Positions 1-64,000 of a DNA stretch of 64,000 bases are shown in pieces. Each line of letters opens with the position of its first letter. Positions within the stretch are counted from its first letter, which is position 1. The DNA comes from Saccostrea cucullata. Its lineage: Eukaryota. The position numbers and the translations under genes were made by a program. Location of the stretch: contig NW_026936106.1 in assembly GCF_032062105.1 (NCBI RefSeq), positions 1-64,000 on the forward strand, in the 5' to 3' direction. The notes beneath the pieces were generated by a model that made no database searches, had not been told where the DNA came from, and worked only from the letters and a program-made list of their open reading frames with translations.

Positions 1-654
1 GGAAATCTACCGTCCAGGTATTTTTGAGGGACCGTCTCAAAATACAGGTACATTTACTGTAGGATTATATAGGAAAATGCCAATTTTTAGCACTTTAAAG
101 CAAATTATACAAATACTACAATAGACTTTTTGTTCAAACTATAATATTTGATGATTAATACTATATTATACAAAATATATATAAGAAACACAAAATTCTA
201 CCGTCTTGTTACCAGAGGGGGAATCTCAAAATGCAAAAAATTAGCAAATTTTACTATTGTTATGGAGTATTACAAAATATGACGTACACAATGGATTCAC
301 ATGAAAACATAATGAAAATATTGAAGATATTCTCAAATTTCTATGTTTTAAATTTCAAGAGCGTATGTTTATTACTTTTTCTTAAATAATATTTTATTAC
401 CCCTTTCTTTAAGAGCTACAGATTATCATAACGTCAAAAACACACTGCAACGACGTCAACATACTTATCAATTGCAAAATCGGTTAAAAAATCAGTTAAA
501 TCAAATTGTAATTACATTTTTATACCCATAATTTCTTAATTTTGTTTAATTTTAATAATTAAGCGAAAAAAGTTGCATTAAAACAGTAAATACGCTTCAT
601 TTTACTATGATGCGCGAAATATTGTGCATTGGAAACAATAGTCGGCCCCCTTAA

Positions 655-835
655 ATGAAAATATGGAGATAACGAATAGTATTTAAGATCGAAAGTCCAT
701 AAAACAATACAAAATAGGAGCAGAGCAAACAAAGACCTCCGAAACATCAGAAGTGGGAACAGGAGCCATGGAGGAGTGAGCATTCCTTGCCGACCGGTCA
801 CTACCGCCGTGTGCTCCTTGTCATGATCGGGAAAT
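655..835 (-). mobile_element. 3' end fragment of Penelope-like retroelement
   Basis: Reverse complement of the 3' tail seen at 16590-16735 (gtgaccggtcggca..ggatgctcactcctccatggc..., tattttgtattgttttatggacttt). Confidence 0.7.
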
Positions 836-1224
836 TACGGGGGGAAAAATCTGTGAATGGGACATAAATGTAGATTTCTGGGACTCCAGATTTGGGATCG
901 ATGCCTTACAGGAGTAAACATGCTCTGCTAATAGGTCACAGCCTCCACGAGCGCTATGTATTGAGCAGTATATGGAACGTTCCAAATACAAATGTAGAAA
1001 GGAAATAATAATCTAACAAATGATATGATATACGGTAGCCATTTTACGACCCAGTGCTTGGTCATGTTTGTTGATAAGATCATTTGAACGTCCATAGACT
1101 CTATAGAATGTACTTCAACCAAGTAGTTGAAATCCTTGTAATATCAACTTGTGTGTGAGCAGTCTGCCTCAGTTTAAAAACTGATCATTTTTAGATCGAG
1201 CATGTTCTTGAGTAGCAAATAAGC

Positions 1225-1433
1225 ACTGTATGCACGGTTATTTTCGCCTTGTGTTATATTCGTCCTTCCATACTTTCAAACAATTTTGCACCGTTTTAAA
1301 TTCGCCCAGACATACTTTTGCTTAGGAGGTAATATTTATTCTTTGAATTCACCCCGTTTTAAATTCGCCCAATTGAGGGTAAAACAAAAGGGACGAAAAG
1401 AAAACGGGTGCAAAAATTTCTCTGTTTACTGTA
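1225..1433. mobile_element. Small degenerate MITE (actgta...-type ends)
   Basis: Imperfect inverted ends and internal tttaaattcgccc repeats. Confidence 0.4.
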
Positions 1434-3733
1434 TTTAGTTTCATAATTTGGAACTTGCAACAATAAGATATTTTCTAACGGGTATTGTTTGTTGCTACAT
1501 GTCGACCTCAAGCAATTTATAGAATAAGTAATGAATAGTGAGAACGCAGAGTAGACTTATATTTAATGCTCAAATCGTCTTACACGTCCTTACTGTAAAC
1601 AGACTATACTGGGAGGTACAAAGAGACTGTACTTTGAGTTTCAAAGAATTATGTTGTTGAGTGGCTGTTCATAGGAAATTAAATTGGGACAAGAAGCATG
1701 GTGCAATTCAAGACTTACCTATTCATTAGAACACATACCATCTTAAAGACCGTTTGTAATCTAGATAATGAACTAGATCGGTTAAAGAAAAGTCATTATA
1801 CTAAAGATAAGTCCTACATATTCCTTGTAAAATTTTAGATTATTCACACCCATATCTTTGGTAGGGCTCGGCTTTTCAATGGGAATTTCAGCTGTGGAGA
1901 TGTAAAGAATTATTGCATGAGGTTTCCAATGTAGTTTTGTGAACAGAGTCCAGAAATAAGAAGAGGAAAGACAAATTAATGCAGATGCAGCATGAGCATG
2001 ACCAATTACTTGCCACTGCAGAGAAAAGTGTAAAGATATGTTATTTCAATCTAATATGAAAACTGTCCTTTTTCACTGATTTAAGTACTTCTTTAACAGA
2101 CCAGTTGTTCATTTAACCAGGGTCAAATAAAAAAAAAAGATATGACAGACGTTCACGGACTTTTCGAACAACCCTCGAATATTCTTTAAATTTTCCTCAT
2201 CAAAAATTATGATTTAAAATAAGAATTTAAAATAGTCTATTTCTTTTTTAAAATGATGATAAACAGAATGTCAAGATTTCTATAAATAGATTGATCCCCC
2301 GGTCCCTCACCTGCATTCGCTCCTTGTCATGATATCCATAGACATTATATAAGTATGTAAATGGATATAAGTAACGAAAAGTCATTTAGTATTCATAATA
2401 CAGTGATATTTGCTGAACGTGCGAAATGTTTGTCCTGACTGTTAATATAGTGTTTCATTAACTATTCGTCAATAACTTGTCTCCTTTTAGAAAATTTTAT
2501 AACCTTAGGCATGCAATTGCATAACAAATCGATTTGGGACAAAGACTCTATTTTCTGATGATGAGTGTGAATATAAAGTGCAATAAATGTATCTAACACT
2601 TATTTCAAGTTCACTGGGATACATATATATTTCGTCAATAAATGACAGGCAGTAATTATTGTTAATTGATAATACGTCGTTGATGTATTTGTATATGTCT
2701 TTCTGACATGCCTCTGCAAGGTTTTTTTCTTTTCCTCATCTGATCATGGTGTATTGTTTTTTTTTTCCAGAAAAACAAATCATTAGTATTCTTATGTTAC
2801 AAAATCTCAGGCTTATTAATGAAGCTCAGATGAACTCATTTCCGTATACAACCCAAAATGCATAGGACTTTGTTTCATATGACTGTTAATTCAGTGCAAC
2901 TTTGAATGTTGGGAATGGATTGATATAAAAGTGCCATATCCTTAACGAAAAAGTTGATATAAAAGAAGAAAAAGATATGTTAATGTTGTATGTATGCTAT
3001 AATCAATAAGAAAATTAACATATACACTACTTTTTAATAAAGAAAAATGTAGCACAAAAATCTAGATATTTTTACAAAAATATTATAAATGAAAAGTTTA
3101 TATAAATTTTTCAAATAACATTTCAAATATTTCTTTGCAAAAAAGCATTGCTACAATTCACTTTGGAAAAATGCGCATTTTAAAAATTGTCTTCATGGTG
3201 CGTTAAACTTGGTACTCAAGTTAACGCACTTTAAAAAAAAAATCCTAGTGCGTCAATTTCGACCATATTAACGCACTTTGAAAACAAATACACACGACTT
3301 AAAGTAATCAATATTCTAACAAAATTTAGACATGGTAAATAATTATTGAACCCGTTTGTATAATGTATAATGTATCTTTGGTTATATCACTTGTGGATCT
3401 AAAATATATATACATATAATTCTAAAGTTTTCCATTTGATCCTTAGTGCTACGGGAAATGCGACAAATGGGAACCTAAGTTTGTATTTTCATTGAAAATA
3501 ATTTTTCAAAACACCATACTGTCTTAATATAGTCATTTGATACATAATTAAAAGTATAAAAATGTTTCTTATTCCTTCATAAGATAATAGCCCTTATTTC
3601 ACAGTTATTTAAACACATTTGGACTTATATCCCATGATTTTTTTTAAAATCCTAATGTTGTGAAAAATATTAACTTCAACTTTGTTTATTGAAATACACT
3701 GAATACAATTAACATTGTTAAAAGCATATTTAA

Positions 3734-4649
3734 GGTAGGATTCTTCTCACATTTCTTATATTTAAAAATTAATGAAATTTTCAGAGAATCAAGAGGACAA
3801 TATTACTAAGTGATGGTATCAGTGAGATTAAATTTGACCGTTTAATATTACAGGCAAGGTCAGGTCAAGGTCATTACCTTTTTCCTGGACATTAGGAATA
3901 AAAAATTACTGCTTCCAATCTTGCGATCCCTACTTGTAATTCAAAATATTGAATGTTTTTCTTTTTGCATAAAAAGATACAACCATATAGGGAATATAAG
4001 ATGATATTATTAAATTGACATAGATAATTCAAATGAAATGGATATTTGCTAATCCGAATTTCCTCTACTTTTCTTAAATCTTTAGGATATAATAGTTATT
4101 TTTATATGCTTCCTATATTTAACTTTTTCTCATTTTCACATATAGTAAAGTTGTCATGTAAAGGTAAAAAATGATACAAATACTAGAAGTTTTGATCGTT
4201 TAATAAGAGAGAAATAACACTTTTTACGGATTTTTGGTTCAAATCTGAACTTAGATTGGGAGCATTTAAAAGCCAACACAGTTCTAGTATGTGTGAAAAA
4301 TCTTGTTTATTTGATATATTTTGAAAATTTAGCCTCTTATTATTAATATAACTTACATTTGAAAATTTTGTCTTGTCTTTGATTGCGTAAAAATTATAAC
4401 TAGATTCAATGTTCTATACTAATTTTGAGAGGCAGAAAAGAAGATATTTTCATACGCCACAATTCCGCCAAAAATATAGTCCCTGTTAGTTTTCAAACGC
4501 AGTCTACCATTTCTATTTAAAGTTGTACAATTGTGACGAGGAAAGAAAAAAAATGGTCTTTTAAATCTCTTACGCCTAAATATATAAGACATATAAGCAA
4601 ATATACTTTGAATATTTCATCTAGTCAGAAACTAGAGAAGAATCCTACC
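3734..4649. mobile_element. Non-autonomous DNA transposon with TTAA TSD (Kolobok-like)
   Basis: Perfect 15-bp TIR ggtaggattcttctc / gagaagaatcctacc; TTAA at 3730-3733 and 4650-4653; no ORF. Confidence 0.85.
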
Positions 4650-7600
4650 TTAAGCGATATTAAGAGTTAAAAATCAAATACCACAATATTGTATGTATAT
4701 TTCAATTGGATTTCGGCGAAATACTGTTCTGGCAAGGGTTTCGAGATATTTCTAATTTTTTTAAAACTCCAAACATTTAGAATCGGTAGCTCTGACGGCC
4801 ATGTTTCGTGATCGTTAAACAAATTTCCAAGACAATCATCCTAAAAGTAAATTTATGTAATACCCGATTCTTGAAATATCATTGAGATCAAAATAAACCT
4901 TCAGCTATCTTCCTGGATAAAATATCACAACAGAAGATTAGTGTGAATTGTCATTTATTGAAAATGAGAATGAGTATTCAATACTAGTATACAATTGAAT
5001 TTTTTCAAAATACAATAAAAGAGGAGACCCATTCTTTTACATAACAAACTAAACTTGTATGATGATCTCCCCTGTAACATGTCAAAATAATGTACGAAAT
5101 AACACAACAAATTTTAAAAAATTACAAGCAAAGAGTTGGCGTTCAAAAATAAAACAGAAGCCCTCAAAAAGCCCTTATACTAAATAAATGCACAAATTAA
5201 AAAAAGAGGAGAAAACAAAGTTCAATAATAATATGAATTCATACATCTGGGTAGGAAAGAAAAAGAAATGGGTCGAGGGTTCTGTCAGACTTATTTATAT
5301 TTATTTTGACAGATACTATCAGATAGCTATACTAGCAGTTTTTGAAATTTTTAATCCCCGTCAAATGAAATTAATAACATTATAATGAAACGAAATATAT
5401 GGAAATAACGAAAAGTATTCAAGCTCAAAAGTCCAATAGATGATATAAAATTACAGCAAAGCAAATACGGATCAAAAGTCCATAAAACAATACAAAATAG
5501 GAGCTTAGCAAACATAAATTTGTATGGCGGAATAAGTATAAGGGAGGTTTCCAATTGAAAAGTTAAAGTCATCGCATTTGTCATACTTTCGATTAAGATA
5601 AGGGTACTTTTATATCAAATCATTCCGGACATTTAGAATTTCACTGAATTCAATTAAAAGTCATATGAACCAACGTTTTAAGAATTTGCGTTGTATGCGG
5701 AAATGAGTTCATCTGAGATTCTTTAATAAGCCTGAAATTAAATTAAATATATTTCTAAAAAAGAATAATGATGATTTCTTTTCTGGTTATTTTTCTAAAC
5801 CATGACCAGATGATACTATCTATCATCACTGCCCCATACTCTTTAGTACATGCATTTATAAATAAAGCTGAAATTAATTGACCGCGGTGTGAGAAAAAGT
5901 GAGCTGCGCGGGCCAATACTGATTTGTTTAGCTTTCGTACCTAGATACCCCTAGATAGCGGGTTTTCTTTGCGGTTGTAAAATTTGGCGATTTGCCTGGT
6001 CAGAGATATGCCAATAATTTTGACATAATTTATTTTTAGCGGTCAGAGTTTCAGCACTTTTCAGATAAACACTAAGAAAAGTACTAAATAATTTGGCGAT
6101 TAAACCTTTAGCGGGCTAACATGAAAACGCCAAAATGAGCTAAAATTAGCAACCCGCTAAAACAACCCACTATACGGGTAATTGCGAACCTGAACATCAT
6201 AAAGAAATGCTTTTTTTCCGATCAAAACATGTAGAAAAGTTATTAATTATGGATCAAGTACATCATTAAATTCCCTCTGGCTTTGTTTGCTGGACACCAC
6301 CACTCGAACGAACGAAATCGTAAAAAATCAAAATAATCAAACGTTATCCTGAATGTTTGTAAGACAAAAAAGTCTTTTTTTTTCATTTAAAGGAATGCAT
6401 TAACGGAATACATTTTTTCACGTATCTTGAAATATGGATGTTGTAGGAAATTCGTAGAAACCTGTGACAGCCATCACGTGAAGTGAAGAGTACACATGCA
6501 TAAGTCTAGGATCATTAATCGGGATTTGGAACAAATTATTTAACTTGCAATAGAGTTGCCTAAAGTTGACTTAATGACCCAAAGAGTTGAAAACGCCTAT
6601 AAGCCACATTTGAATTATACGTAAAGGATTAATCTAAACACTGTCTGGCATCATCGGGTAATACATGTAACTGGAGGTTTATAGATATTATTACTATCAA
6701 AGGCAGCTTTTCGATATAATGCACAAGTCATCAACCAATCTCCCAGATTTGGAAATAACGCGGGGTAAGCCTGTAAGACGTGTTGGGCGTATTCAAGCTT
6801 ACCTGATCTGTCTTATCCGTATTTGGGACGACGAAGCTGAATCCCAATGTGGATTTCCATTACCCATATATATAATTATATATATCACGAGATTGTTCAC
6901 GTTGCCTTGTTAAGCACCCTTTTACGTGTACGTAACGATTTCTTATTCATTTTCTAACAACTCAAAGAATACTTTGTCATAAAAGCAAATATTACAATTT
7001 TTCAGGTATGTACGTACTATAATTATGTTTCGGAGTATAGAATACAAAAGAGTAAAACTCCTTCGTAATTCTTTTAAAGAGAATTCACCAATATTGAATA
7101 AAAAACATATCAACAAGAAACCCGAGGGCTTGTATGAACATTTAAGTCATCTCACAATATGGAGAAATTCCACTGACCAAAGCCTAAGGAATTTCAACCA
7201 TGTATTTGTTACCAAAATGTCTACAATTAATAACAAATTAAAATACAATTTTTGGTATGGAAAAAAATGCATATCTGAAATCGAGTTCAAAATTATTTAA
7301 GGTTTAACCGCTCACTTTCTCAAAACGTAGTCCATCGAATTCAACTTTACTTATAAATATGCTTGCTACGGATTACATAATCATCTGATCATGGTTTAAT
7401 TTTCTTTTTCAGACAACTTATCATCAATATTCCTGTATTTGATGTAATTTTAGGCTTCTTAATAATATGAAAACCTATAGGGATCAATCAACAGAGAAAA
7501 AGAATTAAAAACCCTTACGAAAAGACGTAATAAAGCGAAAAAAAAGTCTAAATAACGCCTATTTAAAGGGGTTATTACGCCTTTCCATAAAAAAGGTGTT

Positions 7601-10600
7601 ATATAATTACGCCTTTCCAAAAGGCGTTATTTCGCTTTTTCATACCAAAAGAAGTTAATATGCCTTTCCAAAAGGCGTTATTATGCTCTTTGAGAAACCA
7701 TTATTTTGCCTTCGACAGGCCCCTAATTTTGTTACCCCCCCCCTCCTCCACTCAACTGCCCAAACTCAAGGGGGGACTTCTCGTTCATACTTTATTTCAA
7801 TGCAATAACTTTCCAGAGTTTTACCAAACTGCAACAAAATGTTAAGGAACCCAAAAGTGTGTGTGTGCGTGTGAGGGTGCGTGTGTATGCGAGAGAGGGT
7901 GTGTATGTTGGAGGGGGAGGGGGTGTAGAATATACCTTTGGCACTCATACTACCAACCTGTTTTAAAAGGAAAATATAAAGACATTATTGAATTGATTGA
8001 AGATTGAATCAAAACCATCTTTATTTAAGCAATTTTCTATAATCCTGCACATCTCACTGACAACTGTTTGCATTCGTTTTAAGAGAGGTCAACACTATAC
8101 TTGTGAAAAACTAGGATATAGACAGATGCAGATTGGCGCTTTGCTTGTCATATATTCAAATTCATGTCATTCAAAAATAAATTTCTCTCCTCTTGGAAAA
8201 AAAGTAGGCATACTATTTGCATGAGTATAATGAGCAAATGAAATCAATGACCCTTTATAGAGGTGTAGTTGGTATTAGAGAAGGCCTTATAGTCTGTTCA
8301 ACATTGAATATTTATTACGCATTTAAAACTTTTTTCCAGGAAATCTAATTTCTTTCTGTTAAAATTATTTTTTTTTTAAACTAGCCCTATATCTAATTGT
8401 GATATTCATGTCTTAAAGTTAAGACAAGTTAAGTAAACAAATTGCTAATCATTTAAACAAATTACTTATTTTTTAAAGCATTATTAAGGTGTAAAAGCTT
8501 TCTCAAGCATGTGTATTTTACCAGAGTTTTGAAAATCAGGTATTATGGCCTTAAATTCAATTCATTTTTTGAATAATTCTAATATACCTTAGGTAACTGA
8601 TATACTTTCAATATAGAAATTTAATTAAATTCATAAATTACTTAGTAATACTCAATCATAGTCAGTTATTAACAATTATATTAAGTAACCATATTACTTA
8701 AAATAAGTAAAACAAAATACTAAGCAATTTCATATTTTAAGTGAAGGGTGTTGTTTTAATTTTTGGTTCCATGGTCAGGGTTTCTTAATTTTCCTGGGTT
8801 GCTTTATTGATGATATTGTAAAAATTCTTCCGAAAATCTTCAGCTTGGTGCATAGTCATGATAATGAGGGTAAAAAACTGGAAGATAGTATCCTGTACCC
8901 TTTTTCGAATTTTTGAAATTCTTAAACATTTGGTCATGGGTTCTGGTGTTAAAGGGAGGGATTGTGTTGAACCTGTAGTGAAAATGCATCACTAAGTAAT
9001 TCTTTGATAATCTTCTCTACTCCTGGGCGTATTGGAGGCAACCAGAGTAAAAGTTTTAATAAGAAAAGGTATTTTTAACCAGAGTTTTGAAAATCAAGTG
9101 TTATGACCCTAGCCATGTCATTTTTTTTGCATCCTACTAAAAGAAGTTATATCACTCTTTTAAATCACTTATTCATAAATCCGTGCAAATAGTAATTTCT
9201 TTTTAAAAATATTCATAGAATAAAAAAAAATATATGCAAGAATCTATAATGTGTAATGCAAAAGTATGCCCATAGATTTCATCGTAAGTAGACTTGTAAA
9301 CAATAGATGAATTGAAATGAAATAAAAATAACTTATCAATCGTTTTTCTACGACCAACAGAAAGTAAAAATAAGAGGTTAAAATAGAATAGAATCTTTTT
9401 AGTTTAATAATAGTCTGAATTGTGATAGTGACGTATGGGAAACCGATAAGAATTTAATTTATTTTCTGAAAGCAAGAGTAATTATTTCGATAACCCTTAA
9501 CATTTTGCTTTTTGGTAGCAAATCTTTGTTTATCAGTTTACTTTATTTACTCTGTGGATCCTCTGAATTGTTTTATTATACCCACGTGACCGTTAAGGTA
9601 CTTATTCCTCTTTTTAAGCATGAGATCACACATTTTTCGTGGGTTGAATGTCCAAAAATGCATCTTAAGGTTCATTGATACTCTAATAAGAGAGATAACT
9701 CTTAATGACATAAATGTCTATTATTCCTTTATAGATTTGCCAAGTTGAAGTATCTTTCTTGTCCAGTTTTGCCCCGCAAGTTATGCTTAAACTGTTTGTA
9801 TTTTACTTATAAAATACATTTCTTTTAGAAAATCATTAAGATTCAAGCAACATTTTATATGAGAGAGCAGAGGGTTTATGAACCTTAAGTTCTCATATCT
9901 CCTTAAAATAATAAGGTCAATCCCAGTTTGTGACAACATAAATGATTTTGCTTTCAATAAGAGAAAACGAAAAATGAAATTAATTTTATAAAAAATATAG
10001 AAAAAATTTTATGAAGGCTTTTGCTTAATATAGAAAATTTATAAAAATAATAAATAAAGATACACCCCGGTAATTTAGAATAATGAATATAGAGTTCGTT
10101 ACCATCTAAAAACTTAAATTGCCATCATTCTCTCAAAAATCATGAAGCGGAACAAAATGCAAACTTGATCTATAAATAATTAAAAAAAACTCACATAATA
10201 AAAATTAGCTCAGTTCATCTTTTACAAAATTGTCTGTTTGTCCTCTCCCGACCGACGCGCATAAAATGTTCCGACTCGTCACTCGAAACTTTTTAAACCT
10301 AAGGAAAAGACAACTTTTGTTCTAAGTTTTATTATCCCATCAACTTTAAGAAAGTTTAAAATTTTCAGGAATTTTTTTTCACCTATATTTACCAATCCAA
10401 TTATTTTTTTTTTACCATAAATTGGAAAGGGGCAAACAAACATTTAAAAAATGGCCTCAAAATATCTGCAAACCTCCTAAAATCACGAATTAATCGGGCG
10501 AAATCTTTTCGTAAGCTTGAAATAACCACATGTATGGTTACATTTATCAACAAACATATATTGATTGAAAATATGTGATTACTCTGATCCTGTTCATAAT

Positions 10601-11174
10601 ATTACTTGTACATGTACTTCTGATATTTAATCGAAAAATATTTGGTAATACGACATTTGTCTGGAATATATAAATCTGCTAATAAAATCTCCTAGCCATT
10701 GCTTCAAAGGAAGAGTTATTTGAATGTTTGCAGTATCCACTTGAGCAGACAAATCCTTCCACTAATTTTTGCCACCGAGTAAAGTTTCAAGTAAGTAGAT
10801 TTGATTTAGTTTCCTATGTACTCCAGAATCTTTTTTTTTATTTTACGTTCTGAGAAAAACAATGTAGTAATGAACACTGCACAAATAAATAAATGAATGA
10901 ATGAAATAAAATAATTTAAAAACTCGGGTATTTTAAATTTGATATAAAAAAGCATATAAACAGTATCAAGAGTAAAATTCCTTATTATATATTTGATTAT
11001 TCAAAGAATATGATAACAATATTTTTATTTAAAAAAATCAGCACAAAATATTTTTTCATATACTGTGTATTAATTCAATGTATGAGGATAACTCTATAAT
11101 AGAAATTTACCTATGTTTTTGCCATTTTACGAATGTTACTAGTCGTAATGTTTTTCCCCACATTATCATCTATT

Positions 11175-11885
11175 TTTGATATCTCGACGACGTATTTGTC
11201 AATTAACAATTGTAATTTCCATTCTTACGTCAATATGGTATATCCTAGTGAGTCTAAGATAAAAGATACCACAGATCGAGTCTGACACATCTGTTTCATA
11301 TTTGGATATTTTACTTGAAAAGGATGTTAATGGTAATCTAACAACCAATCTCTATGACAAACGTGATGACTTTAAGTTTTCTATCGTCAACTTCCCTTAC
11401 TTATGCAGCAATATACCTTCATCACCTGCATACGGAGTTTATATATCTCAGTTGATTCGATACGCAAGAGCATGCTCTACGTATAAACAATATCTAAGAC
11501 GACGTTAATTATTGACAAACAAGTTGATGGAACAAGAATTTCAGCTGTCTCGTTTTAAGTAATCATTTCGTAAGTTCTATGGTCGATTCAATGACCTCAT
11601 CAGCAAATATAATTTATCATCGAGTCAAATGCTGACTGACGTTTTTCATACTAGTTGTTAGTGCATTATTTATACACTGAATTGACGACAGTTTTTTTCC
11701 CGTTATTTCCCTATAATGACAAGGAGCACAAAGTGAATGTGACCAGTTGACAGGGGAGGCTCACTGCTCTATGGCACCTGATCCAACCACCGATGTTTTG
11801 GAGGTCCTTTTTTGCTCTGCTCCTATATTTTGTATTGTTTTATGGACTTTTGATCTTGAATACTGTTCGTTATCTCCATATGTTT
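11175..11885 (+). mobile_element. 5'-truncated Penelope-like retroelement (RT C-terminus, degenerate)
   Basis: YLDD remnant near 11180, LYDKRDDF.FSIVNFPYLCSNIPSSPAYGVYISQLIRYARAC, in-frame stops, conserved 3' tail. Confidence 0.85.
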
Positions 11886-11994
11886 CATTATATATTAATA
11901 AACGAGTGCCAGCTTCGAAAACAGCAAAGTTCACTGCTTTTGATTTTTAGCTTGCCTGTGCGAAATAAAAACGATAATACTTGAACAAAGACTG

Positions 11995-12575
11995 AACACG
12001 GTAGCCTACTGGTGGAGCGTTTGCTTCTTAAACTAAAGGTCGGAGTTTAAATCTAGCTCCTACGCCGCACCGCATCGAATTTAACACCTAAAAACTGATT
12101 GATTGATTCATTGATTGATTGATTGTTGTTTTACGTCCAGTTCGAGAATATTTCTCTCATATAGGGACGTCACCATGGATATTTCACTCATAAAGAAACG
12201 TCACCATATACCGGCGAAGGGCTTCATATTTTTACTATTACTCGGCACTTACGGCAATTGAGCAGTGAGGGATCTCTGTCGTGCAAACGCACGCCGTGAC
12301 ATTAAAATCTCATCTGAAACCGCCCCAACTGTCATTTCAAGGTGTAGAGCGCGACGGAACAGTTGCTACCCATTTTGTATCCACTTGGGTCAGTCGAGAT
12401 TCGAACTCACGACCTTCCGAGCATGGAGCAAGCGCTAGATACCTTAGATCCGACTGAGCTACCGTGAACTGTTGTTAAAGCTAACAAAGGTAGTGACTGT
12501 TTCTTCGCCAGCGTCCGGCAATTCAAGTAAAAGCCATGGATCTTCGATTGAGACTTAAAAGTTCCGTGCCATGGT
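11995..12575. mobile_element. Nested tRNA-derived SINEs: a minus-strand SINE (~12100-12465, (ttga)n tail) inside a plus-strand SINE
   Basis: B-box-like gattcgaactc on the minus strand, ttga microsatellite tail, body similar to the SINE at 29680; A-box-like start at ~11998. Confidence 0.6.
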
Positions 12576-15029
12576 ACATATAACATGAATTCTTTTTCAT
12601 GAACTATTTAGGGTTAAATCTTTGGTACTATATAAGAGAGACAAATTTTAACAGTCGTGTTCTATTTAAGGTCAATATTTGGTATACTTATTACAAAAGA
12701 CGTGTTCTCAGCAAGTTAAATGAAATACAGGTGGGCGCTTATTATACATGAGTGTCTATAACAAAAATATTGCAATATTATAAAAGGAATAATGAACACA
12801 CATCTTGATACATGAGTTGATAGGAGAAAAACCAATCGTGAAAATACCAAAGAGAAAAATAAACGCCTTATTATGGACTAGATTTGTGGGTGTTACATTT
12901 GATCACCCATGTTTTTTTTTAAAATAGCTGAAACATTTTTTTTTTAAATAAGTACCTCTTATATTGGATAATTTAAACATTTCTTAATTAATATCAATTA
13001 ACCTCATAAGTGTTAAAATCTAAATGAATATAAATTCAAACGTGCAATTATTCATTCAAGTTGTATTTGTACATCATCTACAAGAATCATTTATAAAGTC
13101 CGAGGGCGCTTTTGATTGGCATTCGGCAGGAATCTGGACGTACTCGAAAAGTGAAAATTTTATCGACATGTCATATGAAATTTAAACATTTTTTTTTATT
13201 TATCGGGTTCCTGTGAATTAAGAAAGGAGAATAATTTCCCGATAGTGAGTTTTGATTTGCTTAAAAATAACTTCAAAATTGGCTAGATCAGACATTTAGT
13301 ACAAAATGTTTCATTTTTAAACACGTTTTTCTAAAATTTTTCTATCTCTGGGTCTTCTCTCCATGATTTTGAAACGTTATTTGTGTGTATTTGAATTCAA
13401 AGAAACGAACATGCATTTGTAAAAAATGGAGAGAAGACCCAGAGACCATAAAAAATGAACTTTTTCCAAAAAATCCAATTGTGTAAATGTGGTGCTTCTT
13501 TGTCTATATCTAAAGTCCACTATATGAGTAGCGGTGATAGCTCAGTAATATGCATTACCTGTTCAGTGCACCAGAAATGAAAAGTTTTTGATTCGAGCCT
13601 CGCATGGGGCGTTAATTTTTTTTAATGCAAACAATCAATTCTTTTGTCAGTTACAATTTATGTACTGATTTATTCAAATTTTGAATTAGATAAATTTTGG
13701 TTCAGTTGCACCAAGAGCGAAATCAATTTCAATCTTCTATTCTACTTGCACTTTAATGTACATGTACACTTATTATATGTCTTTTATCTAATTGGTGTTT
13801 TTAATAATTTTTTTTTGGTGAAGCATTCCTTTGTTATTGTATTTCCTAAGAATAACGGGTAATAAATAGTACACTGGTATTCCAAACTTAATGAAAGAAA
13901 AATCCTAATGGCTGTGTTTGTAAAATCTGACCAGCTACGGTCAGCCAACCAAATCATGGACATTTAAACCACAAATGTTTCGTAGAAATGATTCCTGCAG
14001 ATCACACGCCAAATGCGCCCATCTTCTTTATAAACAGCGGCAAAAATGTCAATGTTTAATTCAAATGAAAGGTTTTCGTTGCCTCAGAGCAGTAGGTGTA
14101 AATCTATTATGTCTAATCAAGTCGAAAAAGATGGTCAAAAAGATTTCTTCGAGCATTAAGATATTTTTTTTACAAACAAAGAAAAAAATGATAGGCATCT
14201 TCTTGTTTACCACACAGGTATTTGTGGACAGGACCCCCCCCCCCCCTCCCCCCAATATACACCCCTGGTCAAAATATTTTTATTTTTTTTTTATGAATAA
14301 TATTATGTTTCTAGTACTTTTTTTTTTTAATTTTATTTTATTTTATTATCCATTTTATTACATACAGAATCAAATTAAAGTAACAGCAAAATTACAATTA
14401 TGGATATTTAACACTCACACACCCATCCATACATCCATTTACATTTTAAATTGATAATGAAGGTTGCTTTATAATAATCAATTGTCTCTATCATGCAAAC
14501 TAATTTAAGCAAACATCTAACATATACCTGTGTAATCTTACATTTGTTCAAATATATTTTTCCAAAGAATCCATTGTTCTTCAAAATAATGTAGATTTGA
14601 ATTGTTGATAGATAGGCATCTTTCAATATTGTATTTCATTTTCAAAAAGCTTAGTAAACCAAGAAGTGAAGGTATTCTTGGTTGCAATAAACATGAAAAA
14701 ATATATTGTTTTGTGTATAATACCATAAAGTTTTCAATTCTATTATCATTTGTAAATGGTGATTCACCTATAATAATATTTTTAACATTAAATGCAATTC
14801 TTTTTGAAATTGTTCTGTATACATGTATATGTAAACTCAAGTTCCTCCATAAAGATATAATATGGTCACAATGAACAAATACATGCAGTACAGTTTCAGT
14901 TTCTTGGGTACAAAACTTACAAACATCAGTAGTTTTTATATTGATTTTCTTAAGATAAGAATCTACAGGGAGGATCCTATGTAAAATTCTATATTGTAAC
15001 CACTGTACAGAAGACTCAGAAGTAGTCTA

Positions 15030-15210
15030 GTTTCTAGTACTTATTTACAATGTATTCCACGATTTAACGATTTACTAAAAAAAAAAGTAATACCCCTGGT
15101 ATTATAAAATAGAGGGGTATGACTTTTTTTTTTTTTAGTAAATCGTTAAATCTATGTTATTTTTGGATTTTTCATATGGAATACATTGTAAATAAGTACT
15201 TGAAACATAA
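15030..15210. repeat. Palindromic MITE-like repeat; related pieces at 14225-14320, 17830-17870 and 18130-18290
   Basis: Inverted arms gtacttatttacaatgtattcca...gatttaacgatttactaaaa / ttttagtaaatcgttaaatc...tggaatacattgtaaataagtac. Confidence 0.7.
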
Positions 15211-15836
15211 TTCATGAGAAAAAAAAAGAAAAAAATATCACAAGTACCTGTGGTTTACCACAAGAGCAATCTGGATTATCAATGAATTATTGCGTTTGAA
15301 TAAGTCTTGGTTCAATGCACAGTTGTGCCTTAATTTAGTATGAATAATGTTAGTGATTCGTTTTCCAAACAAAAAAATAAGAGGTGCTTTTCGATTATTA
15401 TCACTTATAATCTTGCAAAAAGAATTGACTGAGCTGGCTTCTCTTGTATTTGTACATTCTCTGTACAATTAAACCTTGTAACTACATACATGTATTTCAT
15501 TTGCACGCTCAATATTCATGCAATTATATATTTATTTCAACGGCATCGGTATTTTTTTTTTACGAAATGAAGAGATAATGAAACAATATACAGGTTAATG
15601 ACAATTTAAGAGCATGTCTCTTCTACTAATCTTTTATTTCTTCATATTGACCTTATGGCATACATGTTTTAAAAGACTTGCAAGCTTTATATGAGAGAAT
15701 ACTCTGACAAACATTTCTTTTAAATGTCAGTCGACTTTAAGTTAATTCGCATTACGATATGTCGATGGGAAGTTTACTCCAGGATATCTCATCCTTCCTC
15801 GGGTGTGTAAAATTGTTTTTTTTTATTTCAGGAATT

Positions 15837-16055
15837 ATGGACGCTAGATATATTGTCCTGGTTCTGATTGTCGCCAATGCTATCTATGACCTCTCAAGTT
15901 GTGGGACCGCCAGAAGTAGAAGAAATACCAGAGTGATACCCTCTTCCCTTCTTCCTCGATTTCTTTCTGTTGCCAGATCATTGAAGAATCTGAACATTAA
16001 AAACACTTGGACACTATCCAGATATTTAAAATGGCGTGCAATGTTTTGGAAATGA
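15837..16055 (+). CDS. Putative secreted cationic peptide precursor (72 aa: signal peptide, RSRR site, 43-aa Arg/Lys/Trp-rich peptide)
   Basis: Strong acceptor ttttttttatttcag|gaattATG; hydrophobic N-terminus YIVLVLIVANAI; furin-type RSRR; AATAAA about 10 nt after the stop; possible TATA (14029) and non-coding exon donor (14217) upstream. Confidence 0.55.
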   Translation: MDARYIVLVLIVANAIYDLSSCGTARSRRNTRVIPSSLLPRFLSVARSLKNLNIKNTWTLSRYLKWRAMFWK

Positions 16056-16124
16056 GGAAATGAAATAAAATTATTGTACAAAAAAAGATTTTATTTATTC
16101 TAGATGGTTTATACGCATTTGATG

Positions 16125-16735
16125 ACATATCCTAGTGAGTTTGAGATAAAAGATACCACAGAGTCTGACACATATGTTTCATACTTGGATATTTTACTTG
16201 AAAAAAGATGTTAATGGTAATTTAACAACCAATCTCTATGACAAACGTGATGACTTTAACTTTTCTATCGTCAACTTCCCTTATTTATGCAGCAATATAC
16301 CTTCATCACCTGCATACGGAGTTTATAGATCTCAGTTGATTCGATACGCAAGAAAATGCTCTACGTATGAACAATTTCTAAAACGGGGTAAATTATTGAC
16401 AAACTAGTTGATGAAACAAGACGTGCAGTCTCGTTTAAAGTCATCATTTCATTAGTTCTATGGTCGATACAATGGCCTTGTCAGCAAATATGATTTATCA
16501 TTGAGTCAAATGCTGACTGACGTTTTTCATACTAATTGTTAGGTCATTATTTATATACTAAATTGACGACGGATTTTCCCGTTATTTCCCGATCATGACA
16601 AGAAGTACACGGCGGGCGTGACCGGTCGGCAGGGGATGCTCACTCCTCCATGGCACCTGATACCACCTCCGATGTTTTGGAGGTCCTTGTGTGCTCTGCT
16701 CCTATTTTGTATTGTTTTATGTACTTTGATCTTGT
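16125..16735 (+). mobile_element. 5'-truncated Penelope-like retroelement (same family as 11175-11885)
   Basis: LYDKRDDFNFSIVNFPYLCSNIPSSPAYGVY.SQLIRYAR; high nucleotide similarity to the 11.2-kb copy. Confidence 0.85.
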
Positions 16736-16743
16736 CTGAATAA

Positions 16744-17018
16744 TGACTGAAACAACTAAATGGTGACTGAAACAACTGAATCGTGACTGCACTAACTAAA
16801 TGGTGGTTGAATCAACTACTGTGTAAATGGTCATTGAAACAACTGAAAGGTGACTGAAACAACTGAAAGGTGACTGAAACAACTGAAAGGTGACTGAAAC
16901 AACTGAAAGGTGACTGAAGCAACTAAAAGTTGACTGAAACAACTGAGAGTTGACTGAAACAACTGAAAGGTGACTGAAACGACTAAAAGGTGACTGAAAC
17001 AACTGAATGGTGACTGAA
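16744..17018. repeat. 20-bp minisatellite (ggtgactgaaacaactgaaa), about 13-14 units
   Basis: Directly visible tandem repeat; explains ORFs 16796-17037. Confidence 0.9.
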
Positions 17019-17608
17019 AGTTTTGCCATTTAACCACGGTGACCTTTCTATTGTCTTATAGTCGGCGTGGTAGACCTTCATCCAGTGATTTGGACTCACT
17101 CAATTCCCCGTTTTCATCCCTGGGTTTGACTTTCCCCCCACTCATCACATTAGTTCTTAATTGTTTAAAGTGTATACCATTATAAAAATCTGTAAAAACT
17201 TCAAATCAGTCTTTCGATACACATGATACAAGAAATGACCTAGTATTTAATTTGAAAGTAATACAAAATTGAAGTGAAGCAAAAGAAAAATAAAGATTAG
17301 TTTTCAATTAAAATTTGTATATATACAAATTTTAATCGAAGAATTCAACTTTTTGTAGAGGACAGTAGGTAGACCTGTGGGAAAATTTTAGTTTTCTTCA
17401 GAATTTGTCAACATATTTGTTGACGGCATAAGAGGAATAAAAAGAAAAAAAAACGTGTCCAGGAATGTAGAAAAAAAAGTTTTGAGTCGGCTCATTTTTA
17501 TTCAGTCGGTCGGGAGAAGGCAATCCAAGCATTTTTAGTTTAAAGTTGGCTTGATCGAGATAAACTTTTCAGCTCGAGTCGGGTTCGACAGTCATAAAAT
17601 TATTATAC

Positions 17609-17660
17609 GCGGGAAATCTGAGTTACGAAACAAAAACAGACGTGTGATAACTTCTATTGG
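17609..17660 (+). promoter_or_regulatory. Candidate NEIL3 promoter elements: E2F-like GCGGGAAA (17609-17616) and inverted CCAAT (17656-17660)
   Basis: Motifs 20-75 bp upstream of the ATG in a locally CpG-richer stretch. Confidence 0.35.
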
Positions 17661-17681
17661 CCTGATCCGGATACTACCAGA

Positions 17682-17780
17682 ATGGTCGAGGGCCCAGGTT
17701 GTAAACTTAAAGGAGAGAAAATAAAATCTAAGCTTATGAATCAGACAGTGAAATCGGTCTCTGGAAACGCTGTGGAAAGG
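17682..17780 (+). CDS. NEIL3: NEIL3 exon 1 (MVEGPGCKLKGEKI...)
   Basis: ATG at 17682, donor gtaaga at 17781. Confidence 0.92.
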
Positions 17781-20700
17781 GTAAGACTTCTGAACAGCTG
17801 CCGAATACTTGAACGATAACACAAATACTTGTGGACAGGACCCCCCCCCCCCCCTATACACCCCTGGATTTTTTTTTTTGGAACGTTTTTGGATCACTTC
17901 CGTAATTCCTGGTTTGACATTTCCAAATTTTCACGTTTGAGGCTAAATAGTGGAATAATTGAGGAATGTCTGGGCAATAGATATTAAATGGCACGATTGT
18001 CGATTAAACAGTGTGAAAGACAAAAATATATATCGAAACAAGGTATGACACATTTTGGTGACATGTAGGTAAATGATATTTTAGGCCCGATATTCAAGAG
18101 GGGTCCAATGTAAACAAACCGAAGTGACTTACCTTCTCTATTTCATAATACCAGGGTGACTTTTTTAGTAAATCGTCAAATCTATGTTATTTTTTGGATT
18201 TTTTATATGGAATACGTTGTATATAAGTACTAGTAACATAATTCATGACAAAAAAAAGAAAAAAAAATATTTTGACCAGGGGTGTATCTCGGGTACTTAT
18301 TGGCTTAGAATCGTCAAACTTTGTCAGTTGATGCACCTTGGGTTTTCGGAGAATGTCAACCCAACAGTAGGTCACGGTGACTTACTTTTGAATATTTCAG
18401 GTACTTATTGGCTTAGAATCATCAAGCTTTGTTAATTAATGTCCTCAGAAAATTTCAATCAAAAAGTAGGTCACCGTGACCTACTTATGGTATTTTTCTA
18501 GCTATATTTAAATATCTTCAGTCCTAACTAGTAACTAGCTTAGAATCATCAAACTTTGTCAGTTGATGCATCAAGGGTCGTGGGATACTTAGAGTAGTTC
18601 AAGGCTTCAAATAGAAGTGCTAGATTGTACAATTTATCAGAAGAGCGACTGAAGGCCCTTGGGCCTCTTGTGTTATACCTAAACAATCAGAGGTGAAATC
18701 TTTATTCTTTTTTAACCAGATCAGGAAATAGTAAATTTATGATTTCCCTCTGCAGGAAACTATTTCCCTTGGCGGCTTTGATGCCTCGGGAAATAGTTTC
18801 CTCCCTCGGGGAACCATAAATTTGCTATTTCCCTCGTATCCCTTCCATATATGCATGCCTGGTATAATTTTATAAATGCATTATCATCATTCTATACCTG
18901 AATTATGCTGGGAAAAAGTGATAATGTTAATTGGTAACAAAAATAATTTTTCCTTAGAAGTTTTTGACTTACCGACACATTCCCTGGTATATTTCTGCTC
19001 CTATCAGACATCTATGATGTAAAAGTAAGCATTTGGCATGCTGAAATTCAACATGGGTATATCAAGCAAGAAGCATGATAAAACTATTTTGGAGTATTTG
19101 AACATAATTATAAGATTTAGAAAATCAAGAAAGACAAATGAATTTTATTAAAATGCTCTGACATTTTTAACAGAGCCCTTTAAGAAATAAACTGATGCCT
19201 CATTCAGTGAATTTCAAGATTTATACATCTATCATCAGAAAATCAAGGTTTCTTTCTTAAATGTATCTTTTACCAGGAGAAAAAGCCCAAGAAAGGTAAA
19301 ACAGACTCGCAGTTTGATGTGCTCATAGGAAAAACACTGACTAAAGTTCAGACTCTTGGGAAGGAGCTTTTTATGTACTTTGGAGACATATGTTTAAGGT
19401 AAAAAACTCAAAGACATGAAAGCAGTCTTCCTCATCCTTAGAAAATAAATGAGAAGTATGCCCAGAAGTATTGTTAATTAAAAATTAATCAATCACAATT
19501 TAAATTTGGAAGCAAAAAAAATGTTTTTAGTCTTATTTTTTTAATTTCATTTATTTTTGACTGGCATTTAATGATCAAGTTAAAATTTGTCCTATTCTGA
19601 GGAGGAGACATGTCCCATTTTCTTCAACAGGGTTCATTTTCTGATGGCAGGGTCATTTCGTGTAAATGGACAGGCCCTGGACAAAGATTATGGGAAACTG
19701 ACTGAGACGCCTTCCTTACAAGTGGATTTTTCAACAGATGTACTGACTTTTTACAAGTCTGCAGTACAAATCAGGTGGGAATCTACAACCGATTAAATTT
19801 AAAGTAGTTCTATATTTGCACTACGTCACTGACAATTTTAAAAGAAAATAGTGTACAGTGCATAGATTTAAAACATATGATACAGTAATTGCTAAAAAAC
19901 ATTACTAGTTTGTGATTTTGACAAATGGTATTATGTATTGAGTTTCTGGGATTCTTTCTGTATAATCATATTAAAATGGTATCTATCAATTTGGAAATGT
20001 GAACTTGGAAAATTTGCAAAAATACAGCTTTGTTGTACTGCAATTGCAATGAACTTGAAAATATTATTTTTTATAAATATACTGTGGTCAGATTTAATTG
20101 AAAGAAAACAAAATCAACTAAAACATCCATTTACTTTCCAACTTTTTGATCTCTCAAAATCTGTTGACAGAGAATCAGACTCTTGCTGCACCAGGTATGA
20201 TAACCTTCATGACCTTGACATTTGCTCCCCAGTATTTAACCACCAGAGGGCCGTAACCTTGGTGATGGAGCAGTGTGATCGCCAGGTGTGTGATGTACTG
20301 CTGGATCAGACCATCCTCCCAGGGGTCGGAAATATCATAAAAAATGAGGTACTGGATTGATTGAATGTATGTTGTTTAACATCACTCTAAAGAATTTTTC
20401 ACTCATGTGGAGATACCTCCACATGCCAGTGGAGAGATGCAAATTTTGTCTTATGCTCGGCACTCAGGAGCATAGAGCAGTGATTTTGTTTTTTCGTGCC
20501 AGCACCTATGAAATAAGTATTATTTATACCCTTCTAGATATCATGACTTAATATTGTTAAAAGGGAATTGTATGTACGTTGTAAACTGACTTATCCTTAA
20601 TGGGCATAATAAAAAATATGAAAACGTGTGATCTTTGGAAAGAGAAACTCCATCACATATTGTGATATTCACAGACTTGATTTACAAATTTTGCTTACCT

Positions 20701-23700
20701 AGAAGAATAGAGATTTCAAATTTTGTACTCATTGAAAATTTGAATTTATTTTCTTCGTTGATAAGCATTTTTTCTCTCTTTGCTCAACACTTATCTTGAT
20801 TGATACACTGCTCTTCATTAAGTTTGTTAAATCTTATACTTTCACACGGACATTAGAGCTTAATACATTTTTTTTATTACTCAGTTTTATACTACATATT
20901 ATAAAGTATTTAAAGCAATATGAGCTGTATTTTTGAGAATTTTATTTTGCTGGTAAAAGGTGTTATTATGATTAATGTGTATGTAATCTAAACCCTTATG
21001 ATCAATAAAACCAAAACAAAGTTTAAAAACGTTTCAGAGGAAATATTCCTGCACAACCGAATATACAGCATTATATAAGAAATCATTATTGTACAGGACA
21101 ACAATAATTCAATTTGGCTTCAATCAAAGCATATTAAAAGTTCTTTTATCGCAAATATGAACAACAGAGGTTTATAAATGTTCTATTTTTCTGTCATTGA
21201 AATAGTTAATTACAAATTTGCAACATTTTTCCCAGGTGTCAAACATGCTGCTCATTTTGCTTTAAGCAGTGGTACCCTTCAATTGCATTACAATGGCCTT
21301 TACTTTCTCATTTTTCTACAGTACAGTATTTAGACACTTTTATATTTTACAAAGGAGGGAACATTTTATTTCTCTTTTTTAAAATAATAGAGACATTCCA
21401 ATTCCATATAAAAGCAAACATTTATATAAATGACTTGAAACATTTATTTTTCATTTTACTATGTAGGCATTATTTGACAGTGGTATCAAACCAAATTCAA
21501 AGGTAAGGAATGACTTAAATTACTAGATGAAACACTTTTCTGTTCATTTTTTAAAGCAATATTCTTATTTCTTTAGTACCAGGTATTCAATTTCTTCTCT
21601 TGGGTCAGATAAGTTTTCAGGAACTGAAATTAAGATGCAAAGGAAAATGTTTGTAAGAGGCTTACATCTACATAATTAGTTTAAGAGAACATTCATTTCA
21701 TTACCAAGTATACATTTTATAATTAACTTTAAAAACTGAGATTAAGGTTGAGCATTTCTATTTTCAGGTCCAGGAACTTTCTAAGGAGCTGATTTCACAC
21801 CTTGTAAAAATGACAAGAGATTTTTCACTTATTTTCTACAAGGTGGGATTAAAGTGTCTGTTATTCTCAAAATTCTGATGTGATCTTTATTTCTGAATGT
21901 GTACAATGTCATTACAAACTAATGCTTATATTAATTATCAATTTTTTGGTTATATAAAAAGTGAAATAATGCATTGAAATAAACAGTTTCTAGTTTAATA
22001 AATCATGAAATTTAAGATTTCAAATATTTGCATGGTCTATATAATGATATACAGCTAAATAACAATTATAGCTAGGCTGAATTCAATATGAGCAAGGTGA
22101 CAGAACTTGAATATTTGCTTGTAAAGAAGTAAAAAGTTCCTAAAAAATTTACCATAAAACATTGTTTTTGCTAACATTGTGTTAAAAAAAAAAATTTTGA
22201 TCTGTCTAAATGATGTCTTGGGAAAAAAAATTTGCCAATCAATTGATTACTATCAGATCATCCTCAAAATTTCCTGAAATTTACACTACATCCTGTTCTT
22301 TGAAAATAAATCAATTCCTTTAATTAGTGTAGAAAAACAGGCACCAATTTGAACCAGTATATGAAGATATACAACAAGCGGAAGTGTAGCCAGTGTGAAG
22401 GGAAAGTGACAATAACTCGTACGGGAGAAGACAGTGAACGGATGACCCACTATTGCCCTATTTGTCAGACCAACACACTGAAATCAACTGTCAAGTGAGT
22501 AGTGGATGTTGTTTATTGTGGTAGGGCACATTAAAATGAGGCCGGCATTAAAAATATCTTTGTTTCCCCTAACCCGACCCTAAATTCTCAAGTTGGGTCG
22601 GTAGGTAGGTAAACAATTTTATTTTCTGACAGCAGTTTTGAAAATACAGACTAAAATTTAATAGAAAATTACCTTTATAAATAAGAAAAATACAAAAGAA
22701 AGCTATTTGTGATCAAAATGCTAAGTATCATACATATGCCGTTTCAAAGCAAAATTCATGATTAATTAATTCACAACTGTTATTAAGTTGAACTTGTGAA
22801 ATATCTCACGGCATTACATTTAAATAAATTGAATAAAATAGACAAGATTCTCAAATATGCAAAGACCAGACATACGAGTATATTTTTTCAAACCTTCCAT
22901 CGGCCTTCAGAGCTTATAGATGATCAATGTACTTTTTGAGGCAATGAGATTTGCAGTGGTTCTGGAGCATTTTGCTTTGGAGTAAAGAAATAAGTGGCTA
23001 ATTTTAAATCGCAGGTTCAAGTCCCAATGAGTTACGTTGAAAACGATCCTTCAAAGGGGACTATTAAAATTTATGTCCAGTGTCCCAGAAGCTGCTGACT
23101 CAAAAAAGATCCCCTACTTCTTAATGGCAAAAAAAGTGCTGAGTACGTCTAACTTTGGAGCAGTGGGGAAATGTTTAAATGTCGTCCTAACAAATCTCGA
23201 AGGGATTAAAAGCAAAGAAATAACCAATCTTCAAGGGCATAATTAGAGAAAAATACACTGGACGTCTCAGGAAGCTGAATCCTAATTTCAAAACTATCTG
23301 GAAAGAGTATGTTAACAATATTTAATTGAACCAACCCGAATCTACAAATGATAAAAATGCTATATACAATGTCATAGTCACGAAGTTTAACCAATGAATA
23401 ACGGCAGGAAGAAAGGACATCTGAATTATATTTATCAGGTTGAATATGCAGGCATATTTACAACAACTCCTATAGTTCCATAATGGCATATAGTAAACAT
23501 AGGAACATAGATGAACTGGTTATTAGATCAAACTCAAATTAAATAAAATGCAGTGAAAATGAATGATGTGTTCACTAGGTGGGCCCCTCATCTACTCATG
23601 AGGCGGGCCTTACCATGTATTATGCACCTTAAATTCAAAGACAGATTTGTTTGTTTGTTTGTTGTTTAACGTCCCTTTCAAAAAATTATTCGCTCACATG

Positions 23701-26700
23701 GAGACGCCAAGCCACCTCCGAAACACCCTTAATTAATCATGATAAATATTATCGAAATGTTTCAAGAGTGAAGAATTCAAATTAGCTAAAAGCATACGAT
23801 TGAGACGTCGCCATTGTTTTATGAAGAGTTAATGGCCTGTAATCACATCTGGACGTCATTTTGTTTTCAACAAATGCTTGAAAATCACAGTAGAACAATG
23901 TCGGCCGTTCTGATAAAAGCTGATTTTGATGAAATTGTATTTTATAAAACTTGGTTAACAATAAAAATAATATTTGCATCATCTTATTCAAAAAATCTTT
24001 TCAGTCGGTGCAATTTAATTGGGTCGGTCGCGAAACAAAGGTATTTTTTATTTTGGCCTGAAAGATATTTCTGACTCAGCTTATTTTTTAGCTCATGTGA
24101 GCTTTTCCCCCTCTCTCCTTCTTTGCCTCATGTATACCTTTTCTATATGAAAACTCAAATATGCACATTGTCATATACATTTGACAGAATTCATCCATCT
24201 AAAAACAGTCTGCTGGGATGGGTTCAGACAGCCAATCAGAAAGCAGAGGAAGATTCAGCCAATCAGAGAGCAGAAGGAAACACAGCCAATCAGAAACCAG
24301 AGGATGACTGGACTTGTGAAGTTTGCACACTGATAAACAAAGGGGCACATCTCAGTTGTGAGGCCTGTCAAACAGAAAGAAAATGGGAAATTTCTGGTAA
24401 GGTTTTGATCTTAAAGAAATTCAATTAGTACTCTTTTTATTTTTTAGCTCACCTCAACAAAGTTGGGGGAGCTTATGTAATACCCTCGGCGTCGGTGTTG
24501 GCGTCCCAGGTTAAGGTTAAGTTTTTTGGAGCAGTTTTCTTTTTAAGTACTTCTATGTCCTATATTGATTAGACAATCATGGAAGATGTTTCTAGTGTGT
24601 TTCATTGTACCAGACGTCGCACACAAAATTGGGGCTGATTTTGTAATGTCAAAATATACTTTTCTGACATTGTTGCCTATGTAAAAACATCTAAAATATA
24701 AGGGGTAACAAATTCGACTAGACATTCAATTTTTCCTCCCGTTTTCCTAAAAATGTCTTACTTTTTAGTGTTTCTTTCAATACAAAATTTTATTTATTTG
24801 CACATTTGAAAAAAAATATTTTATCTGTTAAAAGTTTTCCCAGTAAATAGAAAATACATCTTATATTGGTGCTATACGCCCGATTAAAGACTATCATACG
24901 CATATTTACGCCGTAGTAACAAAACCGACTAGACATTGAAATTGCTCTATTAAACTCTCTTACTACTTGCTTATAATTTTTTAAAGAAACATTTGACAAC
25001 TTCTTAATATGCACATTTCATTTATCAACATAGGTTCACGAAAAGAATCTATTTTTAAGTGAAAAATCTTTACCAAACATTCCATCTGTTATTGTTACTT
25101 GTCAAGATCACAGCGTATTACGGAATGTTTTCAATTTTTGACAGTCGAAATCGGCCAATAAATTGGAAAATTATGAATGAGTGTTGTGTGACATCATCAC
25201 AGGACATTATAGAAGCATCGTACAAATTGGCAGAGAAATCCATGTAGCCAAAACGATATAATGACCAAAAGTACAAAAGCCCGTCTTTAACAGTGTTACA
25301 ATTTACGCAATTTCAAGCCCCAATACTATGCGCGACGTGACCAGTCAAAGTTTCAGATGCTGCATTTTCAGGGAAGGAATGACCAGGTTTATGTTTTTGG
25401 AGCAGGTTAACATTTTTGGTGCAGTTTTTGGTGTAGGTCTCATTCAAAGGAACTATACAGGTGTCACAACAGTATTAATTTCTGCTATATATTCTTACCA
25501 AAAATGCGCAAGTTTGAGCAGATGTAACTAATTCAAAACAAACTTCTGAGAAGTTTCCTTTTCAGATCTTGTAAAACCATTCTTTATAAAGATTTTAGTA
25601 CCAAAAAATACATAGCCATCCAGCAAGGCACGCAAGTTTGTTTCGGTCGAAGTCGAGCAGGTGCTTGAAAATCTAGTCCAGGGCCTAATCACTCCCCACT
25701 CTTGACAGTATACAGAAAAATCAGCAAGCCCTAAATTTTAATAAATCTGGTCAATACAGGAAGTTTACATGTTGTTTTTCATCTCATAAAAAAATTCAGC
25801 TCCAGTCTCGTATCAAAATGCCCGAATCGGAAGGGAAGATTCTGGGATTATTTTTCGTCAGCCATGATTTGACGTGAACCAAAGTGTAATACTGTTATGA
25901 CACCTGCAATTAAACTTTAATTTTTGCCTTGCCGCTATTTTGCTATTTTCCCGATCTATGATGATTATTTAATGTATTTACCAAGTTTCATAAAAATCCG
26001 TCCCAAGATAGGAAAATTACGGGCAAAACTCTGTGACAGGGGGCTTCGCGGTGGACACGGATTTCTAAAAATATGGCAAAAGTTGAACTGTATGTAATGA
26101 TCTTGCGCGTTAAACTTGTGCGGTTTTTTCGTTTTAATTTTTCAATGGATGCATACTGATTCACATGAGGATGAAAAACTGTTCAAAATAAGTTTGGTTT
26201 TTATAACAGGGCGATAGAAATAGTTTTTGTCATAAGGTTGGGGGGTGGGGTTAAAAAGGGCATTGAAAAAATAAATATAATTGAAATATTAAGGTGTTTT
26301 CTGCTTAATTACAATTGATTTGCCTCAATAATTATTTTTCCCGACCGGATTTCTTTATCTGTTACCAATGTGTTCCAAATAAACCGATTTTTACACATAT
26401 TCAGAATTTTTATTTTGCTCCGAGTGTGGTCTAAATTTTTTAAATTCATAGATTTTAAAATTATTTATGAGTAAATAATGTTAACGAGTGTGATGGCAAG
26501 GTATCTTTTAAGCTGTCCTCTAAATTTCATGCATTTCTCTCAACCCGATACATCCAAATCAGGCCGTGGTGTGGCCAACATAATTTGTTTTAGAGGAAAT
26601 CTGGACTAATTTTCTATGCTCCATTAAAAATGAACGAACAGCGATGACGGCCGAAAAATGCCATTATTTCTCATTTTTCGTCTAAACTCACAAAATAAAA

Positions 26701-29270
26701 CCTTAATTCTAAGACTACAGTATTTCTAAGTACAAAATTCGGTTTTACTGCAGGTGTCACAACAGTATTAATTTCTGCTATATATTCTTACCAAAAATGC
26801 GCAAGTTTGAGCAGATGTAACTAATTCAAAACAAACTTCTGAGAAGTTTCCTTTTCAGATCTTGTAAAACCATTCTTTATAAAGATTTTAGTACCAAAAA
26901 ATACATAGCCATCCAGCAAGGCACGCAAGTTTGTTTCGGTCGAAGTCGAGCAGGTGCTTGAAAATCTAGTCCAGGGCCTAATCACACCCCACTCTTGACA
27001 GTATACAGAAAAATCAGCACGCCCTAAATTTTAATAAATCTGGTCAATACAGGAAGTTTACATGTTGTTTTTCATCTCATAAAAAAATTCAGCTCCAGTC
27101 TCATATCAAAATGCCCGAATCGGAAGGGAAGATTCTGGGATTATTTTTCGTCAGCCATGATTTGACGTGAACCAAAGTGTAATACTGTTATGACACCTAT
27201 AAGCCCTATGTTGACCAAACTGGCATTGATGATACATCTAAGGATGCACACTACCAGGCTTGCTTCGGATGTTGAATCTGACCTACATTTTCTGGAGTGA
27301 GTGAACAGGTTAAATATTTTGGTGCAGGTTTCATTTCCAAGTAACTATGAGCTCTTTAATGACCAAACTTGCATGGATGATACATCTAAGGATGCATTCT
27401 ACCAGGCTGGCTTTGGTTGCTGAATCAGAACTACATTTTCTGGATGAGTGAAGAGGTTAAATTTTTATGCAGGTTTTATTTCCAAGTAACTATGAACCCT
27501 ACAGTTGAGCAAACTTGCATGGATGATACATCTTAGGATGCACACTAATGGACTTGCTCCGGATGCTGAATTCGACATATATTTTCCAGAAATGGACCTC
27601 GTAAAAGTTATTGGTGCAGGTCTATTACCAAGAAACTCTAAAGCTTATATAAACCAATCTTGCACAAATGATGCATCAAGGGATGAAAACTCTCAAACTT
27701 GCGTCAGATGCTGAATTTTAATCACATTTTCATGATGAAGATTGAAGAACTAGGTTGAAGTTTTTATATACGTCTATTCCAAAGTATCAGATCAAAATTG
27801 CATACATTTTGCATTTTTGGATGTACACTCTTTGTTGAGTAATTGTGTGACTTTGCCTTACTTAAAGACAACATTCATTGAGATGAGCTCTGTAATTTTC
27901 TGATTACCAGTAACCTATGTTTATTTCATTAAATCAATCATAATCTATCTACATGTCTGCATTATTTCCATAATTTATAGTTGAATATTTTCATTTTTGA
28001 TACCATACAAATTGACAGTGTTTTAAAATTTACCAAAATAGCAAATTTTGACTCTGTCCTCTTTTCTGTTGAATCATGTAGAGTATCTTTATATTGAAAT
28101 AGGTACTGCAGTATCAGATTTGAAGAGAAAGTTATCAACAGATTCTGATGAACAGACAATAAAAAGAAAAAGAAATGAAGATACAAGTGGAACAAAGACT
28201 TTGATCAACAATAAGGCTTCAAATTCTACACAAATTCAAGAGAGCAATCACTCTCAAGCAAATAGAAAAACCACTCTCTCCTCTCCTCATTTCGATTCTG
28301 CAGCATCTCAAAAATTAACGGCTGCTAATGGAAATAAACTGGTGCACCCACAAAATGTGATCAATTCATTACATCGTAACAAACACATAAAAGATAATAA
28401 AAGAGACAGTAAAGCATTAGTGCAACAAAGACGATCATCAGAGGCTATGGGATCGGGTACCAGTAAAATTCCAGCTGGTCAGAGTACCAGTAAAATCCCG
28501 CTCTGTCCAGGTCACAGTAAGCCCTGCTCTATGACACAAACTAGGAAGAAGGGAGATAACTTCCTCCGATGGTTCTTTACATGTGGGGTCTATCCAAGGG
28601 CTAAGCAGTGCAAGTTCTTTAAGGTAAAATCAAAAATGTAAATTCACACTGTTCAGTAAGTTTTAAATGTTATTTTTTGTTTACAAGGTTTGTTTGTTGA
28701 TTTTGATAAGCATTCTATGCCTGAAAGGTGACTCAATGGCAGTGTTCTGCTGTTCAATCATCTTTCCAGATTTTTCAGTAACTATTCGATCAGTTGTCTG
28801 ACAGGAGCAGTTTTATCCTTTGTTAACGAGGCTGGGGCGTGGCAGCCATTTTCAGAGTATTTTGATCTCCTTTAAAAGAAGAGCTACATATAAAGATATA
28901 CAAAAATGATCAAATTTTAAACCTAAAATGTATGAATTTTTTCTTTGCCAAATGATAGTTGACAGCTTAAGATACAGTATCTAAAAAAATAAGTTAAATC
29001 TGGTGGTTAATTTGTGGTTAATTTGTTGACCCCCCAGCCTCCTTAATTACTGTGTTTTTTGTTTATTCATTACAATATTTCAAGTTCTTTATGAAGTTGT
29101 TTGTCTTTTAGTGGGCTGATGAGAGTTTTCCTATCTGTCCAACCCATGGAAAACCAGCCGCATTCAGAACAGTCCTAAAAGAGGGACCAAACAATGGGAA
29201 AAAATTCTTTGCTTGTCCACTACCAAAACAGAAGCAGTGCGGATTCTTTGAGTGGGCGGAGGGTTTCTAA
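17682..29270 (+). CDS. NEIL3: Endonuclease VIII-like 3 DNA glycosylase, 10 exons, 1710 nt / 569 aa. Exons: 17682-17780, 19277-19398, 19631-19774, 20171-20348, 21467-21502, 21768-21842, 22328-22494, 24188-24396, 28103-28623, 29112-29270
   Basis: MVEGPGC start (Val2 nucleophile), TLGKELFMYF, H2TH LLDQTILPGVGNIIKNEALFDSG, Fpg zinc finger, RanBP2 zinc finger, two GRF zinc fingers; all introns GT-AG with consistent phases; AATAAA at 29360. Confidence 0.96.
18290..18672 (+). mobile_element. Helitron/HINE-like non-autonomous element remnant with internal tandem units
   Basis: Three gcttagaatc(a/g)tcaa... units and a 3' hairpin aaggcccttgggcct followed by cttgt. Confidence 0.55.
18724..18832. repeat. 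Palindromic hairpin element
   Basis: ggaaatagtaaatttatg...ggaaactatttccc / gggaaatagtttcc...cataaatttgctatttcc. Confidence 0.75.
19277..19398 (+). CDS. NEIL3: NEIL3 exon 2 (VQTLGKELFMYFG)
   Basis: ccag acceptor, gtaaaa donor. Confidence 0.92.
19631..19774 (+). CDS. NEIL3: NEIL3 exon 3 (VHFLMAGSFRVN)
   Basis: acag acceptor, gtggga donor, phase 2/2. Confidence 0.9.
20171..20348 (+). CDS. NEIL3: NEIL3 exon 4 (H2TH)
   Basis: LDICSP...LLDQTILPGVGNIIKNE. Confidence 0.93.
21467..21502 (+). CDS. NEIL3: NEIL3 exon 5 (36 nt, ALFDSGIKPNSK)
   Basis: gtag acceptor, gtaagg donor; continues the H2TH motif. Confidence 0.88.
21768..21842 (+). CDS. NEIL3: NEIL3 exon 6 (LVKMTRDFSLIFYK)
   Basis: ttttcag acceptor, gtggga donor. 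Confidence 0.9.
22328..22494 (+). CDS. NEIL3: NEIL3 exon 7 (Fpg-type zinc finger CSQC...YCPICQ)
   Basis: ttag acceptor, gtgagt donor. Confidence 0.92.
22540..24058. mobile_element. Non-autonomous DNA transposon, GGCC termini, 3-bp TGA TSD (PIF/Harbinger-like)
   Basis: tga|ggcc...aaaatatctttgtttc...ccgaccc versus gggtcggtcgcgaaacaaaggtattttt...ggcc|tga. Confidence 0.7.
24188..24396 (+). CDS. NEIL3: NEIL3 exon 8 (RanBP2 zinc finger WTCEVCTLIN...CEAC)
   Basis: gacag acceptor, gtaagg donor. Confidence 0.92.
24560..25385. mobile_element. Degenerate TIR element nested in NEIL3 intron 8 (ends approximate)
   Basis: acgtcgcacacaaaattggggct versus agccccaatactatgcgcgacgt inverted match. Confidence 0.4.
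25458..27199. mobile_element. Composite: two direct 449-bp MITE copies (25458-25906, 26751-27199) flanking 844 bp, outer TA TSD (Tc1/mariner-like)
   Basis: Each copy has TIRs caggtgtcacaacagtatta / taatactgttatgacacct(g/a); removing the whole restores aactaTAagccc. Confidence 0.8.
28103..28623 (+). CDS. NEIL3: NEIL3 exon 9 (disordered linker and GRF zinc finger 1)
   Basis: PLCPGH...KKGDNFLRWFFTC...CKFFK. Confidence 0.9.
29112..29270 (+). CDS. NEIL3: NEIL3 exon 10 (GRF zinc finger 2, stop)
   Basis: WADESFPICPTHGK...KEGPNNGKKFFACP...CGFFEWA. Confidence 0.93.
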   Translation, partial: WADESFPICPTHGKPAAFRTVLKEGPNNGKKFFACPLPKQKQCGFFEWAEGF

Positions 29271-29679
29271 TTTTCGAAGAAAAAGAAGACTTTGTATTAT
29301 TGTTATATACAATGTACATCGATACATTGTGTTGCTTTCCATTAAATGTTTGGATGTGCAATAAAATTTTTACATGTATATTTTGATTTTTGTTGTTGTC
29401 CAAATTTGTAAGATCTTTTAAAATCATGATAAAATCTTGTACCAAGTAATATGTGTATAGTAAACAAGAAGTTCTATAGATTTTACTGCAGATTTTGGAT
29501 CTTGAGGTTGGTATAGGGAGTGTTTTTTTAATGATAAGTTAAAGATATATTTAAGGTGGGATCAGGTGCCTATGAGGAGTTTGCATGGTCAAGACAACGG
29601 AACATTCCTTAGTCAAAGGACAAGGTAGGGTAGTGGCCGAATCGGGCCCCTTATTTGATGTAAAAATCAGAACACTAGT

Positions 29680-29970
29680 GTCGCCCTTCTGGTGCAGTGG
29701 TTGGAGCGTCTGCTCCTGAGTTGCGAAGTAAGGAGTTCATCCTTACATTGATGGTTCGAATCCCACTGTGGGACGTGGAGACCGGTCCTGCGGACGAGAC
29801 TGTATAAACCATGGTCCAGTGTCACAGTAGGTGCTGCATGAAAAAGATCCCTCCCTGCTCAATGGCCCTGAGTGCCAAGTATAAGACAAAACTTGCAGCT
29901 CTCAACAGGCAAATGGTGGCGTCTCCATATGAGTTAAAAATATTCTCGAGAGGGACATTCAACAATATAC
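29680..29970 (+). mobile_element. tRNA-derived SINE
   Basis: A box tggtgcagtgg, B box ggttcgaatccc, 3' part shared with fragments at ~12120, 20355 and 23650. Confidence 0.75.
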
Positions 29971-30317
29971 ACTATACATGGAGGCCACAAGACCAAATTT
30001 CCTCAATTCTGGTGGAATTTCAGCATATTTGAGACACTTTTCTCATAGCATAGAGCGCAAGCTTCCTATCAGATGTTTACATTTAAACTGCCTCTGATAC
30101 AAGTGTATAAGATATATAAATTTGGTAGATAGGCAAGCTTGTGCTCTATGTTTTCCGAAACAAAATGTGCTGTAAAATCGATGAAAATTTGCATAAAAAT
30201 GAGAAATTTCGAAAATTGACCTATTTTCTGACCTCTCTATGACCTATATGTACATGTATTCCAAAACTTAAGACCAATACTCATTTTGCTGCAAGGACGA
30301 CAACAGATTGTTATTAA

Positions 30318-30979
30318 CAGGTCCAGTACAATCAGTACATTTAGCTACGTAGGTAGAATTACCTACGTAGCTTTATTTACCTACCTCAGGTAGCTTTTTT
30401 TAGCTATTTCAATGTAACTTTTCTTTTTATGGAAAAGAGACAAAAAATCGCAGTTAAATGACTATTGATGTTTATACTAGGGAGACTTTAAAAAACAATC
30501 CAAAGCAGAGATAGTTTAAACATTGCTGCGTTTGGTCTATTTAGAGCAAAACATGTAATTCCATTGTTTGGTTATCTGTCTGTGCGGTGAGGCATGACTG
30601 AGTATGATTACTTTACATTGTGCTGAATAATTGCCGACCTATTATCATGTTAACCAGAACTGGACTTCTTTGTCATTTCATTCATGTAGTAACTGCTCTA
30701 ACTGTCATACATAGCCCCAAACCTTTCAGAACTTTGATTGCAATTGCGCAGAAAAAGACATTTCTTCAAGAGGGAATTTTTCATGAATTGTTTTCAGATG
30801 AGTTCAAAGTTGAAAATGATCACTGCATCAATATGATAGTTTTTGCACACCATGAGAAAAATTGATTTTTTGTAGAATAAATTCATTTGGTAGCTAAATC
30901 AAGCTACCTGGGGTAGGTAAATAAAGCTACGTAGGTAATTCTACCTACGTAGCTAAATGTACTGATTGTACTGGACCTG
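30318..30979. mobile_element. MITE with ~80-bp TIRs (caggtccagtacaatcagtac...), candidate 5-bp TSD ATTAA
   Basis: Near-perfect TIRs, each containing an internal palindrome agctacgtaggta...tacctacgtagct. Confidence 0.85.
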
Positions 30980-30992
30980 ATTAATAAACAGT

Positions 30993-31519
30993 TGTGGCGA
31001 CTGTCTATCAGTTTCTTGAATGATCACACAGGTTTTTCCTTTTTCCATTTTATATACATATGCAAACATATAAACAGTACAAAAACAAACATACATTAGA
31101 CTGAAAGTAAGAAACATGCCACATTGGAAATAGTTACAACATACATATTATCTCAAAATCCTAGAAATATGTGTCTACTACTGCACAAGCTCTTCTATTA
31201 AGTCTACCTTTTACCTTAATTCTACAAGTGACTGAAATCTATATCAAAAACTTTAATTAAACGATCTGACTATCTCTGACTTCTGACGAACGTCTGCTAC
31301 ACTTCTGCTCTACTTATTTCCTGTTTCTAAAACTAGACAAAAGATAAACAAACGGACAAAAACGGAAACGGACTAAAAAATACACCATAAACTCTGACCT
31401 GACAAAAACGGACACATAAATAATTACACTTATGACATACAATAACAATGTCAGAAAATCATAATAAAATAGAAATGAATAGGAAATTAAACATTGTTAA
31501 TGTTAACACATTCACAACA
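30993..31519 (-). repeat. 3'-terminal LTR (527 bp)
   Basis: tgtggcgac...cacaaca on the + strand; about 6 differences from the LTR at 42005. Confidence 0.93.
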
Positions 31520-31539
31520 CTCCCGCGACCAAAAATGAA

Positions 31540-34500
31540 TCATGGTTTTAACCAATCTTTGATCTTCTCTACTGCTCTACAGGCGGCTCGTCTCTTAGGT
31601 CTCTCTTGTGGTGAGTCTCTAGCATCCGCTTCTGTTTTTGAATTGGTCACCGTGGGATTTTCGGATGAGACACTTTTATCACTTTCGGTACTTTGATCCT
31701 TCCTGTCATTGGACTCTGTTTCCTTTGAACACTCGATCGGATATAAAAGATTTAGTGGCCTATTAAGGGTCTTCTTATTTGGAAGTAAAACCTTTCCGGA
31801 ACGGATCTGTCCATCTCTGCTAACGGTCAGTTCACACACACGTCCTACTTTCCAGGTTCCACGCGGAAGTTCATCTTTAACCAACACCACATCTCCAATC
31901 CTTGGCTCCATACTGTGCTGAATTCTTCCTTCCTTCAGTCTGTATGCTGTTCTTTCTCGCAAACTCAGGAGATAGTCATCTCGCCAGGATTTCCAAAAGG
32001 CATCAAGATGTTTTTGTCCCTTCTTCCATGTCTGTAATAACTTCTCAGCACTGCTGATGTTAGGTAGATACTCTGTGTCCTCTGTATCTTCTTCTTCACT
32101 ATCAGGAATACCAATTTTAGGATTCAGTGTCAGGAAGTGAGCTGGTGTGAGAATTATGTTAGAATTTATGTCATCTCCCACATAAACTAATGGCCTTGAA
32201 TTAACAACTGCCTCAGTCTCTGCTAATAGAGTTCTTAGTTGTTCACTTGTAAGACACAGTTTCCCAATAGTTTTTCGTAGGCATCTCTTCACTACTCCAA
32301 TGAGACGCTCGTAGAAGCCTCCCATCCATGGGGCCAGTTCGACTATGAACTGCCATTTGATATCTTCATTTGCGATATAGCTCTGCACATCTGGATCCCT
32401 GACTGTTGAGGTCCAAATTTTCTCAAGCGCACTACTTGCCAACTTAAACTGGGAAGCATTGTCAGAGATAAGTTCTTTCGGTTTTCCCCATCGAGCAATG
32501 AATCGTCTCAAGCCAAGAAGGAACTCTTCAGTCGACATATCTTGCATAAGCTCGAGATGGATACCTCTGGTGACTAAACATGTGAATAGGCACACCCACA
32601 CTTTCTTGGTCCCAGTGTCTGTTTTCACATAAATAGGGCCGAAGTAGTCGACACCAGTGTAAGTAAATGGCGAAGCCTCATTCACTCTCTTCTTTGGTAA
32701 GGGTGGCATTACAGGCATTCTGTATGGTCCACCTTCATGTCGCTTGCATATACTACAATTCTGCAGTACTCTTCTCACTTGAGAACGTCCTTGAGGAATC
32801 CAATATGTCTGTCGGATTAAGGATAGTGTCTGAGATATTCCAACATGAAGTGATTTCCTGTGGTAACTGTCTATGAGTAGATCTGTCACATGATTTTTCT
32901 TTGGCAGTAAAATTGGTGTTCTAGCTCCTTCGGTCAGGTGTGCAGCTCCAAGTCGACCAACGCATCTTATAATTTTGTCTTCATCCAAAATGAGTCCTAA
33001 TTGGTTAACTAAGTTAAGCCTCTTTCCTTCTGTTAAAGCACTCTTTACTTCTTTATAGTTCTCATTTTGGATACTCCTTATCCAAAGTAACTTTGCCTCA
33101 CTCAGTTCTGTTGCAGTTAATGTACCAGAAAAGGATTTTTCCTTCTTAATTTTACTGATGAATCTAAGTATCCATGCCGATACTCTGACTAATTTAGCAA
33201 AGGACGAAAATTGCTTGTCGTCTAGGCTAAACGGTTTCTTGCATTCAGCAGGAGTGTCCGAGCATCCATGAGGATCCTCCCCCACTAACAGTTTGGTTTC
33301 ATACACTCTAGATTTCTTGTACTCTGAAGCAATAGCTTCACTGTGATTTTCACTCGGAGTTGGATTCCATATCGGCCACTGACTTTTGCTCTCTTTCAGC
33401 CATGCTGGGCCATTCCACCACTGTCTGTTTTCTTGCAATATTTCCACTGTACCACCTCTGGTAGCAATATCTGCTGGATTATCAGTAGAAGCCACATATT
33501 GAAATTCAAGGTCACTGCTCTTCTGAATTTCCTTCACTCTGTTTTCCACAAAAACTGTCAAGGGCTTCTTAGTCTTTATCCAATGTAAGACACACTGTGA
33601 GTCTGTCCAGAGTATTTTCTCACACACTGTTAGTTTTAGTTGACTGTGAACAAAGTTTAGACTCCTTACTCCAATGAGAACTGCTAGAAGTTCGAGACGA
33701 GGCATAGTAATTGTCTTTGTCGGTGCTAGACGAGTCTTGGAAAATACTAAGTTGCTGATGCTTGAATTGGTAGTTGTCATCTGAAGGTAAATGGCAGTCG
33801 CAAATGCTTTTGCAGATGCATCACAAAAACACAAAAGTCTGTAAGACACCTCTCCTGATAGTCCTATATATCTTGGAATCTGACACTTTGGAATCCCTCC
33901 TAAATCTGCTCTTATTTCTCGCCATTGTTGTATATCTTCTTCTGTGAGTGCTTCATCCCACTCAAGATTTTTCTTCCATAGAGTCTGAAGAAAAAATTTT
34001 GCCTTTAAAGTCACAGGTGTGAAAAATCCAAGAGGGTCGAATATTGACGCAACTACTTGGAGTACTTCTCGTTTGGTAACTGGTACTGTCTTACTCATAC
34101 AATTTCCACATGGCACTGAAAGTACATCCTCGATGAGATTCCAAGTCAATCCAAGTATTTTTAACTTTTCTCTAGCTGATTGATCTTCATCTGGTATGGT
34201 CTCATAAAAGTCCTTGGCATTAGATGCCCAATCTCTCAAGTTCATGGACATACTACTGAATATCTCCTTGGCTTCCTTGTATAGAATTTCTGCTTCTTGA
34301 ATGTTATCAACTCCTGTAATAACATTATCTACATAAATATTGTTTCGGATGTTTTCAGCTGTCTTGCTTTCATATGTACTAAGGTGATGGTCAACAGTTG
34401 CCGCAAGTAAGAATGGACTTGAGATCACACCAAAAGGCACTCTGCAAAATCTGTACACTTGTACATTGCTGTCTACTGTAGCCTTGTTAGCATCCTTCAA

Positions 34501-35057
34501 CCAGAAGAATCTAGTAGCATCACGGTCTTCCTCCTGTAAGCCAATTTGCAAGAACGCTTTCTCAATGTCTGCGGTTATTCCTATCTTCTTAAGTCTAAAG
34601 CGCATCAGAAGTCCACATAAATCATGCAGCATCACAGGTCCCCTGTGCAAACACTCATTCAAGCTGGTTTTCTTATGTCCTGACTTAGCCGATGCATCAT
34701 ACACAATCCTTACCTTTGTAGTAGGTTTGGTCAAATCTATCACTGCGTGATGAGGTATATAATGCTTAATACCTGTCTCTCTTTGTTGGGATGGAATTTT
34801 CTCTATAATTCCCTTTTTACACTGGTCCTGAATAATGTCATCATACTTGTGCAGTAAATCAGGGTTACACTGTAACTTGTGAAGTAGTGACTTTAGCCTT
34901 CCATATGCTAGTTCCCGATTTTCTGGTAACTCAGGATATTCTTCTTTCCACGGCCAGGTGACTTGGTATCTTTTGTTTTCCATTTTTAGTGTGCTGTTGA
35001 AATTTTTCAGCGCTTTCTCATCATCTGAAGTGTGGGGAGAATCTTGAATCCCAATAG
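31540..35057 (-). pseudogene. BEL/Pao pol (RT-RNaseH-integrase), 5'-truncated but open
   Basis: YVDN, FCDAS, VDYFGP, SDNA and GGFYERL motifs; homology to the full-length copy stops at 35057. Confidence 0.9.
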
Positions 35058-35119
35058 AATCCAAAGCTCTCCAAACCTGTGTGATCAATGTGGCGACTGT
35101 CTATCAGTTTCTTGAATGA

Positions 35120-35485
35120 TCACACAGGTTTTTTCAGAATTGATAGGTTTTCTTGTAGTGCTTTCTCTAGAATAATCAGCTGATCTGTGTGTTCACTTGC
35201 TTTGGTCAATAAAAGAAACACCTTTTCACTGTCTTCACTAAATTTCTCTTCTTCGCCTTGTTTAAGCTCTTTGTCTTCTATTGCCAATGACCACTTCTCC
35301 ATTGTCTCTTCAAGTTTGGCACTGAATTCCTTTATACGTCTAATTGATGTTTCAACATTTTTTAGGAGAGCCGATGGATCCTCCTCTGAAATGTCGGCCG
35401 TCACAAATTCTTCACTCCTTTTCATCTCTTTATCTATAAGATTCCTGTACCTGGTACAGAGTCCCTTGAGATAGGTCACAGACAT
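35120..35485 (-). pseudogene. BEL/Pao gag N-terminal fragment
   Basis: Matches the first ~120 aa of the 1872-aa ORF, then runs into an LTR U5 piece and stops. Confidence 0.9.
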
Positions 35486-35747
35486 TTTCTTTTAGTTGAG
35501 TCAACACAATACGAAAGCTTTTTGGTTCCCACAACGGCTTCCCGGGTTCCGGCACCAATCAGTTGCAGTCCGCCTTATCTCTTATTTCAAAATTTGCAAA
35601 TGAATTTTTACTGGAAGCATTATGGACATTTTCTGACTGCAGTGCTTTGGATTTCCAAGATTGTTGTGAATGTGTTAACATTAACAATGTTTAATTTATT
35701 TTCTATATTATTTTAATTTATTTATATAAAGTGTAAGATTCAATCAA

Positions 35748-36288
35748 TGTGGCGACTGTCTATCAGTTTCTTGAATGATCACACAGGTTTTTCCTTTTTC
35801 CATTTTATATGCATATGCAAACATATAAACAGTACAAAACAAATATACATTAGACTGAAAGTAAGAAACATGCCACATTGGAAATAGTTACAACATGCAT
35901 ATTATCTCAAAATCCTAGAAATATGTGTCTACTACTGCACAAGCTCTTCTATTAAGTCTACCTTTTACCTTAATTCTACAAGTGACTGAAATCTATATCA
36001 AAAAACTTTAATTAAACGATCTGACTATCTCTGACTTCTGACGAACGTCTGCTACACTTCTGCTCTACTTATTTCCTGTTTCTAAAACTAGACAAAAGAT
36101 AAACAAACGGACAAAAACGGAAAAGGACTAAAAAATACACTATATACTTTAACCTGATAAAAACGGACACATAAACAATTACATTTAGGATATAAAATAC
36201 AATAACAACAATCTTACACTTTATATCAATAAATCAAAATAATATAGAAAATAAATTAAACATTGTTAATGGTGACACATTCACAACA
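35748..36288 (-). repeat. Internal LTR (541 bp, variant U3)
   Basis: TG...CA; U3 half differs from the LTRs at 30993 and 42005. Confidence 0.92.
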
Positions 36289-36308
36289 CTCCCACGACCA
36301 AAATTGAA

Positions 36309-39300
36309 TCAAGGGTTTAACCAGTTCTTGATCTTGTCTACTGCTCTACAGGCGGCTTGTCTCTTAGGTCTCTCTTGTGGTGAGTCTCTAACATCCGCTT
36401 CTGTTTTTGAATTGGTCACCATGGGATTTTCGGATGAGACACTTTTATCACTTTCGGTACTTTGATCCTTCCTGTCATTGGACTCTGTTTCCTTTGAACA
36501 CTCGATCGGATATAAAAGATTTAGTGGCCTATTAAGGGTCTTCTTATTTGGAAGTAAAACCTTTCCGGAACGGATCTGTCCATCTCGACTAACAGTCAGT
36601 TCACACAAACGTCCTACTTTCCAGGTTCCACGCGGAAGTTCATCTTTAACCAACACCACATCTCCCATCCTTGGCTCCATACTGTGCTGAATTCTTCCTT
36701 CCTTCAGTCTGTATGCTGTTCTTTCTCGCAAACTCAGGAGATAGTCATCTCGCCAAGATTTCCAAAAGGCATCAAGATGTTTTTGTCCCTTCTTCCATGT
36801 CTGTAATAACTTCTCAGCACTGCTGATGTTAGGTATATACTCTGTGTCCTCGGTATCTTCTTCTTCACTATCAGGAATACCAATTTTAGGATTCAGTGTC
36901 AGGAAGTGAGCTGGTGTGAGAATTATGTTAGAATTTATGTCATCTCCCACATAAACTAATGGCCTTGAATTAACAACTGCCTCTGTCTCTGCTAATAGAG
37001 TTCTTAGTTGTTCACTTGTAAGACACAGCTTCCCAATAGCTTTCCGTAGGCATCTCTTCACTACTCCAATGAGACGCTCGTAGAAGCCTCCCATCCATGG
37101 GGCCAGTTCGACTATGAACTGCCATTTGATATCTTCATTTGCGATATAGCTCTGCACATCTGGATCCCTGACTGTTGAGGTCCAAATTTTCTCTAGCGCA
37201 CTACTTGCCAACTTAAACTGGGAAGCATTGTCAGAGATAAGTTCTTTCGGTTTTCCCCATCGAGCAATGAATCGTCTCAAGCCAAGAAGGAACTCTTCGG
37301 TCGACATATCTTGCATAAGCTCGAGATGGATACCTCTGGTGACTAAACATGTGAATAGGCACACCCACACTTTCTTGGTCCCAGTGTCTGTTTTCACATA
37401 AATAGGGCCGAAGTAGTCGACACCAGTGTAAGTAAATGGCGAAGCCTCATTCACTCTCTTCTTTGGTAAGGGTGGCATTACAGGCATTCTGTATGGTCCA
37501 CCTTCATGTCGCTTGCATATACTACAATTCTGCAGTACTCTTCTCACTTGAGAACGTCCTTGAGGAATCCAATATGTCTGTCGGATTAAGGATAGTGTTT
37601 GAGATATTCCAACATGAAGTGATTTCCTGTGGTAACTGTCTATGAGTAGATCTGTCACATGATTTTTCTTTGGCAGTAAAATTGGTGTTCTAGCTCCTTC
37701 AGTCAAGTGGGCAGCTCCAAGTCGACCAACGCATCTTATAATTTTGTCTTCATCCAAAATGAGTCCTAATTGGTTAACTAAGTTAAGCCTCTTTCCTTCT
37801 GTTAAAGCACTCTTTACCTCTTTATAGTTCTCATTTTGGATACTCCTTATCCAGAGTAACTTTGCCCCACTCAGTTCTGTTGCAGTTAATGTATCAGAAA
37901 ATGACTTTTCCTTCTTAATTTTGCTGATGAATCTTAGTATCCATGCCGATACTCTGACTAACTTAACGAAGGACGAAAATTGCTTGTCGTCTATGCTAAA
38001 TGGGTTCTTGCATTCAGCAGGAGTGTCCGAGCATCCGTGACGACCCTCCCCCACTAACAGTTTGGTTTCATACACTCTAGATTTCTTGTACTCTGAAGCA
38101 ATAGCTTCACTGTGATTTTCACTCGGAGTTGGATTCCATATCGGCCACTGACTTTTGCTTTCTTTCAGCCATGCTGGGCCATTCCACCACTGTCTGTTTT
38201 CTTTCAATATTTCCACTGTACTACCTCTGGTAGCAATATCTGCTGGATTATCAGTAGAAGCCACATATTGAAATTCAAGGTCACTGCTCTTCTGAATTTC
38301 CTTCACTCTGTTCTCCACAAAAACTGTCAAGGGCTTCTTAGTCTTTATCCAATGTAAAACACACTGCGAGTCTGTCCAGAGTATTTTCGCACACACTGTT
38401 AGTTTTAGTTGACTCTGAACGAAGTTTAGGCTCCTTACTCCAATGAGAAGTGCTAGAAGTTCAAGACGAGGCATGGTAATTGTCTTTGTCGGTGCTAGAC
38501 GAGTCTTGGAAAATAACAAGTTGCTGATGCTTGAATTGGTAGTTGTCATCTGAAGGTAAATGGCAGTGGCAAATGCCTTTGCAGATGCGTCACAAAAACA
38601 CAAAAGTCTGTAAGACACCTCTCCTGACAGTCCTATATATCTTGGAATCTGACCCTTTGGAATCCCTCCTAAATCTGCTCTTATCTCTCTCCACTGCTGT
38701 ATATATTCTTCTGTGAGTGCTTCATCCCACTCAAAATTTTTCTTCCACAGAGTCTGAAGAAAAAGTTTTGCCTTTAATGTCACAGGTGTGAAAAATCCAA
38801 GAGGGTCGAATATTGATGCAACTACTTGGAGTACTTCTCGTTTGGTAACTGGTTCTGTCTTACTCATACAATTTCCACATGGCACTGAAAGTACATCCTC
38901 CATAAGATTCCAAGTCAATCCAAGTATTTTTAACTTTTCTCTAGCTGATTGATCTTCATCAGGTATGGTCTCATAAAAGTCCTTGGCATTAGATGCCCAA
39001 TCTCTCAAGTTCATGGATATACTACTGAATATCTCCTTGGCCTCCCTGTATAGAATTTCTGCTTCTTGAATGTTATCAACTCCTGTAATAACATTATCTA
39101 CATAAATATTGTTTCGGATGTTTTCAGCTGTCTTGCTTTCATATGTACTAAGGTGATGGTCAATAGTTGCCGCAAGTAAGAATGGACTTGAGATCACACC
39201 AAAAGGCACTCTGCAAAATCTGTACACTTGTACATTGCTGTCTACTGTAGCCTTGTTAGCATCCTTCAACCAGAAGAATCTAGTAGCATCACGGTCTTCC

Positions 39301-41927
39301 TCCTGTAAGCCAATTTGTAAGAACGCTTTCTCAATGTCTGCTGTTATTCCTATCTTCTTAAGTCTAAAGCGCATCAGAAGTCCACATAAATCATGCAGCA
39401 TCACAGGTCCCCTGTGCAAACACTCATTCAAGCTGGTTTTCTTATGTCCTGACTTAGCCGATGCATCATACACAATCCTTACCTTTGTAGTAGGTTTGGT
39501 CAAATCTATCACTGCATGATGAGGTATATAATGCTTAATACCTGTCTCTCTTTGTTGGGATGGAATTTTCTCTATAATTCCCTTTTTACACTGGTCCTGA
39601 ATAATGTCATCATACTTGTGCAGTAAATCAGGGTTACACTGTAACTTGTGAAGTAGGGACTTTAGCCTTCCATACGCTAGTTCCCGATTTTCTGGTAGCT
39701 CAGGAAATTCTTCTTTCCATGGCCAGGTGACTTGATATCTTTTGTTTTCCATTTTCAGTGTGCTGTTGAAATTTTTCAGCGCTTTCTCATCATCTGAAGT
39801 GTGGGGAGAATCTTGAATCCCAATAGTCTCCAGCTTCCAGAATTCATCAATAGAAGGTTTAAATGGCAAGTACTCATCCACGGCAGAATGAAGGCAACAC
39901 TCTGTCAAAGATAAAGTTCCATTGGTTATCATCATCACTTGCTCCTCCTCTTTACTGTAAGCTTCTTGGGTCCTTCCAGTGAGAATCCACCCAAGTCTGG
40001 AAGCTAGTAAATAAAATCCCTTTTGAATTTCAATTCTTTCTGGCAAAATCAAATCCAGGTAATAATCATTACCTATCAGAATGTCAATTGTTGAGTTTTC
40101 AAAATTCACTGGTAGAGTGTCTGCTAACTGAAGATTTTTCCACAGACTTTGGCATTTCAATTGTACGTCCTTGGGGATAGGCTTCCTTTGTACTGTTCCT
40201 GTAATGCTGGGTACAACATTTGCTTCAATACTAAGATAAAGTCTATCTTTGAGTTTCATTTTCAGGGAAACTTTGGGTGTCTTCACAATCTTTGGCTTCT
40301 CTGCACCAAAAGTTATGAGGGAAATCTTCTCTGTCGTAAGAATCTTCAACTTTAATTTCTCAGCCAAGTTTTCTGTTATGTAGGTTCTCTGGGATCCTGA
40401 GTCCATGAGAAGTCTTGCTGGTTCTGAATTTTCTCCATTGTGGTTTGTCACCTCTGTTTGAGCCGTCTGCATCAAAACAATATCCCCTGATGATAATAAA
40501 CTATTCTCAGAACTCTGAGAAAAGTTTGAAGTCTCTTGTTTGCTACACACTTCCTCGGTCAAATGTGAACTTTCTCTCTGACGTACAGAAAACTTCTTAG
40601 GACACAAACTTCTGTGGTGGTCACGAGTCTGTCTACAGTGATAACATGCCTTATCCACTCTGCATTCCTTACTTCTATGTCCAGGCTTTAAGCAAATAAA
40701 ACACTTCCCTCTGAGTCTCTGTTTTCTATCCTCTATAGTTCTGTACTTTCTGCACTCATCTGTCCAATGTCTGCCCTCACAGAATGTACACACTGGAGGC
40801 TTCCCTGAAATTCCAGGCGGTCTGCTTTGTCTAAATGATGAGTCCTTAGTGGATATCACAAGGGCTTCTGCTGTAGTATGCTTTTCCTCATGTACAGGGA
40901 CACTAGAGGCTTGAATTTCTGACGATTCCTTGACTTTTATGTAGTTTTTCATCAACTCTCTCAATTTCTGAACTGTCCATTTTTCCTTTGGCCCTTTCTG
41001 TATTTCAAGCTGAAGCAGAGTTTCTTTAGGTAGCTTTGATGTTATCATTGAGACAAACACATCTTGGTTCACATCCTGATGTAACGCTTCTAGGCTCCTC
41101 AGATGTCTCTCGAGGTCATCATTTAACTTCCGCAGGCTTGACGTGTCATTTGTAGCTGACTGTGTATTAATGAGTTCTACATAATGTTTGTTGATAACTG
41201 ATTGGATGTCTCCAAACCTCTCTCTTAGAGTGGCAACAGCTACGTCATAGTTTTCATTTGAAAGTGAAAGTCCAGAAATAGCTTCTTGAGCTGCTCCTTT
41301 CAATTTGCTCTTTAGGTAATTAAATTTCTCTATGTTGGAGAGCTTTGGATTCTTATGAACAGTGGCCTCAAAGGCATCCCAGAATTCCTTGAACTTGATT
41401 TTGTCTCCACTGTAAGTAGGAAGTTCTAACTTGGGTAGTTTAACAGCTACCGGACCCGTCTTTGGAGTGTGTTGTTGAATCGACAACTCTTGAAAATGAA
41501 GTATCTGTTCCTGCATTCTCGCCTGTAAATGAATCATCTGTTCTAGTCTTGGGTCTGTCATTTCAGCAGGTTTTTTCAGAATTGATAGGTTTTCTTGTAG
41601 TGCTTTCTCTAGAATAATCAGCTGATCTGTGTGTTCACTTGCTTTGGTCAATAAAAGAAACACCTTTTCACTGTCTTCACTAAATTTCTCTTCTTCGCCT
41701 TGTTTAAGCTCTTTGTCTTCTATTGCCAATGACCACTTCTCCATTGTCTCTTCAAGTTTGGCACTGAATTCCTTTATACGTCTAATTGATGTTTCAACAT
41801 TTTTTAGGAGAGCCGATGGATCCTCCTCTGAAATGTCGGCCGTCACAAATTCTTCACTCCTTTTCATCTCTTTATCTATAAGATTCCTGTACCTGGTACA
41901 GAGTCCCTTGAGATAGGTCACAGACAT
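36309..41927 (-). CDS. Intact BEL/Pao gag-pol polyprotein (1872 aa)
   Basis: Gag KLPKLELPTYSGD, three Cys/His knuckles, protease LMDSGSQ, RT YVDN, RNase H, HHCC/DDE integrase and C-terminal domain in a single ORF. Confidence 0.95.
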   Translation of the reverse strand: MSVTYLKGLCTRYRNLIDKEMKRSEEFVTADISEEDPSALLKNVETSIRRIKEFSAKLEETMEKWSLAIEDKELKQGEEEKFSEDSEKVFLLLTKASEHTDQLIILEKALQENLSILKKPAEMTDPRLEQMIHLQARMQEQILHFQELSIQQHTPKTGPVAVKLPKLELPTYSGDKIKFKEFWDAFEATVHKNPKLSNIEKFNYLKSKLKGAAQEAISGLSLSNENYDVAVATLRERFGDIQSVINKHYVELINTQSATNDTSSLRKLNDDLERHLRSLEALHQDVNQDVFVSMITSKLPKETLLQLEIQKGPKEKWTVQKLRELMKNYIKVKESSEIQASSVPVHEEKHTTAEALVISTKDSSFRQSRPPGISGKPPVCTFCEGRHWTDECRKYRTIEDRKQRLRGKCFICLKPGHRSKECRVDKACYHCRQTRDHHRSLCPKKFSVRQRESSHLTEEVCSKQETSNFSQSSENSLLSSGDIVLMQTAQTEVTNHNGENSEPARLLMDSGSQRTYITENLAEKLKLKILTTEKISLITFGAEKPKIVKTPKVSLKMKLKDRLYLSIEANVVPSITGTVQRKPIPKDVQLKCQSLWKNLQLADTLPVNFENSTIDILIGNDYYLDLILPERIEIQKGFYLLASRLGWILTGRTQEAYSKEEEQVMMITNGTLSLTECCLHSAVDEYLPFKPSIDEFWKLETIGIQDSPHTSDDEKALKNFNSTLKMENKRYQVTWPWKEEFPELPENRELAYGRLKSLLHKLQCNPDLLHKYDDIIQDQCKKGIIEKIPSQQRETGIKHYIPHHAVIDLTKPTTKVRIVYDASAKSGHKKTSLNECLHRGPVMLHDLCGLLMRFRLKKIGITADIEKAFLQIGLQEEDRDATRFFWLKDANKATVDSNVQVYRFCRVPFGVISSPFLLAATIDHHLSTYESKTAENIRNNIYVDNVITGVDNIQEAEILYREAKEIFSSISMNLRDWASNAKDFYETIPDEDQSAREKLKILGLTWNLMEDVLSVPCGNCMSKTEPVTKREVLQVVASIFDPLGFFTPVTLKAKLFLQTLWKKNFEWDEALTEEYIQQWREIRADLGGIPKGQIPRYIGLSGEVSYRLLCFCDASAKAFATAIYLQMTTTNSSISNLLFSKTRLAPTKTITMPRLELLALLIGVRSLNFVQSQLKLTVCAKILWTDSQCVLHWIKTKKPLTVFVENRVKEIQKSSDLEFQYVASTDNPADIATRGSTVEILKENRQWWNGPAWLKESKSQWPIWNPTPSENHSEAIASEYKKSRVYETKLLVGEGRHGCSDTPAECKNPFSIDDKQFSSFVKLVRVSAWILRFISKIKKEKSFSDTLTATELSGAKLLWIRSIQNENYKEVKSALTEGKRLNLVNQLGLILDEDKIIRCVGRLGAAHLTEGARTPILLPKKNHVTDLLIDSYHRKSLHVGISQTLSLIRQTYWIPQGRSQVRRVLQNCSICKRHEGGPYRMPVMPPLPKKRVNEASPFTYTGVDYFGPIYVKTDTGTKKVWVCLFTCLVTRGIHLELMQDMSTEEFLLGLRRFIARWGKPKELISDNASQFKLASSALEKIWTSTVRDPDVQSYIANEDIKWQFIVELAPWMGGFYERLIGVVKRCLRKAIGKLCLTSEQLRTLLAETEAVVNSRPLVYVGDDINSNIILTPAHFLTLNPKIGIPDSEEEDTEDTEYIPNISSAEKLLQTWKKGQKHLDAFWKSWRDDYLLSLRERTAYRLKEGRIQHSMEPRMGDVVLVKDELPRGTWKVGRLCELTVSRDGQIRSGKVLLPNKKTLNRPLNLLYPIECSKETESNDRKDQSTESDKSVSSENPMVTNSKTEADVRDSPQERPKRQAACRAVDKIKNWLNP

Positions 41928-41981
41928 TTTCTTTTAGTTGAGTCAACACAATACGAAAGCTTTTTGGTTCCCACAACGGCT

Positions 41982-41999
41982 TCCCGGGTTCCGGCACCA
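41982..41999 (-). promoter_or_regulatory. Primer-binding site TGGTGCCGGAACCCGGGA (tRNA-Phe-like); further copies at 35540-35557 and 44226-44243
   Basis: 5 nt downstream of the LTR end; one mismatch (G:U compatible) to the complement of the tRNA-Phe 3' end TGGTGCCGAAACCCGGGA. Confidence 0.75.
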
Positions 42000-42004
42000 A
42001 TCAA

Positions 42005-42531
42005 TGTGGCGACTGTCTATCAGTTTCTTGAATGATCACACAGGTTTTTCCTTTTTCCATTTTATATACATATGCAAACATATAAACAGTACAAAAACAA
42101 ACATACATTAGACTGAAAGTAAGAAACATGCCACATTGGAAATAGTTACAACATACATATTATCTCAAAATCCTAGAAATATGTGTCTACTACTGCACAA
42201 GCTCTTCTATTAAGTCTACCTTTTAGCTTAATTCTACAAGTGACTGAAATATATATCAAAAACTTTAATTAAACGATCTGACTATCTCTGACTTCTGACA
42301 AAAGTCTGCTACACTACTGCTCTACTTATTTCCTGTTTCTAAAACTAGACAAAAGATAAACAAACGGATAAAAACGGAAACGGACTAAAAAATACACCAT
42401 AAACTCTGACCTGACAAAAACGGACACATAAATAATTACACTTATGACATACAATAACAATGTCAGAAAATCATAATAAAATAGAAATGAATAGGAAATT
42501 AAACATTGTTAATGTTAACACATTCACAACA
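42005..42531 (-). repeat. Internal LTR (527 bp)
   Basis: Near-identical to 30993-31519; shared between two units. Confidence 0.93.
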
Positions 42532-42551
42532 CTCCCGCGACCAAAAATGAA

Positions 42552-44161
42552 TCATGGTTTTAACCAATCTTTGATCTTCTCTACTGCTCTACAGGCGGCT
42601 CGTCTCTTAGGTCTCTCTTGTGGTGAGTCTCTAGCATCCGCTTCTGTTTTTGAATTGGTCACCGTGGGATTTTCGGATGAGACACTTTTATCACTTTCGG
42701 TACTTTGATCCTTCCTGTCATTGGACTCTGTTTCCTTTGAACACTCGATCGGATATAAAAGATTTAGTGGCCTATTAAGGGTCTTCTTATTTGGAAGTAA
42801 AACCTTTCCGGAACGGATCTGTCCATCTCTGCTAACGGTCAGTTCACACACACGTCCTACTTTCCAGGTTCCACGCGGAAGTTCATCTTTAACCAACACC
42901 ACATCTCCAATCCTTGGCTCCATACTGTGCTGAATTCTTCCTTCCTTCAGTCTGTATGCTGTTCTTTCTCGCAAACTCAGGAGATAGTCATCTCGCCAGG
43001 ATTTCCAAAAGGCATCAAGATGTTTTTGTCCCTTCTTCCATGTCTGTAATAACTTCTCAGCACTGCTGATGTTAGGTAGATACTCTGTGTCCTCTGTATC
43101 TTCTTCTTCACTATCAGGAATACCAATTTTAGGATTCAGTGTCAGGAAGTGAGCTGGTGTGAGAATTATGTTAGAATTTATGTCATCTCCCACATAAACT
43201 AATGGCCTTGAATTAACAACTGCCTCAGTCTCTGCTAATAGAGTTCTTAGTTGTTCACTTGTAAGACACAGTTTCCCAATAGTTTTTCGTAGGCATCTCT
43301 TCACTACTCCAATGAGACGCTCGTAGAAGCCTCCCATCCATGGGGCCAGTTCGACTATGAACTGCCATTTGATATCTTCATTTGCGATATAGCTCTGCAC
43401 ATCTGGATCCCTGACTGTTGAGGTCCAAATTTTCTCAAGCGCACTACTTGCCAACTTAAACTGGGAAGCATTGTCAGAGATAAGTTCTTTCGGTTTTCCC
43501 CATCGAGCAATGAATCGTCTCAAGCCAAGAAGGAACTCTTCAGTCGACATATCTTGCATAAGCTCGAGATGGATACCTTTGGATTTTTATGAACAGTGGC
43601 CTCAAAGGCATCCCAGAATTCCTTGAACTTGATTTTGTCTCCACTGTAAGTAGGAAGTTCTAACTTGGGTAGTTTAACAGCTACCGGGCCCGTCATTGGA
43701 GTGTGTTGTTGAATCGACAACTCTTGAAAATGAAGTATCTGTTCCTGCATTCTCGTCTGTAAATGAATCATCTGTTCTAGTCTTGGGTCTGTCATTTCAG
43801 TAGGTTTTTTCAGCATTGATAGGTTTTCTTGTAGTGCTTTCTCTAGAATAATCAGCTGATCTGTGTGTTCACTCGCTTCGGTCAATAGAAGAAACACCTT
43901 TTCACTGTCTTCACTAAATTTCTCTTCTTCACCTTGTTTGGGCTCTTTGTCTTCTATCGCCAATGACCACTTCTCCATTGTCTCTTCAAGTTTAGCACTG
44001 AATTCCTTTATACGTCTAATTGATGTTTCCACATTTTTTAGGAGAGCCGATGGATCCTCCTCTGAAATGTCTGCCGTCACAAATTCTTCACTCTTTTTCA
44101 TCTCTTTATCTATAAGATTCCTGTACCTGGTACAGAGTCCCTTGAGATACGTTACTGACAT
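42552..44161 (-). pseudogene. Internally deleted BEL/Pao unit: gag 5' part fused out of frame to the integrase 3' part (junction ~43577)
   Basis: ORFs 43520-44161 and 42552-43559; junction ggatac-ct-ttggat. Confidence 0.9.
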
Positions 44162-44248
44162 TTTCTTTTACTTACTTTTAGTTTGGTTAACACAATACGA
44201 AAGCTTTTTCGTTCCCTCAACGGTCTCCCGGGTTCCGGCACCAATCAA

Positions 44249-44574
44249 TGTGGCGACTGACTACTGATCCTGAATATAACACTGTTTTCTAGTTTCACAT
44301 TTATTTAATAAACATGATAAACAAGCACATAAACATTCAACGATCTACCTTTCTATCTTCTGCTCTACTTATTTCCTGTTTCTAAAACTAGACAAAAGAT
44401 AAACAAACGGACAAAAACGGAAACGGACTAAAAAATACACCATAAACTCTGACCTGACAAAAACGGACACATAAATAATTACACTTATGACATACAATAA
44501 CAATGTCAGAAAATCATAATAAAATAGAAATGAATAGGAAATTAAACATTGTTAATGTTAACACATTCACAACA
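44249..44574 (-). repeat. 5'-terminal LTR (326 bp, chimeric, different U5)
   Basis: 44357-44574 matches the 30993 LTR; ~44260-44356 does not. Confidence 0.88.
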
Positions 44575-44719
44575 ACAGTTGCGTCATTCTAAAAGACAGC
44601 CAAAATCAGGGGCCATAAAAGAGTCTTACCCATCTTGTCCTTTATAATTATATATAAAAACAAACAAACTGTATGTTGAATGAAATAAGTTAGCCAAAAC
44701 ATGATTCTACATTGTATAT

Positions 44720-45031
44720 ACTGTAAAATCGGCATATTTTCGTTGGGTCAAATTTTTGAGGTTTAATGAAGGGAAAAATATATTGTTCTGTATATGGACT
44801 TGATTCCGTTGTCGGAAAATGTTAGGTAGTAATGCATACTGTAAAATCACGTATTTTCGTGGGGTCAAATTTTCGTGGTTTGAGGTAAAACTCTTGGTTT
44901 GTGGGGATTTAAATTCGTGGATGAGGAATTGTTGAGAACGTAACATGTAACCTTTTACATTTCGTGGTGGACATGAATTCGTGGGTGTGTTCATACCTCG
45001 AAAGTAACGAAAATTAGCGATTTCACAGTAT
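44720..45031. mobile_element. Small tactgta...cacagta MITE(s)
   Basis: tactgtaaaatc starts at ~44720 and ~44837; gatttcacagta end; ttcgtgg repeats. Confidence 0.5.
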
Positions 45032-46374
45032 ATGAAATTTTACATATATAATGAGCCTTCTGCTCAGGTGAGCTAATAAGTCAGCATAAATATTTTGCAA
45101 AGTTGCAACCTCTACATACATGTACTACAAGTATAATTGAATTTGACGTTGCTAATAACATGAATAATCAGTTAATCTTTCTTTAATTCAGTTAATCTTT
45201 CATTTATTTACACGTATGATAATGTACATGTACTTCCATAAAAAACAGAGTGATCCCATTCCACCTTAATTACTATGAATTAGTTCAGGATCAACTTTAC
45301 ATAAAACATCCGTACACAAACATTAAGCTTTCACTTTGAAGGAATCTGCAAGTAAATAAGTTCATGATTTAAGGAAATCTGCATTAATGTTAAAACAAAA
45401 ACAATTACTGGGTAGGTAACCGCTTTCCACACTGTCTCATAAATTCATTCATGCAAATATTGAAATGTTTCATATTGATCAGTAATTATAAGAAATTATA
45501 ATCGATCAATTTAAAAAAAAAAAATAATATTTTAAGACATAGATTAACATATCAAATGAACTTTAGTATTTAAAACAAGATGTGTTTGTAAAACATTATG
45601 CACCCAGCGGCAACAAAGTGCAAAAAGCTATTTTTAGCAAATATTTTGGACACAGTCAGGGTCACAGGTCATTGACTTGGTGTCATTTGAAAGAATTTGA
45701 TTAGTGGAGTATGCATAGCAAATATGAAGTTTCTATCTCTTATGGTTCAGAAGTTATGGCGAAGGTTCGAACATCTCCAAGTTATTGAAACTTCGAATTT
45801 CTGGTAGGGTTTCAATGACACGTCCTTGCACTTTCACAAATTATAATTTTATTCTTAATACTTCAGAAAAATGGCAATTTCGTTGTATATTAATGAAAAA
45901 TATTAAAACTGCAATCTAGAAAATTCAGAGTAAAAATGTTCGAAAAGAAAACGCGCTTACAGTATAAAATCAGTACTTGCTCAGTTTTGGGCAGACTTAA
46001 CAATTAAGCACGCCCGGTGAATCGTAAACATTTACAATGACAGAACTTGTGCCCTGTTTACTAAAACAGCTTATGTTTCACAAGTGTACATGTATATATT
46101 TTGTTAAACTGTACAGAACACTGAGCACGCACTGGCGACACTAGTTAGGGGGTTTTACTTGTTAGAAGACCTTCCACTGGTACCAACAATTTAGACCTTG
46201 GAGTTTAACTTGCATTTCAGAGATTTCAACCCTCGCCACAAGCAGCTCTTCGAGGGCATCATTGTTTCTCATGTACATCTTTTTAATCAATTTAAGTTAT
46301 TTAAGTGATTTTCCACACTATCGATATTCGAGATATATCGATTCAGCTGATAAATGGAAATACAAATATAAGTT

Positions 46375-59100: not shown

Positions 59101-61426
59101 ATAATTTGATGAAGAAACAATTATGTAGAAGTACATGATCCACTGTGGTTTATTTTCAATACACAAAAATTCACAAATGAGGTCGGGATCGGTATTCAAT
59201 CAGGGTCAAGGTCGAAGTGAAAGTAGACTTAGCAGAAAGTTATCAAAACTGGTCAGTGCAGTGTTTAGCAGTTTATAGGTGATGGGCATTTGTATTTTAC
59301 ACAGGCGGTAAGAGGTATACCTTAGTACAGTATTTGTAAATAGCAATTTAATGTTTTTGGAACATGATGATTGACAGGTCACATACAGGACATACATCAT
59401 TTCAGATCAGTTGCGCGCTGTCAAGCTGGGTACAGTGTCTGGGAGTTAAACGATGTGTGTGGACATGTACATTAACTAATTTTTCTCATATTTTTTAGCA
59501 ATTGCATTACATGTATTTGTTGAATGTACAATTATTGTCAGTAAAACATGCTTTTTACCTATTCTGCTGAATTAACTTAATTACCAATGTTAACAGTGTG
59601 ATTTCAAGTGGAAGCAAATTCATCATTTTTAATTAATTTCAAATTAGGGGCATAAAAGGAATATGGTAAAATTGTATGTGTTGAATGTCTGTGTGTCTGT
59701 ATGTCTGTCTGCAAATGTGATATTGTGCCATTTATTGTATTGATTTTTTTTTTAGGTTCATGGTGATTGGTACAGGAAAACTATGAGGTTCATGCAGATG
59801 GTGTTTAAAACTATTGGCCAGCAAATGCAAATACATCTTGAAACATCATCAGCAAAATGTGACAGTCGGCAAAATGTGTAAGTTAAAATTTCTTTTAAAA
59901 AAATTTCATTGAAGTGGAGGTGGGGTGGGGAGTGGGGGTGGGGGTGGGGGTGGGGGGTGTACATATTGAATAGGTGATAAGAATATGGAAGTATTTATCT
60001 ATAACTAATCTGTACATGCACTGCTATATACATTTTGCAGCTCATATAGATTTTCTTTTCTTATTTAAGAATTTCAAATTAATTAGATCTACATCTTTGT
60101 TTGTAAATTATGTATTATTAAGATTACACGGATATAAGAATTGACATTTCATAAATGTTTGACTGTCAAAATTATGCCCTTTGTCAAAAATTCAAAATTT
60201 TGTCTCATTTTCCTACAAATTACAAAATGGTTACCATGGAAACAAAACAGCTTTACTAGATTATTTATTAAATCTGCAAAACCACATATTTTTATTTTTT
60301 AAAGTTATAATGAATATATTATCACTGATTTTGTCTTAAATGAAAAGTACGGGAAAAGTGATGATACACATGTATTGAGCTATCCATTATTATGATGTCA
60401 TTGTGACGTCATAGATGACTAAATTTGCATTGGCATAAAAATTGCTTTGAAACAAATGATTCTATATAGGAGTATAAAGGCTTATAACTTTTTTATTCAT
60501 AGACCAAATTTCATGAATGATATGTCAATGGACAGGAAATAATCAGTACTTTCTTATTTTACTACATTCGGGGTATTTGTTAACTTAATTTTTTGGTCAT
60601 TTCTGGAGAAACTATGACTTATAGGGTGAAAAATGGTCATATTTTGTGCGGAAATACATAAATTTTTTAAAATAAGTGAAATTGACCCAATTAAATGCTT
60701 GATTATGATTTGACTATATGTATTTAAAGTTATGAAGCAGAATAAGAATGGTATAAATGTGTTAATAAGCTAAAATTTGACTTAAAACTTGGGAGCAGTT
60801 TTGGCTAGATTGGAGCATTTTTTAAGGATATTACACATGGAATTGTAAATGCTGTAAAATCTGAATTAATGGTTGAATTTTCATGAAACTTGGCATGATG
60901 TCTCTACTTATGCTCTAGATTGACAAACAGTGTGAAATATTGTAAAATCAAAAAAATGCTTTCTCATATTGGGTACATCCCACTAATTATTTTTAGAATC
61001 GGTAGGAGAAGAAAGTAGTGCAGAAAAAATTACAAGTTCCTTAATTTGCAGACTTGCATAAAAAAAATTGGGCAGATGTACTGAACTGAGCCTCACACTT
61101 GTTAATTAGCAGTATCTTTCCTACCAAAAAAGCTTGGCAAATGTAATTTATCAAGAAGATCAGCCGAATTATTTTGTGTATTATAACGCCAGTGAGAACT
61201 CTGAAATTTCCCTACTTTCACTTTCATTTTTAGAGGTTCCCGCAGACAGACGCATTTTGCCGGAAAACGAATCTGACATGCCACCTCGAGATTTTAACCA
61301 AGGAAAGACAAGTTGATGTGCTTTGATTTGAGGGGTCACTCACTTCTGAACGAAAATTAGGGACATCGCTATGAGAAGAAACGTTAACATTGTCGCCTAT
61401 GGGAAAACAATTAGTGGACTGTACCC
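53129..61426. repeat. Tandem array, period ~2.61 kb: four 456-bp MITEs (53129-53584, 55746-56201, 58358-58813, 60971-61426) alternating with three ~2.16-kb spacers; outer TSD ATCT
   Basis: MITE TIRs gggtacatcccactaatt / aattagtggactgtaccc; units differ only by a few SNPs and homopolymer lengths. Confidence 0.93.
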
Positions 61427-64000
61427 ATCTCGACGCAAAATGTAATAACGCAAAATGTAATGATCAGAAAATTGTGTTATTACATTTTGCGTTATTACAT
61501 TTTGCGTTGATCTCGACGCAAAATGTAATAACGCAAAATGTAATAGTCCTCAAAAGTGTGCTGTTACATTTTGCGTTATTACATTCTGCGTTGATTTCAA
61601 CGCAAAATGTTATAACACAAAATGTAACAATCCAGGTTTATTACATTTCGCGTTGATATTACATTTCGCGTTGTAACAATGCTTACTCCTCTAGGTACCC
61701 GTTCCAATCTCTGGATCTCTGGTATTCCCGGGGGGGGGGGGGGGGCCGTATTTATGCCCTGCCCACATGTTTGTATTGTTTGTATATTTTTCGACATAAA
61801 TCAATACTCATTATCCTCACTTTTTTTTCATTTCAGAAATATTCAACTTTTAGATAGAATGGGTTCAGACGCCATTAAAAAACACAATGCATTTACTTTT
61901 CCGTAATTTAAACACAATACCTCGGATTGAAACCTGGTCCGTTCATATTTAAAAATAAATCTTTATAGCTAGAATCATTTAATATAAACGTACCCATTTT
62001 CGACTAAATAAGTCTAAAAACAATTTTCAATCAATATGCCTTTCAGAACAATATATGAATCTAATATGTTGAAGATGACATTACCGACAACATAATTTTA
62101 GAAAAATCAAACTTTTCCGGGTGATTGTCCTCGCCTTGTACACTTTTTTCTCTCTTTTATAAATCTATGATAAAGAGATTATAATGCAACTTGTGTAATA
62201 TTTCACTTATTTTCACACTATCATTAGACATCAGAACTTAATTAAAACTAAGAATCTGAAACAGAATCTATGAAGATAAAAGTTTAATTAAAATTTGGCA
62301 TTAAATCCCCATAGACAGATCCAGAAAAGCGGATAAAGGTTAGGGGATCAAGACCTGATAATTTTTTCAATTTCACTAAAACTTAAGAATATTAAAGTAA
62401 TCATATCAAAATAACCCCCCCCCTCCCTCCTTCCCAAGAAACGCAAACTCTTAACAGTCAGTCTACGATAAAAGAATATAGTTCCAGAAGTTCACTGATT
62501 TTCAGGGATATGTTATGATTTCTATGAAAAAAGATCCATGCATTTCTTTGAGAAATGTGGTAACCATTTGTTTTCTTTTTATTACATGAATTTCTTTTAA
62601 ATATTTCATGCAATCTCTTCTTAACGCTTATTTGAGTAAATGAACGAAGCGGCATTACGATTTGAAGTTGAATGCGTTTTAATTAATCATTAAATTATCA
62701 AATCAAAACTTAGAATGCATATATATGCCACTAAATATTTACAAAACCCTGTGTATATGTAAAGTCTAAGAGTTGAAATCGATCTTTAAAATTTTACAAT
62801 ATTACATGTAAATTGGTGAGCAACATGAAAATTCTTAATTCGGTATGTTTTTGTTGATGAATGACTGTCATAAGTTGATAGGAAAAATGAGAATATATAT
62901 GGAAGAATGTAGCTTGTCCACCAATTAAGCCGACCCCATCCCCAACCATAAAATAGGATTTTTGTATTGGGATCTTTTAGTGTTATGGACAACAATGTAA
63001 CCCCCTCCCGTTTCCCGAAGAAATTTATGCTTGAGCAATCCTTTATTCCGGAATGAAAAAATGGAACTTAACATATAAAATAACAAAATAAAAACGTCAT
63101 TACAGTTGCTTCCATTAGAAATTAAAAAAGATACTGTCACGAAAGGTTCAAAATGTTATAGATAGGGGTATAATTTATTTTATTAAAAGAAAAATAAGTA
63201 ACGTCAGGTGCCTGTGTGTTTGTACTCTCCTAAGTAACTTACCAAGAGGCCACACTACTTTTTCTATAATTTATATACTTAAATACATATGTATCACGCT
63301 CACCGATTGAGCATAAAATGCTTAAGGTGAGCATATGACACATGGACCTCCTACGGACTGGGACATTGTTGAAATGTAAGAGGAGTCTTGGGAAGAAAAT
63401 ATTGTACAGTACTGTTGTAAACACAAAGTAACGTCAATAAATTATTTTACTAATTGCACTAGGCCTAAATGCTATATGTATACTCGAAAAAAGTATAGCT
63501 GTCATGACAACAAAGATAGCTTTCTGGATATTTTCTACGCAAACATAATATAGCTCTGGAAAAGTTGGGTAGGTGCATATTTGATGTAATTGCCAGGTTA
63601 TAAAGAAGACCTTGTGGTCGAATTTGATAGCTTACGTTTGATAAAGATTCATATTAAACATTACAATAAATGTTTTATTGAAATAATGTCAACAGTCCAT
63701 TCCAGAGGATGATTAGTCGAAAAATGACCATTAGATGCGTGAAAAACGCGTGCTACAGATGTTTATGGAGGGGTAGATGAAACAAAAATATGATTATCTT
63801 TAAATATACCAAGAATAAGTCTTATATTGGTTGAAGTAGTTCTATTATTAGTAAGAAAACGTATATAAAGGACATTTTTTGTCTAAATGTGCAGACAGAA
63901 ACTTCGAATGATCCAAACAAATATAGCTAGTGATCCAAATCAAGTAGATTTTCGAATAGCACTTTGTATACAGTGACCTCTAGATGCTTCTACACATGTA

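What the first reader, a model, noticed from the sequence alone, without database searches (positions are those of the whole stretch)
15837..16055. Unannotated-looking secreted cationic peptide gene (candidate novel antimicrobial or signalling peptide)
Seen: a polypyrimidine/AG acceptor 5 nt before the ATG, a hydrophobic leader (MDARYIVLVLIVANAIYDLSSC), an RSRR proprotein-convertase site, then NTRVIPSSLLPRFLSVARSLKNLNIKNTWTLSRYLKWRAMFWK (43 aa, 5 Arg + 4 Lys, no Asp/Glu/Cys, 3 Trp) and AATAAA just after the stop. A TATAAA (14029) and a cag|gtatt donor (14217) could supply a non-coding first exon. Inference: a linear amphipathic host-defence-like peptide that I cannot match to a family I recognise.
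Basis: partly seen in the sequence, partly recalled or inferred. Interest (0 to 1): 0.7.

Follow-up and report, generated by a model that had tools for sequence, protein, structure and literature searches.

The report
Unnamed rock-oyster cationic peptide family
This rock-oyster gene is one of five conserved copies in the genome and encodes a small protein with no match in the databases searched; it is likely secreted and cut to release a strongly positive, predicted helical peptide of 41-43 residues that most likely defends against microbes, though a hormone-like role remains possible and neither has been tested.

Summary
The 72-codon frame at 15837-16055 is real and behaves like a gene. Five copies occur in this Saccostrea genome; the window's and C11173's lie in collinear blocks and may be alleles. 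All keep the acceptor, the frame and a single coding exon. The predicted mature part is under purifying selection (dN/dS 0.09-0.35 among four copies). The conserved promoter and exon lie further upstream (TATA 10667, donor 10790/10791, 5,041-nt intron). No homologue was found in protein, Pfam, PDB or paper searches. Amphipathicity is no higher than in shuffles. Best reading: a lineage-restricted, cysteine-free host-defence peptide (0.5). Main rival: a receptor-directed hormone or pheromone (0.27), favoured by the conserved mature part and variable leader, the reverse of myticalins. Expression, cleavage and activity are untested. The scan held no earlier look-alike.

The parts
10484..10701 (+). 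Conserved promoter (predicted), with TATA box at 10667-10675
   Evidence: 218 bases without a mismatch against C11173, in a block with 5.1% mismatches (94 of 1,856; permutation p 0.00055). Homologous to the upstream regions of C1133 and C1531b (z 16.1 and 13.5; 0 of 100 shuffles reach either score) and weakly to C1531a (z 3.6; 1 of 100). Not a common repeat: 2 matches in the genome.
10697..10790 (+). Predicted non-coding exon 1 (start inferred about 30 nt after the TATA box); holds a 6-codon upstream frame at 10724
   Evidence: Ends at the only strong donor consensus in 10000-15830. All five copies have a TATA box 85-127 nt before a GT donor. Not verified by RNA.
10791..15831 (+).
   Evidence: The intron is 574-4,945 nt in the other copies.
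15832..15836 (+). 5 non-coding bases of exon 2 after the acceptor
   Evidence: Acceptor and these bases are conserved in all five copies.
15837..15902 (+). Predicted signal peptide, 22 aa (basic start, hydrophobic core, Ser-x-Cys end)
   Evidence: Best 9-residue Kyte-Doolittle mean 3.3. Ser20 is invariant and Cys22 is present in 4 of 5 copies. Helix at 3-23 in the model. SignalP was not available; a cut after Ala15 is also possible.
15903..15923 (+). Predicted short pro-piece ending in Arg-Ser-Arg-Arg
   Evidence: All internal length differences among the copies fall here and are multiples of 3 nt. Arg-Arg precedes the mature start in 3 of 5 copies.
15924..16052 (+). Predicted mature peptide, 43 aa, net +9, no acidic residue or Cys; ends Phe-Trp-Lys where three other copies end Tyr/Phe-Gly-Lys
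   Evidence: dN/dS 0.09-0.35 among the four copies with ATG in exon 2. Predicted helix at residues 39-70 of the precursor.
16053..16069 (+). Stop codon, an 8-base duplication and AATAAA (16064-16069)
   Evidence: AATAAA lies within 12 nt of the stop codon's first base in 4 of 5 copies; none within 400 nt in C1531b.

Best explanation
This gene belongs to a five-copy rock-oyster family that encodes a 70-78-residue precursor, which is likely secreted, likely cut at a pair of arginines and, in most copies, likely amidated, to give a strongly positive, predicted helical peptide that most likely acts in host defence. Shown: the frame, the copies, purifying selection on the mature part, a conserved upstream block with TATA box and donor, and the charge. 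Inferred: transcription from TATA 10667 and splicing 10790 to 15832; signal cleavage after Cys22; convertase cleavage after Arg29; removal of the last Lys and conversion of Gly to an amide where Gly-Lys-stop is present. The window copy has Trp instead of Gly, so it would stay a free acid. Inferred mechanism: the +8/+9 peptide binds anionic microbial surfaces; a moderately amphipathic middle helix (Phe13-Leu23 of the mature part) and a Trp/Tyr/Arg/Lys-rich C-terminal helix, joined by an Asn-rich stretch, insert at the membrane interface. I put the gene and secretion at about 0.9 and the defence role at 0.5.
For: Five copies with open frames. Conservation falls off outside the exon. Mature-part dN/dS 0.14, 0.19, 0.11, 0.35, 0.10 and 0.09 over the 6 pairs of four copies, Fisher p<0.05 in 5 of 6. 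Variable columns by codon position 11/9/23, p 0.018. Promoter conservation. In C1531b the start codon reads ATA, but the predicted splice supplies an in-frame ATG 15 nt upstream, an independent fit to the splice model. Net +6 to +10, one acidic residue over all five mature parts, 37-51% hydrophobic. Helix predicted. Dispersed duplication, variable C-terminal processing and no homologue found outside the genome resemble bivalve defence families. Myticalins share the non-coding first exon, the intron just before the ATG and Gly-basic amidation (PMC5577615, passages and section 2.1 read). Insect AMPs show little adaptive divergence (PMC4874389, abstract only), so purifying selection does not exclude this role.
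Against: The mature part is the conserved part and the leader is not measurably constrained (dN/dS 0.42-4.65, 0 of 10 pairs significant, few sites). Myticalins show the reverse pattern. The hydrophobic moment does not exceed shuffles in any of the 5 copies (23-78% of shuffles reach the best 11-residue value), and over the 32-residue helix it is only about 0.2. No NF-kB-like site was found in 200 bases before the TATA box in 5 of 5 promoters, and GATA sites are near background (patterns recalled). There is no long anionic pro-piece. The dibasic site is missing in 2 of 5 copies. The model is of low confidence (mean pLDDT 63.9, pTM 0.27). The pairs are not independent, and dS is 1.5-1.9 for pairs with C1531a. 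With the fifth copy the codon-position excess is not significant (16/19/28, p 0.16). No evidence of expression or activity is in hand.
Confidence: 0.5

Rival explanations
1. The product is a receptor-directed signal (hormone, paracrine factor or waterborne pheromone): a 41-residue amide with a flexible N-terminal part and a C-terminal helix, built like CRF/ELH-type ligands but unrelated to them in sequence.
For: 43 residues from the mature start to the final Lys in 4 of 5 copies; Gly kept at the same place in 4 of 5 and Gly-Lys-stop in 3 of 5. The mature part is conserved while the leader drifts. Low amphipathicity. The likeness to CRF precursor architecture is recalled, not from a call.
Against: No member matches a hormone family in Pfam at E<=10 (one unrelated weak hit in 1 of 5) or any PDB chain. 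ELH and CRF profile searches of the genome did not hit these loci (the controls rang nowhere, so this is weak). Family motifs were absent from the one held supplement of a C. gigas neuropeptide survey (PMC8398477: 3 of 5 terms had no hit, and the hits of the other 2 that were shown lie in unrelated precursors). Both processing signals are together in only 2 of 5 copies. Neuropeptides are usually shared across bivalves (own knowledge).
Confidence: 0.27
2. The peptide is a structural or adhesive secretion (shell matrix, larval cement, mucus or gamete coat) that binds anionic polymers through its charge and aromatic residues.
For: Lineage-restricted, secreted, cationic, with conserved Tyr and Trp. 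Such orphan families are common in bivalve mantle secretomes (own knowledge).
Against: No repeats or low-complexity stretch; fixed short length; an amidation signal; purifying selection on a non-repetitive sequence.
Confidence: 0.13
3. The family is functional but the window copy is decaying or changing role: it has lost the amidation glycine, and its leader and intron end have drifted.
For: Gly replaced by Trp and an 8-base duplication at the stop. At sites where the window copy differs from both C11173 and C1133, C1531a sides against it in 7 of 12 (leader) and 12 of 15 (intron end). Leader dN/dS against C11173 is 1.0.
Against: Promoter unchanged over 218 bases. Mature dN/dS against C11173 is 0.14, p 0.01. 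Acceptor, ATG, dibasic site and AATAAA are intact. The Trp codon sits at the border of two homopolymer runs and may be a sequencing error.
Confidence: 0.07
4. The frame is a chance product of a repeated non-coding element.
For: No protein database holds it, although the neighbouring NEIL3 is annotated.
Against: Only five copies; in-frame indels only; excess of silent changes; a separate conserved promoter 0.6-5 kb away. Each other frame has stops in at least 2 of 5 copies.
Confidence: 0.03

Closest known systems
Myticalins / modiocalins (Mytilus, Modiolus; PMC5577615 passages and section 2.1 read; PMC12294457 passages read)
   Same: Cysteine-free cationic peptides from small secreted precursors; multigene family; non-coding first exon with an intron just before the ATG; dibasic processing; Gly-basic amidation in some members; pI above 11 and Arg above 10%.
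   Different: Here the dibasic site precedes the peptide and nothing follows it; there is no anionic extension, no second intron and no Pro/Arg repeats; the mature part is conserved and the leader variable; a helix is predicted.
Cecropin-type and other linear helical AMPs (features recalled, not from a call)
   Same: Short precursor of signal, brief pro-piece and about 40 cationic residues ending in an amidation signal; predicted helix.
   Different: No Pfam or PDB match; weaker amphipathicity; dibasic release; aromatic and basic C-terminal part.
CRF / ELH / DH44 peptide hormones (Pfam PF00473, PF02323; architecture recalled)
   Same: About 41 residues between a dibasic site and Gly-Lys-stop, predicted helical and amidated, conserved in the mature part.
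   Different: No profile match; precursor of only 70-78 aa; no acidic residues; not found outside this genome.
URP20 of Crassostrea hongkongensis (PMC8399951, passages read)
   Same: Oyster peptide with a predicted helix, positive charge (+3) and reported antimicrobial activity.
   Different: Found by no-enzyme plasma peptidomics; the passages read describe no dedicated signal-peptide precursor, and the residues listed include no Arg or Trp.
Molluscidins and Cg-Prp (oyster; passages in PMC5577615, PMC12294457)
   Same: Cysteine-free cationic oyster peptides.
   Different: Molluscidins lack a signal peptide and consist of dibasic repeats; Cg-Prp is short and proline-rich.

Membership tests
Myticalins | Signal + cationic peptide + dibasic site + anionic C-terminal extension | tested here: not met
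   The dibasic site lies before the peptide; the stop follows it in all five copies.
Myticalins | Conserved signal peptide, hypervariable mature part | tested here: not met
   Reverse pattern: mature dN/dS 0.09-0.35, leader unconstrained (PMC5577615 section 2.1).
Myticalins | Mature pI above 11 and Arg above 10% | tested here: met
   pI 12.0 and 5 of 43 Arg in the window copy.
Myticalins | Three exons: non-coding first exon and a phase-1 second intron | tested here: not met
   A non-coding first exon is predicted, but the coding part is one exon.
Linear helical antimicrobial peptides (as a kind) | Net positive charge with 35-50% hydrophobic residues (recalled range) | tested here: met
   +9 and 44% in the window copy.
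Linear helical antimicrobial peptides (as a kind) | Strongly amphipathic helix | tested here: inconclusive
   Helix predicted at low confidence; moment 0.57 in the best 11 residues, not above shuffles.
Linear helical antimicrobial peptides (as a kind) | Microbial killing by membrane attack | not testable with these tools
   Needs synthetic peptide.
CRF/ELH/DH44 hormones | Match to PF00473 or PF02323, or to a solved member | tested here: not met
   0 of 5 members match; no PDB chain at E<=10; genome scans did not hit these loci (controls silent).
CRF/ELH/DH44 hormones | About 40-residue product between a dibasic site and an amidation signal (recalled) | tested here: inconclusive
   Both signals in 2 of 5 copies (C11173, C1133); the window copy has only the dibasic site.
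CRF/ELH/DH44 hormones | Activation of a class B GPCR | not testable with these tools
   Needs a receptor assay.
Molluscidins | No signal peptide; dibasic repeats | tested here: not met
   Hydrophobic leader present and no repeats (description).

The most novel reading that the evidence does not exclude
A young, rock-oyster-restricted family of receptor-directed 41-residue amidated helical peptides, a hormone or pheromone unrelated to any known neuropeptide family, whose copies have switched amidation and cleavage off independently to tune or change the signal.
Probability: 0.25. Interest if true: 0.72.

Novelty: new variant of a known kind. Interest (0 to 1): 0.5.

Why it matters
A 2025 paper states that no amphipathic helical AMP has been described in bivalves (PMC12294457, introduction passage); URP20, a plasma peptide with a predicted helix, qualifies that statement. 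If the defence reading holds, this is a dedicated gene family for a helical, amidated, cysteine-free peptide in oysters, easy to synthesise and test, with natural variants that differ in amidation. If the signal reading holds, it is a new lineage-restricted ligand. Either way it shows that short secreted genes are missing from protein collections even where the neighbouring gene is annotated.

Tried and rejected
Homologue searches: P0001 gave 1 candidate, none scored; alignment A2 gave 1,293 candidates, none scored; both covered near lengths only. The profile against 1.84 billion representatives gave 1 hit at E 8.9e-4, a 368-aa translated tandem repeat, rejected on inspection. Pfam: none for P0001, one weak unrelated hit for 1 of 5 members. 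PDB sequences: 0. Foldseek: 1 match at E 9.3, meaningless. Metagenome contigs: 91 pattern matches, none confirmed; one DNA-pattern match whose frame stops after 5 codons. ESM Atlas gave no result. No RNA holder was listed; this is no evidence either way. Three weak own-genome hits (E 0.21-2.5) were left out of all counts: two contain stops, and the two inspected share no exon sequence. Presence/absence of the gene could not be tested: the flanks of C1133 and C1531 have no second near-identical contig. Paper searches: three family-specific motifs had 0 occurrences in the 20 papers listed of 277, all of which matched only a short fourth term in unrelated texts; topic searches (listings and abstract openings) showed no description of this family. 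Subscription papers and most supplements were not seen and may list it. The S. glomerata transcriptome paper (PMC4892480, passages read) names big defensins, hydramacin and BPI in its AMP list. Rejected: the first exon at 14029-14217 (repeat); a degenerate donor at 13245 (no clear homology); a role as upstream exon of NEIL3 (three copies lie on contigs whose fetched stretches show no NEIL3 match, and the gene has its own AATAAA). No complex prediction was run, as no partner is known.

Full report
Observation. The acceptor lies 5 nt before the ATG, the 43 residues after Arg-Ser-Arg-Arg have the stated composition, and AATAAA starts at 16064. The host is a rock oyster: an exon of the NEIL3 gene that begins 1.6 kb downstream is 100% identical to a protein named Saccostrea cucullata endonuclease 8-like 3 and 68% identical to that of S. 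echinata.

It is a gene family. A search of the window's genome gave 7 matches from 8 candidates, five of them strong: the window, C11173 (83%), C1133 (74%), C1531a (64%) and C1531b (56%). Queries with the most distant intact copy and with the mature part alone returned the same five; three weak hits were dropped. These counts are lower bounds. All five share the acceptor, five untranslated bases and one coding exon, and similarity falls off on either side. Internal length changes are in frame and confined to the pro-piece. In the mature part dN/dS is 0.09-0.35 over the six pairs of the four copies with ATG in exon 2 (p<0.05 in 5 of 6) and 0.21-0.56 in the four pairs with C1531b (p<0.05 in 3 of 4). 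In leader plus pro-piece it is 0.42-4.65, with 0 of 10 pairs significant on few sites. Variable columns fall 11/9/23 on the codon positions for four copies (p 0.018) and 16/19/28 for five (p 0.16). The pairs are not independent and some dS values are near saturation. C11173 is collinear with the window, with NEIL3 dS 0.24 (some codons may be misaligned), close to the 0.22 of this gene. The two may be divergent alleles or a segmental duplicate, so there are four or five genes.

14027-14214 is a dispersed repeat (1,641 candidates; 39 of 40 scored are non-self at 87-90%), and the stretch 12858-15812 does not align with the collinear contig. A conserved block lies further up: 218 bases without mismatch against C11173 (10484-10701; permutation p 0.00055), with a TATA box at 10667 and, at 10790/10791, the only strong donor consensus in 10000-15830. 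All five copies have a TATA box 85-127 nt before a GT donor; the C1133 donor is a weaker one. In C1531b the usual start reads ATA, but the predicted splice brings an in-frame ATG 15 nt upstream, which fits the model and leaves that copy possibly intact. It lacks the dibasic site, Cys22 and a nearby AATAAA. Splicing is predicted, not shown.

Processing (inferred). A basic start, a hydrophobic core (Kyte-Doolittle 3.0-3.6 over 9 residues in all five) and a conserved Ser-x-Cys suggest signal cleavage after residue 22; SignalP could not be run. Arg-Arg precedes the mature start in 3 of 5 copies. This gives a 41-residue amide with 8 basic and no acidic residues in C11173 and C1133. C1531a keeps the Gly but reads four codons further. 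The window copy has Trp; a single base separates it from the C1531b codons, at the border of two homopolymer runs, so a sequencing error cannot be excluded. AlphaFold2 predicts a leader helix, an extended stretch and a helix over residues 39-70, at low confidence.

Function. For defence: net +6 to +10, almost no acidic residues, 37-51% hydrophobic, aromatic C-terminal part; dispersed duplication; variable C-terminal processing; no homologue found elsewhere; gene layout partly like myticalins. Against: amphipathicity no higher than in shuffles in 5 of 5 copies; no NF-kB-like site in 5 of 5 promoters; and a conserved mature part with a variable leader, the reverse of myticalins, though insect AMPs also show little adaptive divergence (PMC4874389, abstract). 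That pattern, the fixed length and the amide suit a receptor ligand, but no hormone family matches and only 2 of 5 copies keep both processing signals. I give defence 0.5, signalling 0.27, structural secretion 0.13, a decaying window copy 0.07 and chance 0.03.

Known relatives. None was found among near-length proteins of the 5.8-billion collection, the 1.84 billion representatives, Pfam, PDB by sequence or fold, metagenome contigs, the scan's earlier notes or the paper searches. Other oyster genomes could not be searched, so 'lineage-restricted' rests on protein collections that miss this gene even in its own species; relatives may exist unannotated. It fails the membership tests for myticalins, molluscidins and the CRF/ELH family, while it may work like a linear helical AMP. 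PMC12294457 (passages read) says no amphipathic helical AMP is described in bivalves; URP20 (PMC8399951, passages read) is a partial exception.

Verdict. A real, apparently undescribed family of small secreted cationic peptides, with a corrected gene model and a likely ancestral amide. The kind is familiar, the family is new and the function is untested. Interest 0.5.

Noticed in passing
window 17682-29267 (+): NEIL3 (endonuclease VIII-like 3) gene, matching a named S. cucullata protein; the collinear copy on C11173 differs by dS 0.24 and dN 0.07, high for alleles.
   Followed up: partly
window 31436-44267 (-): Tandem retroelement-like copies, one with an open 1,874-aa frame (36309-41933); BEL/Pao type by recalled motifs, not tested. 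The whole block is absent at the collinear place in C11173.
   Followed up: no
L008, C11173, about 720-850 nt upstream of its ATG: A second TATA box and donor homologous to those of C1531a (z 15.3), so C11173 may have two alternative first exons; not recognisable in the window.
   Followed up: partly
L011, C1531:138046-138264 (-): Copy whose start codon reads ATA but whose predicted first exon supplies an in-frame ATG; more hydrophobic, without the dibasic site or a nearby AATAAA.
   Followed up: partly
window 46375-49036 (-): Multi-exon gene with a lectin-like piece (recalled likeness), a Ser/Thr-rich repeat stalk and a hydrophobic segment; also on C11173.
   Followed up: no
window 53388-61463: Tandem array with a period of about 2.6 kb: the same short frames recur at 53388, 56005, 58617 and 61230.
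   Followed up: no
window 11174-11890, 16122-16734, 654-850: Copies of a common dispersed repeat with a decayed coding frame (Penelope-like by recall; no Pfam match); one begins about 65 nt after the peptide's stop. A 20-base tandem repeat follows at 16736-17019.
   Followed up: partly
L023/L024, C1531:101135-102551 (+): A 472-aa open frame with paralogous DNA at two more places on C1531 and one on C2510, about 70% identical; not identified.
   Followed up: no

What the first reader, a model, noticed from the sequence alone, without database searches (positions are those of the whole stretch)
30993..44574. 13.6-kb multi-unit BEL/Pao concatemer of different subfamily variants inside one target-site duplication
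In element orientation: LTR-PBS-[gag variant B/integrase variant X deletion unit]-LTR-PBS-[intact gag-pol variant Y]-LTR-[foreign insert]-PBS-[gag Y fragment/patch/pol X]-LTR. ACAGT occurs only at the outer ends, and no internal TSDs are visible, so this is not nested insertion. The units are distinct variants (C-termini KIKDWLKP vs KIKNWLNP, different U3s), so it is not simple local duplication either. Inference: several cDNAs/RNAs were joined through shared LTRs, before integration or by recombination into a resident LTR, giving defective units physically linked to an intact helper.
Basis: partly seen in the sequence, partly recalled or inferred. Interest (0 to 1): 0.75.

Follow-up and report, generated by a model that had tools for sequence, protein, structure and literature searches.

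The report
Retrotransposon chain joined by host mRNA
Three differing copies of a jumping gene sit head-to-tail in one insertion site, and one joint holds an intron-free 100-base piece of a host gene right beside the priming site, so the chain was likely stitched together during reverse transcription and likely inserted in one step.

Summary
The array is real in the assembly: four LTRs and three BEL/Pao bodies lie between one 5-bp duplication (ACAGT), and the empty site exists on the other haplotig and in a second sample. 'Gag B' and 'integrase X' are one short-LTR lineage, so unit 1 is mainly a 4-kb deletion derivative. The 'foreign insert' was solved: an inverted 79-bp LTR tip plus 81+23 bases from two exons of one host locus, joined exactly at GT/AG across a 7,154-bp intron and entering the element by a 4-base match at the primer-binding-site edge. 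That joint therefore most likely had an RNA template. Three non-homologous breakpoints fall at the cDNA end beside the PBS; a second locus (C10278) shows the same marks. Best reading: failed or intermolecular strand transfers joined products of three or more RNAs before one integrase event (0.6); stepwise recombination of cDNAs into an integrated defective copy is the main rival (0.27). No spanning reads were available. Heterologous shared-LTR tandems and LTR-mediated mRNA capture are each published; their combination, which dates a tandem joint to reverse transcription, was not found in my searches. This scan noted PBS-end mRNA capture in another genome (e1-9503659).

The parts
44575..44579 (.). 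5-bp target-site duplication, upstream copy (ACAGT on +)
   Evidence: single copy in empty allele
44249..44574 (-). L1, 326-bp LTR: short-type 1-168, long-type tract 184-210, short-type 219-326; first 218 bp identical to L4
44226..44243 (-). PBS 1, 18 nt complementary to host tRNA-Phe(GAA), after a 5-nt spacer
43575..44161 (-). Unit 1 gag 5' part (short-LTR lineage), truncated and out of frame at the deletion join
42552..43576 (-). Unit 1 integrase 3' part after a 4.0-kb deletion with 2-nt microhomology; identical to unit 3 over the same stretch
42532..42547 (-). Polypurine tract 1
42005..42531 (-). L2, 527-bp hybrid LTR (short-type U3, long-type remainder), 6 differences from L4, 11 from L3 beyond nt 152
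41982..41999 (-). PBS 2
36309..41927 (-). Unit 2 uninterrupted gag-pol ORF, 1872 aa (triple Cys-His, DSG protease, YVDN RT, RNase H, integrase)
35748..36288 (-). L3, 541-bp long-type LTR, preceded by PPT 2 (36289-36304)
35741..35747 (-). Spacer plus first 2 nt of the PBS, then break: the end expected of a cDNA/plus-strand product
   Evidence: 20-nt exact match runs to 35741
35662..35740 (+). Inverted LTR nt 1-79, identical to the LTR of dispersed copy C23200, not to any LTR of the array
35581..35661 (-). 81 nt of host exon A, identical to C18592:391558-391638; genomic continuation is a GT donor
35558..35580 (-). 23 nt of host exon B, identical to C18592:398793-398815, preceded there by a pyrimidine tract and CAG; last 4 nt shared with the element spacer before PBS 3
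35540..35557 (-). PBS 3, detached from its LTR by the insert
35125..35539 (-). Unit 3 leader and gag fragment, identical to unit 2 (0 differences in 437 bp)
35084..35133 (-). Last 45 nt of a long-type LTR plus the 5-nt spacer, entered by 9-nt microhomology, ending at the PBS edge
35056..35083 (+). Two inverted templated patches: 10-15 nt from the LTR end and 19 nt from gag at the position of the unit 1 deletion breakpoint
31540..35057 (-). Unit 3 RT-RNase H-integrase frame without gag, protease or its own start context (mosaic, mostly short-LTR lineage)
30993..31519 (-). L4, 527-bp hybrid LTR, preceded by PPT 3 (31520-31535)
30988..30992 (.). 5-bp target-site duplication, downstream copy

Best explanation
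This is a very recent three-unit BEL/Pao retrotransposon array inside one target-site duplication, with an intron-free host piece at one unit joint, that was likely assembled from the reverse-transcription products of three or more element RNAs and one spliced host RNA and then likely integrated once. Shown: the units come from at least two lineages; each internal and right LTR carries the U3 of the body just upstream of it; three breakpoints sit at the LTR/PBS edge; the host piece lacks a 7,154-bp GT-AG intron, lies in the same sense as the element RNA and shares 4 nt with the PBS edge. Inferred: a minus strand that had run out of template at the PBS switched onto the host mRNA and then onto an LTR tip; the plus-strand end of the unit 2 cDNA jumped onto that extended strand instead of onto its own PBS (intermolecular second-strand transfer, by the element's RT or with host alt-EJ); the clean joints at L1 and L2 would be the successful form of the same transfer; integrase then used the two outer TG..CA ends. 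The defective units are passengers, with no sign of further mobility.
For: TSD plus colinear empty allele. Exact, unique 19-mer hit 7.15 kb downstream of the 81-mer, with GT and CAG at the precise join (chance about 8e-9 before counting the splice sites); no intronless copy of that host piece elsewhere in the assembly. Breaks at the U5/PBS edge: 3 of 13 element-derived non-homologous ends, P about 5e-7, or 9e-5 if the two sides of the insert count once (rough binomial). Second locus C10278 in TSD ACAAC joins an LTR end +2 nt tail-to-tail to a piece that starts exactly at PBS nt 18 and ends in a 41-bp LTR tip. L2 and L3, which should be twins if unit 2 were a normal cDNA, differ at 11 sites beyond nt 152; a crossover into a resident L4-type LTR would have to fall in the last 63 of 376 shared bases. 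The family recombines at the RNA stage: mosaic pol, short LTR followed by a long-type leader from the PBS on in C8389. Recency: 0 differences in the duplicated integrase (1051 bp) and gag (437 bp) stretches; the host piece matches this genome's allele exactly while the other sample's allele has indels inside it.
Against: The L1 and L2 joints are sequence-clean and fit later recombination into an integrated copy equally well. The model needs at least three element RNA 3' ends plus a fourth LTR source, more than the two RNAs per particle assumed in PMC1950507. No donor identical to unit 2 or to the hybrid LTR is in the assembly (best 97-98.5%). Three patches are antisense and need DNA or antisense templates, which host repair polymerases also use (PMC11724301, abstract). 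The host transcript itself was not observed and has no open frame or Pfam match (0 convincing of 62 frames scanned). No reads span the array.
Confidence: 0.6

Rival explanations
1. Stepwise growth: an aberrant RT product (unit 3 with the captured mRNA) integrated first and made the TSD; cDNAs of units 2 and 1 later recombined into its upstream LTR by integrase-independent annealing, as Tf1 does into Tf2.
For: Left end identical to L4 over 218 bp; new units lie upstream of unit 3, the position reported for Tf1-Tf2 hybrid tandems (PMC11042837, passages); clean L1 and L2 joints.
Against: L3 shows no L4-type stretch before nt 465; L2 and L3 are not twins; the unit 3 patch is copied from the gag position where unit 1 is broken (about 2% by chance), which suggests one event; no intermediate allele in the two alleles seen.
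Confidence: 0.27
2. Break repair in a resident element by host polymerases (Pol theta or a LINE RT) that patched in cDNA fragments and reverse-transcribed the host RNA; the element's own RT did not make the joints.
For: Short inverted, microhomology-bounded patches resemble fold-back templated insertions (PMC11724301, abstract); yeast breaks capture Ty1 cDNA pieces, singly or in chains of 2-4 (PMC11372161, passages).
Against: The host RNA joins exactly at the PBS edge and in element sense; no poly(A) or flanking host DNA of any donor copy was captured; the same cDNA-end breakpoints recur at C10278.
Confidence: 0.07
3. Assembly chimera of two loci or haplotypes joined through the 0.5-1.6-kb internal repeats.
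For: No spanning reads seen; one family copy is broken over two contigs (C8389 + C13997, shared GGCGC duplication), so this assembly can fail at these elements.
Against: Three other 6.4-7.6-kb copies are assembled whole; matching TSD and colinear flanks; no orphan LTR at 99-100% elsewhere among 43 matches (40 of 46 candidates scored); an assembler working on genomic DNA cannot create a spliced exon joint.
Confidence: 0.05
4. Nested insertions or unequal crossover between sister LTRs.
For: Common routes to complex LTR loci (PMC1950507, PMC11899658).
Against: No internal TSD; units differ by 2.4-4% and in structure; cannot give a spliced insert.
Confidence: 0.01

Closest known systems
Template-switching complexes of plant LTR retrotransposons (Sabot and Schulman 2007, PMC1950507, whole text read)
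   Same: Different family members share an internal LTR inside one 5-bp TSD; proposed to form during reverse transcription of co-packaged RNAs and to integrate once.
   Different: Those have two complete bodies and near-identical outer LTRs; here three bodies (two defective), outer LTRs identical only over 218 bp, and non-homologous joints at the PBS edge with a host RNA piece. Animal BEL/Pao rather than plant Copia/Gypsy.
Tandem LTR-RTs of rice, e.g. TLI1 (PMC11899658, part 2 of 6 and passages read)
   Same: Shared-LTR tandem in one TSD with diverged units (94% internal, 85-89% LTR identity), confirmed there by long reads.
   Different: That paper could not tell insertion-as-tandem from later recombination; here one joint carries an RNA-derived mark.
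Tf1/Tf2 hybrid tandems by Rad52 single-strand annealing (PMC11042837, passages read); Ty5 tandems (Ke and Voytas 1997, seen only as a citation, not held)
   Same: Heterologous tandems separated by one LTR; PBS single strands at cDNA ends drive joining.
   Different: Integrase-independent insertion at a resident copy; no host mRNA at the joint reported in the passages read.
LTR-mediated retrocopies of animals (Tan et al. 2016, PMC5131818, passages read)
   Same: Partial, intron-free host mRNA joined to LTR-element sequence at short microsimilarities, ascribed to RT template switching in the particle.
   Different: There the mRNA replaces part of the internal ORF of one element; here 100 nt sit between an LTR and a PBS at the joint of two units and have not spread.
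alt-EJ-driven second-strand transfer of HMS-Beagle (bioRxiv 10.1101/2022.09.25.509424, parts 1-2 of 3 read)
   Same: Annealing at the PBS is the step at which the joints here map.
   Different: Described as intramolecular (1-LTR circles); the intermolecular, chain-forming version is my inference.

Membership tests
BEL/Pao (Belpaoviridae) LTR retrotransposon | Triple Cys-His box in Gag (PMC554778, passages) | tested here: met
   Three boxes at aa 380, 409, 428 of unit 2
BEL/Pao (Belpaoviridae) LTR retrotransposon | Order Gag-PR-RT-RH-IN with DSG protease, YVDD/YVDN RT, DAS RNase H | tested here: met
   DSG 509, YVDN 942, CDAS 1112, integrase motifs 1433-1613; Pfam PF03564, PF05585, PF00078, PF05380, PF17921 in that order
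BEL/Pao (Belpaoviridae) LTR retrotransposon | TG..CA LTRs, 4-6-bp TSD, tRNA PBS, PPT | tested here: met
   5-bp TSD at 9 of 14 other family ends examined; PBS matches tRNA-Phe genes, 4 of 4 loci scanned of 9 pattern hits
BEL/Pao (Belpaoviridae) LTR retrotransposon | RT phylogeny within BEL/Pao and clade assignment | not tested
   No reference set in session
Template-switching complex (Sabot and Schulman) | Shared internal LTR and flanking TSD | tested here: met
Template-switching complex (Sabot and Schulman) | Outer LTRs near-identical | tested here: not met
   326 vs 527 bp, identical over the first 218 bp only
Template-switching complex (Sabot and Schulman) | Two complete core sequences | tested here: not met
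   One complete, two defective bodies
LTR-mediated retrocopy (Tan et al. 2016) | Intron loss relative to the parental locus | tested here: met
   7,154-bp GT-AG intron absent
LTR-mediated retrocopy (Tan et al. 2016) | Microsimilarity at the switch points | tested here: inconclusive
   4 nt at the PBS side; at the other side only an indirect 5-nt match through an internal LTR repeat
LTR-mediated retrocopy (Tan et al. 2016) | mRNA replaces part of the internal ORF of a discontinuous element | tested here: not met
   Insert lies between L3 and PBS 3 and replaces nothing
Integrase-independent tandem (Tf1/Tf2 type) | Pre-existing monomer at the site | tested here: inconclusive
   Only empty alleles seen, in 2 of 2 other alleles examined
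Integrase-independent tandem (Tf1/Tf2 type) | Dependence on Rad52 annealing | not testable with these tools
   Genetic test

The most novel reading that the evidence does not exclude
The second-strand transfer at the primer-binding site can run between molecules and repeat, polymerising cDNAs from more than two RNAs (several particles or a multi-RNA particle) into an integrase-competent chain; when annealing fails, the stalled minus strand at the PBS is a hotspot for capturing host mRNA. Shared-LTR tandems in animals would then often be born as multimers, and their PBS joints would record it.
Probability: 0.35. Interest if true: 0.75.

Novelty: new variant of a known kind. Interest (0 to 1): 0.6.

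Why it matters
Whether tandem LTR arrays are inserted as multimers or grow later by recombination is left open in the recent survey (PMC11899658). A spliced host fragment and cDNA-end breakpoints at a unit joint give a sequence signature that ties at least one joint to reverse transcription and can be scored genome-wide in long-read assemblies. It also shows that LTR-pair dating and LTR-finder annotation fail on such loci (outer LTRs of 326 and 527 bp in a brand-new insertion), and that in this family 2 of 6 two-ended copies are aberrant RT products that still got a clean TSD.

Tried and rejected
Reads: only contigs of one other sample were available; it carries the empty allele, so nothing bears on the internal joints; low cover over 35170-35736 there is no evidence. 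My first idea that the host piece was an integrase-made LTR-host junction from another locus was dropped: C18592 is empty in the assembly and in the other sample, and the piece continues into a second exon. Searches for daughters of the three junctions found only the window, so the helper/non-autonomous-family idea has no support. The host gene could not be named: 62 of 136 listed frames were scanned, 2 sub-threshold Pfam hits judged noise. Eleven other partial family copies looked at show no further PBS-edge breaks except C272, which stops 9 nt into the PBS at an apparent later insertion and was not counted. Unexplained: the host exon shares 15 of 17 nt with the gag site where unit 1 is broken and from which the unit 3 patch is copied (6 of 3000 random host 81-mers do as well at any of 7 breakpoints; post hoc). 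A small antisense RNA that both slices this site and serves as patch template would explain it, but I have no small-RNA data (probability about 0.05). One L2 site (nt 163) does not fit a crossover at nt 211-218. Literature: 10 searches listed no paper on a multi-unit LTR tandem with a spliced mRNA at the PBS joint; the library lacks most subscription papers and no supplements were read (those of PMC5131818, PMC11899658 and the preprints could hold similar cases). No structure prediction or protein-database search was needed.
Full report
Setting. The window is the first 64 kb of contig C18243 of a 1.17-Gb animal assembly that keeps alternative haplotigs (haplotig C11173 at 90-94% identity). Other notes of this scan call the organism an oyster; I did not test that. 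The array lies about 1.7 kb downstream of the last GRF-finger exon of a NEIL3-like gene, in opposite orientation, and 8 bp from a 662-bp inverted-repeat element.

Observation. Self-comparison and direct reading confirm four TG..CA LTRs, three PBS, three PPT and the ORFs described. ACAGT flanks both outer ends; it also occurs 13 times inside, never at an LTR end. The site is empty in haplotig C11173 and in contigs of all 4 runs of one other sample. The family makes 5-bp duplications: 9 of 14 other ends examined. Unit 2 has a 1872-aa ORF with the BEL/Pao hallmarks listed in PMC554778 (passages). The PBS is the exact complement of the 3' end of this genome's tRNA-Phe(GAA) genes.

Who the units are. 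The genome holds a short-LTR (326 bp) and a long-LTR (about 540 bp) lineage; other two-ended copies with a body are C13118, C22873, C23200, C10278 and the split pair C8389/C13997. Unit 1 gag and integrase differ from C13118 at 4/674 and 3/1043 sites, so B and X are one lineage and unit 1 is essentially a 4.0-kb deletion with 2-nt microhomology. Unit 2 differs from C13118 at 140/5716 and from C23200 at 191/5716; unit 3 pol differs from unit 2 at 94/3538. The integrase stretches of units 1 and 3 are identical (0/1051) and so are the gag stretches of units 2 and 3 (0/437). L2 and L4 are hybrids of short-type U3 and long-type remainder; L1 is short-type except for a long-type tract at nt 184-210, with the switch back in an 8-nt window (211-218). 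Each of L2, L3, L4 carries the U3 of the body upstream of it (3 of 3). L2 and L3 differ at 11 sites beyond nt 152. No exact donor of unit 2 or of the hybrid LTR is in the assembly.

The insert. After L3 the sequence runs through the 5-nt spacer and 2 nt of PBS, then breaks. Next come LTR nt 79-1 inverted, identical to C23200, 81 nt identical to C18592:391558-391638, and 19 nt whose only other match in the genome, with up to one mismatch allowed, is C18592:398793-398811, same strand, 7,154 bp further on. In the genome the 81-mer is followed by GT and the 19-mer is preceded by a pyrimidine tract and CAG; the match extends to 23 nt because the exon continues with the 4 nt that precede the element's PBS. 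Chance is about 8e-9 before counting the splice sites. No intronless copy exists in the assembly. So the insert is an exon-exon junction; that its template was a spliced RNA, copied in the sense of the element RNA, is the inference. The transcript has no open frame in this allele and no Pfam match and was not observed. The other sample's allele has indels inside the 81-mer while the captured piece equals this genome's allele, which, with the zero-difference duplications, makes the event very recent.

The unit 3 patch. Gag nt 438 jumps by 9-nt microhomology to the last 45 nt of an LTR plus spacer, stops at the PBS edge, folds back for 10-15 nt, copies 19 nt of gag in reverse and enters pol by 2 nt. 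Those 19 nt span the gag position where unit 1 is broken (about 2% by chance). In all, 3 of 13 element-derived non-homologous ends fall in the 8-nt window at the U5/PBS edge (P about 5e-7; 9e-5 if the insert counts once; rough). By established LTR biology this edge is where minus-strand synthesis starts, where it runs out of template, and where the linear cDNA ends.

Second case. C10278:13642-16188, inside TSD ACAAC, is a full LTR + 2 nt, 5 unassigned nt, an inverted piece starting exactly at PBS nt 18 (the plus-strand strong-stop end), a 6-nt microhomology jump into gag-pro-RT, and a 7-nt jump to a 41-bp LTR tip. Thus 2 of 6 two-ended copies with a body are aberrant in the same way. C8389 has a short LTR followed from the PBS on by a unit-2-type leader, and pol is mosaic: the lineages exchange at the RNA stage, as shown for Onsen (PMC5668417, abstract only).

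Mechanism. Shown: heterologous units, one TSD, breaks at cDNA ends, intron-free host piece joined at the PBS edge. Inferred (0.6): in one germ cell or oocyte several element RNAs were reverse-transcribed; a minus strand stalled at the PBS switched by 4 nt onto a co-packaged host mRNA and then onto an LTR tip; the plus-strand end of the unit 2 cDNA transferred onto it; clean transfers between molecules gave L2 and L1; integrase inserted the 13.6-kb product. alt-EJ is reported to drive the PBS annealing step in Drosophila (bioRxiv 10.1101/2022.09.25.509424, parts 1-2 of 3), so host repair may have made some joins; its role here is untested. The main rival (0.27) is that unit 3 integrated first and units 2 and 1 were added as cDNA, as for Tf1-Tf2 hybrids (PMC11042837, passages). 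L1 and L2 cannot tell these apart; L3 leans against the rival, since a crossover would have to fall in 63 of 376 shared bases. Host break repair with RNA templating (0.07) and misassembly (0.05) are less likely; one split copy shows that the assembly can fail at these elements, but an assembler cannot make a spliced joint, and no orphan LTR was found.

Comparison and novelty. It works like a template-switching complex (PMC1950507, whole text) but fails two of its defining features (identical outer LTRs, two complete bodies), and like an LTR-mediated retrocopy (PMC5131818, passages) but the mRNA sits at a unit joint. Shared-LTR tandems are common in plants (PMC11899658), Drosophila (10.1101/158386, passages) and, by the discussion of PMC11042837, bivalves. 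My 10 searches did not list such a case, within a library that lacks most subscription papers. Verdict: real, new variant of a known kind, interest 0.6; a single dead-end insertion so far (all three junctions single-copy).

Noticed in passing
G000:C10278:13642-16188 (L012:1143-3689): Second aberrant copy of the family in a perfect 5-bp TSD: full LTR, inverted PBS18+LTR end, gag-pro-RT piece, 41-bp LTR tip; integrase apparently accepted a 41-bp end.
   Followed up: yes
window 30318-30979: 662-bp non-coding inverted-repeat element (CAGG..CCTG) flanked by an ATTAA duplication, absent from the other haplotig and the other sample, 8 bp from the array's TSD.
   Followed up: partly
window 19896-20357, 28042-28623, 29130-29270: Exons of a NEIL3-like glycosylase gene (H2TH, two GRF fingers; Pfam hits below curated cut-offs); the array lies just downstream.
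   Followed up: partly
window 53128-61428: Tandem array of a 2.6-kb unit, about 3.2 copies at 99.8% identity, starting and ending on a 459-bp repeat and bracketed by inverted minisatellite blocks (51958-52183, 61427-61673); resembles a repeat-flanked transposon tandem.
   Followed up: no
window 25458-25905 and 26751-27198: 448-bp direct repeat at 99.3% identity, 845 bp apart, followed by a short tandem array.
   Followed up: no
G000:C8389:1-656 and C13997:4525-4969: One element split over two contigs (shared GGCGC duplication), with a short LTR followed by a long-type leader from the PBS on.
   Followed up: partly
G000:C22873:1011369-1019016 (L011): Near-complete copy whose gag holds two insertions of one ~620-bp inverted-repeat element.
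   Followed up: no
G000:C18592:391497-391638 and 398793-398878: Exon pair of an unnamed spliced host transcript, single-copy, no open frame in this allele; the other sample's allele has indels in exon A.
   Followed up: partly
G000:C10683, C22038, C13073, C3101 and others: A sister BEL/Pao family at about 67% DNA identity with a dozen copies.
   Followed up: no
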